Positions 1-17,372 of a DNA stretch of 17,372 bases are shown piece after piece. How positions within the stretch are numbered: the first letter of the stretch is position 1; every line of letters begins with the position of its first letter. The position numbers and the translations under genes were made by a program. This stretch comes from an uncultured archaeon (GTDB lineage: Archaea; Iainarchaeota; Iainarchaeia; Iainarchaeales; DATDZZ01): positions 171,341-188,712 of the forward strand of contig CAYJVY010000001.1 of assembly GCA_964373795.1 (NCBI GenBank). Direction: 5' to 3'. The notes beneath the pieces were generated by a model, which worked only from the letters and a program-made list of their open reading frames with translations, was not told where the DNA came from and made no database searches.

Positions 1-81
1 AAAGAAATATTGCAAAGAAATATTGCAAAGAATGTTGCAAAGAATATTGCAAAAAAAGTTTGCAAAAGAAACAAAAGAAAC
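1..81. repeat. Tandem direct repeat array: five 12-13 bp units AAAGAA(A)T(A/G)TTGC (1-63), then 2 x AAAAGAAAC (64-81); cut by the window edge
   Basis: Read directly: units at 1-13, 14-26, 27-38, 39-50 and 51-63. Each carries the 6-bp palindrome TTGCAA (10-15, 23-28, 35-40, 47-52, 60-65; spacing 13/12/12/13). AAAAGAAAC is duplicated at 64-72 and 73-81. Unit lengths are not multiples of 3, so this is not a peptide repeat. Confidence 0.85.
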
Positions 82-109
82 AAATGTTAAAATTGTTTTA
101 AAGATTTTT

Positions 110-463
110 ATGGATGCAGATTTATCTAAAGAGATTAGAAGAAGTGTTGATACTGGAAAAGTATTATTTGGAACTAGAAGCGTTGAAAAAATTCTTTTAA
201 AGGATTCAGCTAAACTAGTAATTTTTAGTTCAAACATTCCTTCATTTGAAAAAGAAAGATTAATGCATTTTTCAAATGTTTCTGGAACTCCTTTTCTTGA
301 CTTTGAAGGAAATGCTTTAGAACTTGGAAGGGTTTGCGGAAAACCATTTGTTGTAAGCACAATGATTGTAACAGATGTTGGAAAAAGCAAGATTTTAAGT
401 TCAATGAAAGAAAAGAAAAAAGTTGTCATAACAGCGGAAACTGGAAAGAAAAAATCTAAGTGA
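110..463 (+). CDS. rpl30e: 50S ribosomal protein L30e
   Basis: Motifs TGKVLFGTRSVEKILLKDSAKLVIFSSN and ELGRVCGKPFVVSTMIVTDVGKSKIL are typical of L30e. It sits directly upstream of nusA-rps12-rps7, as in archaeal operons. I start at ATG 110 (MDADLSKEIRR...). The tracked ORF from TTG 23 reads through the tandem repeat and would add an atypical 29-aa extension. The Lys-rich C-terminal tail is unusual. Confidence 0.85.
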   Translation: MDADLSKEIRRSVDTGKVLFGTRSVEKILLKDSAKLVIFSSNIPSFEKERLMHFSNVSGTPFLDFEGNALELGRVCGKPFVVSTMIVTDVGKSKILSSMKEKKKVVITAETGKKKSK

Positions 464-467
464 AAAT

Positions 468-884
468 ATGGATAGACTTACAAATCAAGAAATTCTTTAT
501 ATTAATGCATTGGATTCAATTGCAAAAGTAAGTGCAAAAAATTGTTTCATTGACGGAGATGACATTGTTTTTTTAGTAAAAGAAGAAGATGTTGGAGCAG
601 CAATTGGAAGAAATGGCCAAACAATTAAAAAAGTTCGAAACCAGTTGAAAAAAAATATTGAAATAATTCCTTTAACCTCTGATGCAACATCTTTTATTAA
701 AAAAAGTTTTATTAAAGTAAAAATTGAAGACATTCAAGAAGTAATAGTAAAGGAAAAAAAATACTTGAATGTAAAAGTTGATTCAGAGAACAGGTCACAG
801 ATTTTTCGGAACATGAAAAAGTTTAAAAGAGTTAAAGAAATACTTAAAAAAATCTATGGAGTAGAAAATATTAAAATAATTTGA
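468..884 (+). CDS. nusA: Archaeal NusA-like KH-domain transcription termination/antitermination protein
   Basis: 138 aa, the size of archaeal KH-only NusA. It has a GxxG KH motif ([15 protein letters not shown]) and the conserved position between rpl30e and rps12. Confidence 0.8.
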
Positions 885-891
885 TGATTTT

Positions 892-2844
892 ATGGCTACA
901 GGAGAATTTGCTGCAACCCAGCTTGAAAAAAAGAGAAAAAAGTGGAGATGGAAAGAAAAAGTATTCAAGAGACGAATGAAGGGCTGGAACATTAAATTTG
1001 ATTTACTTGAAGGATCTCCTCAAGGAAGAGGAATTGTAATAGAAAAAAGAGGAGTTGAAGCTAGACAGCCAAATTCCGGAATACGTAAATGTGTTTCACC
1101 AGATACAAAAGTAACTTTATTTGATGGATGTTATACCTCGATGAAAGATTTAAAAGGGGTTTGGGATCAAGCAACAGTTTCTTCCATGAGTTTGAATACT
1201 GGTTTTGTTGAACCATCAAAATTAGTTGATCATTTTTCTCTAGAAGAAAACGAAATTAAAAAATCTTATAAAATTAAAACAATGGAAACTGGAAGAGAAT
1301 TAATTGCTTCAAGTGACCATCCAATGTTTACTTTAAGAGGAAAAATTGATGTTAAAGACCTAAAAATTGGAGACAAAGTAATTGTATTTCCTTCAAATCC
1401 AATTGAATTAAAATTAGAAAACAAAACTGTTTTAACTGAAAAAGATTTAAGAAAAGTTTTTTTTAAAAATTCCCCTACTAAAAAAATTATTGAAGAGTTA
1501 AAAAGCAAGGAATTGCTTTCTTTAAAATTAAATAATTTGAAAACATCAAAACTTGCAAGACTTGTAGGACACTTGTTTGGCAATGGTTGTTTAAGTTATG
1601 GAAAAGCCGGAACTATATTTTCAGGAAAAATTGTGATATCTGGGAAGCAAGAAGAAATAAAAGAAGTTGAAAAAGATTTACAAGATTTAGGGTTTAAAGT
1701 TTCTCCTTTGCAAAAAATGTATAGAGAACGCATAATTGAAACATCTAATGGAAAAAGAAAAATTAAAGGAACAAGTTATAGTAAAAGTGTTTCATCTATT
1801 TCTTTATTTTATTTGTTTAAAGCTTTAGGAGTTCCAGTTGGAGACAAGGCTTCAACAGAGTACACAGTTCCTAAATGGATTAAAAAAGCTCCTTTATGGG
1901 TTAAAGAAGAGTTTTTGGCAGCTTATTTTGGAAGTGAGTTAGAAAAACCAAGATTAAAAAATAAAACTTTCCAAAACCTTGCATTAAATGTAAATAAAAC
2001 AGAAGACAAAGTTGGATCTGGAATTAAATTTTTAAATGATATAAAAATACTTTTGAAAAAATTTGGCGTTAAAGCTTCTGAACCTATTAAGAAATTTTGT
2101 TGTATTAGAAAAGATGGGACAAAAACCTATAGAACACAACTTTTCATTAAATCAAATCATACTAATTTATTGAATTTATTTGGAAAAATAGGTTACAAAT
2201 ATTCTCCTGAAAGAGCAATTCTAGCTAGACATGCATTTCAGTATTTAACAATTAGAAAACAAAAATTTGGTGAATATAAAAAAGCATTTGAAGAATTTAA
2301 GAAATTAAGAAGAGAAGGATTATCAATTTCAAAGATTGAAAAAGCTTTACATGTAAAAGGTTTTACGTTTATTAAAAAAGGTTTAATTAATTATTGGGTT
2401 TCAAGAGGAGTTAAAAATATTGATAAATTAGGCATAACTGTTGAAACAGAGTCCTTTAATGATTGGAGAAAAAATGCTTCTAAAAATCTTAAGGATGGTT
2501 TAGTTTGGGAAACAATTAATGAAATAAAAGAAGAACCAGTAAAGGAGTTAATGGATATAACTACTGAAAGCTCAAACCATAATTTTTTTGCTAATGGTTT
2601 TTTAACTGGGAACTGTGTTAGAGTTCAATTAATTAAAAACGGAAAACAATTAACTGCTTTAGCTCCATACGACGGAGCAATTAAATTCATTGACGAACAC
2701 GACGAAGTATTAGTTGAAGGTTTAGGAGGCGCGCAAGGTGGGCCAAAAGGAGATTTATGGGGCGTGAAATACAGAGTAACTCACGTAAACGGAATTGCTT
2801 TAGAAATGCTTAGAACAGGTAAAAAAGAAAAGAGTAAGAGGTAA
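892..2844 (+). CDS. rps12: 30S ribosomal protein S12 (uS12) precursor containing a 508-aa intein
   Basis: The N-extein ends ...[28 protein letters not shown]. The C-extein is [39 protein letters not shown]...[28 protein letters not shown]. Joined, they give a contiguous 142-aa archaeal/eukaryotic-type uS12. Confidence 0.92.
1090..2613 (+). mobile_element. Intein (Hint domain plus LAGLIDADG homing-endonuclease domain) inserted in rps12
   Basis: Starts with Cys codon TGT 1090-1092 ([13 protein letters not shown], block A). Block B is [11 protein letters not shown] (His codon 1318-1320). LAGLIDADG-like motif 1 is [14 protein letters not shown] (1552-1593) and motif 2 is [10 protein letters not shown] (1912-1941). 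Blocks F/G are [23 protein letters not shown], ending with Asn codon 2611-2613, followed by +1 Cys (TGT 2614-2616). Confidence 0.9.
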
Positions 2845-2858
2845 AAGAGGAATATTTA

Positions 2859-3476
2859 ATGACTGAAAAACAAGAAACAAAGGTTTTTGGAAAATGGACT
2901 TCAAGTGATGTAAAAATTAATGACATTAGTTTAGTTCATCATATTAGATTGGATTCCAAAAAAATTCCTCACACTTTTGGAAAGGTTACTAGGAAAAGAT
3001 TTGGAAAAGAAAACCTTTCATTAATTGAAAGATTAATAAACAAAGTAATGCGTTCAGGGCAAGGTAAAAGAAAGTTGAGCGGAAAATACATTCGTGGAAG
3101 AGGGGCTTGTGGAAAAAAACTTCAAGCAATGAGAATAGTTGAAAATGCGTTTGACAAAATTGAAAAACAAGCAAAGCAAAATCCTTTACAAGTATTAGTT
3201 CAAGCAATTGAAAACTCTGCTCCAAGAGAAGACGTTACAAGAATTCAAAGAGGAGGAATTGCTTATACTCAAGCAGTAGATATTTCTCCAATGAAAAGAG
3301 TTGATGAATCAATTAAAAACATTGCTTTAGCTGCTTTCTCTCAATCATTTAATAATAAAACAGATGCATCTGAAGCACTAGCAAAAGAAATTTTACTTGC
3401 CTCAAAAGAAGACGCAAATTCTTTTTCAGTTAAAAGAAGAAACGAAATTGAAAGAATTGCTGCAAGTTCAAGGTAA
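2859..3476 (+). CDS. rps7: 30S ribosomal protein S7 (uS7)
   Basis: Carries the motif ENSAPREDVTRIQRGGIAYTQAVDISPMKRVDESIKNIALAA, characteristic of archaeal uS7. An AAGAGG Shine-Dalgarno-like motif at 2845-2850 lies 8 nt upstream of the ATG. Conserved position after rps12. Confidence 0.92.
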   Translation: MTEKQETKVFGKWTSSDVKINDISLVHHIRLDSKKIPHTFGKVTRKRFGKENLSLIERLINKVMRSGQGKRKLSGKYIRGRGACGKKLQAMRIVENAFDKIEKQAKQNPLQVLVQAIENSAPREDVTRIQRGGIAYTQAVDISPMKRVDESIKNIALAAFSQSFNNKTDASEALAKEILLASKEDANSFSVKRRNEIERIAASSR

Positions 3477-3513
3477 TCTTGGTTTATGCTTTATTCCGCG
3501 TAGTCTTTCCATG

Positions 3514-3535
3514 AAAAGATTTATTAACATCTTTT
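3514..3535 (+). promoter_or_regulatory. 7-bp inverted repeat AAAAGAT/ATCTTTT bracketing a TATA-like TTATTAAC
   Basis: AAAAGAT at 3514-3520, TTATTAAC at 3521-3528, ATCTTTT at 3529-3535 (exact reverse complement). It lies between the rps7 stop and the toxin-like gene. It could be an operator over a TATA box or a post-rps7 hairpin. Confidence 0.3.
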
Positions 3536-3563
3536 ATTAATATTGTTTTGTAGTGACTTTGTA

Positions 3564-3848
3564 ATGGAAATTTTTTGGACAAGCCATGCACAACAGAGAT
3601 TTATTGAAAGAGCATTAATTTATGGTTTTTCAAAAGCAGATATTGATTACCTTGCTTTAAAACAATTGGTGAGAATTAATAAAGGTTTTGATGAAAAATA
3701 TAAGACAAAAAAATTTGAAACAATTGGTTTGGCTGGAAAAGTTTTCCTTACAATTCAAAAAGCAGAAGACTCTAAAAAAATAATAATTATTACTTTGTGG
3801 GAGTCAAATAAGAAAGAGGTTGAATTATGGCTATCAAAACAAAAATGA
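3564..3848 (+). CDS. Small DUF4258-like protein (putative toxin of a type II TA-like pair)
   Basis: The N-terminal FWTSHAQQRFIERAL (HAxxRxxxR) and the C-terminal beta-strand KKIIIITLWES match the pattern I associate with the DUF4258 family. Its stop TGA (3846-3848) overlaps the downstream gene. I start at ATG 3564; the tracked ORF begins at TTG 3543. Confidence 0.55.
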   Translation: MEIFWTSHAQQRFIERALIYGFSKADIDYLALKQLVRINKGFDEKYKTKKFETIGLAGKVFLTIQKAEDSKKIIIITLWESNKKEVELWLSKQK

Positions 3849-4165
3849 AGTGTCCTGTTTGTGGAGGAGAAGCTATTCTATCAAAACAGAATTTGAAACT
3901 TTTCAGGGGGGCAATATCTTTAAAAGATAACTATGTGTATGTTTGCAAAAACTGTAATGAAAAATTTGCAACAGGAGAAATGACTGGAAAAGCATTGAAT
4001 CAAGCAAAGCAGTATTTCAAGTTTAATAGAAAATTAATTTCTACTGGCGGGAGTATTGCAATAACTCTTCCATCGGATTTAAGTGACTATTACAAACTAA
4101 AAAAAGGCGAACAAGTCCAAATAATCCCTCAATCAAAAAAAGAAATGAAAATAGTTATTTTGTGA
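3827..4165 (+). CDS. YgiT/MqsA-type zinc-ribbon protein fused to an AbrB/SpoVT-like domain (putative antitoxin)
   Basis: MKCPVCGGEAILSKQNLKLFRG...YVYVCKNCNEKFATGEM is the CxxC...CxxC YgiT-type zinc finger pattern. The C-terminal GGSIAITLPSDLSDYYKLKKGEQVQIIP looks like an AbrB/SpoVT swapped-hairpin motif. GAGGT at 3816-3820 precedes ATG 3827. The alternative ATG 3845 forms an ATGA overlap with the upstream stop. Confidence 0.6.
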   Translation: MAIKTKMKCPVCGGEAILSKQNLKLFRGAISLKDNYVYVCKNCNEKFATGEMTGKALNQAKQYFKFNRKLISTGGSIAITLPSDLSDYYKLKKGEQVQIIPQSKKEMKIVIL

Positions 4166-4226
4166 ATGACTTAAACTTTTCCAAGGCATTCTTTTAAAAT
4201 CTTTTGCAATCTGATTTCATTATTTA

Positions 4227-4263
4227 AGAGTTTAATTAACACGATTAACTCTATTTTTTTTTT
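4227..4263 (+). terminator. Weak hairpin (AGAGTT...AACTCT) followed by a T10 run
   Basis: AGAGTT at 4227-4232 pairs with AACTCT at 4247-4252 (14-nt loop). Ten consecutive T follow at 4254-4263. Oligo-T tracts act as archaeal intrinsic terminators. It sits after the TA-like pair and 10-20 nt before the aEF-2 start. Confidence 0.4.
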
Positions 4264-4273
4264 AAATTCATAG

Positions 4274-6478
4274 GTGAAATATTTGGGTAAAAAGGAAGAA
4301 GTAGCGGCATTAGCGGAAAAATTAATGTATACTCAGGAAAGAATTAGAAACATTGGAATAGTTGCACACATTGATCATGGTAAGACAACACTTACAGATA
4401 ATTTAATTGCTGCTGCTGGTTTAATGTCTCAAGAGTTAGCTGGAAAACAACTTGTAACTGATTCAGAGGATCAAGAACAAGAAAGAGGAATTACAATTAA
4501 TGCTGCAAATGTTACAATTGTTTACAATTTGCATGGCAATGATTTTTTGATTAACATTATTGATACTCCTGGACATGTTGATTTTACTGGAGAAGTTATT
4601 AGAGCAATGAGAGCAGTTGACGGAGTAATTTTAGTTGTAGATGCAGTTGAAGGAGTAATGCCTCAAACTGAAACAGTTATTAGACAGGCTTTAAGGGAAC
4701 ACGTTAAACCAGTTTTATTCATTAACAAGGTTGACAGACTTGTAAATGAATTACAAATAAGTGAAGAAGAAATGCAGAAAAGATTTGTGAAAACAATTAC
4801 TCATGTAAATGAATTAATTAGTAAAAGTGCTCCAGAACAATTTAAAGAGAAATGGCTTGTAAATCCTGGAAATGGATCAGTTGTATTTGGATCTGCTTAC
4901 AATAACTGGGCTGTTTCAGTTCCTTTCATGAATAAAAGTGGAATTAAATTCAAACAAGTTTACGAGTTTTGTAAAAAAGAAGGCGGGCAAAAAGAGTTAT
5001 CCAAGAAAAGTCCTTTGCAAGAAGTTGTATTGCAAATGGTTGCAACTCATTTACCTAATCCTTTAGAGGCTCAGAGTTATAGAATTAAAAGAATTTGGCC
5101 TGGAGACAAGGAATCAGAGGTAGGAAAAGCAATGCTTTCGGCTTCTTCTAAAGAACCTTTTGCAATGATGGTTACAGATGTTTCAGTTGACGCTCATGCA
5201 GGAGATATTGCAACTGGAAGAGTTTATTCTGGAACAGTTAAAAAAGGTTTAAAGGTTAACTTGATTGGAGGAAAAAAAGAAGTAATAGTTCAAAAGGTTT
5301 GCTTGTTCATGGTTACAGATTTTGTTGAAGTAAAAGAAATTCCTGCAGGAAATATTGCTGCCTTAATTGGATTAAAAGAAGTTTATGCAGGTGAAACTCT
5401 TTCCTCAATTCAAATGGATGAATTTGAATCATTTTTATCAAATGTAGAGCCAGTAATAACTATTTCAGTTGAACCAAAGCAAACAAAGGATTTGCCTAAA
5501 TTAATTCAAGTAATAAAGCAAGTAACAAAAGAAGATCCAAATGTTAAAGCAACAATTAATCAAGAAACAGGTGAACACTTACTTTCAGGAATGGGAGAAC
5601 TTCACTTAGAAGTAATTCAATACAGAATTGAAAAACACCATAATGTTCCATTAAATGTTTCTCCTCCAATTGTTTTATTTCATGAAACAGTTAACAAAGA
5701 GTCTCCTACAATTGAAGGAAAATCTCCAAACAAACATAATAAATTCAAAATAAATGTTTCCCCAATTCCAAAAGAAGTTTTACTTAAATTAGTTGAATCA
5801 CATTTAGATCAAAAAATTAAACCCAAAGATAAGGTAATGATTGCAAAATTTGAAGAAATGGGTTTTGAAAAAGAAGACGCTAAAAGAGTTTGGGCAGTTC
5901 ACAATAACTGTGCATTATTTGATATGACTAGAGGAATTGAAGCCTTACACGAAGTAAGAGAATTAGTAATTCAAGGATTTCAAGATGCAACAGATCAAGG
6001 GCCTTTAGCTAAAGAAAAATGTTTTGGATTAAGAGTTGACTTAGAAGATGCTTCACTACATGAAGACGCAATTCATAGAGGCCCTTCACAAGTATTGCCT
6101 GCAATTACTAGAGCAATTTATGCTGCATTTCTTTCAGCCGATCCAGTTTTATTCGAACCAAAACAAACTCTTACAATTACTGTTCCAGATGATTACATGG
6201 GAGCTGTTTCAAAAGAGCTTGGCTCTAGGAGAACTCAAATTCAAGAAATGAGGCAAGAAGGAGATTCAACTATTTTTATTGCAAAAGCTCCAGTAAAAGA
6301 ATTAATTGGGTTTTCAGCTGATATGAGAGGAGCAACTCAGGGAAGAGCTGTTTGGACAGCAGAATATGCAGGATATGAATTACTTCCAAGAGAATTACAA
6401 ACCCCTGTAATGAGAGAAATTCGTTCCAGAAAAGGAATGGATCCAGAACCAAAATCTGCAAGCTTTTTCATGGATTAA
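4274..6478 (+). CDS. fusA: Translation elongation factor 2 (aEF-2)
   Basis: G motifs AHIDHGKTT, DTPGH and NKVD. The diphthamide-site motif HEDAIHRGPSQ is intact (His codon 6074-6076). There is no ATG start. The candidates are GTG 4274 (tracked) or TTG 4283, which gives MGKKEE... and lies 5 nt after an AGGTGA Shine-Dalgarno-like motif (4272-4277). Confidence 0.95.
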   Translation: MKYLGKKEEVAALAEKLMYTQERIRNIGIVAHIDHGKTTLTDNLIAAAGLMSQELAGKQLVTDSEDQEQERGITINAANVTIVYNLHGNDFLINIIDTPGHVDFTGEVIRAMRAVDGVILVVDAVEGVMPQTETVIRQALREHVKPVLFINKVDRLVNELQISEEEMQKRFVKTITHVNELISKSAPEQFKEKWLVNPGNGSVVFGSAYNNWAVSVPFMNKSGIKFKQVYEFCKKEGGQKELSKKSPLQEVVLQMVATHLPNPLEAQSYRIKRIWPGDKESEVGKAMLSASSKEPFAMMVTDVSVDAHAGDIATGRVYSGTVKKGLKVNLIGGKKEVIVQKVCLFMVTDFVEVKEIPAGNIAALIGLKEVYAGETLSSIQMDEFESFLSNVEPVITISVEPKQTKDLPKLIQVIKQVTKEDPNVKATINQETGEHLLSGMGELHLEVIQYRIEKHHNVPLNVSPPIVLFHETVNKESPTIEGKSPNKHNKFKINVSPIPKEVLLKLVESHLDQKIKPKDKVMIAKFEEMGFEKEDAKRVWAVHNNCALFDMTRGIEALHEVRELVIQGFQDATDQGPLAKEKCFGLRVDLEDASLHEDAIHRGPSQVLPAITRAIYAAFLSADPVLFEPKQTLTITVPDDYMGAVSKELGSRRTQIQEMRQEGDSTIFIAKAPVKELIGFSADMRGATQGRAVWTAEYAGYELLPRELQTPVMREIRSRKGMDPEPKSASFFMD

Positions 6479-6508
6479 ACACATTATGGGTTTGGTCGAC
6501 ATTCAATG

Positions 6509-6550
6509 AACCAATTGCTTTCAGCAATTGGTTATCTATTTATTTTTTTT
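6509..6550 (+). terminator. Perfect 10-bp stem-loop followed by a T8 run, downstream of fusA
   Basis: AACCAATTGC (6509-6518), loop TTTCA, GCAATTGGTT (6524-6533, exact reverse complement), then a T8 run at 6543-6550. Confidence 0.6.
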
Positions 6551-6636
6551 AAATCAGTAGTTGAATTTTCTTTCATAGTTTTTATGGTTGAACCATTCAA
6601 GGATAATGCTTAAAACATTGATTTAATTTCTTTCCA

Positions 6637-7386
6637 CTATATTGCAATTATTTCTATTGGGTTTCCTCTGTCCCAAAAATCTCCAACAGGATTTAGATAT
6701 TCTTTTTCTGTTGCACTTACAAATTCTGTTTTTGGAATTCTTCTCCAAGAAATTTTAGTAAAACCTGCTTTTGTTAAATAATCAATAGTTGATTTTGTTG
6801 ATGAGCCCCATTCAACTACTCTTAGAACTCCGTTTTTCAAAAGCTTTCTTTCTCTCATTCTTCTCAGATCTTTTACAAGCTGTTCTTCTGCTTGTCTTCC
6901 AGCAGTTTTTATTAATGCTCTTTCAAAGTCACCCACAGTTGCCCCGGTATTTCTCAAGTGTTGCACTGCTTTGTCCCTTTTTTTCAGACTTCTACGAATT
7001 TCTTTTTCTATTTCTTCTACTAATTCTTCAAGGTAATTATGAATAAATATTCCTGCATTTATGAAACCAAATTTTCTTGGATCTTTAAGCCAAGCTTTAA
7101 AACCAGTGTAAGATAAATGCGCTCCAGGAATTTCTCTCCTATTTAAATCAGGGTGTTCTACTCCATGAATTCTTGCTCTTGGATTTAATTCCCCTGCATG
7201 TTTTATCCATTCTCCGCTAGCAAAACCCAAATCAACTATTCTATTTTGACTAGAAATAGCTTGTCTTACAAATGCTGCAGTATGCCTTTTAGGCAAATGC
7301 AATTTCCTTGGTTGTCTTGCATGCATTAAATAGTTGTGTTTTCCAGAATTTAAATCTCTTAGCTTTTTTCTTTTCCAAAAACACAA
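6637..7386 (-). CDS. Hypothetical protein, possibly Rossmann-fold methyltransferase-like
   Basis: IVDLGFASGEWIKH resembles SAM-binding motif I of FtsJ/RrmJ-like methyltransferases (VVDLGAAPGGW). I could not identify the K-D-K-E catalytic residues. The tracked start is TTG (7386); an ATG alternative at 7326 gives MHARQPRK.... Opposite strand to the translation operon. Confidence 0.3.
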   Translation of the reverse strand: MCFWKRKKLRDLNSGKHNYLMHARQPRKLHLPKRHTAAFVRQAISSQNRIVDLGFASGEWIKHAGELNPRARIHGVEHPDLNRREIPGAHLSYTGFKAWLKDPRKFGFINAGIFIHNYLEELVEEIEKEIRRSLKKRDKAVQHLRNTGATVGDFERALIKTAGRQAEEQLVKDLRRMRERKLLKNGVLRVVEWGSSTKSTIDYLTKAGFTKISWRRIPKTEFVSATEKEYLNPVGDFWDRGNPIEIIAI

Positions 7387-7394
7387 GTTTTAAA

Positions 7395-7421
7395 TATGTG
7401 GTTGCACATAAGTATTATGTG
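7395..7421. promoter_or_regulatory. Operator-like array TATGTG-N4-CACATA-N5-TATGTG in the divergent intergenic region upstream of the RHH/PIN pair
   Basis: TATGTG at 7395-7400, CACATA at 7405-7410 (reverse complement), TATGTG at 7416-7421. The second pair extends to 7 bp: CACATAA 7405-7411 and TTATGTG 7415-7421. A TATA-like TTTAAATA lies at 7389-7396. The antitoxin-like ATG is at 7429. Confidence 0.4.
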
Positions 7422-7428
7422 ATAATTT

Positions 7429-7671
7429 ATGCCTAATCTTACTCTTTCAATAACTGAGGAAACTAAAAAAATGATGGATAAGCACCCAGAAATTAGTTGG
7501 TCTAATGTAGTGCGTGTTATAATTGAACAGAAGCTCCGCGATTTTGAAGAAGCGGAAAGGCTTGCTTCCAAAAGCAAAATAACCGAAAAAGAATTTGAAA
7601 AGTTTATTTCAAAGGTGAATAAAGAAACAGCATTGCATGCGAAGAGGCTTCTTAATGAAAGTCACAGTTGA
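7429..7671 (+). CDS. Small antitoxin-like protein (possible ribbon-helix-helix, VapB-like)
   Basis: 80 aa. The N-terminal LSITEETKKMMDKHPEISWSNVVRVIIEQKL fits a strand-helix-helix pattern. It overlaps the downstream PIN gene by 17 nt. Confidence 0.5.
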   Translation: MPNLTLSITEETKKMMDKHPEISWSNVVRVIIEQKLRDFEEAERLASKSKITEKEFEKFISKVNKETALHAKRLLNESHS

Positions 7672-8065
7672 TGCAAATATTCTCTTTTCTGCTGTCTTGA
7701 AGCCTGGTTCTACACGAAGAATTTGGTTTAATCTTGATTTTAAATTATATGCTCCAACTTTTATTCTTACAGAATTCAAAAAGCACAGGCAATATCTATT
7801 CGAAAAAAGCAGGTTAAGTGAAGAGGAGTTTACAAATGTTGCAGGGAAAATTTTTTCCCAAACACATTTTATGGAAGATAATGAGCTGACTCCTTTTGTG
7901 CCTGCAGCAGCATCGCTTTTACAGGATCCCTTAGATTGGCTCTATCTTGCATGTGCGTTAAAAGAGGACACAGTAATCTGGAGCAATGATTTGGGATTCA
8001 AAAAACAAAATCGAATAAAGGTTTACTCAACAGAAGAAATGTTAAAAGAATTTGGTTTGCTTTAA
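7655..8065 (+). CDS. PIN-domain protein (VapC-like putative toxin ribonuclease)
   Basis: MKVTVDANILFSAVL... carries the first PIN acidic residue. Further acidic positions lie in LTEFKKH, DPLDWLYLACAL and VIWSNDLGF, the usual four-acidic PIN layout. I start at ATG 7655; the tracked ORF starts at 7637. Confidence 0.7.
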   Translation: MKVTVDANILFSAVLKPGSTRRIWFNLDFKLYAPTFILTEFKKHRQYLFEKSRLSEEEFTNVAGKIFSQTHFMEDNELTPFVPAAASLLQDPLDWLYLACALKEDTVIWSNDLGFKKQNRIKVYSTEEMLKEFGLL

Positions 8066-8085
8066 AATTTTTAAATATAATTGAT

Positions 8086-8337
8086 TTATTTTTCTTTGTA
8101 TAATCCGAAAGCAATTAATAGAATTGAAATGTATAAAACAATTGCTGAAATATCCATGATAATGTCCATTAGTCCTGGCCTGTAAAAAACATCATAAATT
8201 ACTCCGAGAAATTGGAATGGAATTAGTCTAAGAAAATCATTAATTAGTAAAACAAAGCTTAAAAACAAAGTGAACAATCTTAATAAAATGTTTAAAATTA
8301 TTCCTATTGCTCCAAGTATTACAAAAACGTTTTTCAT
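8086..8337 (-). CDS. Small hydrophobic membrane protein (about 3 predicted TM segments), function unknown
   Basis: 83 aa with hydrophobic stretches VFVILGAIGIILNILLRLFTLFLSFVLLI and ISAIVLYISILLIAFGL. I recognise no family. Confidence 0.4.
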   Translation of the reverse strand: MKNVFVILGAIGIILNILLRLFTLFLSFVLLINDFLRLIPFQFLGVIYDVFYRPGLMDIIMDISAIVLYISILLIAFGLYKEK

Positions 8338-8421
8338 AATTTAAAGATTATTGAAACGTTAAAGCTTTTAAATATATTAGTATAAATAATATATATTTTT
8401 AGAGTTTAGAGCTTGTTGAAT

Positions 8422-8455
8422 GGATTTATTTAACTTCTTAAATCCTGTTTTTTTT
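8422..8455 (+). other. Hairpin (7-bp stem, 10-nt loop) plus T8 run just upstream of the tuf ribosome-binding site
   Basis: GGATTTA at 8422-8428 pairs with TAAATCC at 8439-8445. A T8 run follows at 8448-8455. The GAGGTGA Shine-Dalgarno motif is at 8470-8476 and the tuf ATG at 8484. A very AT-rich TATA-like stretch lies at about 8368-8400. Confidence 0.35.
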
Positions 8456-8483
8456 AATGCGTAAACTGTGAGGTGAATAAAGC

Positions 8484-9755
8484 ATGGCAGAAAAGCCAAG
8501 AATTAATTTAATTTTCATTGGACATGTTGATCACGGAAAATCAACTTTAGTTGGAAGAGTTTTATACGATAGCGGAGCTCTTTCAGAACAAGAGTATAGA
8601 AAATTAAAACAAGAAGCTGATGAAAGAGGAAAAGGAACATTTGTTTTTGCTTATGTAATGGATAACTTGAAAGAAGAAAGAGAAAGAGGAGTAACAATTG
8701 ATGTTTCTTATAAAAAATTTCAAGGAAAAAATAATTTATTTACAATAATTGATGCTCCAGGACATAAAGACTTTGTTAAAAACATGATTACTGGAACAAG
8801 TCAAGCTGATGCAGCTGTATTAGTTGTTTCAGCTAAAGAAGGAATAATGCCTCAAACAAAAGAACATGCATTTTTAAGTCAAGTAATGGGAATAAAGCAA
8901 TTAACTGTTGCAATTAATAAAATGGATGAAGTTAAATACGAGCAAGCAAAATTTAATGACATTAAAGGTCAAATGGAGAAATTATTAACTGGAGTTGGAT
9001 TTAAGCCAACTCAAGTAGCTTATATTCCTTTAAGTGCATGGATTGGAGATAATGTAATAAAAAAATCTTCTAACATGGCTTGGTATACTGGGACGACTTT
9101 AGTTGAAAGACTTGATCAATTAGTTCCTCCAGAACCTCCTTTGGATAAACCTTTAAGGCTTCCAATTCAAGATGTTTACAGCATTAAAGGAGTTGGAGTT
9201 GTTCCTGTTGGAAGAGTTGAAACAGGAGTATTAAAGCCTGGAGATAAAATAATGATTGCTCCTGCAATGAAGCAAGGAGAAATTAAATCAATTGAAGCTC
9301 ATCATGAACAATTGCCTGAAGCAAAACCTGGAGACAACATTGGATTTAATGTTCGCGGTTTAGAGAAAAAAGATGTTAAAAGAGGAGACGTACTTGGACA
9401 TGTAAACGATGTTCCAACTGTTGTAAAAGAGTTTACTGCTCAAATAGTTGTATTAAATCATCCAACAGCTATTCCAGTTGGTTACACTCCTGTATTCCAT
9501 TTACATACAGCTCAAATGAGTATGACTTTAACTGAACTTCAAAAAAAATTAGATCCAAAGACTGGGCAAACAGTTGAAGAAAACCCCAAGTTTTTGAAAA
9601 CAGGGGATGCAGCAATTGTTAAAATTGTTCCAACTCAACCTCTTTGTGCAGAAGAATATAAGAAATTTCCTCAATTAGGAAGGTTTGCAATTCGTGACAT
9701 GGGTCAAACAGTTGCAGCAGGAATTATTTTGTCAATTGTTCCAAGAGACAAATAA
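8484..9755 (+). CDS. tuf: Translation elongation factor 1-alpha (aEF-1alpha/EF-Tu)
   Basis: [18 protein letters not shown] and NKMD GTPase motifs. 423 aa. A strong GAGGTGA Shine-Dalgarno motif lies 7 nt upstream. It is followed by rps10 as in archaeal operons. Confidence 0.96.
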
Positions 9756-9791
9756 TTCTTTTTTAATTTTTTTTATTTTAAGTGATTTTTA

Positions 9792-10103
9792 ATGCAAAAA
9801 GCCAGAATTAAATTAACTTCTTCAGACCATCTTTTATTGGATGAAATTTGCAAGCAAATAATTGAAGTAGCTAAAAGAACTGGAGTAAAGCATTCAGGCA
9901 TTATTGCTTTACCTACAAAGAAAATGGTTGTTCCAGTAAGAAAATCTCCTTGTGGAGGAGGAACTGAATCCTATGAAAGATGGCAGATGTGGATTCATAA
10001 AAGGCTTTTAGATATTGATGCAGACGATAGAACTCTTCGCAGAGTAATGAGAGTTGAAATTCCTGAAGAAGTTCAATTAGAAATCAAATTCAAGGAAAAA
10101 TAG
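9792..10103 (+). CDS. rps10: 30S ribosomal protein S10 (uS10)
   Basis: 103 aa. MQKARIKLTSSDHLLLDEICKQIIEVAKRTGVKHSGIIALPTKK...RLLDI is the typical uS10 pattern. Conserved position after tuf. Confidence 0.9.
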   Translation: MQKARIKLTSSDHLLLDEICKQIIEVAKRTGVKHSGIIALPTKKMVVPVRKSPCGGGTESYERWQMWIHKRLLDIDADDRTLRRVMRVEIPEEVQLEIKFKEK

Positions 10104-10109
10104 TTCTAC

Positions 10110-10146
10110 TTTTTTTATCAAACGAATTCTTTTTAACTGTTTTTAA
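10110..10146 (+). terminator. Cluster of oligo-T tracts downstream of rps10 (candidate archaeal terminator)
   Basis: A T7 run at 10110-10116 is followed by two further T5 tracts before the next gene. No convincing hairpin. Confidence 0.3.
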
Positions 10147-10163
10147 AATAAATATTAATTGCC

Positions 10164-10811
10164 ATGTTTCCTATACTTAATCTGAAAATTGAAAATCCTT
10201 TCATTAAATCTGCTTTACTTGGATTGATTGCAGGAATTCTTTTAGAATTTTTTTTAATTCTTTTCTCTGTATTAATTTCATTTGTATTTTTCAGTTTTTT
10301 TGGAGCAACTTCTTTCAATAGTTCTTCAAGTCTTTTTCTTATAGCTTTTTATATTATTAGTACTTTTTTAGTTATTTTTATTAGATTCTTTTTTGCTTTT
10401 TTAGTTGGCTTTGCTTCTTCTTATTTTTTGAAATCTTTTCCTCAATTGAAAAGAATTTTATTTGCAGGAATTGCAGGAATAACTAATGCAGTTGGAGCCT
10501 TTATTCTTGACATTATATTAATTATCATAGGTCTCTTGCTTTTTTTTATTATTTCAGCGTTTTCATCTTTTAGTAGTGGTGGAATGGGTTTACAGTTATT
10601 TTTTATGCAAGCTTTTTTATCATTATTAGGATTAGTATTTTACTTTTTTTTATTATTAATTTCTTTAATGATTGGAATTTTTTTAGGAGCATTACTTGGT
10701 TCTTTAGGAGGACTTGTTTCAATAATTGTTTTTCCTTCCCAGCTTAAAGAAACAGCTTCAAATATTTCTGTTAAAAGCTTTGTTGTAGAAAGATCTTTAA
10801 AGAAAAAGTGA
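10164..10811 (+). CDS. Polytopic membrane protein (about 5-6 TM segments), function unknown
   Basis: 215 aa, extremely rich in Phe/Leu/Ile/Ser, with repeated hydrophobic segments. It lies directly upstream of the alpha-2-macroglobulin-like gene on the same strand. Its stop TGA (10809-10811) overlaps GTG 10808 of the long ORF. Confidence 0.55.
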   Translation: MFPILNLKIENPFIKSALLGLIAGILLEFFLILFSVLISFVFFSFFGATSFNSSSSLFLIAFYIISTFLVIFIRFFFAFLVGFASSYFLKSFPQLKRILFAGIAGITNAVGAFILDIILIIIGLLLFFIISAFSSFSSGGMGLQLFFMQAFLSLLGLVFYFFLLLISLMIGIFLGALLGSLGGLVSIIVFPSQLKETASNISVKSFVVERSLKKK

Positions 10812-10842
10812 TTAGGTTTTTTCCTAATCATTCCTTAAGGTA

Positions 10843-10850
10843 TTTAAATA
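10843..10850 (+). promoter_or_regulatory. TATA-like TTTAAATA about 24 nt upstream of ATG 10871 (possible leaderless promoter for the A2M-like gene)
   Basis: TTTAAATA at 10843-10850 and ATG at 10871. The spacing fits an archaeal TATA box to a transcription start at or near the start codon. TATA-like strings are frequent in AT-rich DNA, so support is weak. Confidence 0.25.
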
Positions 10851-10870
10851 CTTTAATTCCTATTTATTGC

Positions 10871-13800
10871 ATGAAGTTTGCAAAACTAGTCATGCTTTTC
10901 TTCTTGTTTTCTTTTTTTTCTTCATTTGTTTCAGCTAATGGCATTTCTAACAGTAGTTATTTTTATTTGCAAATTGATTCCTCTGTTTTACCTGGCAAAC
11001 CAATTGATTTATCTTTTTGCGGAAATGCAAAGCTTGCAAGGCTTGAAATATTTAAATTAAATCCTTTAGATGCTCCTTTAGAAAAATATTTAGATAAATT
11101 AGAGGTTGAAGCACTTTTATTAAAATCTGAAAAAATTCGTTCACTTGATTTGCTTATTCAAGGAACAGATTATTGTAAAAAACAAGTACTTGAACCATTA
11201 ACTTCTGGATATTATTATTTCAAAGCATTTGAAGTAGGAATTCCAGTAGTTGATAGCTTGCTTGCAGAATATAATTTTGTTAATGTTTCATCCCTTGGAT
11301 TTATAGCAAAGCAATCTGATTCTAAAACTGCTTTTTATGTTTTTGACTTGGTTTCAGGAAAACCTTTACAAGGAGCTGAAGTTTTTTCTTTTAAAGAAGC
11401 ATTTAAGGATGCGAAATCAATTGGTTTAACTAACGAGCTTGGCTTGCTTGAAATTGATAAGGGAGAAGAAATTCAAAACGTTTTAGCTTCCTTGCAAGGA
11501 AATAATGCTTTTACTCGAACTTATTATTATGCTAGTTCTTATGATAAATTCCAAGTTTATTCTTTTACTGATCGCCCTATTTACAGGCCAAACCAAAAAG
11601 TTTTCTTTAAATCCATTGCATGGCAGAACTTGAATGGATTGAAATCTTTTTACTCTAATTCTTCAATTCAAGTTGAAATTTCTGATTCAAAAGGAAATTC
11701 TGTTTTCAAACAGTCTTTTACTTCAAATGAATTTGGAGCTATTTCAGGAGAATTTGTTTTAGGTGACGAGCCTTCTTTAGGAAATTATTCTTTAAATGTT
11801 TTAATTAACGATCAAGCTTTTTATTCTCAAGGATTTGAAGTTCAAGAATACCGAAAACCCGAATACAAGGTTTCCTTAACTCCTAGTAAAAAGCAATTTC
11901 TTAAAGGAGACAAAATTGAATTAAAGGTTTTAACTGAATACTTTTTTGGAAGCCCTGTTCCAAATGCAGATTTAGTTTTTGAAGTGCAAAAAGATTCTTC
12001 TTATTTTTCTCCTTGTTGGGGTTATTATAAATGTTTTTATGCTGAAGAATTTATTTTGCCTCCAAGGTATTTTAGAGGACAAACAGTTTTTTCAGGGCAA
12101 TTAAAAACTGATTTACAAGGAGAAGCAATTGTTTCCTTTGATTCAAATTCTTTAGAGGAAACAGATGTTACTTATACTGTAACAGTTAAAGCATTTGATG
12201 AATCTAGGAGAGAGGCAAGCGCTTCAACTCAAGTAAAAGTTAATTCGGCTTTATTCAAATTACTTGGTTTAACAAATAAATATTCTTATTCAGTTGGAGA
12301 AGAAATTAAGGTAAAAATTAAATCAATTGATAACGATAATTCTCCAGTTAATGCAAAAATTGATGTAAATGTTTCTAGAGGAGAATGGGATGCAAATTAC
12401 TCTGTTTACACAATTGAATCAATTAAATTTGACTCAGTTGAATCAAAAGAAGGAGTAGCAGATTATTCTTTCACTGTTTCTAAAGGAGGAAGTTATTCAA
12501 TTGAGTTAACCTCTAAAGATGAAAAAGGAAATCCAGTGAAATATAAATTAAATGTTTATGTTTATGAAGCTGGAAGATTTTTTGATAAATTTGATTCTTT
12601 AGAGATTTCATTGGATAAAGATGCGTATTCTCAAAACGATGTAGCTGTTTTAACAATTAATTCTCCTGTAAAAGAGTTTGTTGCATTAGTTTCAATTGAA
12701 GGAAAAAAATTATTTTATTTAAAGCCAACTTATTCTGAAACTAATTCAAAGCAATTGCATTTACAGTTAACTCCTGAAATGACTTTAAATGCATTTGTAA
12801 ATGTTTCAATTGTTAAAGACAATAAAATGTATTCAGCTGTAAAAAGAATTTTAATTCCCCCTGCAAATAAAAACTTGAATGTAGAAATTACTCCTCAAAA
12901 AGATTTTTTTAACCCCAGAGAAAAAGTTCAATTCAGAGTTAAATTAACTGATGAAGAAGGCAAACCAGTTAAAGGAGAGCTTTCACTTGGATTAGTTGAT
13001 GAATCAATTTATTCATTGAAAGAAGATTCAAGTGAAGACATTTTTAAATTCTTTTACTCTCCTGAAAGAAATTCTGTTTACACTAGTTCTTCTGTTCAAG
13101 CATTTTATTATCCAAGAGGAATAGAAGGTGAAATAATGACTGAATCAGGAATGCCTTTATTGGGTATTGCAGCTCCCAGAATGGAGAAAAGTGTTGACAG
13201 TGTTAGAAGAGAGTTTGCTGCTACAGAAATTAGAAATATTTTTGCTGACACTGCTTTTTGGAATTCATCAGTTAAAACAAATGCTGAAGGAGAAGCATTA
13301 GTTGAAGTTGACTTGCCTGATAATTTGACTACTTGGAGGGCAACAGTTAAAGCACTTGGAACTGAAATGCAGGTAGGACAAAACACTGATAAAATTGTTT
13401 CAAGAAAAAAAGTTATTGCTCGTTTAATTACTCCTCGCTTTTTAGTGCAAGGAGATGAATTAATTATTTCAGGAATTGTTCACAATTTCTTGCCTGAACA
13501 ACAAGAATTTTTAGTTCAATTAGATTCAAATGATTTAGAATTCCTTTCATCTAATGAAAAACTTGTTTCAATTGCTTCAAATGCTTCTCAAAGAATTGAT
13601 TTCACTGTAAAAGCTTCAAAGTGTTGTTCTGCAAAGCTTGCTTTAAAATCTCTTGGCTTAATTGAATCAGATGCAATGGAGTTAACTCTTCCAGTATTGC
13701 CTCATGGAGTAAAGCAAACAAAATATTTTTCAGGCGAACTTAAAGGAAATGAATTAGTTCAAGAAATTTTATTCCCTGAAAAAACAATTGCAGGAGCTGA

Positions 13801-15796
13801 TTCAGTTTTGATTTCCTTAAATCCATCTATTGCTGCTTCAATGCTTGATTCTTTAGATTATTTAACTGGTTATCCTTATGGATGTGTAGAGCAAACAATG
13901 TCAAAGTTTTTGCCAAACTTAATAGTTGATCAAGCTTTAAAGAAATTAAATTTATCCAAACCTGAGTTGCAAAAAGATTTGCCTGACCAAGTAAGTAAGG
14001 GATTGCAAAGATTGTATGACTTTCAGCATGGAGATGGCGGTTGGGGTTGGTGGAAAGATGATCAAACAAATAATTACATGACTGCATATGTTGTATATGG
14101 TTTGAGTCTTGCAGAACAATCAGGTTTTAATGTTGATAAAAGCGTTTTGCAGAGAGGAGTAAATAAATTAGAGCAATTGTTTGCAGAAGAAACAAATCAA
14201 AACATTAAGGCATTCATGTCTTATGCTCTTTCACTGCAAGGAATTAATAGATTTGAAGGAATTAAAAAAGAAGAGCTTTCCTCTTATGGAAAAGCTGTTT
14301 ATGCTTTAGCTTTATGGAATGAAAAATCTCCAGAGGCAACTAATAAGCCTGCTGAAAGAAAACAATTAGCTCAAGACTTAGTGAAAGAACTTGATTTGAA
14401 TGGTTCTTGTACTTCACTTGAATGTTCTTGGACTGGGGAAGGCTGGAGACAACATTATTCTTCAAACGATGTTGAAGCAACAGCCTATGTATTAAAAGCA
14501 TTAATTGCAATTAATCCTTTATCTGAAAACATTCCTAAAACAATTAATTTTTTAGTTAGAAACAAAAAAGGAGGAAGATGGGTTTCCACTTCAGATACAG
14601 CTGCAGCTATTTTTGCTTTAACTGATTACTTAGTTTTAACTCAAGAACTAAAGCCAAATTATTCTCTTCAAGTTTCATTTAACAATGATTTGCTTTCCTC
14701 TAATCAAATTAATTCAAGCAATGTTTTAAACAAGTTTGAGTTTTCTCCAAAAGTTCTTCAAAAAAATAATTCAATTAAGGTTTCAAAGCAAGGCCAAGGA
14801 AAATTATATTATGCAATTACTCAGCAATTCTTTGAATTAAAGGATTTAATTGAAGCAGAATCAAATGGAATTAAAATTACTCGTTCAATGCCTTTAGAAA
14901 TTGATTTAGGACAAGAGTTTGATGTAAACCTTTTAGTTGAATTAAATGCAGATTATGAGTACTTGATTTTAGAAGACTTTCTTCCAGCAGGAGTAGAATT
15001 AGTTGATGAAAAAAAATCAGATGACTATTATTATTGGGATTATAAAAGGTTTGAAAGAAGAGATGAAAAAGTTGTATTCTTTTTTTCTTGGCTTGGAAAA
15101 GGACAACATAGTTTTTCTTACAGAGTTAGAGCAGAAGTTCCAGGAACATTTAAAGTACTGCCAACTCAGTCTTCTTTAATGTATGCTCCAGAAATAAATG
15201 GAAGATCTTCTGAAAACACTTTAAAAATAACTGAAAATTATAGATTGTTTATTCCAAAAATAGATGTTAATGCACAAGAAATAATAATTATTTTAGATGA
15301 AGAAACTCTTTCGGGAGAAAAAATTAATGGATCAATTGATTTAATTGTTTCAGATTCAAACGGAGTAACATTGTCTTCCAAATCAATTGATTTAAATCTT
15401 TCTCAGCCAAGAAAATCCGAGCAAACAAGTATTTCTTTAAATAAAAAATTAAGTGAAGGACAATACACTGTTTCATTAAAGGCTTATACAGATAAAGGAA
15501 ACTTTGCTTCGACAAAGGCCTTCCAATTAGGAAGAATTACAGTAGTTGAAGAAATTCCTGAAACCATTACTAGTTTAAGTAAGGAAAAAATTGTTTTCGA
15601 TAAATCAAGTGTTCCATTTAAACCTGATTCAACTGTAATTCCTTCTGCAAAAATTACTCCAATTCCTGATAAACCTAAAACTCCTGGAATTGATTTATTT
15701 AAAATTATAGGAGGAGCATTAATTATTCTTTCACTAATTGCAATAATTTACATTGTTTTTCTACGCAAAGGAGCTCAAATTGAAGCAGAAGACTAA
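10871..15796 (+). CDS. Alpha-2-macroglobulin family protein with an intact thioester motif, signal peptide and C-terminal membrane anchor
   Basis: Signal-peptide-like MKFAKLVMLFFLFSFFSSFVSA (10871-10936). MG-domain motifs are DRPIYRPNQKVFFKS and VQEYRKPEYKVSL. The A2M-domain motif is FADTAFWNSSVKTNAEGEALVEVDLPDNLTTWRATVKA. The thioester motif is GYPYGCVEQTMSKFLP (CVEQ = 13883-13894). The thioester-domain helices include DFQHGDGGWGWW and GGRWVSTSDTAAAIFALTDY. The C-terminal TM segment is IIGGALIILSLIAIIYIVFL (15704-15763), followed by RKG. I start at ATG 10871 rather than the tracked GTG 10808. Confidence 0.88.
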   Translation: MKFAKLVMLFFLFSFFSSFVSANGISNSSYFYLQIDSSVLPGKPIDLSFCGNAKLARLEIFKLNPLDAPLEKYLDKLEVEALLLKSEKIRSLDLLIQGTDYCKKQVLEPLTSGYYYFKAFEVGIPVVDSLLAEYNFVNVSSLGFIAKQSDSKTAFYVFDLVSGKPLQGAEVFSFKEAFKDAKSIGLTNELGLLEIDKGEEIQNVLASLQGNNAFTRTYYYASSYDKFQVYSFTDRPIYRPNQKVFFKSIAWQNLNGLKSFYSNSSIQVEISDSKGNSVFKQSFTSNEFGAISGEFVLGDEPSLGNYSLNVLINDQAFYSQGFEVQEYRKPEYKVSLTPSKKQFLKGDKIELKVLTEYFFGSPVPNADLVFEVQKDSSYFSPCWGYYKCFYAEEFILPPRYFRGQTVFSGQLKTDLQGEAIVSFDSNSLEETDVTYTVTVKAFDESRREASASTQVKVNSALFKLLGLTNKYSYSVGEEIKVKIKSIDNDNSPVNAKIDVNVSRGEWDANYSVYTIESIKFDSVESKEGVADYSFTVSKGGSYSIELTSKDEKGNPVKYKLNVYVYEAGRFFDKFDSLEISLDKDAYSQNDVAVLTINSPVKEFVALVSIEGKKLFYLKPTYSETNSKQLHLQLTPEMTLNAFVNVSIVKDNKMYSAVKRILIPPANKNLNVEITPQKDFFNPREKVQFRVKLTDEEGKPVKGELSLGLVDESIYSLKEDSSEDIFKFFYSPERNSVYTSSSVQAFYYPRGIEGEIMTESGMPLLGIAAPRMEKSVDSVRREFAATEIRNIFADTAFWNSSVKTNAEGEALVEVDLPDNLTTWRATVKALGTEMQVGQNTDKIVSRKKVIARLITPRFLVQGDELIISGIVHNFLPEQQEFLVQLDSNDLEFLSSNEKLVSIASNASQRIDFTVKASKCCSAKLALKSLGLIESDAMELTLPVLPHGVKQTKYFSGELKGNELVQEILFPEKTIAGADSVLISLNPSIAASMLDSLDYLTGYPYGCVEQTMSKFLPNLIVDQALKKLNLSKPELQKDLPDQVSKGLQRLYDFQHGDGGWGWWKDDQTNNYMTAYVVYGLSLAEQSGFNVDKSVLQRGVNKLEQLFAEETNQNIKAFMSYALSLQGINRFEGIKKEELSSYGKAVYALALWNEKSPEATNKPAERKQLAQDLVKELDLNGSCTSLECSWTGEGWRQHYSSNDVEATAYVLKALIAINPLSENIPKTINFLVRNKKGGRWVSTSDTAAAIFALTDYLVLTQELKPNYSLQVSFNNDLLSSNQINSSNVLNKFEFSPKVLQKNNSIKVSKQGQGKLYYAITQQFFELKDLIEAESNGIKITRSMPLEIDLGQEFDVNLLVELNADYEYLILEDFLPAGVELVDEKKSDDYYYWDYKRFERRDEKVVFFFSWLGKGQHSFSYRVRAEVPGTFKVLPTQSSLMYAPEINGRSSENTLKITENYRLFIPKIDVNAQEIIIILDEETLSGEKINGSIDLIVSDSNGVTLSSKSIDLNLSQPRKSEQTSISLNKKLSEGQYTVSLKAYTDKGNFASTKAFQLGRITVVEEIPETITSLSKEKIVFDKSSVPFKPDSTVIPSAKITPIPDKPKTPGIDLFKIIGGALIILSLIAIIYIVFLRKGAQIEAED

Positions 15797-15835
15797 CTCA
15801 ATTGTAATTAAATTTTTTTCCTTCCCTGTTTTACT

Positions 15836-16273
15836 ATGCCTTTCAAGTTTTTAGAGGAAGTTGCTTTAGCAGACATTGCTTTTAAAGCAACTGGAAAGGA
15901 TTTAATTGAATTACTTGAATCTAGTGCTTTAGCTGTTTTCACTGTAATGGTTGACTTGAAAACAGTTAAACCAAAAATTGAGAAAACTTTCACAGTTAAC
16001 TTACAAGCAGATAATTTTGAAAAACTTTTATTTGATTTTTTATCAGAAATTGTTTTCTTGAAGGACACTGAAGGAATGGTTTTTAAGGAAATAAAAGTTA
16101 AATGGTTTCCAGCAAAACGCGGAGCAATAGTTAAAGCAATTTTAAAAGGAGATTTAGTTAACCCTAAAACTCAAATTCTTGGACAAGACGTGAAAGCAGT
16201 TACAATGCATAATTTTAAAGTCGAGAAAACTTCTTTAAAAAAATGGAAAGCATTTGTAATCCTGGATATTTAG
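15836..16273 (+). CDS. Archease (RtcB tRNA-splicing ligase cofactor family)
   Basis: 145 aa. The N-terminal FKFLEEVALADIAFKATGKDLIELLESSALAVFTVM and the C-terminal VKAVTMHNFKVEK...WKAFVILDI match the conserved archease termini. Confidence 0.8.
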   Translation: MPFKFLEEVALADIAFKATGKDLIELLESSALAVFTVMVDLKTVKPKIEKTFTVNLQADNFEKLLFDFLSEIVFLKDTEGMVFKEIKVKWFPAKRGAIVKAILKGDLVNPKTQILGQDVKAVTMHNFKVEKTSLKKWKAFVILDI

Positions 16274-17298
16274 TTTTTTATTTTCTCTAATTTTTGTTGT
16301 CTTGCTTTTTCTCTGAAACCAATTGCTTCTCTAAACCTTGGAATTCCTTTAGGCCAAATCCTAATAACTATATTAGGAATTCCACTACTTCTTTCTTTTC
16401 CAATTGAATGTTCAACTCCTGCTTCACTCAAATAAAGTGATACGTGTTTCACTAACTCTGGATTTGTTGAAGGCAGTTCTATACACGTAGTTTTTTTTGG
16501 CCCTGAAAAGTGTATTACTCCATGTGAATCAAATAATCCTTTCAAGAAATCAATTCTGTTTTTTTGAGTTGAAAGAATTTTTACAGGAATTCTAGTTAAA
16601 TACTCTGTTTCTCTGTTTAAAATTTGAGTTAAATTTCTTGCAATAAACGCATGTGTTTCAAGTCCTTTTGTTTCAACAAATTTCACTTCTTTTCCTGCAA
16701 TATTTGCTAATCTTGTTCTAAATTCTTTTCCAAAACCTTTATCTTTTGCTGCAAGATTTAATCCCATGTTACCAACAACTTTTTTTTGTTGAGGACTTCT
16801 TCTAGTTTCTTGTCCAAACATTGCTCCAATAATATATGCATAATCTGCTTCTTTTTCTGGAGTGAACTCAATTTTTTTTCTCATTCTTTCATATGAATCT
16901 GCTCTTTTAAGTGAAACATTTTTTGGAAGCCTTTCATGAAAAAGCCATAAACGAACAGAGGTTTTCTCCACTCCAAATCGTTTTGCAATATGAGTTAAAT
17001 TAGGAGTTTGTCCTAATTCAATATATTGATTGTATGCTTCAACTACTTGTTTAAGGGTTTCAAATTCTTTTAATTGTTGTTCTAGTTTTCTACGCATTTC
17101 TTCTGGTTTTACTCCAAGCCAAGAAAATCTTTCAAGTAATCTTTCCCTTGCTTCAACTAGTGAAACTCTTTGCCCTGAAGGCAAAAAAATAATTGATTCT
17201 TTTCTATCTTTTGATGGAAGCAAGGCTTCAAGGTATGAAATTCTTTTCTTCCAAATAGTATTTCTTGTATTAGCTGGCTTTTTTCTTGCTCTAATCAT
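16270..17298 (-). CDS. Free-standing HTH + double-motif LAGLIDADG (homing-endonuclease-like) protein
   Basis: HTH-like LTHIAKRFGVEKTSVRLWL (about 16945-17001). LAGLIDADG-like motif 1 is YAYIIGAMFGQE (16807-16842) and motif 2 is DFLKGLFDSHG (16519-16551), about 97 aa apart as in single-chain enzymes. The C-terminal IRIWPKGIPRFREAIGFREKARQQKL is typical of the fold. There are no Hint/intein blocks and no flanking extein. The 3' end overlaps the archease 3' end by 4 nt (convergent). Confidence 0.65.
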   Translation of the reverse strand: MIRARKKPANTRNTIWKKRISYLEALLPSKDRKESIIFLPSGQRVSLVEARERLLERFSWLGVKPEEMRRKLEQQLKEFETLKQVVEAYNQYIELGQTPNLTHIAKRFGVEKTSVRLWLFHERLPKNVSLKRADSYERMRKKIEFTPEKEADYAYIIGAMFGQETRRSPQQKKVVGNMGLNLAAKDKGFGKEFRTRLANIAGKEVKFVETKGLETHAFIARNLTQILNRETEYLTRIPVKILSTQKNRIDFLKGLFDSHGVIHFSGPKKTTCIELPSTNPELVKHVSLYLSEAGVEHSIGKERSSGIPNIVIRIWPKGIPRFREAIGFREKARQQKLEKIKN

Positions 17299-17372
17299 TA
17301 TAAAATTAGTGCTTAAAAGAATATTAATTTTTGCTTGATGGTTTTTGTTTTTTCTTAATTGTTTGTTTAATT

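Follow-up and report, generated by a model that had tools for sequence, protein, structure and literature searches.

Inteins are found overwhelmingly in proteins of replication, repair and nucleotide metabolism. The closest described counterparts of the element studied here are the S12 (uS12) proteins of Caldivirga maquilingensis (WP_012185390.1 / ABW01170.1, UniProt A8MB80) and Vulcanisaeta souniana (WP_188602501.1), which share its host protein, its RK|C insertion site and its intein family. Archaeal RtcB (NF038162, 'intein-containing RtcB family protein'), RpoA', RpoB and radical-SAM proteins carry inteins of the same family at insertion sites in other host proteins, and TliVMA (7qss), PI-PfuI (1dq3), PI-TkoII (2cw7) and PI-SceI (1lws) combine, as does the element here, a split HINT domain with a two-motif LAGLIDADG endonuclease. 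Core translation components hold few inteins according to a published survey (PMC4760082), and a full-text literature search, limited in scope and no proof of absence, returned no paper on an intein in uS12, S12 or RPS23. At the level of sequence databases, however, the novelty suspected in an initial annotation of this DNA does not hold, as RefSeq already lists an 'intein-containing 30S ribosomal protein S12' for Caldivirga and Vulcanisaeta. Public databases already contain the RK|C intein of uS12 from dozens of archaea; it is real, but it is no new kind of element.

The window, that is, the whole stretch of 17,372 nucleotides analysed here, comes from an uncultured archaeon and contains, on its forward strand, a 650-amino-acid ORF at positions 892-2844 in which a 508-amino-acid insert (1090-2613) splits uS12 into parts of 66 and 76 residues (Table 1). 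Translation and codon positions reproduce, exact to the base, the limits that the initial annotation had given to both the ORF and the insert, and its view that the joined flanks form an uninterrupted uS12 is likewise borne out. When spliced in silico, the resulting 142 residues match TIGR00982 (uS12_E_A) from end to end (positions 1-139 of 139; 198.5 bits, cut-off 140.2) and NF003254 with 210.9 bits (cut-off 196), a match to uS12 that lies far beyond chance. With the closest alleles that lack an intein (P0103/L002), the product shares 87% identity and aligns without gaps, in protein and in DNA, across the insertion point. Furthermore, profile A1 matches the archaeal uS12 chains of solved ribosome structures at about 1e-68, and the matched part of these chains runs from about residue 71-73 through their end.

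The junction lies between Lys66 and the +1 Cys, five residues after the PNS of the decoding-loop motif QPNSGIRK that closes the N-extein, which confirms the annotated placement beside the PNSxxRK loop. P60 and K66 of the N-extein are invariant across 67 homologues, as is Cys575 (tgt, 2614-2616), the +1 nucleophile with which the C-extein opens; this residue is the native Cys of the archaeal/eukaryotic RKC motif and is found in intein-free alleles too. The L30e-NusA-S12-S7-EF-2 neighbourhood of uS12 is found at the locus, and the gene order is common to the locus, the closest intein-free allele (L002, L003) and a separate assembly in which the locus recurs (L001). No RNA gene was detected across the 17-kb window with Rfam or tRNA scans, and an antisense ORF within the intein (1266-1583) is taken to have arisen by chance, the DNA being AT-rich.

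Table 1. Coordinates of the intein-bearing uS12 gene, its domains and its operon within the window.
Feature	Residues	Positions	Strand	Evidence
Operon context: L30e (23-463), NusA-like KH protein (468-884), uS12 with intein (892-2844), uS7 (2859-3476)		23..3476	+	Pfam hits
uS12 N-extein	1-66	892..1089	+	Translation; PF00164, TIGR00982 and NF003254 match the N part
Intein, 508 aa: split HINT, LAGLIDADG endonuclease and helical module	67-574	1090..2613	+	Profiles, AF2, Foldseek
HINT N-terminal half, with block A (1090-1128) and block B (1303-1329)		1090..1401	+	Invariant residues, profile A2, model beta strands 73-165
LAGLIDADG-type homing endonuclease domain, with motif 1 (1555-1587, residues 222-232) and motif 2 (1912-1941, residues 341-350)	about 215-440	1534..2211	+	Motifs, fold, family profile
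Helical module past the endonuclease core	about 441-529	2212..2478	+	AF2 helices 439-474, 479-488, 496-505, 522-529
Splicing domain, C-terminal part		2479..2613	+	Blocks F/G at 2548-2613; TIGR01443 above cut-off
uS12 C-extein and stop codon	575-650	2614..2844	+	PF00164 positions 35-110 against residues 574-650

The insert begins with Cys67 (tgt, 1090-1092), ends with ...FLTGN (aac, 2611-2613) and scores above the cut-offs of the intein profiles PF14890 (46.7 bits, cut-off 35.8), TIGR01445 (29.5, cut-off 24.5) and TIGR01443 (19.6, cut-off 15.6); NF038162 (RtcB_rel_intein) gives 301 bits over the intein part of the profile. All of the motifs quoted in the initial annotation are present: block A, which includes Cys67, block B (IASSDHPMF), in which S140 and H143 form the [S/T]xxH motif, and blocks F/G, which hold D555, H563 and the terminal Asn574. 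In the 67 full-length homologues, all inserted at the same site, C67 at the intein start, T72, the D142-H143-P144 of block B, the D555, T557, H563-N564-F565 and A567-N568 of block F, the terminal N574 and the +1 Cys are without exception conserved, and position 140 is always Ser or Thr.

Searched by sequence alone against the PDB, the intein gave no close solved homologue and nothing beyond a marginal mini-intein match (6qaz, E 1.5e-3); its PDB relatives were reached through the family profile A2, which finds the Ssp DnaB mini-intein at 2.4e-8, and through an AF2 model searched with Foldseek. The pLDDT of this model is above 90 over most of the intein, and the PDB entries closest to it are inteins with an endonuclease, TliVMA (7qss, 7e-18) and PI-PfuI (1dq3, 8e-16), followed by 2cw7, PI-SceI and free LAGLIDADG enzymes. 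The predicted model superposes on mini-inteins at 1.4-2.3 Å rmsd (1mi8, 1.4 Å over 100 columns; 4o1r, 1.6 Å). Profiles, predicted fold and invariant residues thus agree with the annotated full-length architecture and point to a genuine class-1 intein, with Cys1, block B, the Asp and His of block F, a terminal Asn and a +1 Cys.

The penultimate residue of the intein is Gly573, where block G commonly has His. A penultimate His is common in known splicing inteins yet dispensable, and it does not define the class. Across the 67 homologues this position holds Gly (38), Ser (22), Lys (6) or Leu (1) and never His. Its absence counts against splicing, yet the whole family is without it, cultured organisms, which cannot do without ribosomes, among them.

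From the conserved residues, we infer that the uS12 gene would yield a 650-amino-acid precursor from which the intein then excises itself. An N-S acyl shift at Cys67 would be followed by trans-thioesterification to Cys575, cyclisation of Asn574 and an S-N shift that joins the 66- and 76-residue exteins as a normal 142-residue uS12, able to take its place in the 30S subunit. Since uS12 is essential, the splicing residues would still be under selection. The initial annotation had argued that every 30S subunit in this organism would depend on splicing, and within the 17-kb window this is sound reasoning, because the gene occupies its canonical L30e-NusA-S12-S7 operon.

The endonuclease domain gives a more mixed picture. 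Two LAGLIDADG-type motifs had been annotated and both are present, on predicted helices 217-230 and 335-349 of the AF2 model, but in the first (which includes LVGHLFGNG at residues 224-232) the catalytic Asp is replaced by Asn231 (aat, 1582-1584). The acidic residue that closes each motif is thus Glu349 in motif 2 and absent from motif 1, leaving one of the two catalytic residues missing. Profile searches were similarly divided: Pfam LAGLIDADG_3 (PF14528) remained below its cut-off of 22.5 on residues 267-443 (12.4 bits, E 0.19), whereas profile A2 recovers the endonuclease region of TliVMA at 2e-6. Given the Pfam result, the assignment as an endonuclease rests on fold and motifs, with the AF2 model matching the folds of I-SceI, I-DmoI, bI3 maturase and I-AniI at E values of about 1e-6 to 4e-5. 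Beyond the endonuclease core, the helical module contains a helix-turn-helix-like stretch (...INYWVS) and is possibly an extra DNA-binding element; no profile match backs a DNA-binding role. Few regions of the family are less conserved than this module (34%), which is mostly deleted in shortened Caldivirga sp. alleles.

With its catalytic Asp in motif 1 replaced by Asn, the homing endonuclease of this allele is probably crippled. Asp-to-Asn changes at the equivalent residue abolish or severely reduce cleavage in the LAGLIDADG enzymes studied, as in I-CreI D20N and at D218 of PI-SceI. Could the enzyme still be active despite Asn231, and the element mobile in the population now? The domain is full length, free of frameshifts and deletions, and retains both Glu349 and the remainder of motif 1; one working active site might be enough to nick DNA, and nicks can stimulate gene conversion. 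Against this, 64 of the 67 homologues have Asp at position 231, where only three alleles, this one included, have Asn (Glu349 is kept in 66), and loss or severe reduction of cleavage is the outcome of the same change in the enzymes studied. The two other Asn alleles have decayed further, one by an additional E349K (P0054) and the other having GNA (P0041), and in a Caldivirga sp. the intein is shortened to 449 amino acids. Present-day activity is therefore doubtful, although it deserves some weight. We favour an element that is probably beyond its mobile phase and has likely lost double-strand cleavage of empty alleles with the change of the metal-binding Asp of motif 1 to Asn.

The distribution of the intein is that of a selfish homing element. 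Alleles of rps12 with and without the insert were both found: the RK|C intein occurs in about 74 protein clusters among the roughly 5,000 uS12 clusters retrieved, and it is absent from all 120 of the closest uS12 exteins, which fits a homing cycle. The junction is present in at least 40 GTDB species genomes, probably an undercount, as Caldivirga maquilingensis and Vulcanisaeta are not in this list though their proteins fit the pattern; each of these loci has a uS12 C-extein, in essentially all cases 76 residues long. Hosts belong to DPANN, Nitrososphaeria and Bathyarchaeota and include the cultured Caldivirga and Vulcanisaeta, whose complete genomes carry the uS12 intein. The G+C content of the intein (24-30%) resembles that of the surrounding genome, the conserved exteins being higher, as is usual, so the intein is not a recent foreign arrival. 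Recent transfer between lineages was not seen either, in that no pair of alleles has inteins clearly closer than their exteins, and the distances between inteins correlate with those between exteins (Spearman 0.45, a value reached by none of 500 permutations). Separately, rare relatives carry a second mini-intein at PN|S, five residues upstream of RK|C, of which two fragments were found.

Taken as a whole, we consider it very probable, judging from the sequences compared, that this is a LAGLIDADG-bearing class-1 intein that excises itself and a selfish homing element, probably past its mobile phase. It belongs to a large archaeal intein family whose hosts also include RtcB, RpoA', RpoB, radical-SAM and other proteins, and in uS12 it sits at one and the same place throughout several archaeal phyla. 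Its presence in a small minority of lineages and its lack in the closest relatives would reflect selfish homing.

The initial annotation had gone further and suggested a checkpoint on ribosome biogenesis. Splicing would then depend on a cue (redox state or temperature, for instance) and gate the supply of mature uS12 and with it 30S assembly. Conditional protein splicing is established in other archaeal and bacterial inteins (RadA, MoaA, DnaB), and the fixed site, the persistence over several phyla and the correlation of intein with extein distances would all suit such a role. So would a second Cys close to Cys1 in the DPANN subgroup (C80, in 'FDGC') and the insertion into a critical buried loop, which should render the unspliced precursor unusable. 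However, the checkpoint finds no support: all 120 of the closest relatives live without the intein, and a presence limited to some 74 clusters is what a selfish element, rather than an adopted regulator, would show. Conservation of the endonuclease domain throughout the family, on par with the splicing domain, suggests selection for homing, no extra conserved Cys or sensor feature is common to the 67 homologues, and homing endonucleases normally target conserved functional sites in any case. We regard a regulatory checkpoint as improbable. It is also quite unlikely that the uS12 decoding loop is a recurrent, long-lived archaeal intein hotspot, entered at two independent points (PN|S and RK|C), and that in some lineages the intein has been co-opted so that the rate of splicing sets the supply of assembly-competent uS12. 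If true, splicing would throttle 30S biogenesis after translation, possibly in response to redox state or temperature.

A selfish, self-excising intein also accounts for the locus better than a dead insertion in a pseudogene, with another copy of uS12 serving the ribosome. Our view is limited to 17 kb of a metagenome-assembled genome and the penultimate His is missing, both of which speak for a dead insertion. Yet the frame of 650 codons is intact in an AT-rich genome, every splicing residue is invariant and the gene holds its canonical operon position. Related alleles that carry the intein share up to 85% extein identity with this one, the spliced product is as close to intein-free uS12 as described above (87%), and the same architecture recurs in complete genomes of cultured archaea, making a pseudogene very improbable. 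An assembly chimera of a uS12 gene with the intein of another gene or organism, conceivable for a metagenome assembly, is almost certainly wrong and was rejected, as both junctions are in frame and codon-exact, composition shows no break apart from the usual higher G+C of the exteins, and the junctions recur in an independent Logan assembly (L001), in the 67 full-length homologues and in at least 40 genomes.

The element at this locus is one further member of a known set. A widespread intein in the most accuracy-critical ribosomal protein, near its PNS decoding loop, is a useful and apparently undiscussed case, and ribosome production in these archaea, including the cultivable Caldivirga and Vulcanisaeta, would pass through a protein-splicing step. 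Its alleles offer a natural decay series for studying the homing cycle, from an intact endonuclease through a single active-site substitution to a partly deleted domain, as well as a source of inteins predicted to splice without a penultimate His.

Compared with known systems, the S12 proteins of Caldivirga and Vulcanisaeta are of the same length class (661 amino acids) and have the same GN|C ending and LAGLIDADG motifs, but are only 44-45% identical to this protein overall. They keep the catalytic Asp (GHLFGDG) where this allele has Asn, and their hosts are hyperthermophilic Thermoproteales, whereas the host here is a low-G+C DPANN archaeon (Iainarchaeota/Diapherotrites-like) with a small genome. 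The inteins of RtcB, RpoA', RpoB and radical-SAM proteins are 30-44% identical to the uS12 intein over its full length and share with it the CV.P.T start, the HNF.AN...[GS]N|C end and the GDG/GSE motifs; within the family, uS12 inteins score highest as a group, and the RpoB of the same genome (P0078) has an intein of this family. Foldseek ranks TliVMA, PI-PfuI, PI-TkoII and PI-SceI highest (E 7e-18 to 2e-7), at a sequence identity of only 9-18%, and relative to them the helical module (residues 441-529) is an extra part of this intein. Those inteins end in His-Asn, where this intein ends in Gly-Asn. In work attributed to Chen, Benner and Perler in 2000, the inteins of the Methanocaldococcus jannaschii RNA polymerase A' (Gly-Asn) and PEP synthase (Phe-Asn) reportedly splice without a penultimate His. 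The former reportedly joins a Gly-Asn end to otherwise standard class-1 residues, just as the uS12 intein does in a different host protein.

The 650-codon frame obtained by translating the window is matched by Pfam as two pieces of Ribosom_S12_S23 with Intein_splicing in between. The boundaries given for the insert in the initial annotation proved exact, with matching codons at both junctions, and every motif it quoted is found in the translation. Once the flanks are joined, the resulting 142 residues align end to end with the archaeal/eukaryotic uS12 equivalog TIGR00982 (positions 1-139 of 139; 198.5 bits, cut-off 140.2) and also exceed the cut-off of NF003254 (210.9 bits against 196). A search with this spliced sequence returned 5,095 uS12 clusters, and the intein is absent from the closest relatives, the best 120 of the 5,095 being all uninterrupted, about 142 aa long and up to 87% identical, many with the labels Candidatus Diapherotrites or Iainarchaeum. 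The locus of the closest intein-free uS12 (P0103) has the same RpoA-L30e-NusA-S12-S7-EF-2 operon as the window and shares 78% of its nucleotides with the fused exteins, with no gap where the insert sits. Furthermore, the independent ERR3478686 assembly (Logan, 3,542-bp contig) has the order L30e-NusA-S12(intein)-S7 with both junctions and encodes the identical protein, and the G+C content of the intein (24-30%) equals that of the surrounding genome, the conserved exteins alone being slightly higher at 36%. An assembly chimera, the alternative that the initial annotation had raised for the junctions, is therefore not credible. The intein and the C-extein share the initial TGTGTT (Cys-Val), which leaves the insertion boundary ambiguous by 6 bp at the DNA level; because block A typically has Cys followed by an aliphatic amino acid, this repeat is probably incidental.

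Both the N-terminal and the C-terminal NCBIfam intein splicing models exceed their cut-offs on the window protein, and the highest-scoring single profile is NF038162 ('intein-containing RtcB family protein'), matched over its intein part at 301 bits. Against solved structures, the intein as a single-sequence query gave almost no match; a profile from nine family members retrieved the Ssp DnaB mini-intein (2.4e-8) and the TliVMA endonuclease region (2e-6). An AlphaFold2 model of the precursor, built with 23 homologues as input (mean pLDDT 84, above 90 in most intein blocks), matches the endonuclease-bearing inteins TliVMA (7qss, 7e-18), PI-PfuI (1dq3, 8e-16), PI-TkoII (2cw7) and PI-SceI in the PDB, as well as the free LAGLIDADG enzymes I-SceI, I-DmoI, bI3 maturase and I-AniI. 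Mini-inteins superpose at 1.4-2.3 Å over about 100 residues, and the extein part matches archaeal uS12.

We aligned 67 full-length uS12-intein precursors from public data. The insertion point (K66/C67 ... N574/C575) is the same in all of them, as are C67, T72, D142-H143-P144, D555, T557, H563-N564-F565, A567-N568, N574 and C575, with S or T at block B position 140 throughout. Judged from this alignment, the invariant residues are the class-1 set, and together with the splicing profiles and the predicted fold they bear out the proposal that an intein splits uS12. The precursor would self-splice via the class-1 pathway, releasing normal uS12. The penultimate position is G in 38 precursors, S in 22, K in six and L in one, and sister inteins in RtcB, RpoA' and RpoB likewise lack His there; since this position is never His, the whole family presumably splices without the block-G His.

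Two LAGLIDADG-type motifs lie on predicted helices 217-230 and 335-349. Pfam LAGLIDADG_3 stays below threshold on this domain, and its assignment as a putative LAGLIDADG endonuclease is based on the motifs and the predicted fold. Motif 2 keeps Glu349 (Glu in 66 of 67 homologues), whereas motif 1 reads GHLFGNG against GHLFGDG in 64 of 67. In LAGLIDADG enzymes the residue preceding the final Gly of the motif is the metal-binding acidic one, and Asp to Asn at this position abolished or crippled cleavage in the enzymes studied. Because Asn231 replaces this Asp, the endonuclease of the window allele has quite likely ceased to make double-strand breaks. Decay has gone further in the homologue P0054, which combines Asn in motif 1 with E349K. 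At the same uS12 site, the endonuclease has decayed to a later stage in the Caldivirga sp. alleles (loci L014 and L022, protein P0068): the intein is shortened to 449 aa, the helical module that follows the endonuclease core (precursor residues ~441-529) is deleted, motif 1 is degenerate (GRLLSSG) and motif 2 altered (YLGGAL), with all splicing residues kept. Across the family, mean pairwise identity is 46% in the endonuclease domain and 41% in the N-terminal splicing half, a conservation expected if homing activity is selected in the family at large.

About 74 clusters (90% identity) in public protein data join uS12 to the same intein. Their labels cover DPANN groups (Diapherotrites/Iainarchaeum, Micrarchaeota, Aenigmarchaeota, Woesearchaeota and Nanoarchaeota), Thaumarchaeota/Nitrososphaeria, Bathyarchaeota and the cultured Thermoproteales Caldivirga maquilingensis and Vulcanisaeta souniana, whose proteins RefSeq names 'intein-containing 30S ribosomal protein S12'. 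At least 40 GTDB species genomes match a DNA pattern across the C-terminal junction, and a uS12 C-extein of 76-77 aa follows every match whose locus is not cut off. Extein distance is correlated with intein distance (Spearman 0.45, a value reached in 0 of 500 permutations), the same proteins come out nearest to the window whether exteins (80-85% identity) or inteins (52-57%) are compared, and no pair of the uS12-intein alleles compared has inteins clearly closer than its exteins. These sequence comparisons evidently point to long residence in the carrier lineages. Alleles with and without an insert at RK/C both exist, as the initial annotation had suggested looking for, and the distribution fits a classical homing cycle, in which invasion and fixation are followed by decay of the endonuclease and loss; a one-off event does not fit.

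The broader intein family comprises 145 representatives (E<=1e-30) in RtcB, RpoA', RpoB, radical-SAM enzymes, an eRF1-family protein and other hosts. In the same genome, RpoB (P0078), encoded on the window's 188,712-bp contig but beyond the window, has a related intein of 36% identity with an intact GHLFGDG motif and a GN/C ending. Rare Woesearchaeota-type uS12 alleles (L029, P0228) contain a second, mini-intein of ~160 aa (CFDSETELL...KIMISHN/S) between Asn and Ser of PNS, five residues upstream of the main RK/C intein. It reaches 23.8 bits with TIGR01445, slightly below the 24.5 cut-off, and a dedicated search found two fragments only. This very rare PN/S mini-intein may be new. Related DPANN genomes carry inteins in different genes of the same operon: a close relative with intein-free uS12 (locus L002) has one in EF-2, and the 734-aa EF-2 of the window has none.

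Other features of the window deserve mention. The 342-aa protein has an N-terminal helix-turn-helix-like stretch and degenerate-looking motifs (IIGAMFGQE, LKGLFDSHG), and may be a relative of homing endonucleases, either free-standing or domesticated; its gene and the archease gene lie tail to tail with a four-base overlap. In close relatives no more than a 21-bp spacer separates uS7 from EF-2; of the two frames present there in the window, the 112-aa frame combines a zinc ribbon with an AbrB/SpoVT-like C-terminus and the 101-aa frame, without a Pfam match, is similar to a small toxin; by sequence, the two may be a toxin-antitoxin pair inserted into the ribosomal operon. The alpha-2-macroglobulin-like protein, with a signal-like N-terminal region and a C-terminal membrane anchor, is a bacterial-type protease inhibitor, unusually large for a small-genome DPANN archaeon.

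Table. Positions of the features discussed (window coordinates unless another source is named)
Feature	Position	Strand
uS12 precursor, 650 codons	892-2844	+
Intein	1090-2613	+
First intein residue, Cys67 (tgt)	1090-1092	+
TGTGTT opening the intein	1090-1095	+
Motif 1 Asn231 (aat)	1582-1584	+
Last insert codon (aac)	2611-2613	+
C-extein start, Cys575 (tgt)	2614-2616	+
TGTGTT opening the C-extein	2614-2619	+
Overlapping small ORFs of 101 and 112 aa between uS7 and EF-2	3543-4165	+
EF-2	4274-6478	
Unannotated 249-aa ORF, interrupting EF-2 to EF-1alpha interval	6637-7386	reverse
PIN_2 protein, interrupting the same interval	7637-8065	
Alpha-2-macroglobulin-like protein, 1,662 aa (MG2, A2M, bait region, TED, bMG10 domains)	10808-15796	+
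Archease	15836-16273	
Free-standing 342-aa protein with LAGLIDADG_3 (E 1.4e-5, residues 250-308)	16270-17298	-
EF-2 carrying an intein with LAGLIDADG_3 domain (1,256-aa product), L002	4064-6429 of L002	
L029 mini-intein region, Woesearchaeota MAG	CAZPBI010000047.1, ~1034-1084 and upstream	-

As uS12 is normally single-copy and its gene here sits at the canonical place in the operon, ribosome assembly in the source archaeon would go through splicing. By sequence alignment, we take the insertion point to be the K50/V51 position of E. coli S12, which presumably places it between K42, the streptomycin-resistance/accuracy residue, and R53, just past the P44-N45-S46 loop touching the decoding centre; a 58-kDa insert beside that loop should be incompatible with assembly. 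From such a dependence, the initial annotation had gone on to suggest that splicing could act as a checkpoint on ribosome biogenesis. Regulated splicing of this kind is not supported, because close relatives are intein-free, no conserved sensor feature is visible in the uS12 inteins, and homing endonucleases are expected to leave insertions in just such conserved functional sites.

The suspected novelty does not hold either: a complete genome that was deposited in 2007 contains a uS12 intein and RefSeq already names such proteins, so it is known as a database object. The main intein survey notes that the translation core has few inteins, and ribosomal proteins are not among the prominent hosts that it lists (PMC4760082). 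A full-text literature search found no paper discussing the uS12 intein. The particulars of the window copy are mildly interesting, namely its D231N endonuclease and the family-wide absence of the penultimate His, a mode of splicing for which the inteins of M. jannaschii reportedly provide a published precedent.

Follow-up and report, generated by a model that had tools for sequence, protein, structure and literature searches.

The window, i.e. the whole stretch of 17,372 nucleotides that was analysed, belongs to a tiny Iainarchaeota/Diapherotrites-like archaeon of the DPANN. It carries an operon in the order L30e, NusA-KH, S12 precursor, S7, two small ORFs, EF-2, three to four ORFs, EF-1alpha and S10 (Table 1). 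Gene order and orientation are those of the archaeal 'streptomycin' operon, L30e-NusA-S12-S7-EF-2-EF-1alpha-S10 in Methanococcus vannielii, yet the window version is broken up by three insertions. These are an intein in rps12, a two-gene cassette at the S7/EF-2 junction (3477-4273) and an insert at the EF-2/EF-1alpha junction (6479-8483). The sequence-only reading had placed three inserts at these coordinates; all were found there, and most of the boundaries were reproduced by independent assemblies. Public gene calls start EF-2 at TTG 4283. A search for relatives (numbered L below) retrieved none nearer than about 73% identity by EF-2. In the EF-2 tree the window stands alone on a long branch, at about 65-69% EF-2 identity to all tree members.

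Table 1. Features of the operon and of its insertions (window coordinates).
Feature	Position	Strand	Basis or remark
L30e	23-463		
NusA-KH	468-884		
S12 precursor	892-2844	+	
rps12 N-extein, aa 1-66, ends ...PNSGIRK	892-1089	+	S12 matches NF003254/TIGR00982
S12 intein, 508 aa (aa 67-574), in-frame	1090-2613	+	Pfam Intein_splicing, TIGR01445, TIGR01443
rps12 C-extein	2614-2844	+	
rps7 (S7)	2859-3476	+	NF003106, 248.5 bits
Cassette upstream region, TATA-like TTTATTAA... and TAGTGA motif	3500-3563	+	DNA similarity to L032, L033, L036 copies
Putative toxin, 94 aa, divergent DUF4258 / RelE-ParE (BECR) fold	3564-3848	+	
Putative antitoxin, 112 aa, N-terminal YgiT/MqsA-type zinc ribbon and uncharacterised C-terminal domain	3827-4165	+	
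Spacer before EF-2, T10 at 4254-4263, GGTGA at 4272-4276	4166-4273	+	
EF-2 (fusA)	4274-6478	+	TIGR00490, 1021 bits
Terminator-like 11-bp hairpin (6509-6533), then T-rich tail with T8 (6543-6550)	6509-6550	+	
Class I SAM-methyltransferase-fold protein, probably 229 aa from ATG 7326	6637-7326	-	ORF open to 7386
VapB-like RHH putative antitoxin, 80 aa	7429-7671	+	Precomputed Pfam RHH_12; NF050799 VapB E = 1.3e-5, below cutoff
PIN_2-domain putative toxin, 142 aa, overlaps vapB-like gene	7637-8065	+	PF10130, 77.7 bits vs cutoff 22.4
Hydrophobic membrane ORF, 83 aa (orf83)	8086-8337	-	No family match; gene call also in independent assembly
EF-1alpha upstream region	8338-8483	+	By analogy with conserved promoter and leader of eight relatives
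EF-1alpha (tuf)	8484-9755	+	TIGR00483, 675.6 bits
S10	9792-10103		

The sequence-only reading had itself raised the possibility of misassembly. Logan assemblies of the runs ERR3478686, ERR4904390 and ERR4904391 matched the window at 99.9-100%, with contigs over 3-3544, 1099-4941, 2556-4422, 3531-4523 and 7195-8701. Assembly artefacts are therefore excluded at the two intein junctions, at either end of the first cassette and at the right-hand end of the second insert, whose left end, 6479-7194, lies outside the independent Logan coverage. That segment, and a contig of ERR3478686 which stops at 3544 near the left edge of the cassette, might be taken as signs of a chimera at the insert boundaries. 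However, contigs of the two other runs crossed S7, cassette and EF-2 unbroken at the same identity, and another contig covered the methyltransferase N-terminus, VapB, PIN, orf83 and EF-1alpha. We thus give a chimera next to no likelihood.

The S12 intein

The homing-endonuclease intein proposed for rps12 was confirmed. Cys1, the SSDH of block B, the C-terminal Asn and the +1 Cys are all present; C1, DH, N and +1 C proved invariant (69 of 69) when intein-containing S12 proteins were aligned. Two LAGLIDADG motifs were located, motif 1 at aa 222-233 (nt 1555-1590, GHLFGNG) and motif 2 at aa 341-351 (nt 1912-1944, FGSELE). The catalytic Asp of motif 1, kept in 65 of the 69 proteins, is Asn in the window (D231N), as in only three of them. 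Judged from the sequence, the splicing residues are intact and decay of the endonuclease has probably begun, because the catalytic Asp of motif 1 is replaced.

The intein allele is already known, databases listing it as "intein-containing 30S ribosomal protein S12"; a literature search found no open-access paper describing it. An intein at the identical site, RK/C...N/CVRV, a few residues past the PNS(A/G) motif, occurs in about 75 archaeal protein clusters, which come from DPANN phyla, Thaum- and Bathyarchaeota, Caldivirga and Vulcanisaeta. With the NCBI-named proteins of Caldivirga maquilingensis, Vulcanisaeta souniana and Caldivirga sp. the window shares site, length (~508 aa), splicing residues and both LAGLIDADG motifs, at 40-61% full-length identity; family-wide the penultimate position holds G, S or K instead of His. 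It differs in the Asp to Asn exchange of motif 1 and in its host, a DPANN Iainarchaeota-like genome. In about 17 Iainarchaeota-like relatives S12 is intein-less and the alignment runs straight over the junction; carriers and non-carriers are interleaved in the EF-2 tree. The element is a LAGLIDADG-type intein in the sole recurrent uS12 intein site; it would spread between archaea by homing and is predicted to have to splice out of the precursor to yield functional S12.

The insertions on either side of EF-2

The cassette between S7 and EF-2 consists of two same-strand ORFs which overlap by 22 nt, an overlap kept in L032 and L033. Gene calls on an independent assembly start the toxin at ATG 3564, not at TTG 3543. 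The toxin family has eleven members, five of which match PF14076 (best E = 9e-4); in a profile search the window toxin itself gave no direct PF14076 match. It aligned over its full length with phrog_4399 'ribonuclease toxin' (E = 0.004), and its AlphaFold model of moderate confidence (pLDDT 68) had RelE/ParE/YoeB/HigB toxins as top matches. The zinc ribbon of the antitoxin was recognised by TIGR03831 YgiT_finger (21.0 bits, cutoff 20.2); its top PDB sequence match was the MqsA N-domain (E = 0.41).

One publication (PMC11980606) lists DUF4258 among the toxins of the RelE/ParE superfamily, with MqsA as its partner. As in DUF4258-MqsA/YgiT modules, of which MqsRA of E. coli is the studied analogue, the toxin gene comes first and is overlapped by the antitoxin gene, the antitoxin starts with a CxxC...CxxC YgiT-type zinc ribbon, the toxin model has the beta-alpha-alpha-beta4-alpha topology of RelE, and the module is mobile between loci. 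Unlike MqsA, the antitoxin does not end in an HTH domain. By eye its C-terminus resembles a SpoVT/AbrB-type strand-rich domain, a likeness backed by no search. The family is tiny, with 11 clusters; the two organism-named members are Iainarchaeum and 'archaeon'. Calling the cassette toxin-antitoxin-like, as had been proposed, is a reasonable assignment for this putative DUF4258/RelE-fold toxin and MqsA-type antitoxin.

The same overlapping pair, at 56-74% identity, was found elsewhere at three further loci that differ from one another (L032, L033-35, L036) and do not adjoin translation genes. The DNA similarity to L032, L033 and L036 begins about 60 nt 5' of the toxin ATG, stops at the antitoxin stop codon and is limited to the promoter region and the two genes. 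In L033 the cassette has a tRNA gene on one side and, on the other, a partial copy of 47 nt from the 3' end of the same tRNA. About 17 relatives have an empty S7/EF-2 site. The gap is at most 133 nt in all Iainarchaeota-like relatives, normally 12-64 nt, and among the genomes compared the window alone has an insertion here. Target-site duplication, att site or integrase were absent beside either intergenic insert in the window. How both inserts arrived we infer: in the case of the cassette a self-contained module of about 670 bp, with its own promoter region, toxin and zinc-ribbon antitoxin, may have landed in the S7/EF-2 spacer.

The second insert carries a methyltransferase-fold gene and a small membrane ORF, both on the minus strand, around a VapB-like/PIN pair. 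The methyltransferase-fold family is very rare, with only seven relatives among 1.84 billion representatives; the protein has the motif DLGFGxGxW...HGVE...NAG, and its model (pLDDT 85) matched methyltransferases in Foldseek at E ~1e-6. An exact TTTTAAATA lies 5' of the vapB-like gene at 7388-7396. As in VapBC type II modules an 80-aa RHH-type gene is overlapped by a 142-aa PIN_2 gene, and acidic residues can be read at D12, E46, D98/D100 and D118. It differs from such modules in that few studies deal with the PIN_2 subfamily (PF10130), the VapB match falls short of the NCBIfam cutoff, and the pair sits between two minus-strand ORFs in a variable island. The second toxin-antitoxin-like pair claimed for this ~2 kb insert was present, and the assignment is reasonable.

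The EF-2/EF-1alpha gap is 103-189 nt in L004, L006, L007, L013, L014, L016, L019 and L021, and 826-2532 nt in L001, L003, L005, L008, L009, L018 and L020. In eight lineages, the window included, the junction holds cargo unrelated to that of the others; in at least five it is empty, and on the EF-2 tree filled and empty lineages are intermixed. The cargo in relatives includes NeuB, SPFH+RHH+PIN, VapB+PIN, ORFans and lipoproteins without mutual similarity. PIN-type pairs occupy three of the eight filled junctions (window, L003, L009), which could be more specific than neutral permissiveness. Filled or empty, eight relatives have an invariant TATA and leader directly 5' of EF-1alpha. In the window this region contains a TATA-like TTTTAAATA at 8366-8374, a weak hairpin with T8 at 8448-8455 and a GAGGTGA Shine-Dalgarno-like motif. 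Because eight relatives thus have a conserved promoter and leader for EF-1alpha alone, the junction is a natural transcription-unit boundary. That this link is variable in Iainarchaeota is a further difference from the 'streptomycin' operon of M. vannielii. The premise that these genes are normally tightly adjacent thus held for S12-S7-EF-2; it failed for EF-2 and EF-1alpha, where a spacer of at least 103-190 bp and unrelated genes intervene. Across Iainarchaeota this junction acts as a variable island that takes different cargo.

Transcription units and origin of the insertions

The T-runs noted from sequence alone are exactly positioned: T10 at 4254-4263 is the longest in the window, and T8 at 6543-6550 follows a hairpin of -13.7 kcal/mol (z = -3.86). 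T6-T8 runs, however, are also found in the S7/EF-2 spacer of the empty-site relatives L001, L004, L016, L019 and L020, and the window has T6 and T8 in the gap from EF-1alpha to S10, a site without insertion. Because T-runs occur at empty junctions too, they are no evidence that inserts re-partition the operon, as had been suggested. In the window no consensus TATA was seen between the first cassette and EF-2; hence, for EF-2 to be made at all, termination at T10 would have to be incomplete. Most likely EF-2 is still transcribed by read-through, from the cassette promoter or by both, since the cassette is co-oriented with the operon and no T-run lies between S7 and the cassette.

The operon might be a selected refuge, in which deletions risk essential neighbours, with T-runs splitting it and altering EF-2 and EF-1alpha stoichiometry relative to S12 and S7. 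A stretch of 7.6 kb holds three selfish-type elements, PIN-type pairs recur at EF-2/EF-1alpha in independent lineages, elements are stacked in relatives (EF-2 mini-intein and VapBC in L009, S12 and EF-2 inteins in L029), and the length of T10 fits a split. Against this, the S7/EF-2 insertion is unique to the window genome, the intein occupies its usual place, a site conserved in an essential protein, and non-selfish genes (NeuB, SPFH, lipoproteins) make up a large part of what the variable junction carries. The S10/archease boundary, which serves as a control, is equally fluid: the window has a non-selfish 5.7-kb insertion there (membrane protein and alpha-2-macroglobulin), absent from relatives. 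Therefore, transcription-unit boundaries are generally fluid here. The T-runs of empty and uninterrupted junctions, the EF-1alpha promoter and leader conserved with or without cargo, and the missing TATA before EF-2 likewise speak against a split. We consider such a refuge unlikely; it and the re-partitioning, both proposed in the sequence-only reading, are unsupported, the former lacking any specific support.

Could the cassette promoter, presumably autoregulated, contribute to or control EF-2 transcription? The cassette is co-oriented with and directly 5' of EF-2, brings its own conserved promoter region, and has neither a T-run before it nor a clear TATA behind it. This argument is purely positional, T10 stands between cassette and EF-2, and other cassette copies are not beside translation genes, so we regard such control as quite unlikely. 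If true, EF-2 supply would be coupled to the state of the toxin-antitoxin module. Since the branch of the window is long and isolated and its immediate ancestors are unsampled, the intervening genes might also be ancestral and lost from the sampled relatives. Yet each filled EF-2/EF-1alpha lineage has different cargo, filled and empty states alternate on the tree, the first cassette occurs elsewhere only at other loci, never at S7/EF-2, and parsimony favours gains. Ancestry is very unlikely.

Empty sites, for which synteny had been proposed as a check, were found among relatives for all three inserts. The inserts are independent of one another, as had been supposed: the S12 intein occurs without the S7/EF-2 cassette in L023 and L029, EF-2/EF-1alpha cargo without the intein in L001, L003, L005, L008, L009, L018 and L020, and the first cassette at other loci in L032, L033-35 and L036. 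All three inserts belong to known kinds of element, and each can be explained by itself. Probably, therefore, three unrelated mobile or variable elements entered the operon, each via its own ordinary route; each of these events is common on its own, and together they add up to the co-occurrence, which is no property of the operon.

Gene order, host and assembly

The best EF-2 matches were 66-73% identical and came from Iainarchaeota/Diapherotrites genomes and metagenomes; therefore, the host is a DPANN archaeon. It forms an isolated branch on the EF-2 tree, and EF-2 scans of genomes and metagenomes detected no relative above 73% identity. The DNA of the window has a G+C content of about 30%. 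Neither Rfam nor tRNA scans detected an RNA gene in the window, and PADLOC found no match to its defence families. A sigma-70 promoter scan showed no enrichment; this model is unsuited to an archaeal host.

Positions in the window and in the contigs of relatives (L-numbers)
Feature	Locus	Position	Basis or contents
L30e	window	23-463	ORF listing, Pfam/NCBIfam scans
NusA-KH	window	468-884	ORF listing, Pfam/NCBIfam scans
S12 precursor, 650 aa	window	892-2844	ORF listing, Pfam/NCBIfam scans
S12 intein	window	1090-2613	
S7	window	2859-3476	ORF listing, Pfam/NCBIfam scans
Two small overlapping ORFs	window	between S7 and EF-2 (3477-4273)	ORF listing, Pfam/NCBIfam scans
EF-2	window	4274-6478	ORF listing, Pfam/NCBIfam scans
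Minus-strand ORF, VapB-like/PIN pair, small minus-strand ORF, in this order	window	between EF-2 and EF-1alpha (6479-8483)	
EF-1alpha	window	8484-9755	ORF listing, Pfam/NCBIfam scans
S10	window	9792-10103	ORF listing, Pfam/NCBIfam scans
Membrane protein, 1662-aa alpha-2-macroglobulin, archease, free-standing LAGLIDADG protein, in this order	window	3' of S10	
Empty EF-2/EF-1alpha junction	L004, L006, L007/L017, L013, L014/L021, L016, L019	gap 103-189 nt	no cargo
Filled EF-2/EF-1alpha junction	L001, L003, L005, L008, L009, L018, L020	gap 826-2532 nt	NeuB; SPFH+RHH+PIN; VapB+PIN; assorted ORFans
EF-1alpha box and leader	L001	13929-14061	
EF-1alpha box and leader	L003	7872-8004	
EF-1alpha box and leader	L004	12213-12345	
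EF-1alpha box and leader	L005	12944-13076	
EF-1alpha box and leader	L006	12206-12338	
EF-1alpha box and leader	L013	935-1067	
EF-1alpha box and leader	L016	4413-4545	
EF-1alpha box and leader	L019	12197-12326	

The sequence-only reading had seen three independent insertions in this cluster, i.e. the S12 intein, a toxin-antitoxin-like cassette between S7 and EF-2 and an island between EF-2 and EF-1alpha, and had named misassembly at their boundaries as an objection. Between them, Logan assemblies from three separate runs contain the exact S12 precursor, the first cassette and the PIN gene. Logan contigs matched the window at 99.9-100% over 3-3544, 1099-4941, 2556-4422, 3531-4523 and 7195-8701. 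They ran across both intein junctions, both boundaries of the S7/EF-2 insert and, for the EF-2/EF-1alpha insert, its right boundary; the single stretch not covered independently was 6479-7194. We regard misassembly as very unlikely. The assembly of one run (ERR3478686, contigs L022 and L027) stops at 3531-3544, precisely on the left border of the first cassette; low coverage or a cassette-less population variant may be the reason.

The S12 intein and its endonuclease

Cys67 and Asn574 are the first and last residues of the intein; the next residue is Cys575. The joined S12 exteins (aa 1-142) aligned without a gap to intein-less S12 of about 17 Iainarchaeota-like relatives. Among 5.8 billion proteins searched, about 75 clusters of S12 proteins of around 650 aa matched both Ribosom_S12_S23 and Intein_splicing. 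Their hosts are Diapherotrites, Micrarchaeota, Aenigmarchaeota, Woesearchaeota, Nanoarchaeota, Thaumarchaeota, Bathyarchaeota, Caldivirga and Vulcanisaeta. Some clusters are already labelled 'intein-containing 30S ribosomal protein S12' by NCBI; a search of the open-access literature found no paper describing a uS12 intein allele. In an alignment of 69 S12-intein proteins the insertion site was identical throughout, and C67, block B (S140-S-D-H143), N574 and C575 were invariant. On the EF-2 tree carriers were interleaved with non-carriers; among the relatives the carriers were L023 and L029, with 51-55% intein identity to the window. The insert in S12 is a known intein allele which behaves as inteins do.

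Is this copy functional? TIGR01445 and TIGR01443 scored above their cutoffs. The penultimate His of block G is absent; the window has Gly573, and Gly, Ser or Lys occupy this position across the 69 proteins. The absence of this His therefore characterises the family and is no sign of decay. Inteins that lack it are known. From the essential role of S12 and its intact ORF we infer that the precursor splices. Two LAGLIDADG motifs were identified, LVGHLFGNG (aa 224-232) and LAAYFGSEL (aa 342-350). In motif 1 the acidic residue is replaced by Asn231, an Asp in 65 of the 69 homologues; the catalytic position of motif 2 is Glu349, as in 67 of 69. The endonuclease may be inactive or a nickase, and Asn231 suggests that, within the homing cycle, it has entered the phase of decay.

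Further inteins and homing-type genes were observed. The source contig (188,712 bp) has an intein in RpoB as well, which shares 36% identity with that of S12 (P0078); an RpoB intein was also present in the relative L023 (344-3325). EF-2 inteins near the P-loop occur in L009 (10109-10645, a mini-intein of about 540 bp), L010 (8417-10000, about 1.6 kb) and L029 (7872-11597, a 1241-aa EF-2 with LAGLIDADG). The minus-strand ORF 16270-17298, tail-to-tail with the archease gene, encodes a 342-aa LAGLIDADG_3 protein. We had considered it as an RtcB intein that seeded the S12 intein and rejected this origin: the ORF is free-standing, located outside any intein, and unrelated (BLASTP against the S12 intein, E = 0.08). 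It may constitute a fourth selfish element of the window.

A mobile cassette between S7 and EF-2

According to public gene calls the first gene of the cassette starts at ATG 3564 and codes for 94 aa; the second codes for 112 aa. The 94-aa family comprises 11 clusters, two of which carry organism names, one labelled Iainarchaeum, the other 'archaeon' and called DUF4258 by NCBI. Five of the 11 matched PF14076 (best E = 9e-4); the window copy had no Pfam match, and its sole match in PHROGs was a weak full-length one to 'ribonuclease toxin'. In a recent survey DUF4258 is listed as a RelE/ParE-superfamily toxin that is found fused to MqsA (PMC11980606). An AlphaFold model of the 94-aa protein (pLDDT 68, moderate) had a beta-alpha-alpha-beta4-alpha topology; its best PDB matches in Foldseek, at this model quality, were RelE/ParE/YoeB/HigB toxins (E = 6e-3 to 0.1, TM about 0.45-0.5). 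In the 112-aa protein an N-terminal CxxC...CxxC matched the TIGR03831 YgiT (MqsA) zinc finger at 21.0 bits (cutoff 20.2), and the best PDB sequence match was the MqsA N-domain, at E = 0.41 only. Whereas MqsA has an HTH DNA-binding domain, the putative 112-aa antitoxin has no recognisable one: Pfam and PDB profile searches of its C-terminal 47 residues (aa 66-112) found no HTH, AbrB or other domain, and an AbrB-like C-terminus, considered as a candidate, was left unsupported. Searches of viral contigs with the toxin family and the PIN gene yielded no relatives.

The same overlapping pair recurs at unrelated loci: L032 has it close to Hsp70/DnaJ, L033-35 have it flanked by ribulose-phosphate epimerase and pyrophosphatase, and in L036 it follows an unrelated 222-aa gene. 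Its two genes are co-oriented and overlap by 22 nt in the window, in L032 and in L033-35. Similarity of the DNA among the copies runs from about 60 nt 5' of the toxin ATG to the antitoxin stop codon. In L033 the cassette has on one side a tRNA gene (9762-9929, 87-nt intron; Rfam 42.6 bits, not detected by ARAGORN) and on the other an incomplete copy, 47 nt long, of the 3' end of this tRNA (10617-10663); around an insert of about 690 bp, such a layout resembles an att-type duplication. The S7/EF-2 gap of every Iainarchaeota-like relative is at most 133 nt, usually 12-32 nt, which argues that the pair in the window is a genuine lineage-specific insertion of a mobile toxin-antitoxin-like module. 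No significant target-site duplications or att-like repeats flank this insert or that between EF-2 and EF-1alpha, only short chance-level repeats, and neither is flanked by an integrase.

Upstream of the cassette a conserved TTTTTCACTACAA motif lies beside a TATA-like box (L036 672-745; L032 about 4860-4938; L033 about 9930-10000). Its CACTAC is duplicated in L036, and the motif has diverged in the copy of the window. The antitoxin may use it as its operator.

A variable island between EF-2 and EF-1alpha

In the window, the minus-strand ORF 6637-7326 most likely codes for 229 aa. Only seven other family members were detectable among 1.84 billion representative proteins. It carries the motif DLGFGxGxW...HGVE...NAG and was modelled confidently (pLDDT 85) as a class I SAM-methyltransferase fold; the predicted fold has a long helical insertion (aa 94-161). 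Divergent from this ORF is a VapB-like RHH gene (precomputed Pfam RHH_12; NF050799 VapB at 25.7 bits, below the cutoff of 60) which overlaps by 35 nt a PIN_2 gene (PF10130, 77.7 bits, cutoff 22.4). The geometry of the pair fits VapBC. An 83-aa hydrophobic ORF follows 3' of the PIN gene on the minus strand.

The junction was filled in eight lineages, the window included, versus at least five in which it was empty. The cargo of each lineage had no similarity to that of any other or of the window, and filled and empty junctions were interleaved on the EF-2 tree. Unrelated cargo together with empty sites, as in a hot spot, was encountered only here; the S7/EF-2 junction was filled in the window alone. 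Eight relatives, with filled as well as empty junctions, share an invariant TTTTTAAAG box and a leader, GGTTTCCAATTT...AATTGGTGGCGAATT, directly upstream of EF-1alpha. The leader of about 60 nt contains a CCAATT/AATTGG hairpin and may be a regulatory 5' UTR. Given this conservation EF-1alpha would be a separate transcription unit in the clade of those eight relatives, and cargo there is inserted between the EF-2 stop and the predicted EF-1alpha promoter. The window differs; it has a weak hairpin plus T8 (8421-8455) and a TATA-like box of its own (8366-8374). The EF-2/EF-1alpha junction, far from being tight as a rule, marks a natural boundary and constitutes a variable island. In L001 a 19-nt repeat (TTTTGGAATAA..GATTGT, two mismatches; 12186-12204 and 13969-13987) flanks the NeuB-containing insert. 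It was equalled by one of 200 shuffles and may be a target duplication.

Does the island preferentially trap addiction modules? PIN-type pairs were present in three of the eight filled junctions versus one PIN pair in about 60 kb of annotated flanks, which exceeds a rough genome-wide expectation. Few genes are as mobile as toxin-antitoxin modules; therefore, such an excess is expected of any variable island. We consider it quite improbable that the junction is a lineage-wide hot spot which preferentially traps PIN-type or other addiction modules, with EF-2 in addition partly under a toxin-antitoxin promoter. If this were true, an autoregulated cassette wedged directly upstream would put an essential translation factor partly under such a promoter.

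A division of the operon into new transcription units had been proposed from T-runs within the inserts. Both T10 (4254-4263) and T8 (6543-6550) were confirmed. Of the 45 plus-strand runs of at least six T, nine fall into the intergenic 5% or so of the window. T-runs are, however, not tied to inserts: T6 and T8 are located between EF-1alpha and S10, an uninserted junction, and T6-T8 occur in the S7/EF-2 spacer of five relatives with an empty site (L001, L004, L016, L019, L020). The interval from S7 to the cassette has no T-run. The interval from the cassette to EF-2 has no consensus TATA; therefore, if EF-2 is made, T10 should be leaky. The only strong terminator-like structure, an 11-bp hairpin with T-tail, follows EF-2 and sits at a boundary older than the island. 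Thus, the comparisons did not bear out that the inserts re-partitioned the operon.

The independence of the three inserts was supported, and empty sites were located for each. Tight adjacency of the genes, taken for granted by the sequence-only reading, held between S7 and EF-2, but not at the variable EF-2/EF-1alpha island. The notion that the operon is a safe harbour for selfish DNA was not supported. The intein occupies the usual intein site, the cassette is unique to the window genome, and the island takes any cargo, e.g. NeuB or SPFH. The neighbouring S10/archease junction of the window also bears a 5.7-kb insertion, a non-selfish one. This segment (10164-15796) encodes a polytopic membrane protein and a bacterial-type alpha-2-macroglobulin (domains MG2, A2M, TED, bMG10), unusual for a DPANN archaeon. 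In L005, L006, L008, L013 and L019 archease follows S10 after about 50-900 bp; the segment is another lineage-specific insertion. Stacking is seen in relatives as well: L009 combines the EF-2 mini-intein with VapBC, L029 the S12 with the EF-2 intein. The window shows a common pattern in its extreme form and is no special case.

All components are of known kinds, and the current understanding of inteins, toxin-antitoxin modules and operon organisation is unchanged. What is new comes from the comparisons: the uS12 intein allele occurs widely across Archaea, mobility of a small DUF4258/MqsA-like module within Iainarchaeota could be demonstrated, and the EF-2/EF-1alpha boundary is a variable island which in eight relatives adjoins a conserved EF-1alpha leader. 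Even the most conserved gene cluster of a very small DPANN genome, as this case neatly shows, gathers selfish and accessory DNA.

Follow-up and report, generated by a model that had tools for sequence, protein, structure and literature searches.

A putative mobile toxin-antitoxin cassette between the ribosomal protein S7 and EF-2 genes of an uncultured Iainarchaeia archaeon

The junction between the genes for ribosomal protein S7 and EF-2 is among the most conserved in archaea, and yet two small overlapping genes have been inserted there in the lineage considered here, which raises the question of what they encode and whether they serve the translation operon that holds them. The window, that is, the whole stretch of 17,372 nucleotides that was analysed, belongs to an uncultured archaeon of the Iainarchaeia (DPANN) and contains the following features around the insertion:

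2859..3476, + strand: ribosomal protein S7 gene (Pfam Ribosomal_S7, E = 2e-35), upstream flank of the insertion
3564..3848, + strand: ORF-A, 94 aa, putative toxin (ATG 3564 to TGA 3848)
3816..3820, + strand: Shine-Dalgarno (SD) sequence GAGGT for ORF-B, within ORF-A codons K-E-V
3827..4165, + strand: ORF-B, 112 aa, putative antitoxin/autorepressor (ATG 3827 to TGA 4165)
4254..4263, + strand: T10 run just 5′ of EF-2, seen in the sequence; putative terminator
4274..6478, + strand: aEF-2 gene (Pfam), downstream flank

These two small genes, co-directional, adjacent and conserved as a pair, are probably a mobile type II toxin-antitoxin (TA) module that was inserted between S7 and EF-2, in which toxicity, neutralisation and operator function are putative. 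A preliminary description of the window had already read the pair as TA-like, and all computational tests bore this out, through the conserved coupling, the domain homologies and the neighbouring DUF4258 relatives; its coordinates and motifs were also confirmed (HAQQRFIER and IIITLWES in ORF-A, CPVC...CKNC and GGSIAITLPSDLSDYYKLKKGEQVQIIP in ORF-B). The order S7-A-B-EF-2 was recovered in independent assemblies of two other sequencing runs. As for the downstream flank, aEF-2 more likely starts at TTG 4283, which is preceded by GGTGA, than at 4274, as suggested by an N-terminal comparison in which the relatives of aEF-2 start with MAKKEDIV..., and the T10 run may act as an archaeal oligo-T signal at which transcripts of the cassette or of S7 end.

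ORF-A and ORF-B overlap by 22 nt. An ATGA overlap at 3845-3848 had been put forward as the other option for this junction, and only the 22-nt overlap withstood the comparison across loci, because the N-terminal MxxKxK of ORF-B (20 homologs) and the upstream SD are conserved, while the ATGA start would depend on a Met7 codon that is replaced by ATA or GTG at most loci. A GGAGGT SD was found 6-8 nt 5′ of the ORF-B ATG in 12 of 15 loci, and the overlap with its embedded SD was kept in 16 of 17 intact loci. Moreover, both ORFs are real genes, since their homologs are 50-75% identical without frame disruptions and the dN/dS values of both (0.07-0.22) indicate purifying selection.

ORF-B joins two domains, on which profile, PDB-sequence and fold searches agree:

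3845..3979, + strand: MqsA/YgiT-type four-Cys zinc ribbon, ORF-B residues 7-51 (C9, C12, C40, C43)
4028..4162, + strand: C-terminal AbrB/MazE/SpoVT-type domain, predicted swapped hairpin, ORF-B residues 68-112 (profile and PDB-sequence matches)

This is the antitoxin composition that had been proposed from the window, and it was upheld by TIGR03831, TIGR02609, PF04014 at the family level and the PDB matches. The YgiT-type zinc finger profile TIGR03831 scored 21.0 bits on residues 9-51, above its cutoff of 20.2, and was matched by 19 of 20 ORF-B homologs (best 2.6e-6), and the four cysteines, arranged in two CxxC pairs, are invariant in the family. The ORF-B family profile retrieved the MqsA structures 3ga8, 3gn5 and 3hi2 from the PDB (E about 1e-5), and the top five Foldseek hits of the ORF-B model were the MqsA N-domain. 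For the MqsA antitoxin family (TIGR03830/PF15731), the TIGR03830 profile aligned in its N-terminal part alone and reached 13.8 bits, its cutoff being 61.8. For the C-terminal domain, TIGR02609 matched the window ORF-B at E = 0.012 and 18 of 20 homologs. The window ORF-B was not reported for PF04014 at E <= 1 (gathering threshold 24.7 bits); of the 61 family members, 40 matched this profile, the best at 2.4e-10, and scores of 30.6 bits for P0033, a close full-length relative, 26.5 bits for P0060 and 25.4 bits for P0078 were obtained. The AbrB/MazE/SpoVT assignment holds at the family level and by transitive homology. Sequences of the PDB entries 7d2n, 2mrn and 1ub4 were matched by the same domain (E = 5e-6 to 1e-4). 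These PDB matches required the broad 61-member profile, narrow-family profiles giving nothing useful. The AlphaFold2 (AF2) monomer model of ORF-B was poor (pLDDT 56; 39-49 in the AbrB region), and its Foldseek matches to 5itj, 2w1t and 1mvf were all at E >= 1. The architecture, which had been called unusual, is uncommon rather than unique, occurring in about 60 clusters at 50% identity; the fusion was not found described in the literature searched, whose limited coverage makes this weak evidence of novelty.

ORF-A is more divergent. It carries all the residues that are invariant in its family (W5, H8, A9, R12, E15, R16, K33, Q34, K66, E68, W79, E80 and E85), and the search of the window ORF-A against Pfam returned no match. 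DUF4258 corresponds to PF14076, with Ntox49 as its proposed equivalent. Against this profile, ORF-A and about 69 relatives scored 0-19 bits, below the cutoff of 25, the relatives reaching 12.9-19 bits and full-length sub-threshold matches occurring among them; seven of 13 ORF-A family members matched DUF4258 weakly, and weak matches to the BrnT profile were also found among the relatives. When the ORF-A family profile was compared by hhalign with the DUF4258 protein of locus L043, a probability of 82% and E = 1.1e-5 over 62 columns were obtained, which supports a remote relationship and not membership. The likeness to DUF4258 that had been noticed from the sequence thus stands, through the HAxxR motif and this profile comparison, while ORF-A is not a demonstrated member, because Pfam gave no match and the relatives lie below the cutoff. 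The AF2 model of ORF-A, of moderate confidence (pLDDT 68), has the topology b-a-a-b-b-b-b-a, and in Foldseek all its top PDB matches, at E = 6e-3 to 0.1 and TM 0.45-0.5, were toxins (RelE, ParE, YoeB and HigB). On this predicted structure, ORF-A is probably a divergent BECR-fold (RelE/ParE-like) protein; its nearest family is DUF4258.

About 20 loci of Iainarchaeia contain the pair, with the 22-nt overlap retained and the neighbourhood different each time; these neighbourhoods comprise more than 10 distinct genomic contexts, including an island of HicAB, ParE, Fic and AbiEii. In three lineages (L025, L027 and L031/32), ORF-A is 5′-truncated or nearly deleted and ORF-B is intact, and in L027 a RelE/ParE-like gene stands as a replacement. 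Since ORF-B was the route by which most loci were retrieved, this pattern of a decaying toxin and a persisting antitoxin is biased; ORF-B was retained in all four loci ascertained independently through ORF-A. Distant genes for the zinc ribbon-AbrB protein were found behind an overlapping bona fide DUF4258 gene in L043 (34.6 bits versus the cutoff of 25) and behind an ORF-A-like gene in L044 (hhalign E = 4.6e-8). Integration at tRNA genes was considered as a general mobility route and rejected, a duplicated tRNA 3′ end flanking the cassette in L002 only; the L029 cassette abuts tRNA-Asn, with the second copy absent, and neither a tRNA nor a flanking repeat was found at the cassette of the window. 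The defence models of PADLOC gave no match, and no relatives of ORF-A or ORF-B were found in IMG/VR viral contigs.

Taken as a TA module, a mobile cassette of ~0.7 kb with the toxin gene first would have entered the S7-EF-2 spacer in one lineage. ORF-A would be the toxin, a BECR-fold protein that most likely cleaves RNA, and its conserved residues H8, R12, E15, R16, K66 and E68 are candidates for the active site. By analogy with MqsA, the zinc ribbon of ORF-B would be the toxin-binding domain that neutralises ORF-A, and the AbrB/MazE-type domain would be responsible for dimerisation and DNA binding. Translation of ORF-B would be coupled to that of ORF-A by the SD and ATG lying inside the last ORF-A codons, and the promoter of the cassette is probably repressed by ORF-B, alone or with ORF-A, through oriented hexamers, namely two RTAGTG over the transcription/translation start and, 5′ of the TATA box of most cassettes, two or three CACTAY. 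The signals of the promoter region in the window are as follows:

3514..3535, no strand assigned: inverted repeat AAAAGAT (3514-3520)/ATCTTTT (3529-3535) with an N8 loop, bracketing a TATA-like box
3520..3527, + strand: TATA-like box TTTATTAA, 44 nt 5′ of the ORF-A start (15-locus upstream comparison), putative promoter element
3550..3566, + strand: GTAGTG-N5-GTAATG, the proximal pair of hexamers (positions -14 and -3), of which the latter overlaps the ATG

The TATA-like box is positionally homologous to the CTTAAATAA/TTTATTAA box that other cassettes carry, which suggests a promoter function. RTAGTG occurred 22 times in 15 loci, against 0.16 in shuffles (with an expectation of about 0.2-0.3 for the hexamers), and always in a strict orientation. 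The double-hexamer motif is unique in the window and, across 48 loci, was confined to cassette promoters. The conserved layout consists of two (or three) CACTAY, the TATA box and two RTAGTG, with copies spaced 11 nt apart, and this set of oriented repeats around the TATA box is the candidate operator, judging from its conservation. The window copy keeps only the TATA box and the proximal hexamer pair, which may represent operator half-sites, its GTGA being alternatively a weak SD; since the distal CACTAY half is missing, autoregulation of this cassette may differ or be weaker. The preliminary description had instead proposed to test the palindrome at 3514-3535 for antitoxin binding. This palindrome exists, but the homologous loci do not share it and an operator role is improbable; it is also only mildly non-random, given that perfect 7-nt short-loop inverted repeats occur about twice per kb in the window and that a 7-nt inverted repeat arises in 3.8% of shuffles of the 87-nt spacer.

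The same evidence bears on a non-toxic regulatory module, in which ORF-B would act as a common transcription factor of the AbrB type, with ORF-A as a small co-regulator or as a partner that senses a ligand, without inhibiting growth. The fact that ORF-A falls under every curated toxin-family threshold, that no DUF4258 protein is known to be toxic, and that ORF-B occurs without ORF-A in several genomes, as would fit a free-standing regulator, is in agreement with such a module. However, the predicted fold of ORF-A matches solely RelE, ParE, YoeB and HigB toxins, the ORF-B zinc ribbon corresponds to the domain by which MqsA binds its toxin, the double hexamer occurs, across 48 loci, at no promoter other than the cassette's own, and the pair is mobile, residing in TA/defence islands and, in L027, bearing the RelE/ParE-like replacement; hence, such a module is an unlikely explanation.

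A further alternative concerns the position of the cassette. The preliminary description had tied its expression to ribosomal-protein transcription, and a domestication in the S12-S7-EF-2 operon, in which TA expression would follow this transcription or EF-2 would be gated by the antitoxin-controlled promoter, is consistent with the shared orientation of cassette and operon, with the spacer of 87 nt between the S7 stop and ORF-A, where a strong terminator is absent, with the missing distal operator half, and with the loss in the window of the ancestral 20-35-nt linkage of EF-2 to S7. However, this position is unique to the lineage. The S7-EF-2 spacing in eight related contigs is ~10-150 nt, normally 20-35 nt, and none of the eight junctions harbors the cassette, which is therefore a lineage-specific insertion here, about 20 other cassettes being found elsewhere. 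Extra DNA was also present at the S7-EF-2 junction of L034, and it corresponded to an EF-2 intein and not to the cassette. In addition, the cassette has kept its own TATA box, the T10 run lies 5′ of EF-2, and the S12 intein and the PIN gene of the same operon make the cassette look like tolerated junk, so that domestication is very unlikely. The different neighbourhood in every other genome and the eight cassette-free junctions give no support to the ribosomal tie as a selected feature, and read-through from S7 may occur in this one genome. There is a similarly slight chance that EF-2 is transcribed by read-through from, or from the promoter of, an antitoxin-autoregulated cassette lacking the distal operator half; if so, the EF-2 supply of a reduced-genome archaeon would depend on the state of a toxin system that targets translation.

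The hexamers could also act at the RNA level, the distal CACTAC pairing with the proximal GTAGTG on read-through transcripts, which would hide the ORF-A start and insulate the toxin from foreign promoters. The upstream regions of L011, L017 and L022 do fold in this way (z = -4.5 to -5.1; 0 of 200 shuffles as stable), but any inverted repeat folds thus, and those of L015, L029 and the window are no more stable than shuffles. The variable R/Y position lacks compensatory changes, L011, L021 and L024 having C-A mismatches there, and the 11-nt spacing of same-orientation copies suits protein binding on one face of the helix, all of which renders RNA pairing highly improbable. Finally, the identity of ORF-A as an ABM/IsdI-like ferredoxin-fold small enzyme, suggested by weak HMM matches (NCBIfam, E = 0.04; PDB 2zdp/1sqe, E = 0.012) confined to one ILTIWES-like strand and a loop, is effectively refuted, since its predicted topology is not the b-a-b-b-a-b of that fold, no ABM protein is found among 50 Foldseek hits, and its partner and context are TA-like.

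The mobile TA module therefore remains the preferred reading, and the cassette is a variant of a well-known selfish element and not a part of the translation machinery, which does not overturn the current understanding of TA systems. Within the BECR-fold toxins, it enlarges the uncharacterised DUF4258 branch by a defined subfamily from archaea (DPANN), and it provides a clean example of antitoxin modularity, in which the putative toxin-binding module is the same as that of MqsA and the DNA-binding module has been swapped. The candidate operator is well defined, so that binding and autoregulation are directly testable. The same operon holds further insertions that look selfish: S12 contains an intein, and EF-1alpha is preceded by a PIN gene. 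Together with the cassette they present the core translation operons of tiny DPANN genomes as permissive to selfish elements.

Among known systems, the MqsR-MqsA pair of E. coli (YgiU-YgiT) shares with the cassette the toxin-first order, a BECR-fold toxin, predicted for ORF-A, and an antitoxin that starts with a four-Cys zinc domain, the one that binds the toxin in MqsA (PDB 3hi2), and ends with a dimeric DNA-binding domain, dimerisation being presumed for ORF-B. They differ in that this C-terminal domain is an Xre-type HTH in MqsA and of the AbrB/MazE/SpoVT type in ORF-B, and in that ORF-A is DUF4258-like, without a match to PF15723, and its host is archaeal (DPANN). An AbrB-type DNA-binding domain (PF04014, TIGR02609; 7d2n, 2mrn, 1ub4 and 1mvf), for ORF-B a predicted swapped hairpin, and a presumed role as promoter autorepressor are common to ORF-B and to MazE, VapB(AbrB), PemI and 'doc_partner'. 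However, in these antitoxins the AbrB domain is N-terminal, a disordered C-terminal tail binds the toxin and the antitoxin gene is usually first, whereas ORF-B has its AbrB domain at the C-terminus, probably binds the toxin through the folded zinc ribbon and is encoded after the toxin gene. This gene order is also that of the BrnT and HigB modules, the BrnT profile matches being weak. Structurally, the ORF-A model matches RelE, ParE, YoeB and HigB best, with sequence similarity that is not significant and catalytic residues that could not be mapped. DUF4258 toxins are uncharacterised, and fusions of DUF4258 with MqsA have been reported (PMC11980606). With the DUF4258 proteins, ORF-A shares the N-terminal HAxxR motif, a G[IF]S..E.E helix, a terminal IIVITL-type strand and a YgiT-type zinc-ribbon partner encoded downstream, and its family is distinguished from the DUF4258 core by an insertion of ~16 residues (GFDEKYKxxKFET).

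The window, archaeal and of ~30% GC, carries a string of translation genes (L30e/L7Ae-like, NusA-KH, S12, S7, EF-2, EF-1alpha and S10), in which an overlapping gene pair was found between S7 and aEF-2, at coordinates matching those of a preliminary description. Two other sequencing runs independently gave assemblies with the same S7-A-B-EF-2 order, and therefore it is not a chimera. The features of this junction are:
2859-3476: S7, upstream flank of the cassette
3564-3848: ORF-A, the putative toxin gene, 94 aa
3816-3820: GAGGT, window form of the ORF-B Shine-Dalgarno (SD) sequence, within the conserved K-E-V-x-L-W codons of ORF-A
3827-4165: ORF-B, the putative antitoxin gene, 112 aa
4274-6478: aEF-2, downstream flank of the cassette

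The preliminary description had offered two junctions, a 22-nt overlap or an ATGA overlap, of which only the first survived. The N-terminal MxxKxK of ORF-B was kept in 20 homologs and a GGAGGT SD sequence preceded the upstream ATG by 6-8 nt in 12 of 15 loci, whereas the Met7 codon required by the ATGA start was ATA or GTG in most loci, which rules that start out and favors the 22-nt overlap. Regarding EF-2, alignment to relatives beginning MAKKEDIV... indicated that it probably starts at TTG 4283, not GTG 4274, with GGTGA (4273-4277) probably serving as its SD sequence; a T10 run (4254-4263) lies directly upstream of the EF-2 start.

By family-level homology, ORF-B combines an MqsA-type zinc ribbon with an AbrB/MazE/SpoVT domain at its C-terminus. 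In the window protein, TIGR03831 (YgiT-type zinc finger) scored 21.0 against a cutoff of 20.2 bits over residues 9-51, TIGR02609 (the 'doc_partner' AbrB-type antidote model) matched the C-terminus weakly (E = 0.012, residues 68-109), and Pfam returned sub-threshold zinc ribbons only. Both assignments are solid because the family context supports them. Close homologs matched YgiT_finger (19/20), the MqsA family model (17/20) and doc_partner (18/20), and P0033, a close relative that matches the narrow family profile at E = 3e-29, scored 30.6 bits for PF04014 against a threshold of 24.7. When 1.84 billion representative proteins were searched exhaustively with a profile, 127 relatives emerged, ~60 of them full-length (100-118 aa) and carrying CxxC...CxxC ahead of a GxSLxIxIPxxxAxxLxLKKGxxV C-terminus. 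Among 61 proteins of this architecture, MazE_antitoxin/AbrB (PF04014) was detected in 40 (best 2.4e-10) and MqsA_antitoxin in 14. The N-terminal half of the 61-protein profile matched E. coli MqsA structures (3ga8, 3gn5, 3hi2, 2kz8; E = 8e-6 to 3e-5), and its C-terminal half AbrB/MazE/PemI structures (7d2n, 2mrn, 1ub4, 1mvf, 5itm; E = 5e-6 to 1e-3). The AF2 monomer model was poor (pLDDT 56); its top five PDB matches were the MqsA N-domain (32% identity over 59 columns), one being the MqsA-N:MqsR complex. The YgiT-type zinc ribbon plus AbrB/SpoVT composition first proposed for this protein is thus borne out by family profiles and PDB-sequence matches. Membership of the MqsA family itself is ruled out, since the defining Xre-HTH is missing. 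An 88-aa protein, P0145, joins an ORF-A N-terminus (MIIRWSLHAKDRFCERAL...) straight to an AbrB-type C-terminus, and looks like an internal deletion fusing toxin and antitoxin remnants.

Window ORF-A had no Pfam match. At 90% identity its family fell into ~69 clusters, which all come from DPANN-type bins, and three of these clusters carry the NCBI label DUF4258. Family members repeatedly matched DUF4258 over the whole model but stayed at 13-19 bits, below the gathering score of 25, and weak BrnT matches were also found. The window protein retains every family-invariant residue (W5, H8, A9, R12, E15, R16, K33, Q34, K66, E68, W79, E80 and E85). The best PDB matches of its AF2 model (pLDDT 68, topology b-a-a-b-b-b-b-a) were exclusively RelE, ParE, YoeB and HigB toxins, all weak (E = 6e-3 to 0.1, TM 0.45-0.5). 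The partners of distant ORF-B relatives give independent support. In locus L043, a bona fide DUF4258 gene (34.6 bits, E = 2.4e-8) overlaps and precedes the zinc ribbon-AbrB gene and aligns with the ORF-A profile (hhalign E = 1.1e-5) via the HAxxR, G[IF]S..E.E and IIVITL motifs, and in L044 the 108-aa gene upstream of the zinc ribbon-AbrB gene matches the ORF-A profile (E = 4.6e-8). On the basis of family profiles, fold matches and these partners, ORF-A is probably a divergent DUF4258-like BECR protein. An IsdI/ABM monooxygenase match was weak, covered one strand only, and was contradicted by topology and fold search. DUF4258 has been counted among the BECR-fold toxins, undescribed experimentally, and DUF4258-MqsA fusions have been reported (PMC11980606); a 2026 preprint equated DUF4258 with Ntox49, within the colicin-like BECR branch. 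In L043 (1-991), a phage-type integrase gene lies ~1.3 kb upstream of the DUF4258 and zinc ribbon-AbrB pair, suggesting that an integrative element carries the pair.

In eight contigs whose S7 proteins were 61-71% identical to that of the window, EF-2 followed S7 by ~10-150 nt in every case, against a window spacer of ~800 nt. L034 is an exception in appearance only, its extra DNA being an intein within EF-2. The window spacer is therefore a lineage-specific cassette insertion into the S12-S7-EF-2 operon, and the proximity to ribosomal genes is not a conserved association.

Other insertions were also observed. The S12 gene (892-2844) encodes 650 aa because it contains an intein (Pfam Intein_splicing at residues 75-572, Ribosom_S12_S23 on both flanks); S12 is of normal length in related contigs. 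The EF-2 of the related archaeon in L034 (2312-4438) bears a ~515-aa intein with a LAGLIDADG-type motif, seated in the P-loop (AHIDHGK/CVAPS...VVHN/STLADS); taken with the S12 intein, it makes inteins a recurrent feature of core translation genes in this lineage. The operon is interrupted again between EF-2 and EF-1alpha (6479-8483), and this may be another TA-like insertion. Further downstream, a 215-aa polytopic membrane protein adjoins an alpha-2-macroglobulin-like gene whose product has hydrophobic segments at both termini and represents a large outlay for so small a DPANN genome. A free-standing LAGLIDADG_3 gene may be homing-endonuclease-derived:
6637-7386 (-): 249-aa ORF, weak FtsJ-like match only
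7429-7671: 80-aa ORF, no match, overlapping the PIN_2 gene
7637-8065: PIN_2 domain gene, E = 1e-21
within 6479-8483 (-): 83-aa ORF
10808-15796: alpha-2-macroglobulin-like protein, 1662 aa, with MG2, A2M_BRD, A2M, TED and bMG10 domains
15836-16273: archease gene, adjoining the LAGLIDADG_3 gene
16270-17298 (-): free-standing 342-aa protein, LAGLIDADG_3 domain, E = 1e-5

Across ~20 independent loci, almost all of which carry the label Candidatus Iainarchaeum or Diapherotrites, the cassette format was constant (94 + 111-114 aa, 22-nt overlap) and the neighbours differed at each (Laminin_G/HTH; tRNA and pyrophosphatase; PIN/Cpn60; ATP-grasp; His_Phos/tRNA-deacylase; HIT/DUF192; a HicAB-ParE-Fic-AbiEii island). 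Two contigs binned as Chloroflexota (L021, L024) have upstream flanks near-identical to those of Iainarchaeum contigs (L011, L023), and so probably reflect mis-binning, not inter-domain transfer. With dN/dS values of 0.07-0.22, both genes evolve under purifying selection. The 5′ portion of ORF-A, HAxxRFxER motif included, is missing in L025 and L031/32, and in L027 (~300-760) only the final 14 codons remain, directly next to a different RelE/ParE-like gene (...GQYRICFREKEKTKEILFAGNHKQYKKWYSKFF) that is preceded by a small ORF of its own; each of these loci still has an intact ORF-B. Such loss is the decay expected of a toxin/antitoxin pair, although the loci were mostly ascertained via ORF-B; ORF-B was also retained in 4/4 loci that were reached independently by way of ORF-A.

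In L002, an intron-containing tRNA gene precedes the cassette and a second copy of that tRNA's 3′ end follows it, an att-like signature around 0.7 kb with no integrase:
4762-4929: tRNA with an 87-nt intron (Rfam 42.6 bits, missed by ARAGORN), ending 71 nt upstream of the cassette
5617-5663: repeat of the last 47 nt (74% identity, final 17 nt identical), 9 nt past the ORF-B stop
In L029, 72 nt separate the end of a tRNA-Asn (2092-2165) from ORF-A downstream, matching the distance in L002, and CACTAC repeats begin directly after the tRNA; no second copy of the tRNA end occurs in the 5.3-kb locus, and the duplication is not general beyond L002. No relatives of either protein were found on IMG/VR viral contigs. 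A TTTTAAACATTAAACGC-like motif flanks several cassettes on both sides (L024, L001, L005, L030; in L024 at ~-113 and +93, 17 nt exact), and may be a cassette-end marker or simply a common promoter-like element.

Upstream of the cassettes, one to three direct (TTTTT)CACTAY copies (~-89, -71, -60) precede a TATA-like box, which reads CTTAAATAA or TTTATTAA and is centered on ~-41 to -44. Beyond this box the hexamer recurs twice in inverted form (RTAGTG), at -14 and at -3, where it overlaps the start codon. Same-orientation copies are spaced 11 nt. In 15 loci, 22 distal and 22 proximal hexamers were counted, against ~0.3 and 0.2 in shuffles, with none in the opposite orientation; among 48 fetched loci, the double hexamer was restricted to cassette promoters. 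The distal copies are absent in the window, as in L018 and L020, and its promoter comprises:
3520-3527: TATA box, retained
3550-3566: proximal pair GTAGTG-N5-GTAATG, unique in the window
The palindrome at 3514-3535, earlier put forward as an EMSA probe for the antitoxin, brackets this TATA box, but it is not conserved and has a chance probability of ~4% in such an AT-rich spacer. In three loci the hexamers may instead act at the RNA level, with a predicted distal-proximal hairpin (z ~ -5) that would hide the start codon on read-through transcripts. However, covariation is absent from this hairpin and the window is unable to form it; for these reasons protein binding at the candidate hexamers is preferred.

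In the proposed mechanism, the toxin would be a BECR-fold nuclease neutralized by the MqsA-like zinc ribbon of the antitoxin, whose AbrB domain would dimerize and bind the hexamer array, autorepressing the cassette promoter, and translational coupling would set the toxin:antitoxin ratio.

No description of a zinc ribbon + AbrB fusion was found in the searchable literature; ~60 clusters with this architecture exist in public data under generic annotations. The shuffling of DNA-binding domains among antitoxins is a well-established theme. In MazE and VapB, the AbrB domain occupies the protein end opposite to that in ORF-B. The cassette is organized like mqsRA, with the toxin gene first, a putative BECR toxin, and an antitoxin whose zinc ribbon is N-terminal and whose predicted DNA-binding domain is C-terminal, but differs in carrying an AbrB domain in place of the Xre-HTH and a DUF4258-like toxin in place of MqsR.

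Follow-up and report, generated by a model that had tools for sequence, protein, structure and literature searches.

A thioester-containing alpha-2-macroglobulin homologue with a predicted C-terminal membrane anchor in a Diapherotrites-like archaeon

What would an archaeon do with a thioester-bearing alpha-2-macroglobulin (A2M) that appears to be tethered to the membrane by its C-terminus, and is the gene its own? The gene was analysed in a window of 17,372 nucleotides (the whole stretch of DNA under study) within a 188.7-kb contig that also carries EF-2, EF-1a and archease genes. A sequence-only reading of the window had described an A2M-family protein, and all of its A2M features, including the open reading frame, motifs, domains and hydrophobic segments, were found where it had placed them (Table 1). 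Homologue matches reached full-length E-values down to 1e-263, and with such values the listed features can be taken as not having arisen by chance.

Table 1. Features of the A2M gene and its surroundings in the window
Feature	Position (nt)	Strand	Basis or remark
TATA-box-like element TATTTAAATA	10841..10850	+	~25 nt upstream of ATG; read off sequence
A2M-family open reading frame	10871..15796	+	ATG start; 1641 aa and stop codon
Alternative GTG start, same A2M frame	10808..15796	+	1662 aa
Sec-type signal peptide, aa 1-22	10871..10936	+	sequence, hydropathy; helix modelled at aa 2-20
Five N-terminal MG beta-sandwich domains	10958..12565	+	Pfam MG2 8.8e-24, weak bMG3/MG3 matches, AlphaFold
A2M bait-region domain (MG6/BRD scaffold), aa 577-716	12599..13018	+	Pfam A2M_BRD 8.4e-14; pLDDT 84-97
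Bait loop, aa ~740-790	13088..13240	+	lowest occupancy and identity in alignment; disordered in model
A2M/MG7 (aa 794-884) and first CUB-like beta segment (aa ~885-985)	13250..13825	+	Pfam A2M 1.5e-17; pLDDT >90
Thioester domain (alpha/alpha-toroid TED), aa ~987-1257	13829..14641	+	Pfam TED_complement 7.8e-25
Thioester site Y1001-P-Y1003-G-C1005-V-E-Q1008	13871..13894	+	CxEQ and two TED tyrosines of bacterial-type pocket
Second CUB-like segment and C-terminal MG domain (bMG10/CTMG)	14657..15235	+	Pfam bMG10 1.6e-23, aa 1334-1441
Lineage-specific extra Ig-like beta-sandwich, aa ~1463-1560	15257..15550	+	strands modelled at pLDDT 50-75
Pro/Lys/Ser/Thr-rich disordered stalk, aa ~1561-1609	15551..15697	+	sequence; pLDDT <40
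Single C-terminal TM helix FKIIGGALIILSLIAIIYIVFL, aa 1610-1631	15698..15763	+	hydropathy peak 2.9; helix in model
Cytoplasmic tail RKGAQIEAED	15764..15793	+	sequence; RKG motif conserved in P0241
Archease gene	15836..16273	+	Pfam Archease 1.3e-32; directly 3' of A2M

Domain array, bait loop and thioester site

The ATG start was preferred over the GTG start annotated by NCBI because the signal peptide is then N-terminal, and additionally because of the TATA-like TATTTAAATA 5' of the ATG, an element suggesting that the A2M gene may be transcribed from a promoter of its own, into a leaderless mRNA. The signal peptide, MKFAKLVMLFFLFSFFSSFVSA followed by NG with predicted cleavage between VSA and NG, contains no cysteine and the protein therefore lacks a lipobox. 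Hydropathy analysis showed only two hydrophobic segments, at aa 1-25 and aa 1610-1631.

[quoted passage not shown] All five diagnostic Pfam domains (MG2, A2M_BRD, A2M, TED_complement and bMG10) scored above their gathering thresholds with E-values of 8e-14 to 8e-25, while NCBIfam searches of the whole protein returned no equivalog and sub-threshold noise only (SCO2321 family, squalene cyclase). AlphaFold models with pLDDT values of 80 and 83 (model m69b0eaccb503, mean pLDDT 83) showed the five MG domains, BRD, MG7, CUB, a helical TED and CTMG, and their best Foldseek matches were native ECAM (5a42), A2ML1, native CD109 and Salmonella A2M at E-values of about 1e-42, with higher TM-scores to native than to activated forms. 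Profile and structure comparisons thus agreed with the proposed thioester-containing A2M homologue. The MG domains were delimited to aa ~30-125, 133-216 (bMG3-like), 227-324 (MG2), 326-442 (MG3-like, with a disordered Cys-containing loop at aa 379-401) and 448-565. The motifs RPIYRPNQKVFF (aa 235-246) and VQEYRKPEYKV (aa 324-334) belong to the most conserved MG2/MG3 blocks, and the FADTAFW...LPDNLTTWRA block, with invariant D, T and W residues, lies within the A2M/MG7-CUB region. N-glycosylation sequons numbered 17 in the protein in comparison to 12.6 +/- 3.1 expected, which is not significant, and their enrichment as an archaeal surface adaptation was dropped.

The linker that had been read as bait-like proved both hypervariable and disordered. 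In an alignment of 120 sequences no other internal stretch was as poorly conserved or as rich in gaps as the proposed bait at nt 13106-13240 (aa 746-790), whose identity to the query was 0.07, and the loop varied in length as well as in sequence. The AlphaFold model showed aa 740-780 as the sole long internal segment with pLDDT <50.

The CVEQ motif (nt 13883-13894, aa 1005-1008) lies in a true complement-type TED and aligned with CGEQ of human A2M and TEP1 and with CLEQ of E. coli YfhM, its C, E and Q being invariant in 120/120 family members, so that the motif is intact as first read. The pocket that surrounds the thioester in bacterial A2Ms, and the roles of Tyr1183, Tyr1185, Cys1187 and Gln1190 of ECAM, have been defined previously (PMC4498604). 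All four residues of this bacterial-type protecting pocket were kept in the archaeal protein and conserved among the 120 sequences, with Y1001 in 111/120 and Y1003, M1437 and Y1438 each in 118/120; the M1437-Y1438 pair, in bMG10, is the CTMG half of the pocket. By homology, a reactive thioester may form between C1005 and Q1008. The TED, modelled with 11 helices, aligned with the ECAM TED from end to end and like it has no TEP1-type insertion. In C3, this insertion carries the catalytic His on which reactivity with hydroxyl groups depends.

The C-terminal extension

Beyond bMG10 the protein continues with a beta-domain of about 100 aa, a stalk of about 50 aa and one TM helix, and hydropathy and model agree with the initial description of an extra Ig-like region, a Pro-rich linker and a single C-terminal TM anchor. 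By the positive-inside rule, basic residues at the start of the tail argue for an ectodomain outside the cell (type I topology). This extension and C-terminal TM (aa 1461-1641) occurred in 0 of 119 close homologues, and the extra domain had one relative only among the 1.84e9 representative proteins searched. The relative, P0241 (MDO8627301.1), is encoded incompletely in a second Ca. Diapherotrites MAG (GCA_030650135.1). It has bMG10, the extra domain, the stalk and the TM-RKG end in common with the query at 35% identity over 300 aa, but comprises the C-terminal 324 aa only, on a 1.8-kb contig. The TM is conserved between these two known anchored members (FKI-GG...Y..F-RKG). The C-terminal extension with its TM anchor is the distinctive feature of the archaeal A2M. 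A further C-terminal extension, in the downstream continuation (L084 8729-9946) of the clade partner P0015 (see below), was rejected as a homologue of the extra domain, as BLASTP matched bMG10 only; the extension of this fragment is different, non-homologous and without a TM.

Family placement and genomic setting

Close homologues of the protein belong to an unnamed non-proteobacterial A2M subfamily (Planctomycetota, Armatimonadota, Acidobacteriota, Chloroflexota and others) which, together with the clade partners of the query, showed 28-41% identity over 75-87% of its length and an identical Pfam architecture. The best full-length homologue was 41% identical, and the nearest full-length homologue is labelled archaeal. 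The clade partners are P0002 ('Methanosarcinales archaeon' HID27303.1) and P0015, and both grouped with the query in 50/50 neighbour-joining bootstraps. As this clade sits among bacterial sequences, an old bacterial-to-archaeal transfer of the A2M gene is suggested. A scan of GTDB species representatives with the A2M profile gave at least 582 relatives, the best 80 of which were all bacterial and at most 33% identical.

Members of the subfamily share with the archaeal protein an invariant CxEQ, mostly non-lipoprotein signal peptides and the lack of PBP1c linkage. Only ~15/119 of the closest homologues had a lipobox-like N-terminus; its absence from the other ~104 indicates that the lipobox is a mark of the YfhM subgroup rather than of the subfamily at large. 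A rough regular-expression test found a GT51 motif within ~6 kb at only 2/80 related bacterial loci, and neither this motif nor a PBP domain was found in the window or among the neighbours of the archaeal gene. The absence of both lipobox and PBP1c, to which attention had been drawn, is therefore real but does not set this protein apart. Type II A2Ms (MagD/YfaS) have no CxEQ, are encoded in a six-gene mag operon and work without a thioester (PMC5764988); the archaeal protein has CxEQ and its gene has no mag-like neighbours. The label 'YfaS' attached to homologues by JGI is a generic COG name.

The contig is archaeal (DPANN, Diapherotrites-like) and shows no sign of chimerism, its EF-2 sharing 66-72% identity with proteins of Ca. 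Diapherotrites. Contamination by bacterial DNA or a chimeric assembly, which would make the gene foreign to the archaeon, was considered since the nearest homologues outside its own clade are bacterial wherever named. Additionally, an independent Logan assembly (L001) starts at 10608 and therefore does not itself span the rps10-A2M junction. Against this, the Logan assembly agrees with the contig except at 3/6569 nt, archaeal genes flank the A2M gene on both sides (rpS10/EF-1a upstream, archease downstream) on a contig of 188.7 kb, its codon usage (GC3 0.152; RSCU r=0.97 with the rest of the window) matches that of ribosomal genes, and no tetranucleotide or codon-usage break was seen around it in the window. 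The order of A2M followed by archease recurs after P0241 in the second MAG (L087), where the archease is 54% identical to that of the window; archease has no functional link to A2M and is a synteny marker common to the second anchored A2M. With the archaeal label of the nearest full-length homologue added, contamination deserves next to no credence, and the gene is a real archaeal gene, as the sequence-only reading had supposed.

The A2M gene sits among housekeeping genes without a functional partner, and no protease, protease-related or cell-wall gene was found among its neighbours. A Phe-rich ORF is located just upstream. Relatives with ~72% identical EF-2 lack A2M at the syntenic locus and have in its place other giant surface proteins (Laminin_G, PKD/Big_7), which indicates that the gene is not essential to the lineage.

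Proposed function, alternatives and known systems

Our analysis points to a surface-tethered, monomeric, covalent protease trap of the bacterial Type I A2M kind, encoded by a resident gene, and we consider this reading probable. By homology with ECAM, Sa-A2M and CD109, the protein would be exported through its Sec signal peptide and held at the cytoplasmic membrane by the C-terminal TM helix, while the flexible stalk of ~50 residues and the Ig-like spacer would place the A2M body of ~1,440 residues outside the cell. A foreign or stray endopeptidase would then cut the bait loop (aa ~740-790), which is exposed and disordered, the TED would be freed from the C-terminal MG domain with dismantling of the Tyr1001/Tyr1003/Met1437/Tyr1438 pocket, and the exposed Cys1005-Gln1008 thioester would acylate a lysine of the protease, from which large substrates may then be kept away (monomeric 'snap-trap'). 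With the anchor at the C-terminus, the bound protease would remain covalently on the cell together with the TED-bearing fragment, which is not so in N-terminally lipidated ECAM. Protease capture and a corresponding physiological role appear to be the best reading by analogy, as the bacterial-type pocket, CxEQ and a variable disordered bait are all kept. Their retention despite a best identity of 41% and fully ameliorated codon usage implies purifying selection on the trap machinery.

The predicted topology, which keeps the TED-bearing fragment on the membrane after bait cleavage, would also suit a covalent adhesin or opsonin-like 'harpoon', where the tethered thioester bonds the archaeon to the surface of a host or partner cell, much as TEP and C3 do; a host surface protease might be the trigger by cleaving the bait, and the C-terminal anchor would make the product a cell-to-cell bond. 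TEP1 and C3, built on the same fold, are able to tag surfaces, episymbionts are numerous among DPANN archaea (PMC6349945, PMC5905446), and the giant proteins at the same locus in relatives are surface proteins as well. We regard this alternative as unlikely, as the sequence, the thioester pocket and the CTMG are of the bacterial protease-inhibitor type, the TED is without the TEP1-type insertion and Pfam detected no anaphylatoxin or other complement-specific domain. A resemblance to the thioester adhesins of Gram-positive bacteria had also been put forward and is an analogy only: these use another domain, which gave no Pfam match at E<=0.1, and TED_complement was the sole Pfam match to any thioester-domain family at that threshold. 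The episymbiotic lifestyle suggested at the outset may not apply to this lineage, as some Diapherotrites are regarded as free-living and proteolytic (PMC6349945). It is rather improbable that the protein is a DPANN symbiont attachment device in which a host-surface protease fires the thioester and the membrane becomes covalently welded to a host envelope protein. Such a protease-triggered covalent cell-cell tether would be unlike any described archaeal adhesion mechanism, and the conserved TM might link firing to another membrane protein as partner, such as the product of the upstream Phe-rich ORF.

Two further alternatives to the protease trap question the anchor and the thioester, respectively. 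Tripartite C-terminal sorting signals, in which a signature motif precedes a TM helix and a short basic tail, are frequent on archaeal surface proteins (Haft et al. 2012, cited in PMC8416519), and the C-terminal hydrophobic segment could be cleaved by an archaeosortase-like or other step, leaving a mature protein that is attached to lipid or S-layer or is secreted. The unusual conservation of the TM between the two members could mean that a partner recognises it. Such release is very doubtful, given that searches of the terminal 61 or 183 aa with the archaeosortase-type signal models of NCBIfam (PGF-CTERM, PEF-CTERM or others) gave no match even with the cut-off at E<=10, that a PGF-like motif is absent directly before the TM, and that the acidic tail of 9-20 aa is longer than typical sortase-type tails. 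Alternatively, the thioester may be unformed or irrelevant and the A2M body may act as a spacer or envelope component of a structural surface protein. Type II bacterial A2Ms do act without a thioester (PMC5764988), bacterial A2Ms undergo no major change of conformation when methylamine cleaves their thioester (PMC4498604), and the housekeeping neighbours offer the gene no functional partner. Set against the joint retention of CxEQ, both TED tyrosines, the CTMG Met-Tyr pair and a variable bait, a scaffold role carries little probability.

As a protease trap, the archaeal A2M is a modest variant of a known family and opens no new class; A2M homologues had been reported from archaea before, as had the proposal that ultra-small episymbionts use A2Ms in defence, and the C-terminal anchor is what is new here. 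If the prediction holds, it would apparently be the first DPANN example of an A2M/complement-type thioester trap and the first prokaryotic thioester trap tethered by its C-terminus, and thus a candidate envelope-defence (or attachment) factor for archaea whose surface biology is barely charted. The contrast of a C-terminal TM tether with N-terminally lipidated ECAM and with GPI-anchored, shed CD109 would bear on how anchor topology relates to alpha-macroglobulin function.

ECAM/YfhM (PDB 5a42, 4rtd, 4ziq) and Sa-A2M (4u48) share with the archaeal protein the order of MG array, BRD with bait, MG7, CUB, TED and bMG10, as well as CxEQ, the pocket of two TED tyrosines and a CTMG Met-Tyr pair, and a TED length without the TEP1-type insert. 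Native ECAM was the best Foldseek match, at ~18% identity in the structural alignment, and in comparison to it the archaeal A2M has ~1.5 fewer N-terminal domains (an offset of ~158 aa), an ordinary signal peptide in place of a lipobox, no PBP1c neighbour, and an extra Ig-like domain, stalk and C-terminal TM that put the tether at the opposite end. The host, unlike that of ECAM, has no outer-membrane-bounded periplasm. CD109 is an experimentally verified, C-terminally (MG8) anchored monomeric thioester alpha-macroglobulin inhibitor for which covalent conjugation after bait cleavage is needed (PMC12927315). The human protein (PDB 8s3o, 9fx3) ranked third in Foldseek, and with only 16-17% identity the relation is one of functional analogy and not orthology. 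CD109 has a GPI anchor in contrast to the TM helix and cytoplasmic RKG tail of the archaeal A2M, and its MG8 is furin-cleaved and activated CD109 shed. We know of no furin-type processing in Archaea, and none is evident in the archaeal A2M, so that a trapped protease should stay on the cell.

A2Ms had been taken to be little known in archaea, which is corrected by a survey that already listed 27 homologues with CxEQ, spread over 24 archaeal genomes (Makarova et al. 2021, PMC8416519). Its main text names Halobacteria and Methanomicrobia as hosts, and bacterial horizontal transfer was inferred for some, including bacterial-type Methanomicrobia proteins such as WP_015053894.1. As described there, these proteins resemble the present one in being archaeal, with signal peptides and a CxEQ-bearing TED, but many have conflict- or toxin-like neighbourhoods in contrast to the housekeeping neighbourhood found here, and their descriptions in that text report no C-terminal TM anchor (PMC8416519). 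In the episymbiotic CPR bacterium Vampirococcus lugosii, Vamp_6_203 and Vamp_19_245 are large membrane proteins with A2M domains that were proposed to guard against host proteases (PMC8080830, PMC9793634). They are likewise large, membrane-localised proteins of an ultra-small organism, but are bacterial and longer (1895-2368 aa).

Family assignment, domain anatomy and thioester site

The alpha-2-macroglobulin (A2M) homologue is encoded by a single long ORF in the window, running from 10808 to 15796 when read from a GTG or from 10871 to 15796 (+) when read from the first ATG, and the N-terminus of the 1641-aa ATG form is a Sec signal peptide (MKFAK-LVMLFFLFSFFSSFV-SA/NG) without cysteine. Pfam matches to MG2, A2M_BRD, A2M, TED_complement and bMG10 were each far over the gathering score, and a PDB sequence search with the protein returned human A2M, TEP1, CD109, E. 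coli YfhM (ECAM), Salmonella A2M (Sa-A2M) and C3/C4/C5. Domain order was obtained by combining Pfam with two AlphaFold models, covering aa 1–600 (pLDDT 83) and aa 575–1641 (pLDDT 80). The nearest Foldseek matches to the C-terminal model were native ECAM (5a42), A2ML1, native CD109 and Sa-A2M (E ~1e-42), with higher TM-scores to native than to protease-activated conformers. [quoted passage not shown] All coordinates of the sequence-only reading were checked and are correct, and its description of an anchored, thioester-containing A2M, with a C-terminal transmembrane (TM) segment, holds.

Domain order of the A2M protein (ATG form) from AlphaFold models and Pfam
Feature	Residues (aa)	Remark
Signal peptide	1-22	
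Five MG domains	~30-565	
BRD	577-716	
Bait	~740-790	disordered
MG7	794-884	
CUB		between MG7 and TED
Thioester domain (TED)	~987-1257	helical
CUB, then bMG10	to ~1455	
Extra beta-domain	~1463-1560	
Stalk	~1561-1609	Pro/Lys-rich, disordered
TM helix	1610-1631	
Cytoplasmic tail	1632-1641	RKGAQIEAED

The CVEQ motif (aa 1005–1008, nt 13883–13894) aligned with the thioester CGEQ/CLEQ of PDB homologues, and C1005, E1007 and Q1008 were invariant in a 120-sequence alignment. That this motif lies in a true thioester-domain context, as had been proposed, is borne out by the TED_complement match, by the end-to-end alignment with the ECAM TED and by the helical TED of the model. The TEP1-type insert of ~30 residues, which in C3/C4 carries the catalytic His required for reaction with hydroxyl groups, is absent from the TED, and from this absence the thioester would be expected to react with amines (lysine). 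Y1001 and Y1003 of the Y-P-Y-G-C motif and M1437-Y1438 of the C-terminal MG domain (CTMG) were kept in 111–118 of the 120 sequences. The thioester-protecting pocket of bacterial A2Ms comprises four side chains (Tyr1183/Tyr1185 in ECAM, Met1625/Tyr1626 in Sa-A2M), and in eukaryotic members all four are located on the C-terminal MG domain (PMC4498604); by alignment, Y1001, Y1003, M1437 and Y1438 are exactly the bacterial set.

The putative bait is the sole long internal disordered segment of the AlphaFold model. Within the alignment, no other internal stretch is as poorly conserved or as rich in indels as aa 741–790 (occupancy 0.61–0.66), where identity to the query drops to 0.07 between strongly conserved flanking blocks. 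The loop contains aromatic, aliphatic, acidic and basic residues, a composition that would be compatible with cutting by several protease classes.

C-terminal anchor and predicted function

No counterpart of aa 1461–1641 was present among 119 homologues, and none of the 59 examined for it had a hydrophobic C-terminus. An exhaustive phmmer search of 1.84 billion representative proteins with aa 1455–1641 recovered one real relative, P0241 (MDO8627301.1, Ca. Diapherotrites archaeon by annotation). This C-terminal fragment of 324 aa is 35% identical to the query across 300 aa and contains bMG10, the same extra domain, a stalk and TM-RKG. Since P0241 carries the same C-terminal parts and is followed by an archease gene 54% identical to that of the window, the anchored form is a conserved, vertically inherited one in at least two Diapherotrites genomes. 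With its extra domain, stalk and TM anchor at the C-terminus, the query has a new architecture, one that to date has been seen in Diapherotrites alone. The novelty earlier claimed for it stands for this architecture and falls for archaeal A2Ms as such, as the family was already known in Archaea: 27 homologues with CxEQ were reported from 24 archaeal genomes in 2021, and some of them were attributed to horizontal transfer from bacteria (PMC8416519). Membrane A2M proteins of CPR episymbionts have been proposed to serve in anti-protease defence (PMC8080830); the literature searched contained no report of a DPANN A2M or a TM-anchored prokaryotic A2M, which does not prove that none exists.

Most likely the protein is tethered at the surface and, as a monomer, traps proteases covalently in the way of ECAM and CD109. 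A protease would cut the bait, the TED would be freed from the CTMG pocket and the thioester would then acylate the protease; inhibition by monomeric alpha-macroglobulins requires such a conjugation step (PMC12927315). With an anchor at the C-terminus, the cell would retain both the TED fragment and the captured protease in covalent linkage, in contrast to ECAM, whose lipid anchor is N-terminal, and to CD109, which is shed once activated. Target proteases could be environmental, host-derived or produced by the archaeon itself; protein degradation is predicted for Diapherotrites, some of which may live freely (PMC6349945). The query is not a member of Type II (MagD).

A role as a covalent adhesin is unlikely, and the query is unrelated to the thioester adhesins of Gram-positive bacteria; a covalent cell-cell tether, if true, would be the sole reading to raise the significance of the find sharply. 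Two further alternatives are distinctly improbable: that the C-terminal hydrophobic segment is a cleaved sorting signal, the tail having no match to an archaeosortase-type signal, and that the protein is a scaffold working independently of its thioester, the reactive residues of which are invariant. Upstream, a 215-aa polytopic membrane ORF (10164–10811, +), extremely Phe/Leu-rich and without a Pfam match, leaves a gap of 60 nt to the start codon of the A2M gene.

Host contig and evolutionary origin

The A2M gene is preceded by an archaeal L30e-NusA-S12-S7-EF2-EF1a-S10 cluster and followed by archease, and the window EF-2 shares 66–72% identity with proteins that bear the name Ca. Diapherotrites (DPANN). 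Bacterial contamination or a chimeric assembly could place such a gene in an archaeal contig; this is very unlikely, with a negligible probability, because several lines of evidence agree. GC3 is 0.152 in the A2M gene as it is in the EF and ribosomal genes, RSCU of the A2M gene correlates with that of the remaining window (r=0.97), and a search for a tetranucleotide break found pairwise correlations of 0.92–0.97 among all window segments, which upholds the original assignment to an archaeal genome. A Logan assembly made independently from run ERR3478686 spans 10608–17176 with 3 mismatches, and NCBI lists the A2M protein, EF-2, EF-1a and archease alike on a contig of 188,712 bp.

The top full-length homologue, P0002 from a 'Methanosarcinales archaeon' (41% identity), is cut off at the end of its own contig; other homologues showed at most 36% identity and were bacterial wherever named. 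GTDB species representatives yielded at least 582 relatives, of which the best 80 were all bacterial. Neighbour-joining placed the query with P0002 and a second partner, P0015, in 50/50 bootstraps, deeper nodes being weak. Together with fully ameliorated codon usage, the tree and the bacterial relatives suggest an old bacteria-to-archaea transfer, the C-terminal module being gained later; we infer the direction and number of transfers from distance trees. The query is without the lipobox and PBP1c of the YfhM subgroup, two absences that had been stressed in the sequence-only reading. Both features are rare in its own subfamily (lipobox in about 15/119 homologues; PBP1c linkage, with a GT51 motif as proxy, in 2/80 related loci), so neither absence is unusual.

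P0015 is encoded (locus L084, 2535–9946) by two overlapping ORFs, one of 2068 aa and one of 405 aa with bMG10; the division may be genuine or due to a frameshift. Its contents of Cys (60) and of N-x-S/T sequons (61) are unusually high, it has an additional CxEQ-like motif (CEEQ at aa 473) and it is flanked by giant beta-helix, Asp-rich repeat proteins.

The A2M gene is missing in relatives with ~72% identical EF-2, where other giant surface proteins occupy the region. At two such loci the post-EF-2 slot holds ~1,000-aa secreted/surface proteins (L085, 13351–16638, Laminin_G_3; L086, 12326–15334, PKD/Big_7). In this DPANN lineage, the neighbourhood of the str operon thus seems to accommodate varying large envelope proteins.

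Inteins and other insertions in the window

An intein of ~500 aa (Pfam Intein_splicing, aa 75–572) splits the ribosomal protein S12 gene (892–2844, +; 650 aa) at PNSGIRK/C...TGN/ within the conserved PNSAxRK decoding-centre loop. S12 is intein-free (143–145 aa) in the relatives with ~72% identical EF-2, and a full-text literature search found no paper on an S12 intein. Many Diapherotrites EF-2 homologues (e.g. P0136, P0147 and P0153) reach ~1,240 aa through an intein that contains a LAGLIDADG domain, whereas in the window EF-2 is intein-free (734 aa) and S12 is interrupted. This pattern points to a turnover of inteins among the translation genes of Diapherotrites.

Two small overlapping ORFs lie between rpS7 and EF-2 (+ strand) and are absent from L085 and L086: 3543–3848 (101 aa) has no family match, and 3827–4165 (112 aa) combines a Zn-ribbon with a C-terminus of AbrB/MazE type. 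The pair resembles an insertion into the str operon that is mobile or of toxin-antitoxin type. EF-2 and EF-1a are separated by three ORFs (6637–8065), a 249-aa ORF of unknown nature (6637–7386, −) and a VapBC-like pair of an 80-aa ORF and a PIN-domain ORF (7429–8065), whose GC3 of 0.29–0.31 against ~0.15 in the remaining window suggests a more recent arrival. Selfish elements are dense in the window, and one more is a free-standing 342-aa ORF (16270–17298, −) with a LAGLIDADG_3 homing-endonuclease domain that adjoins archease.
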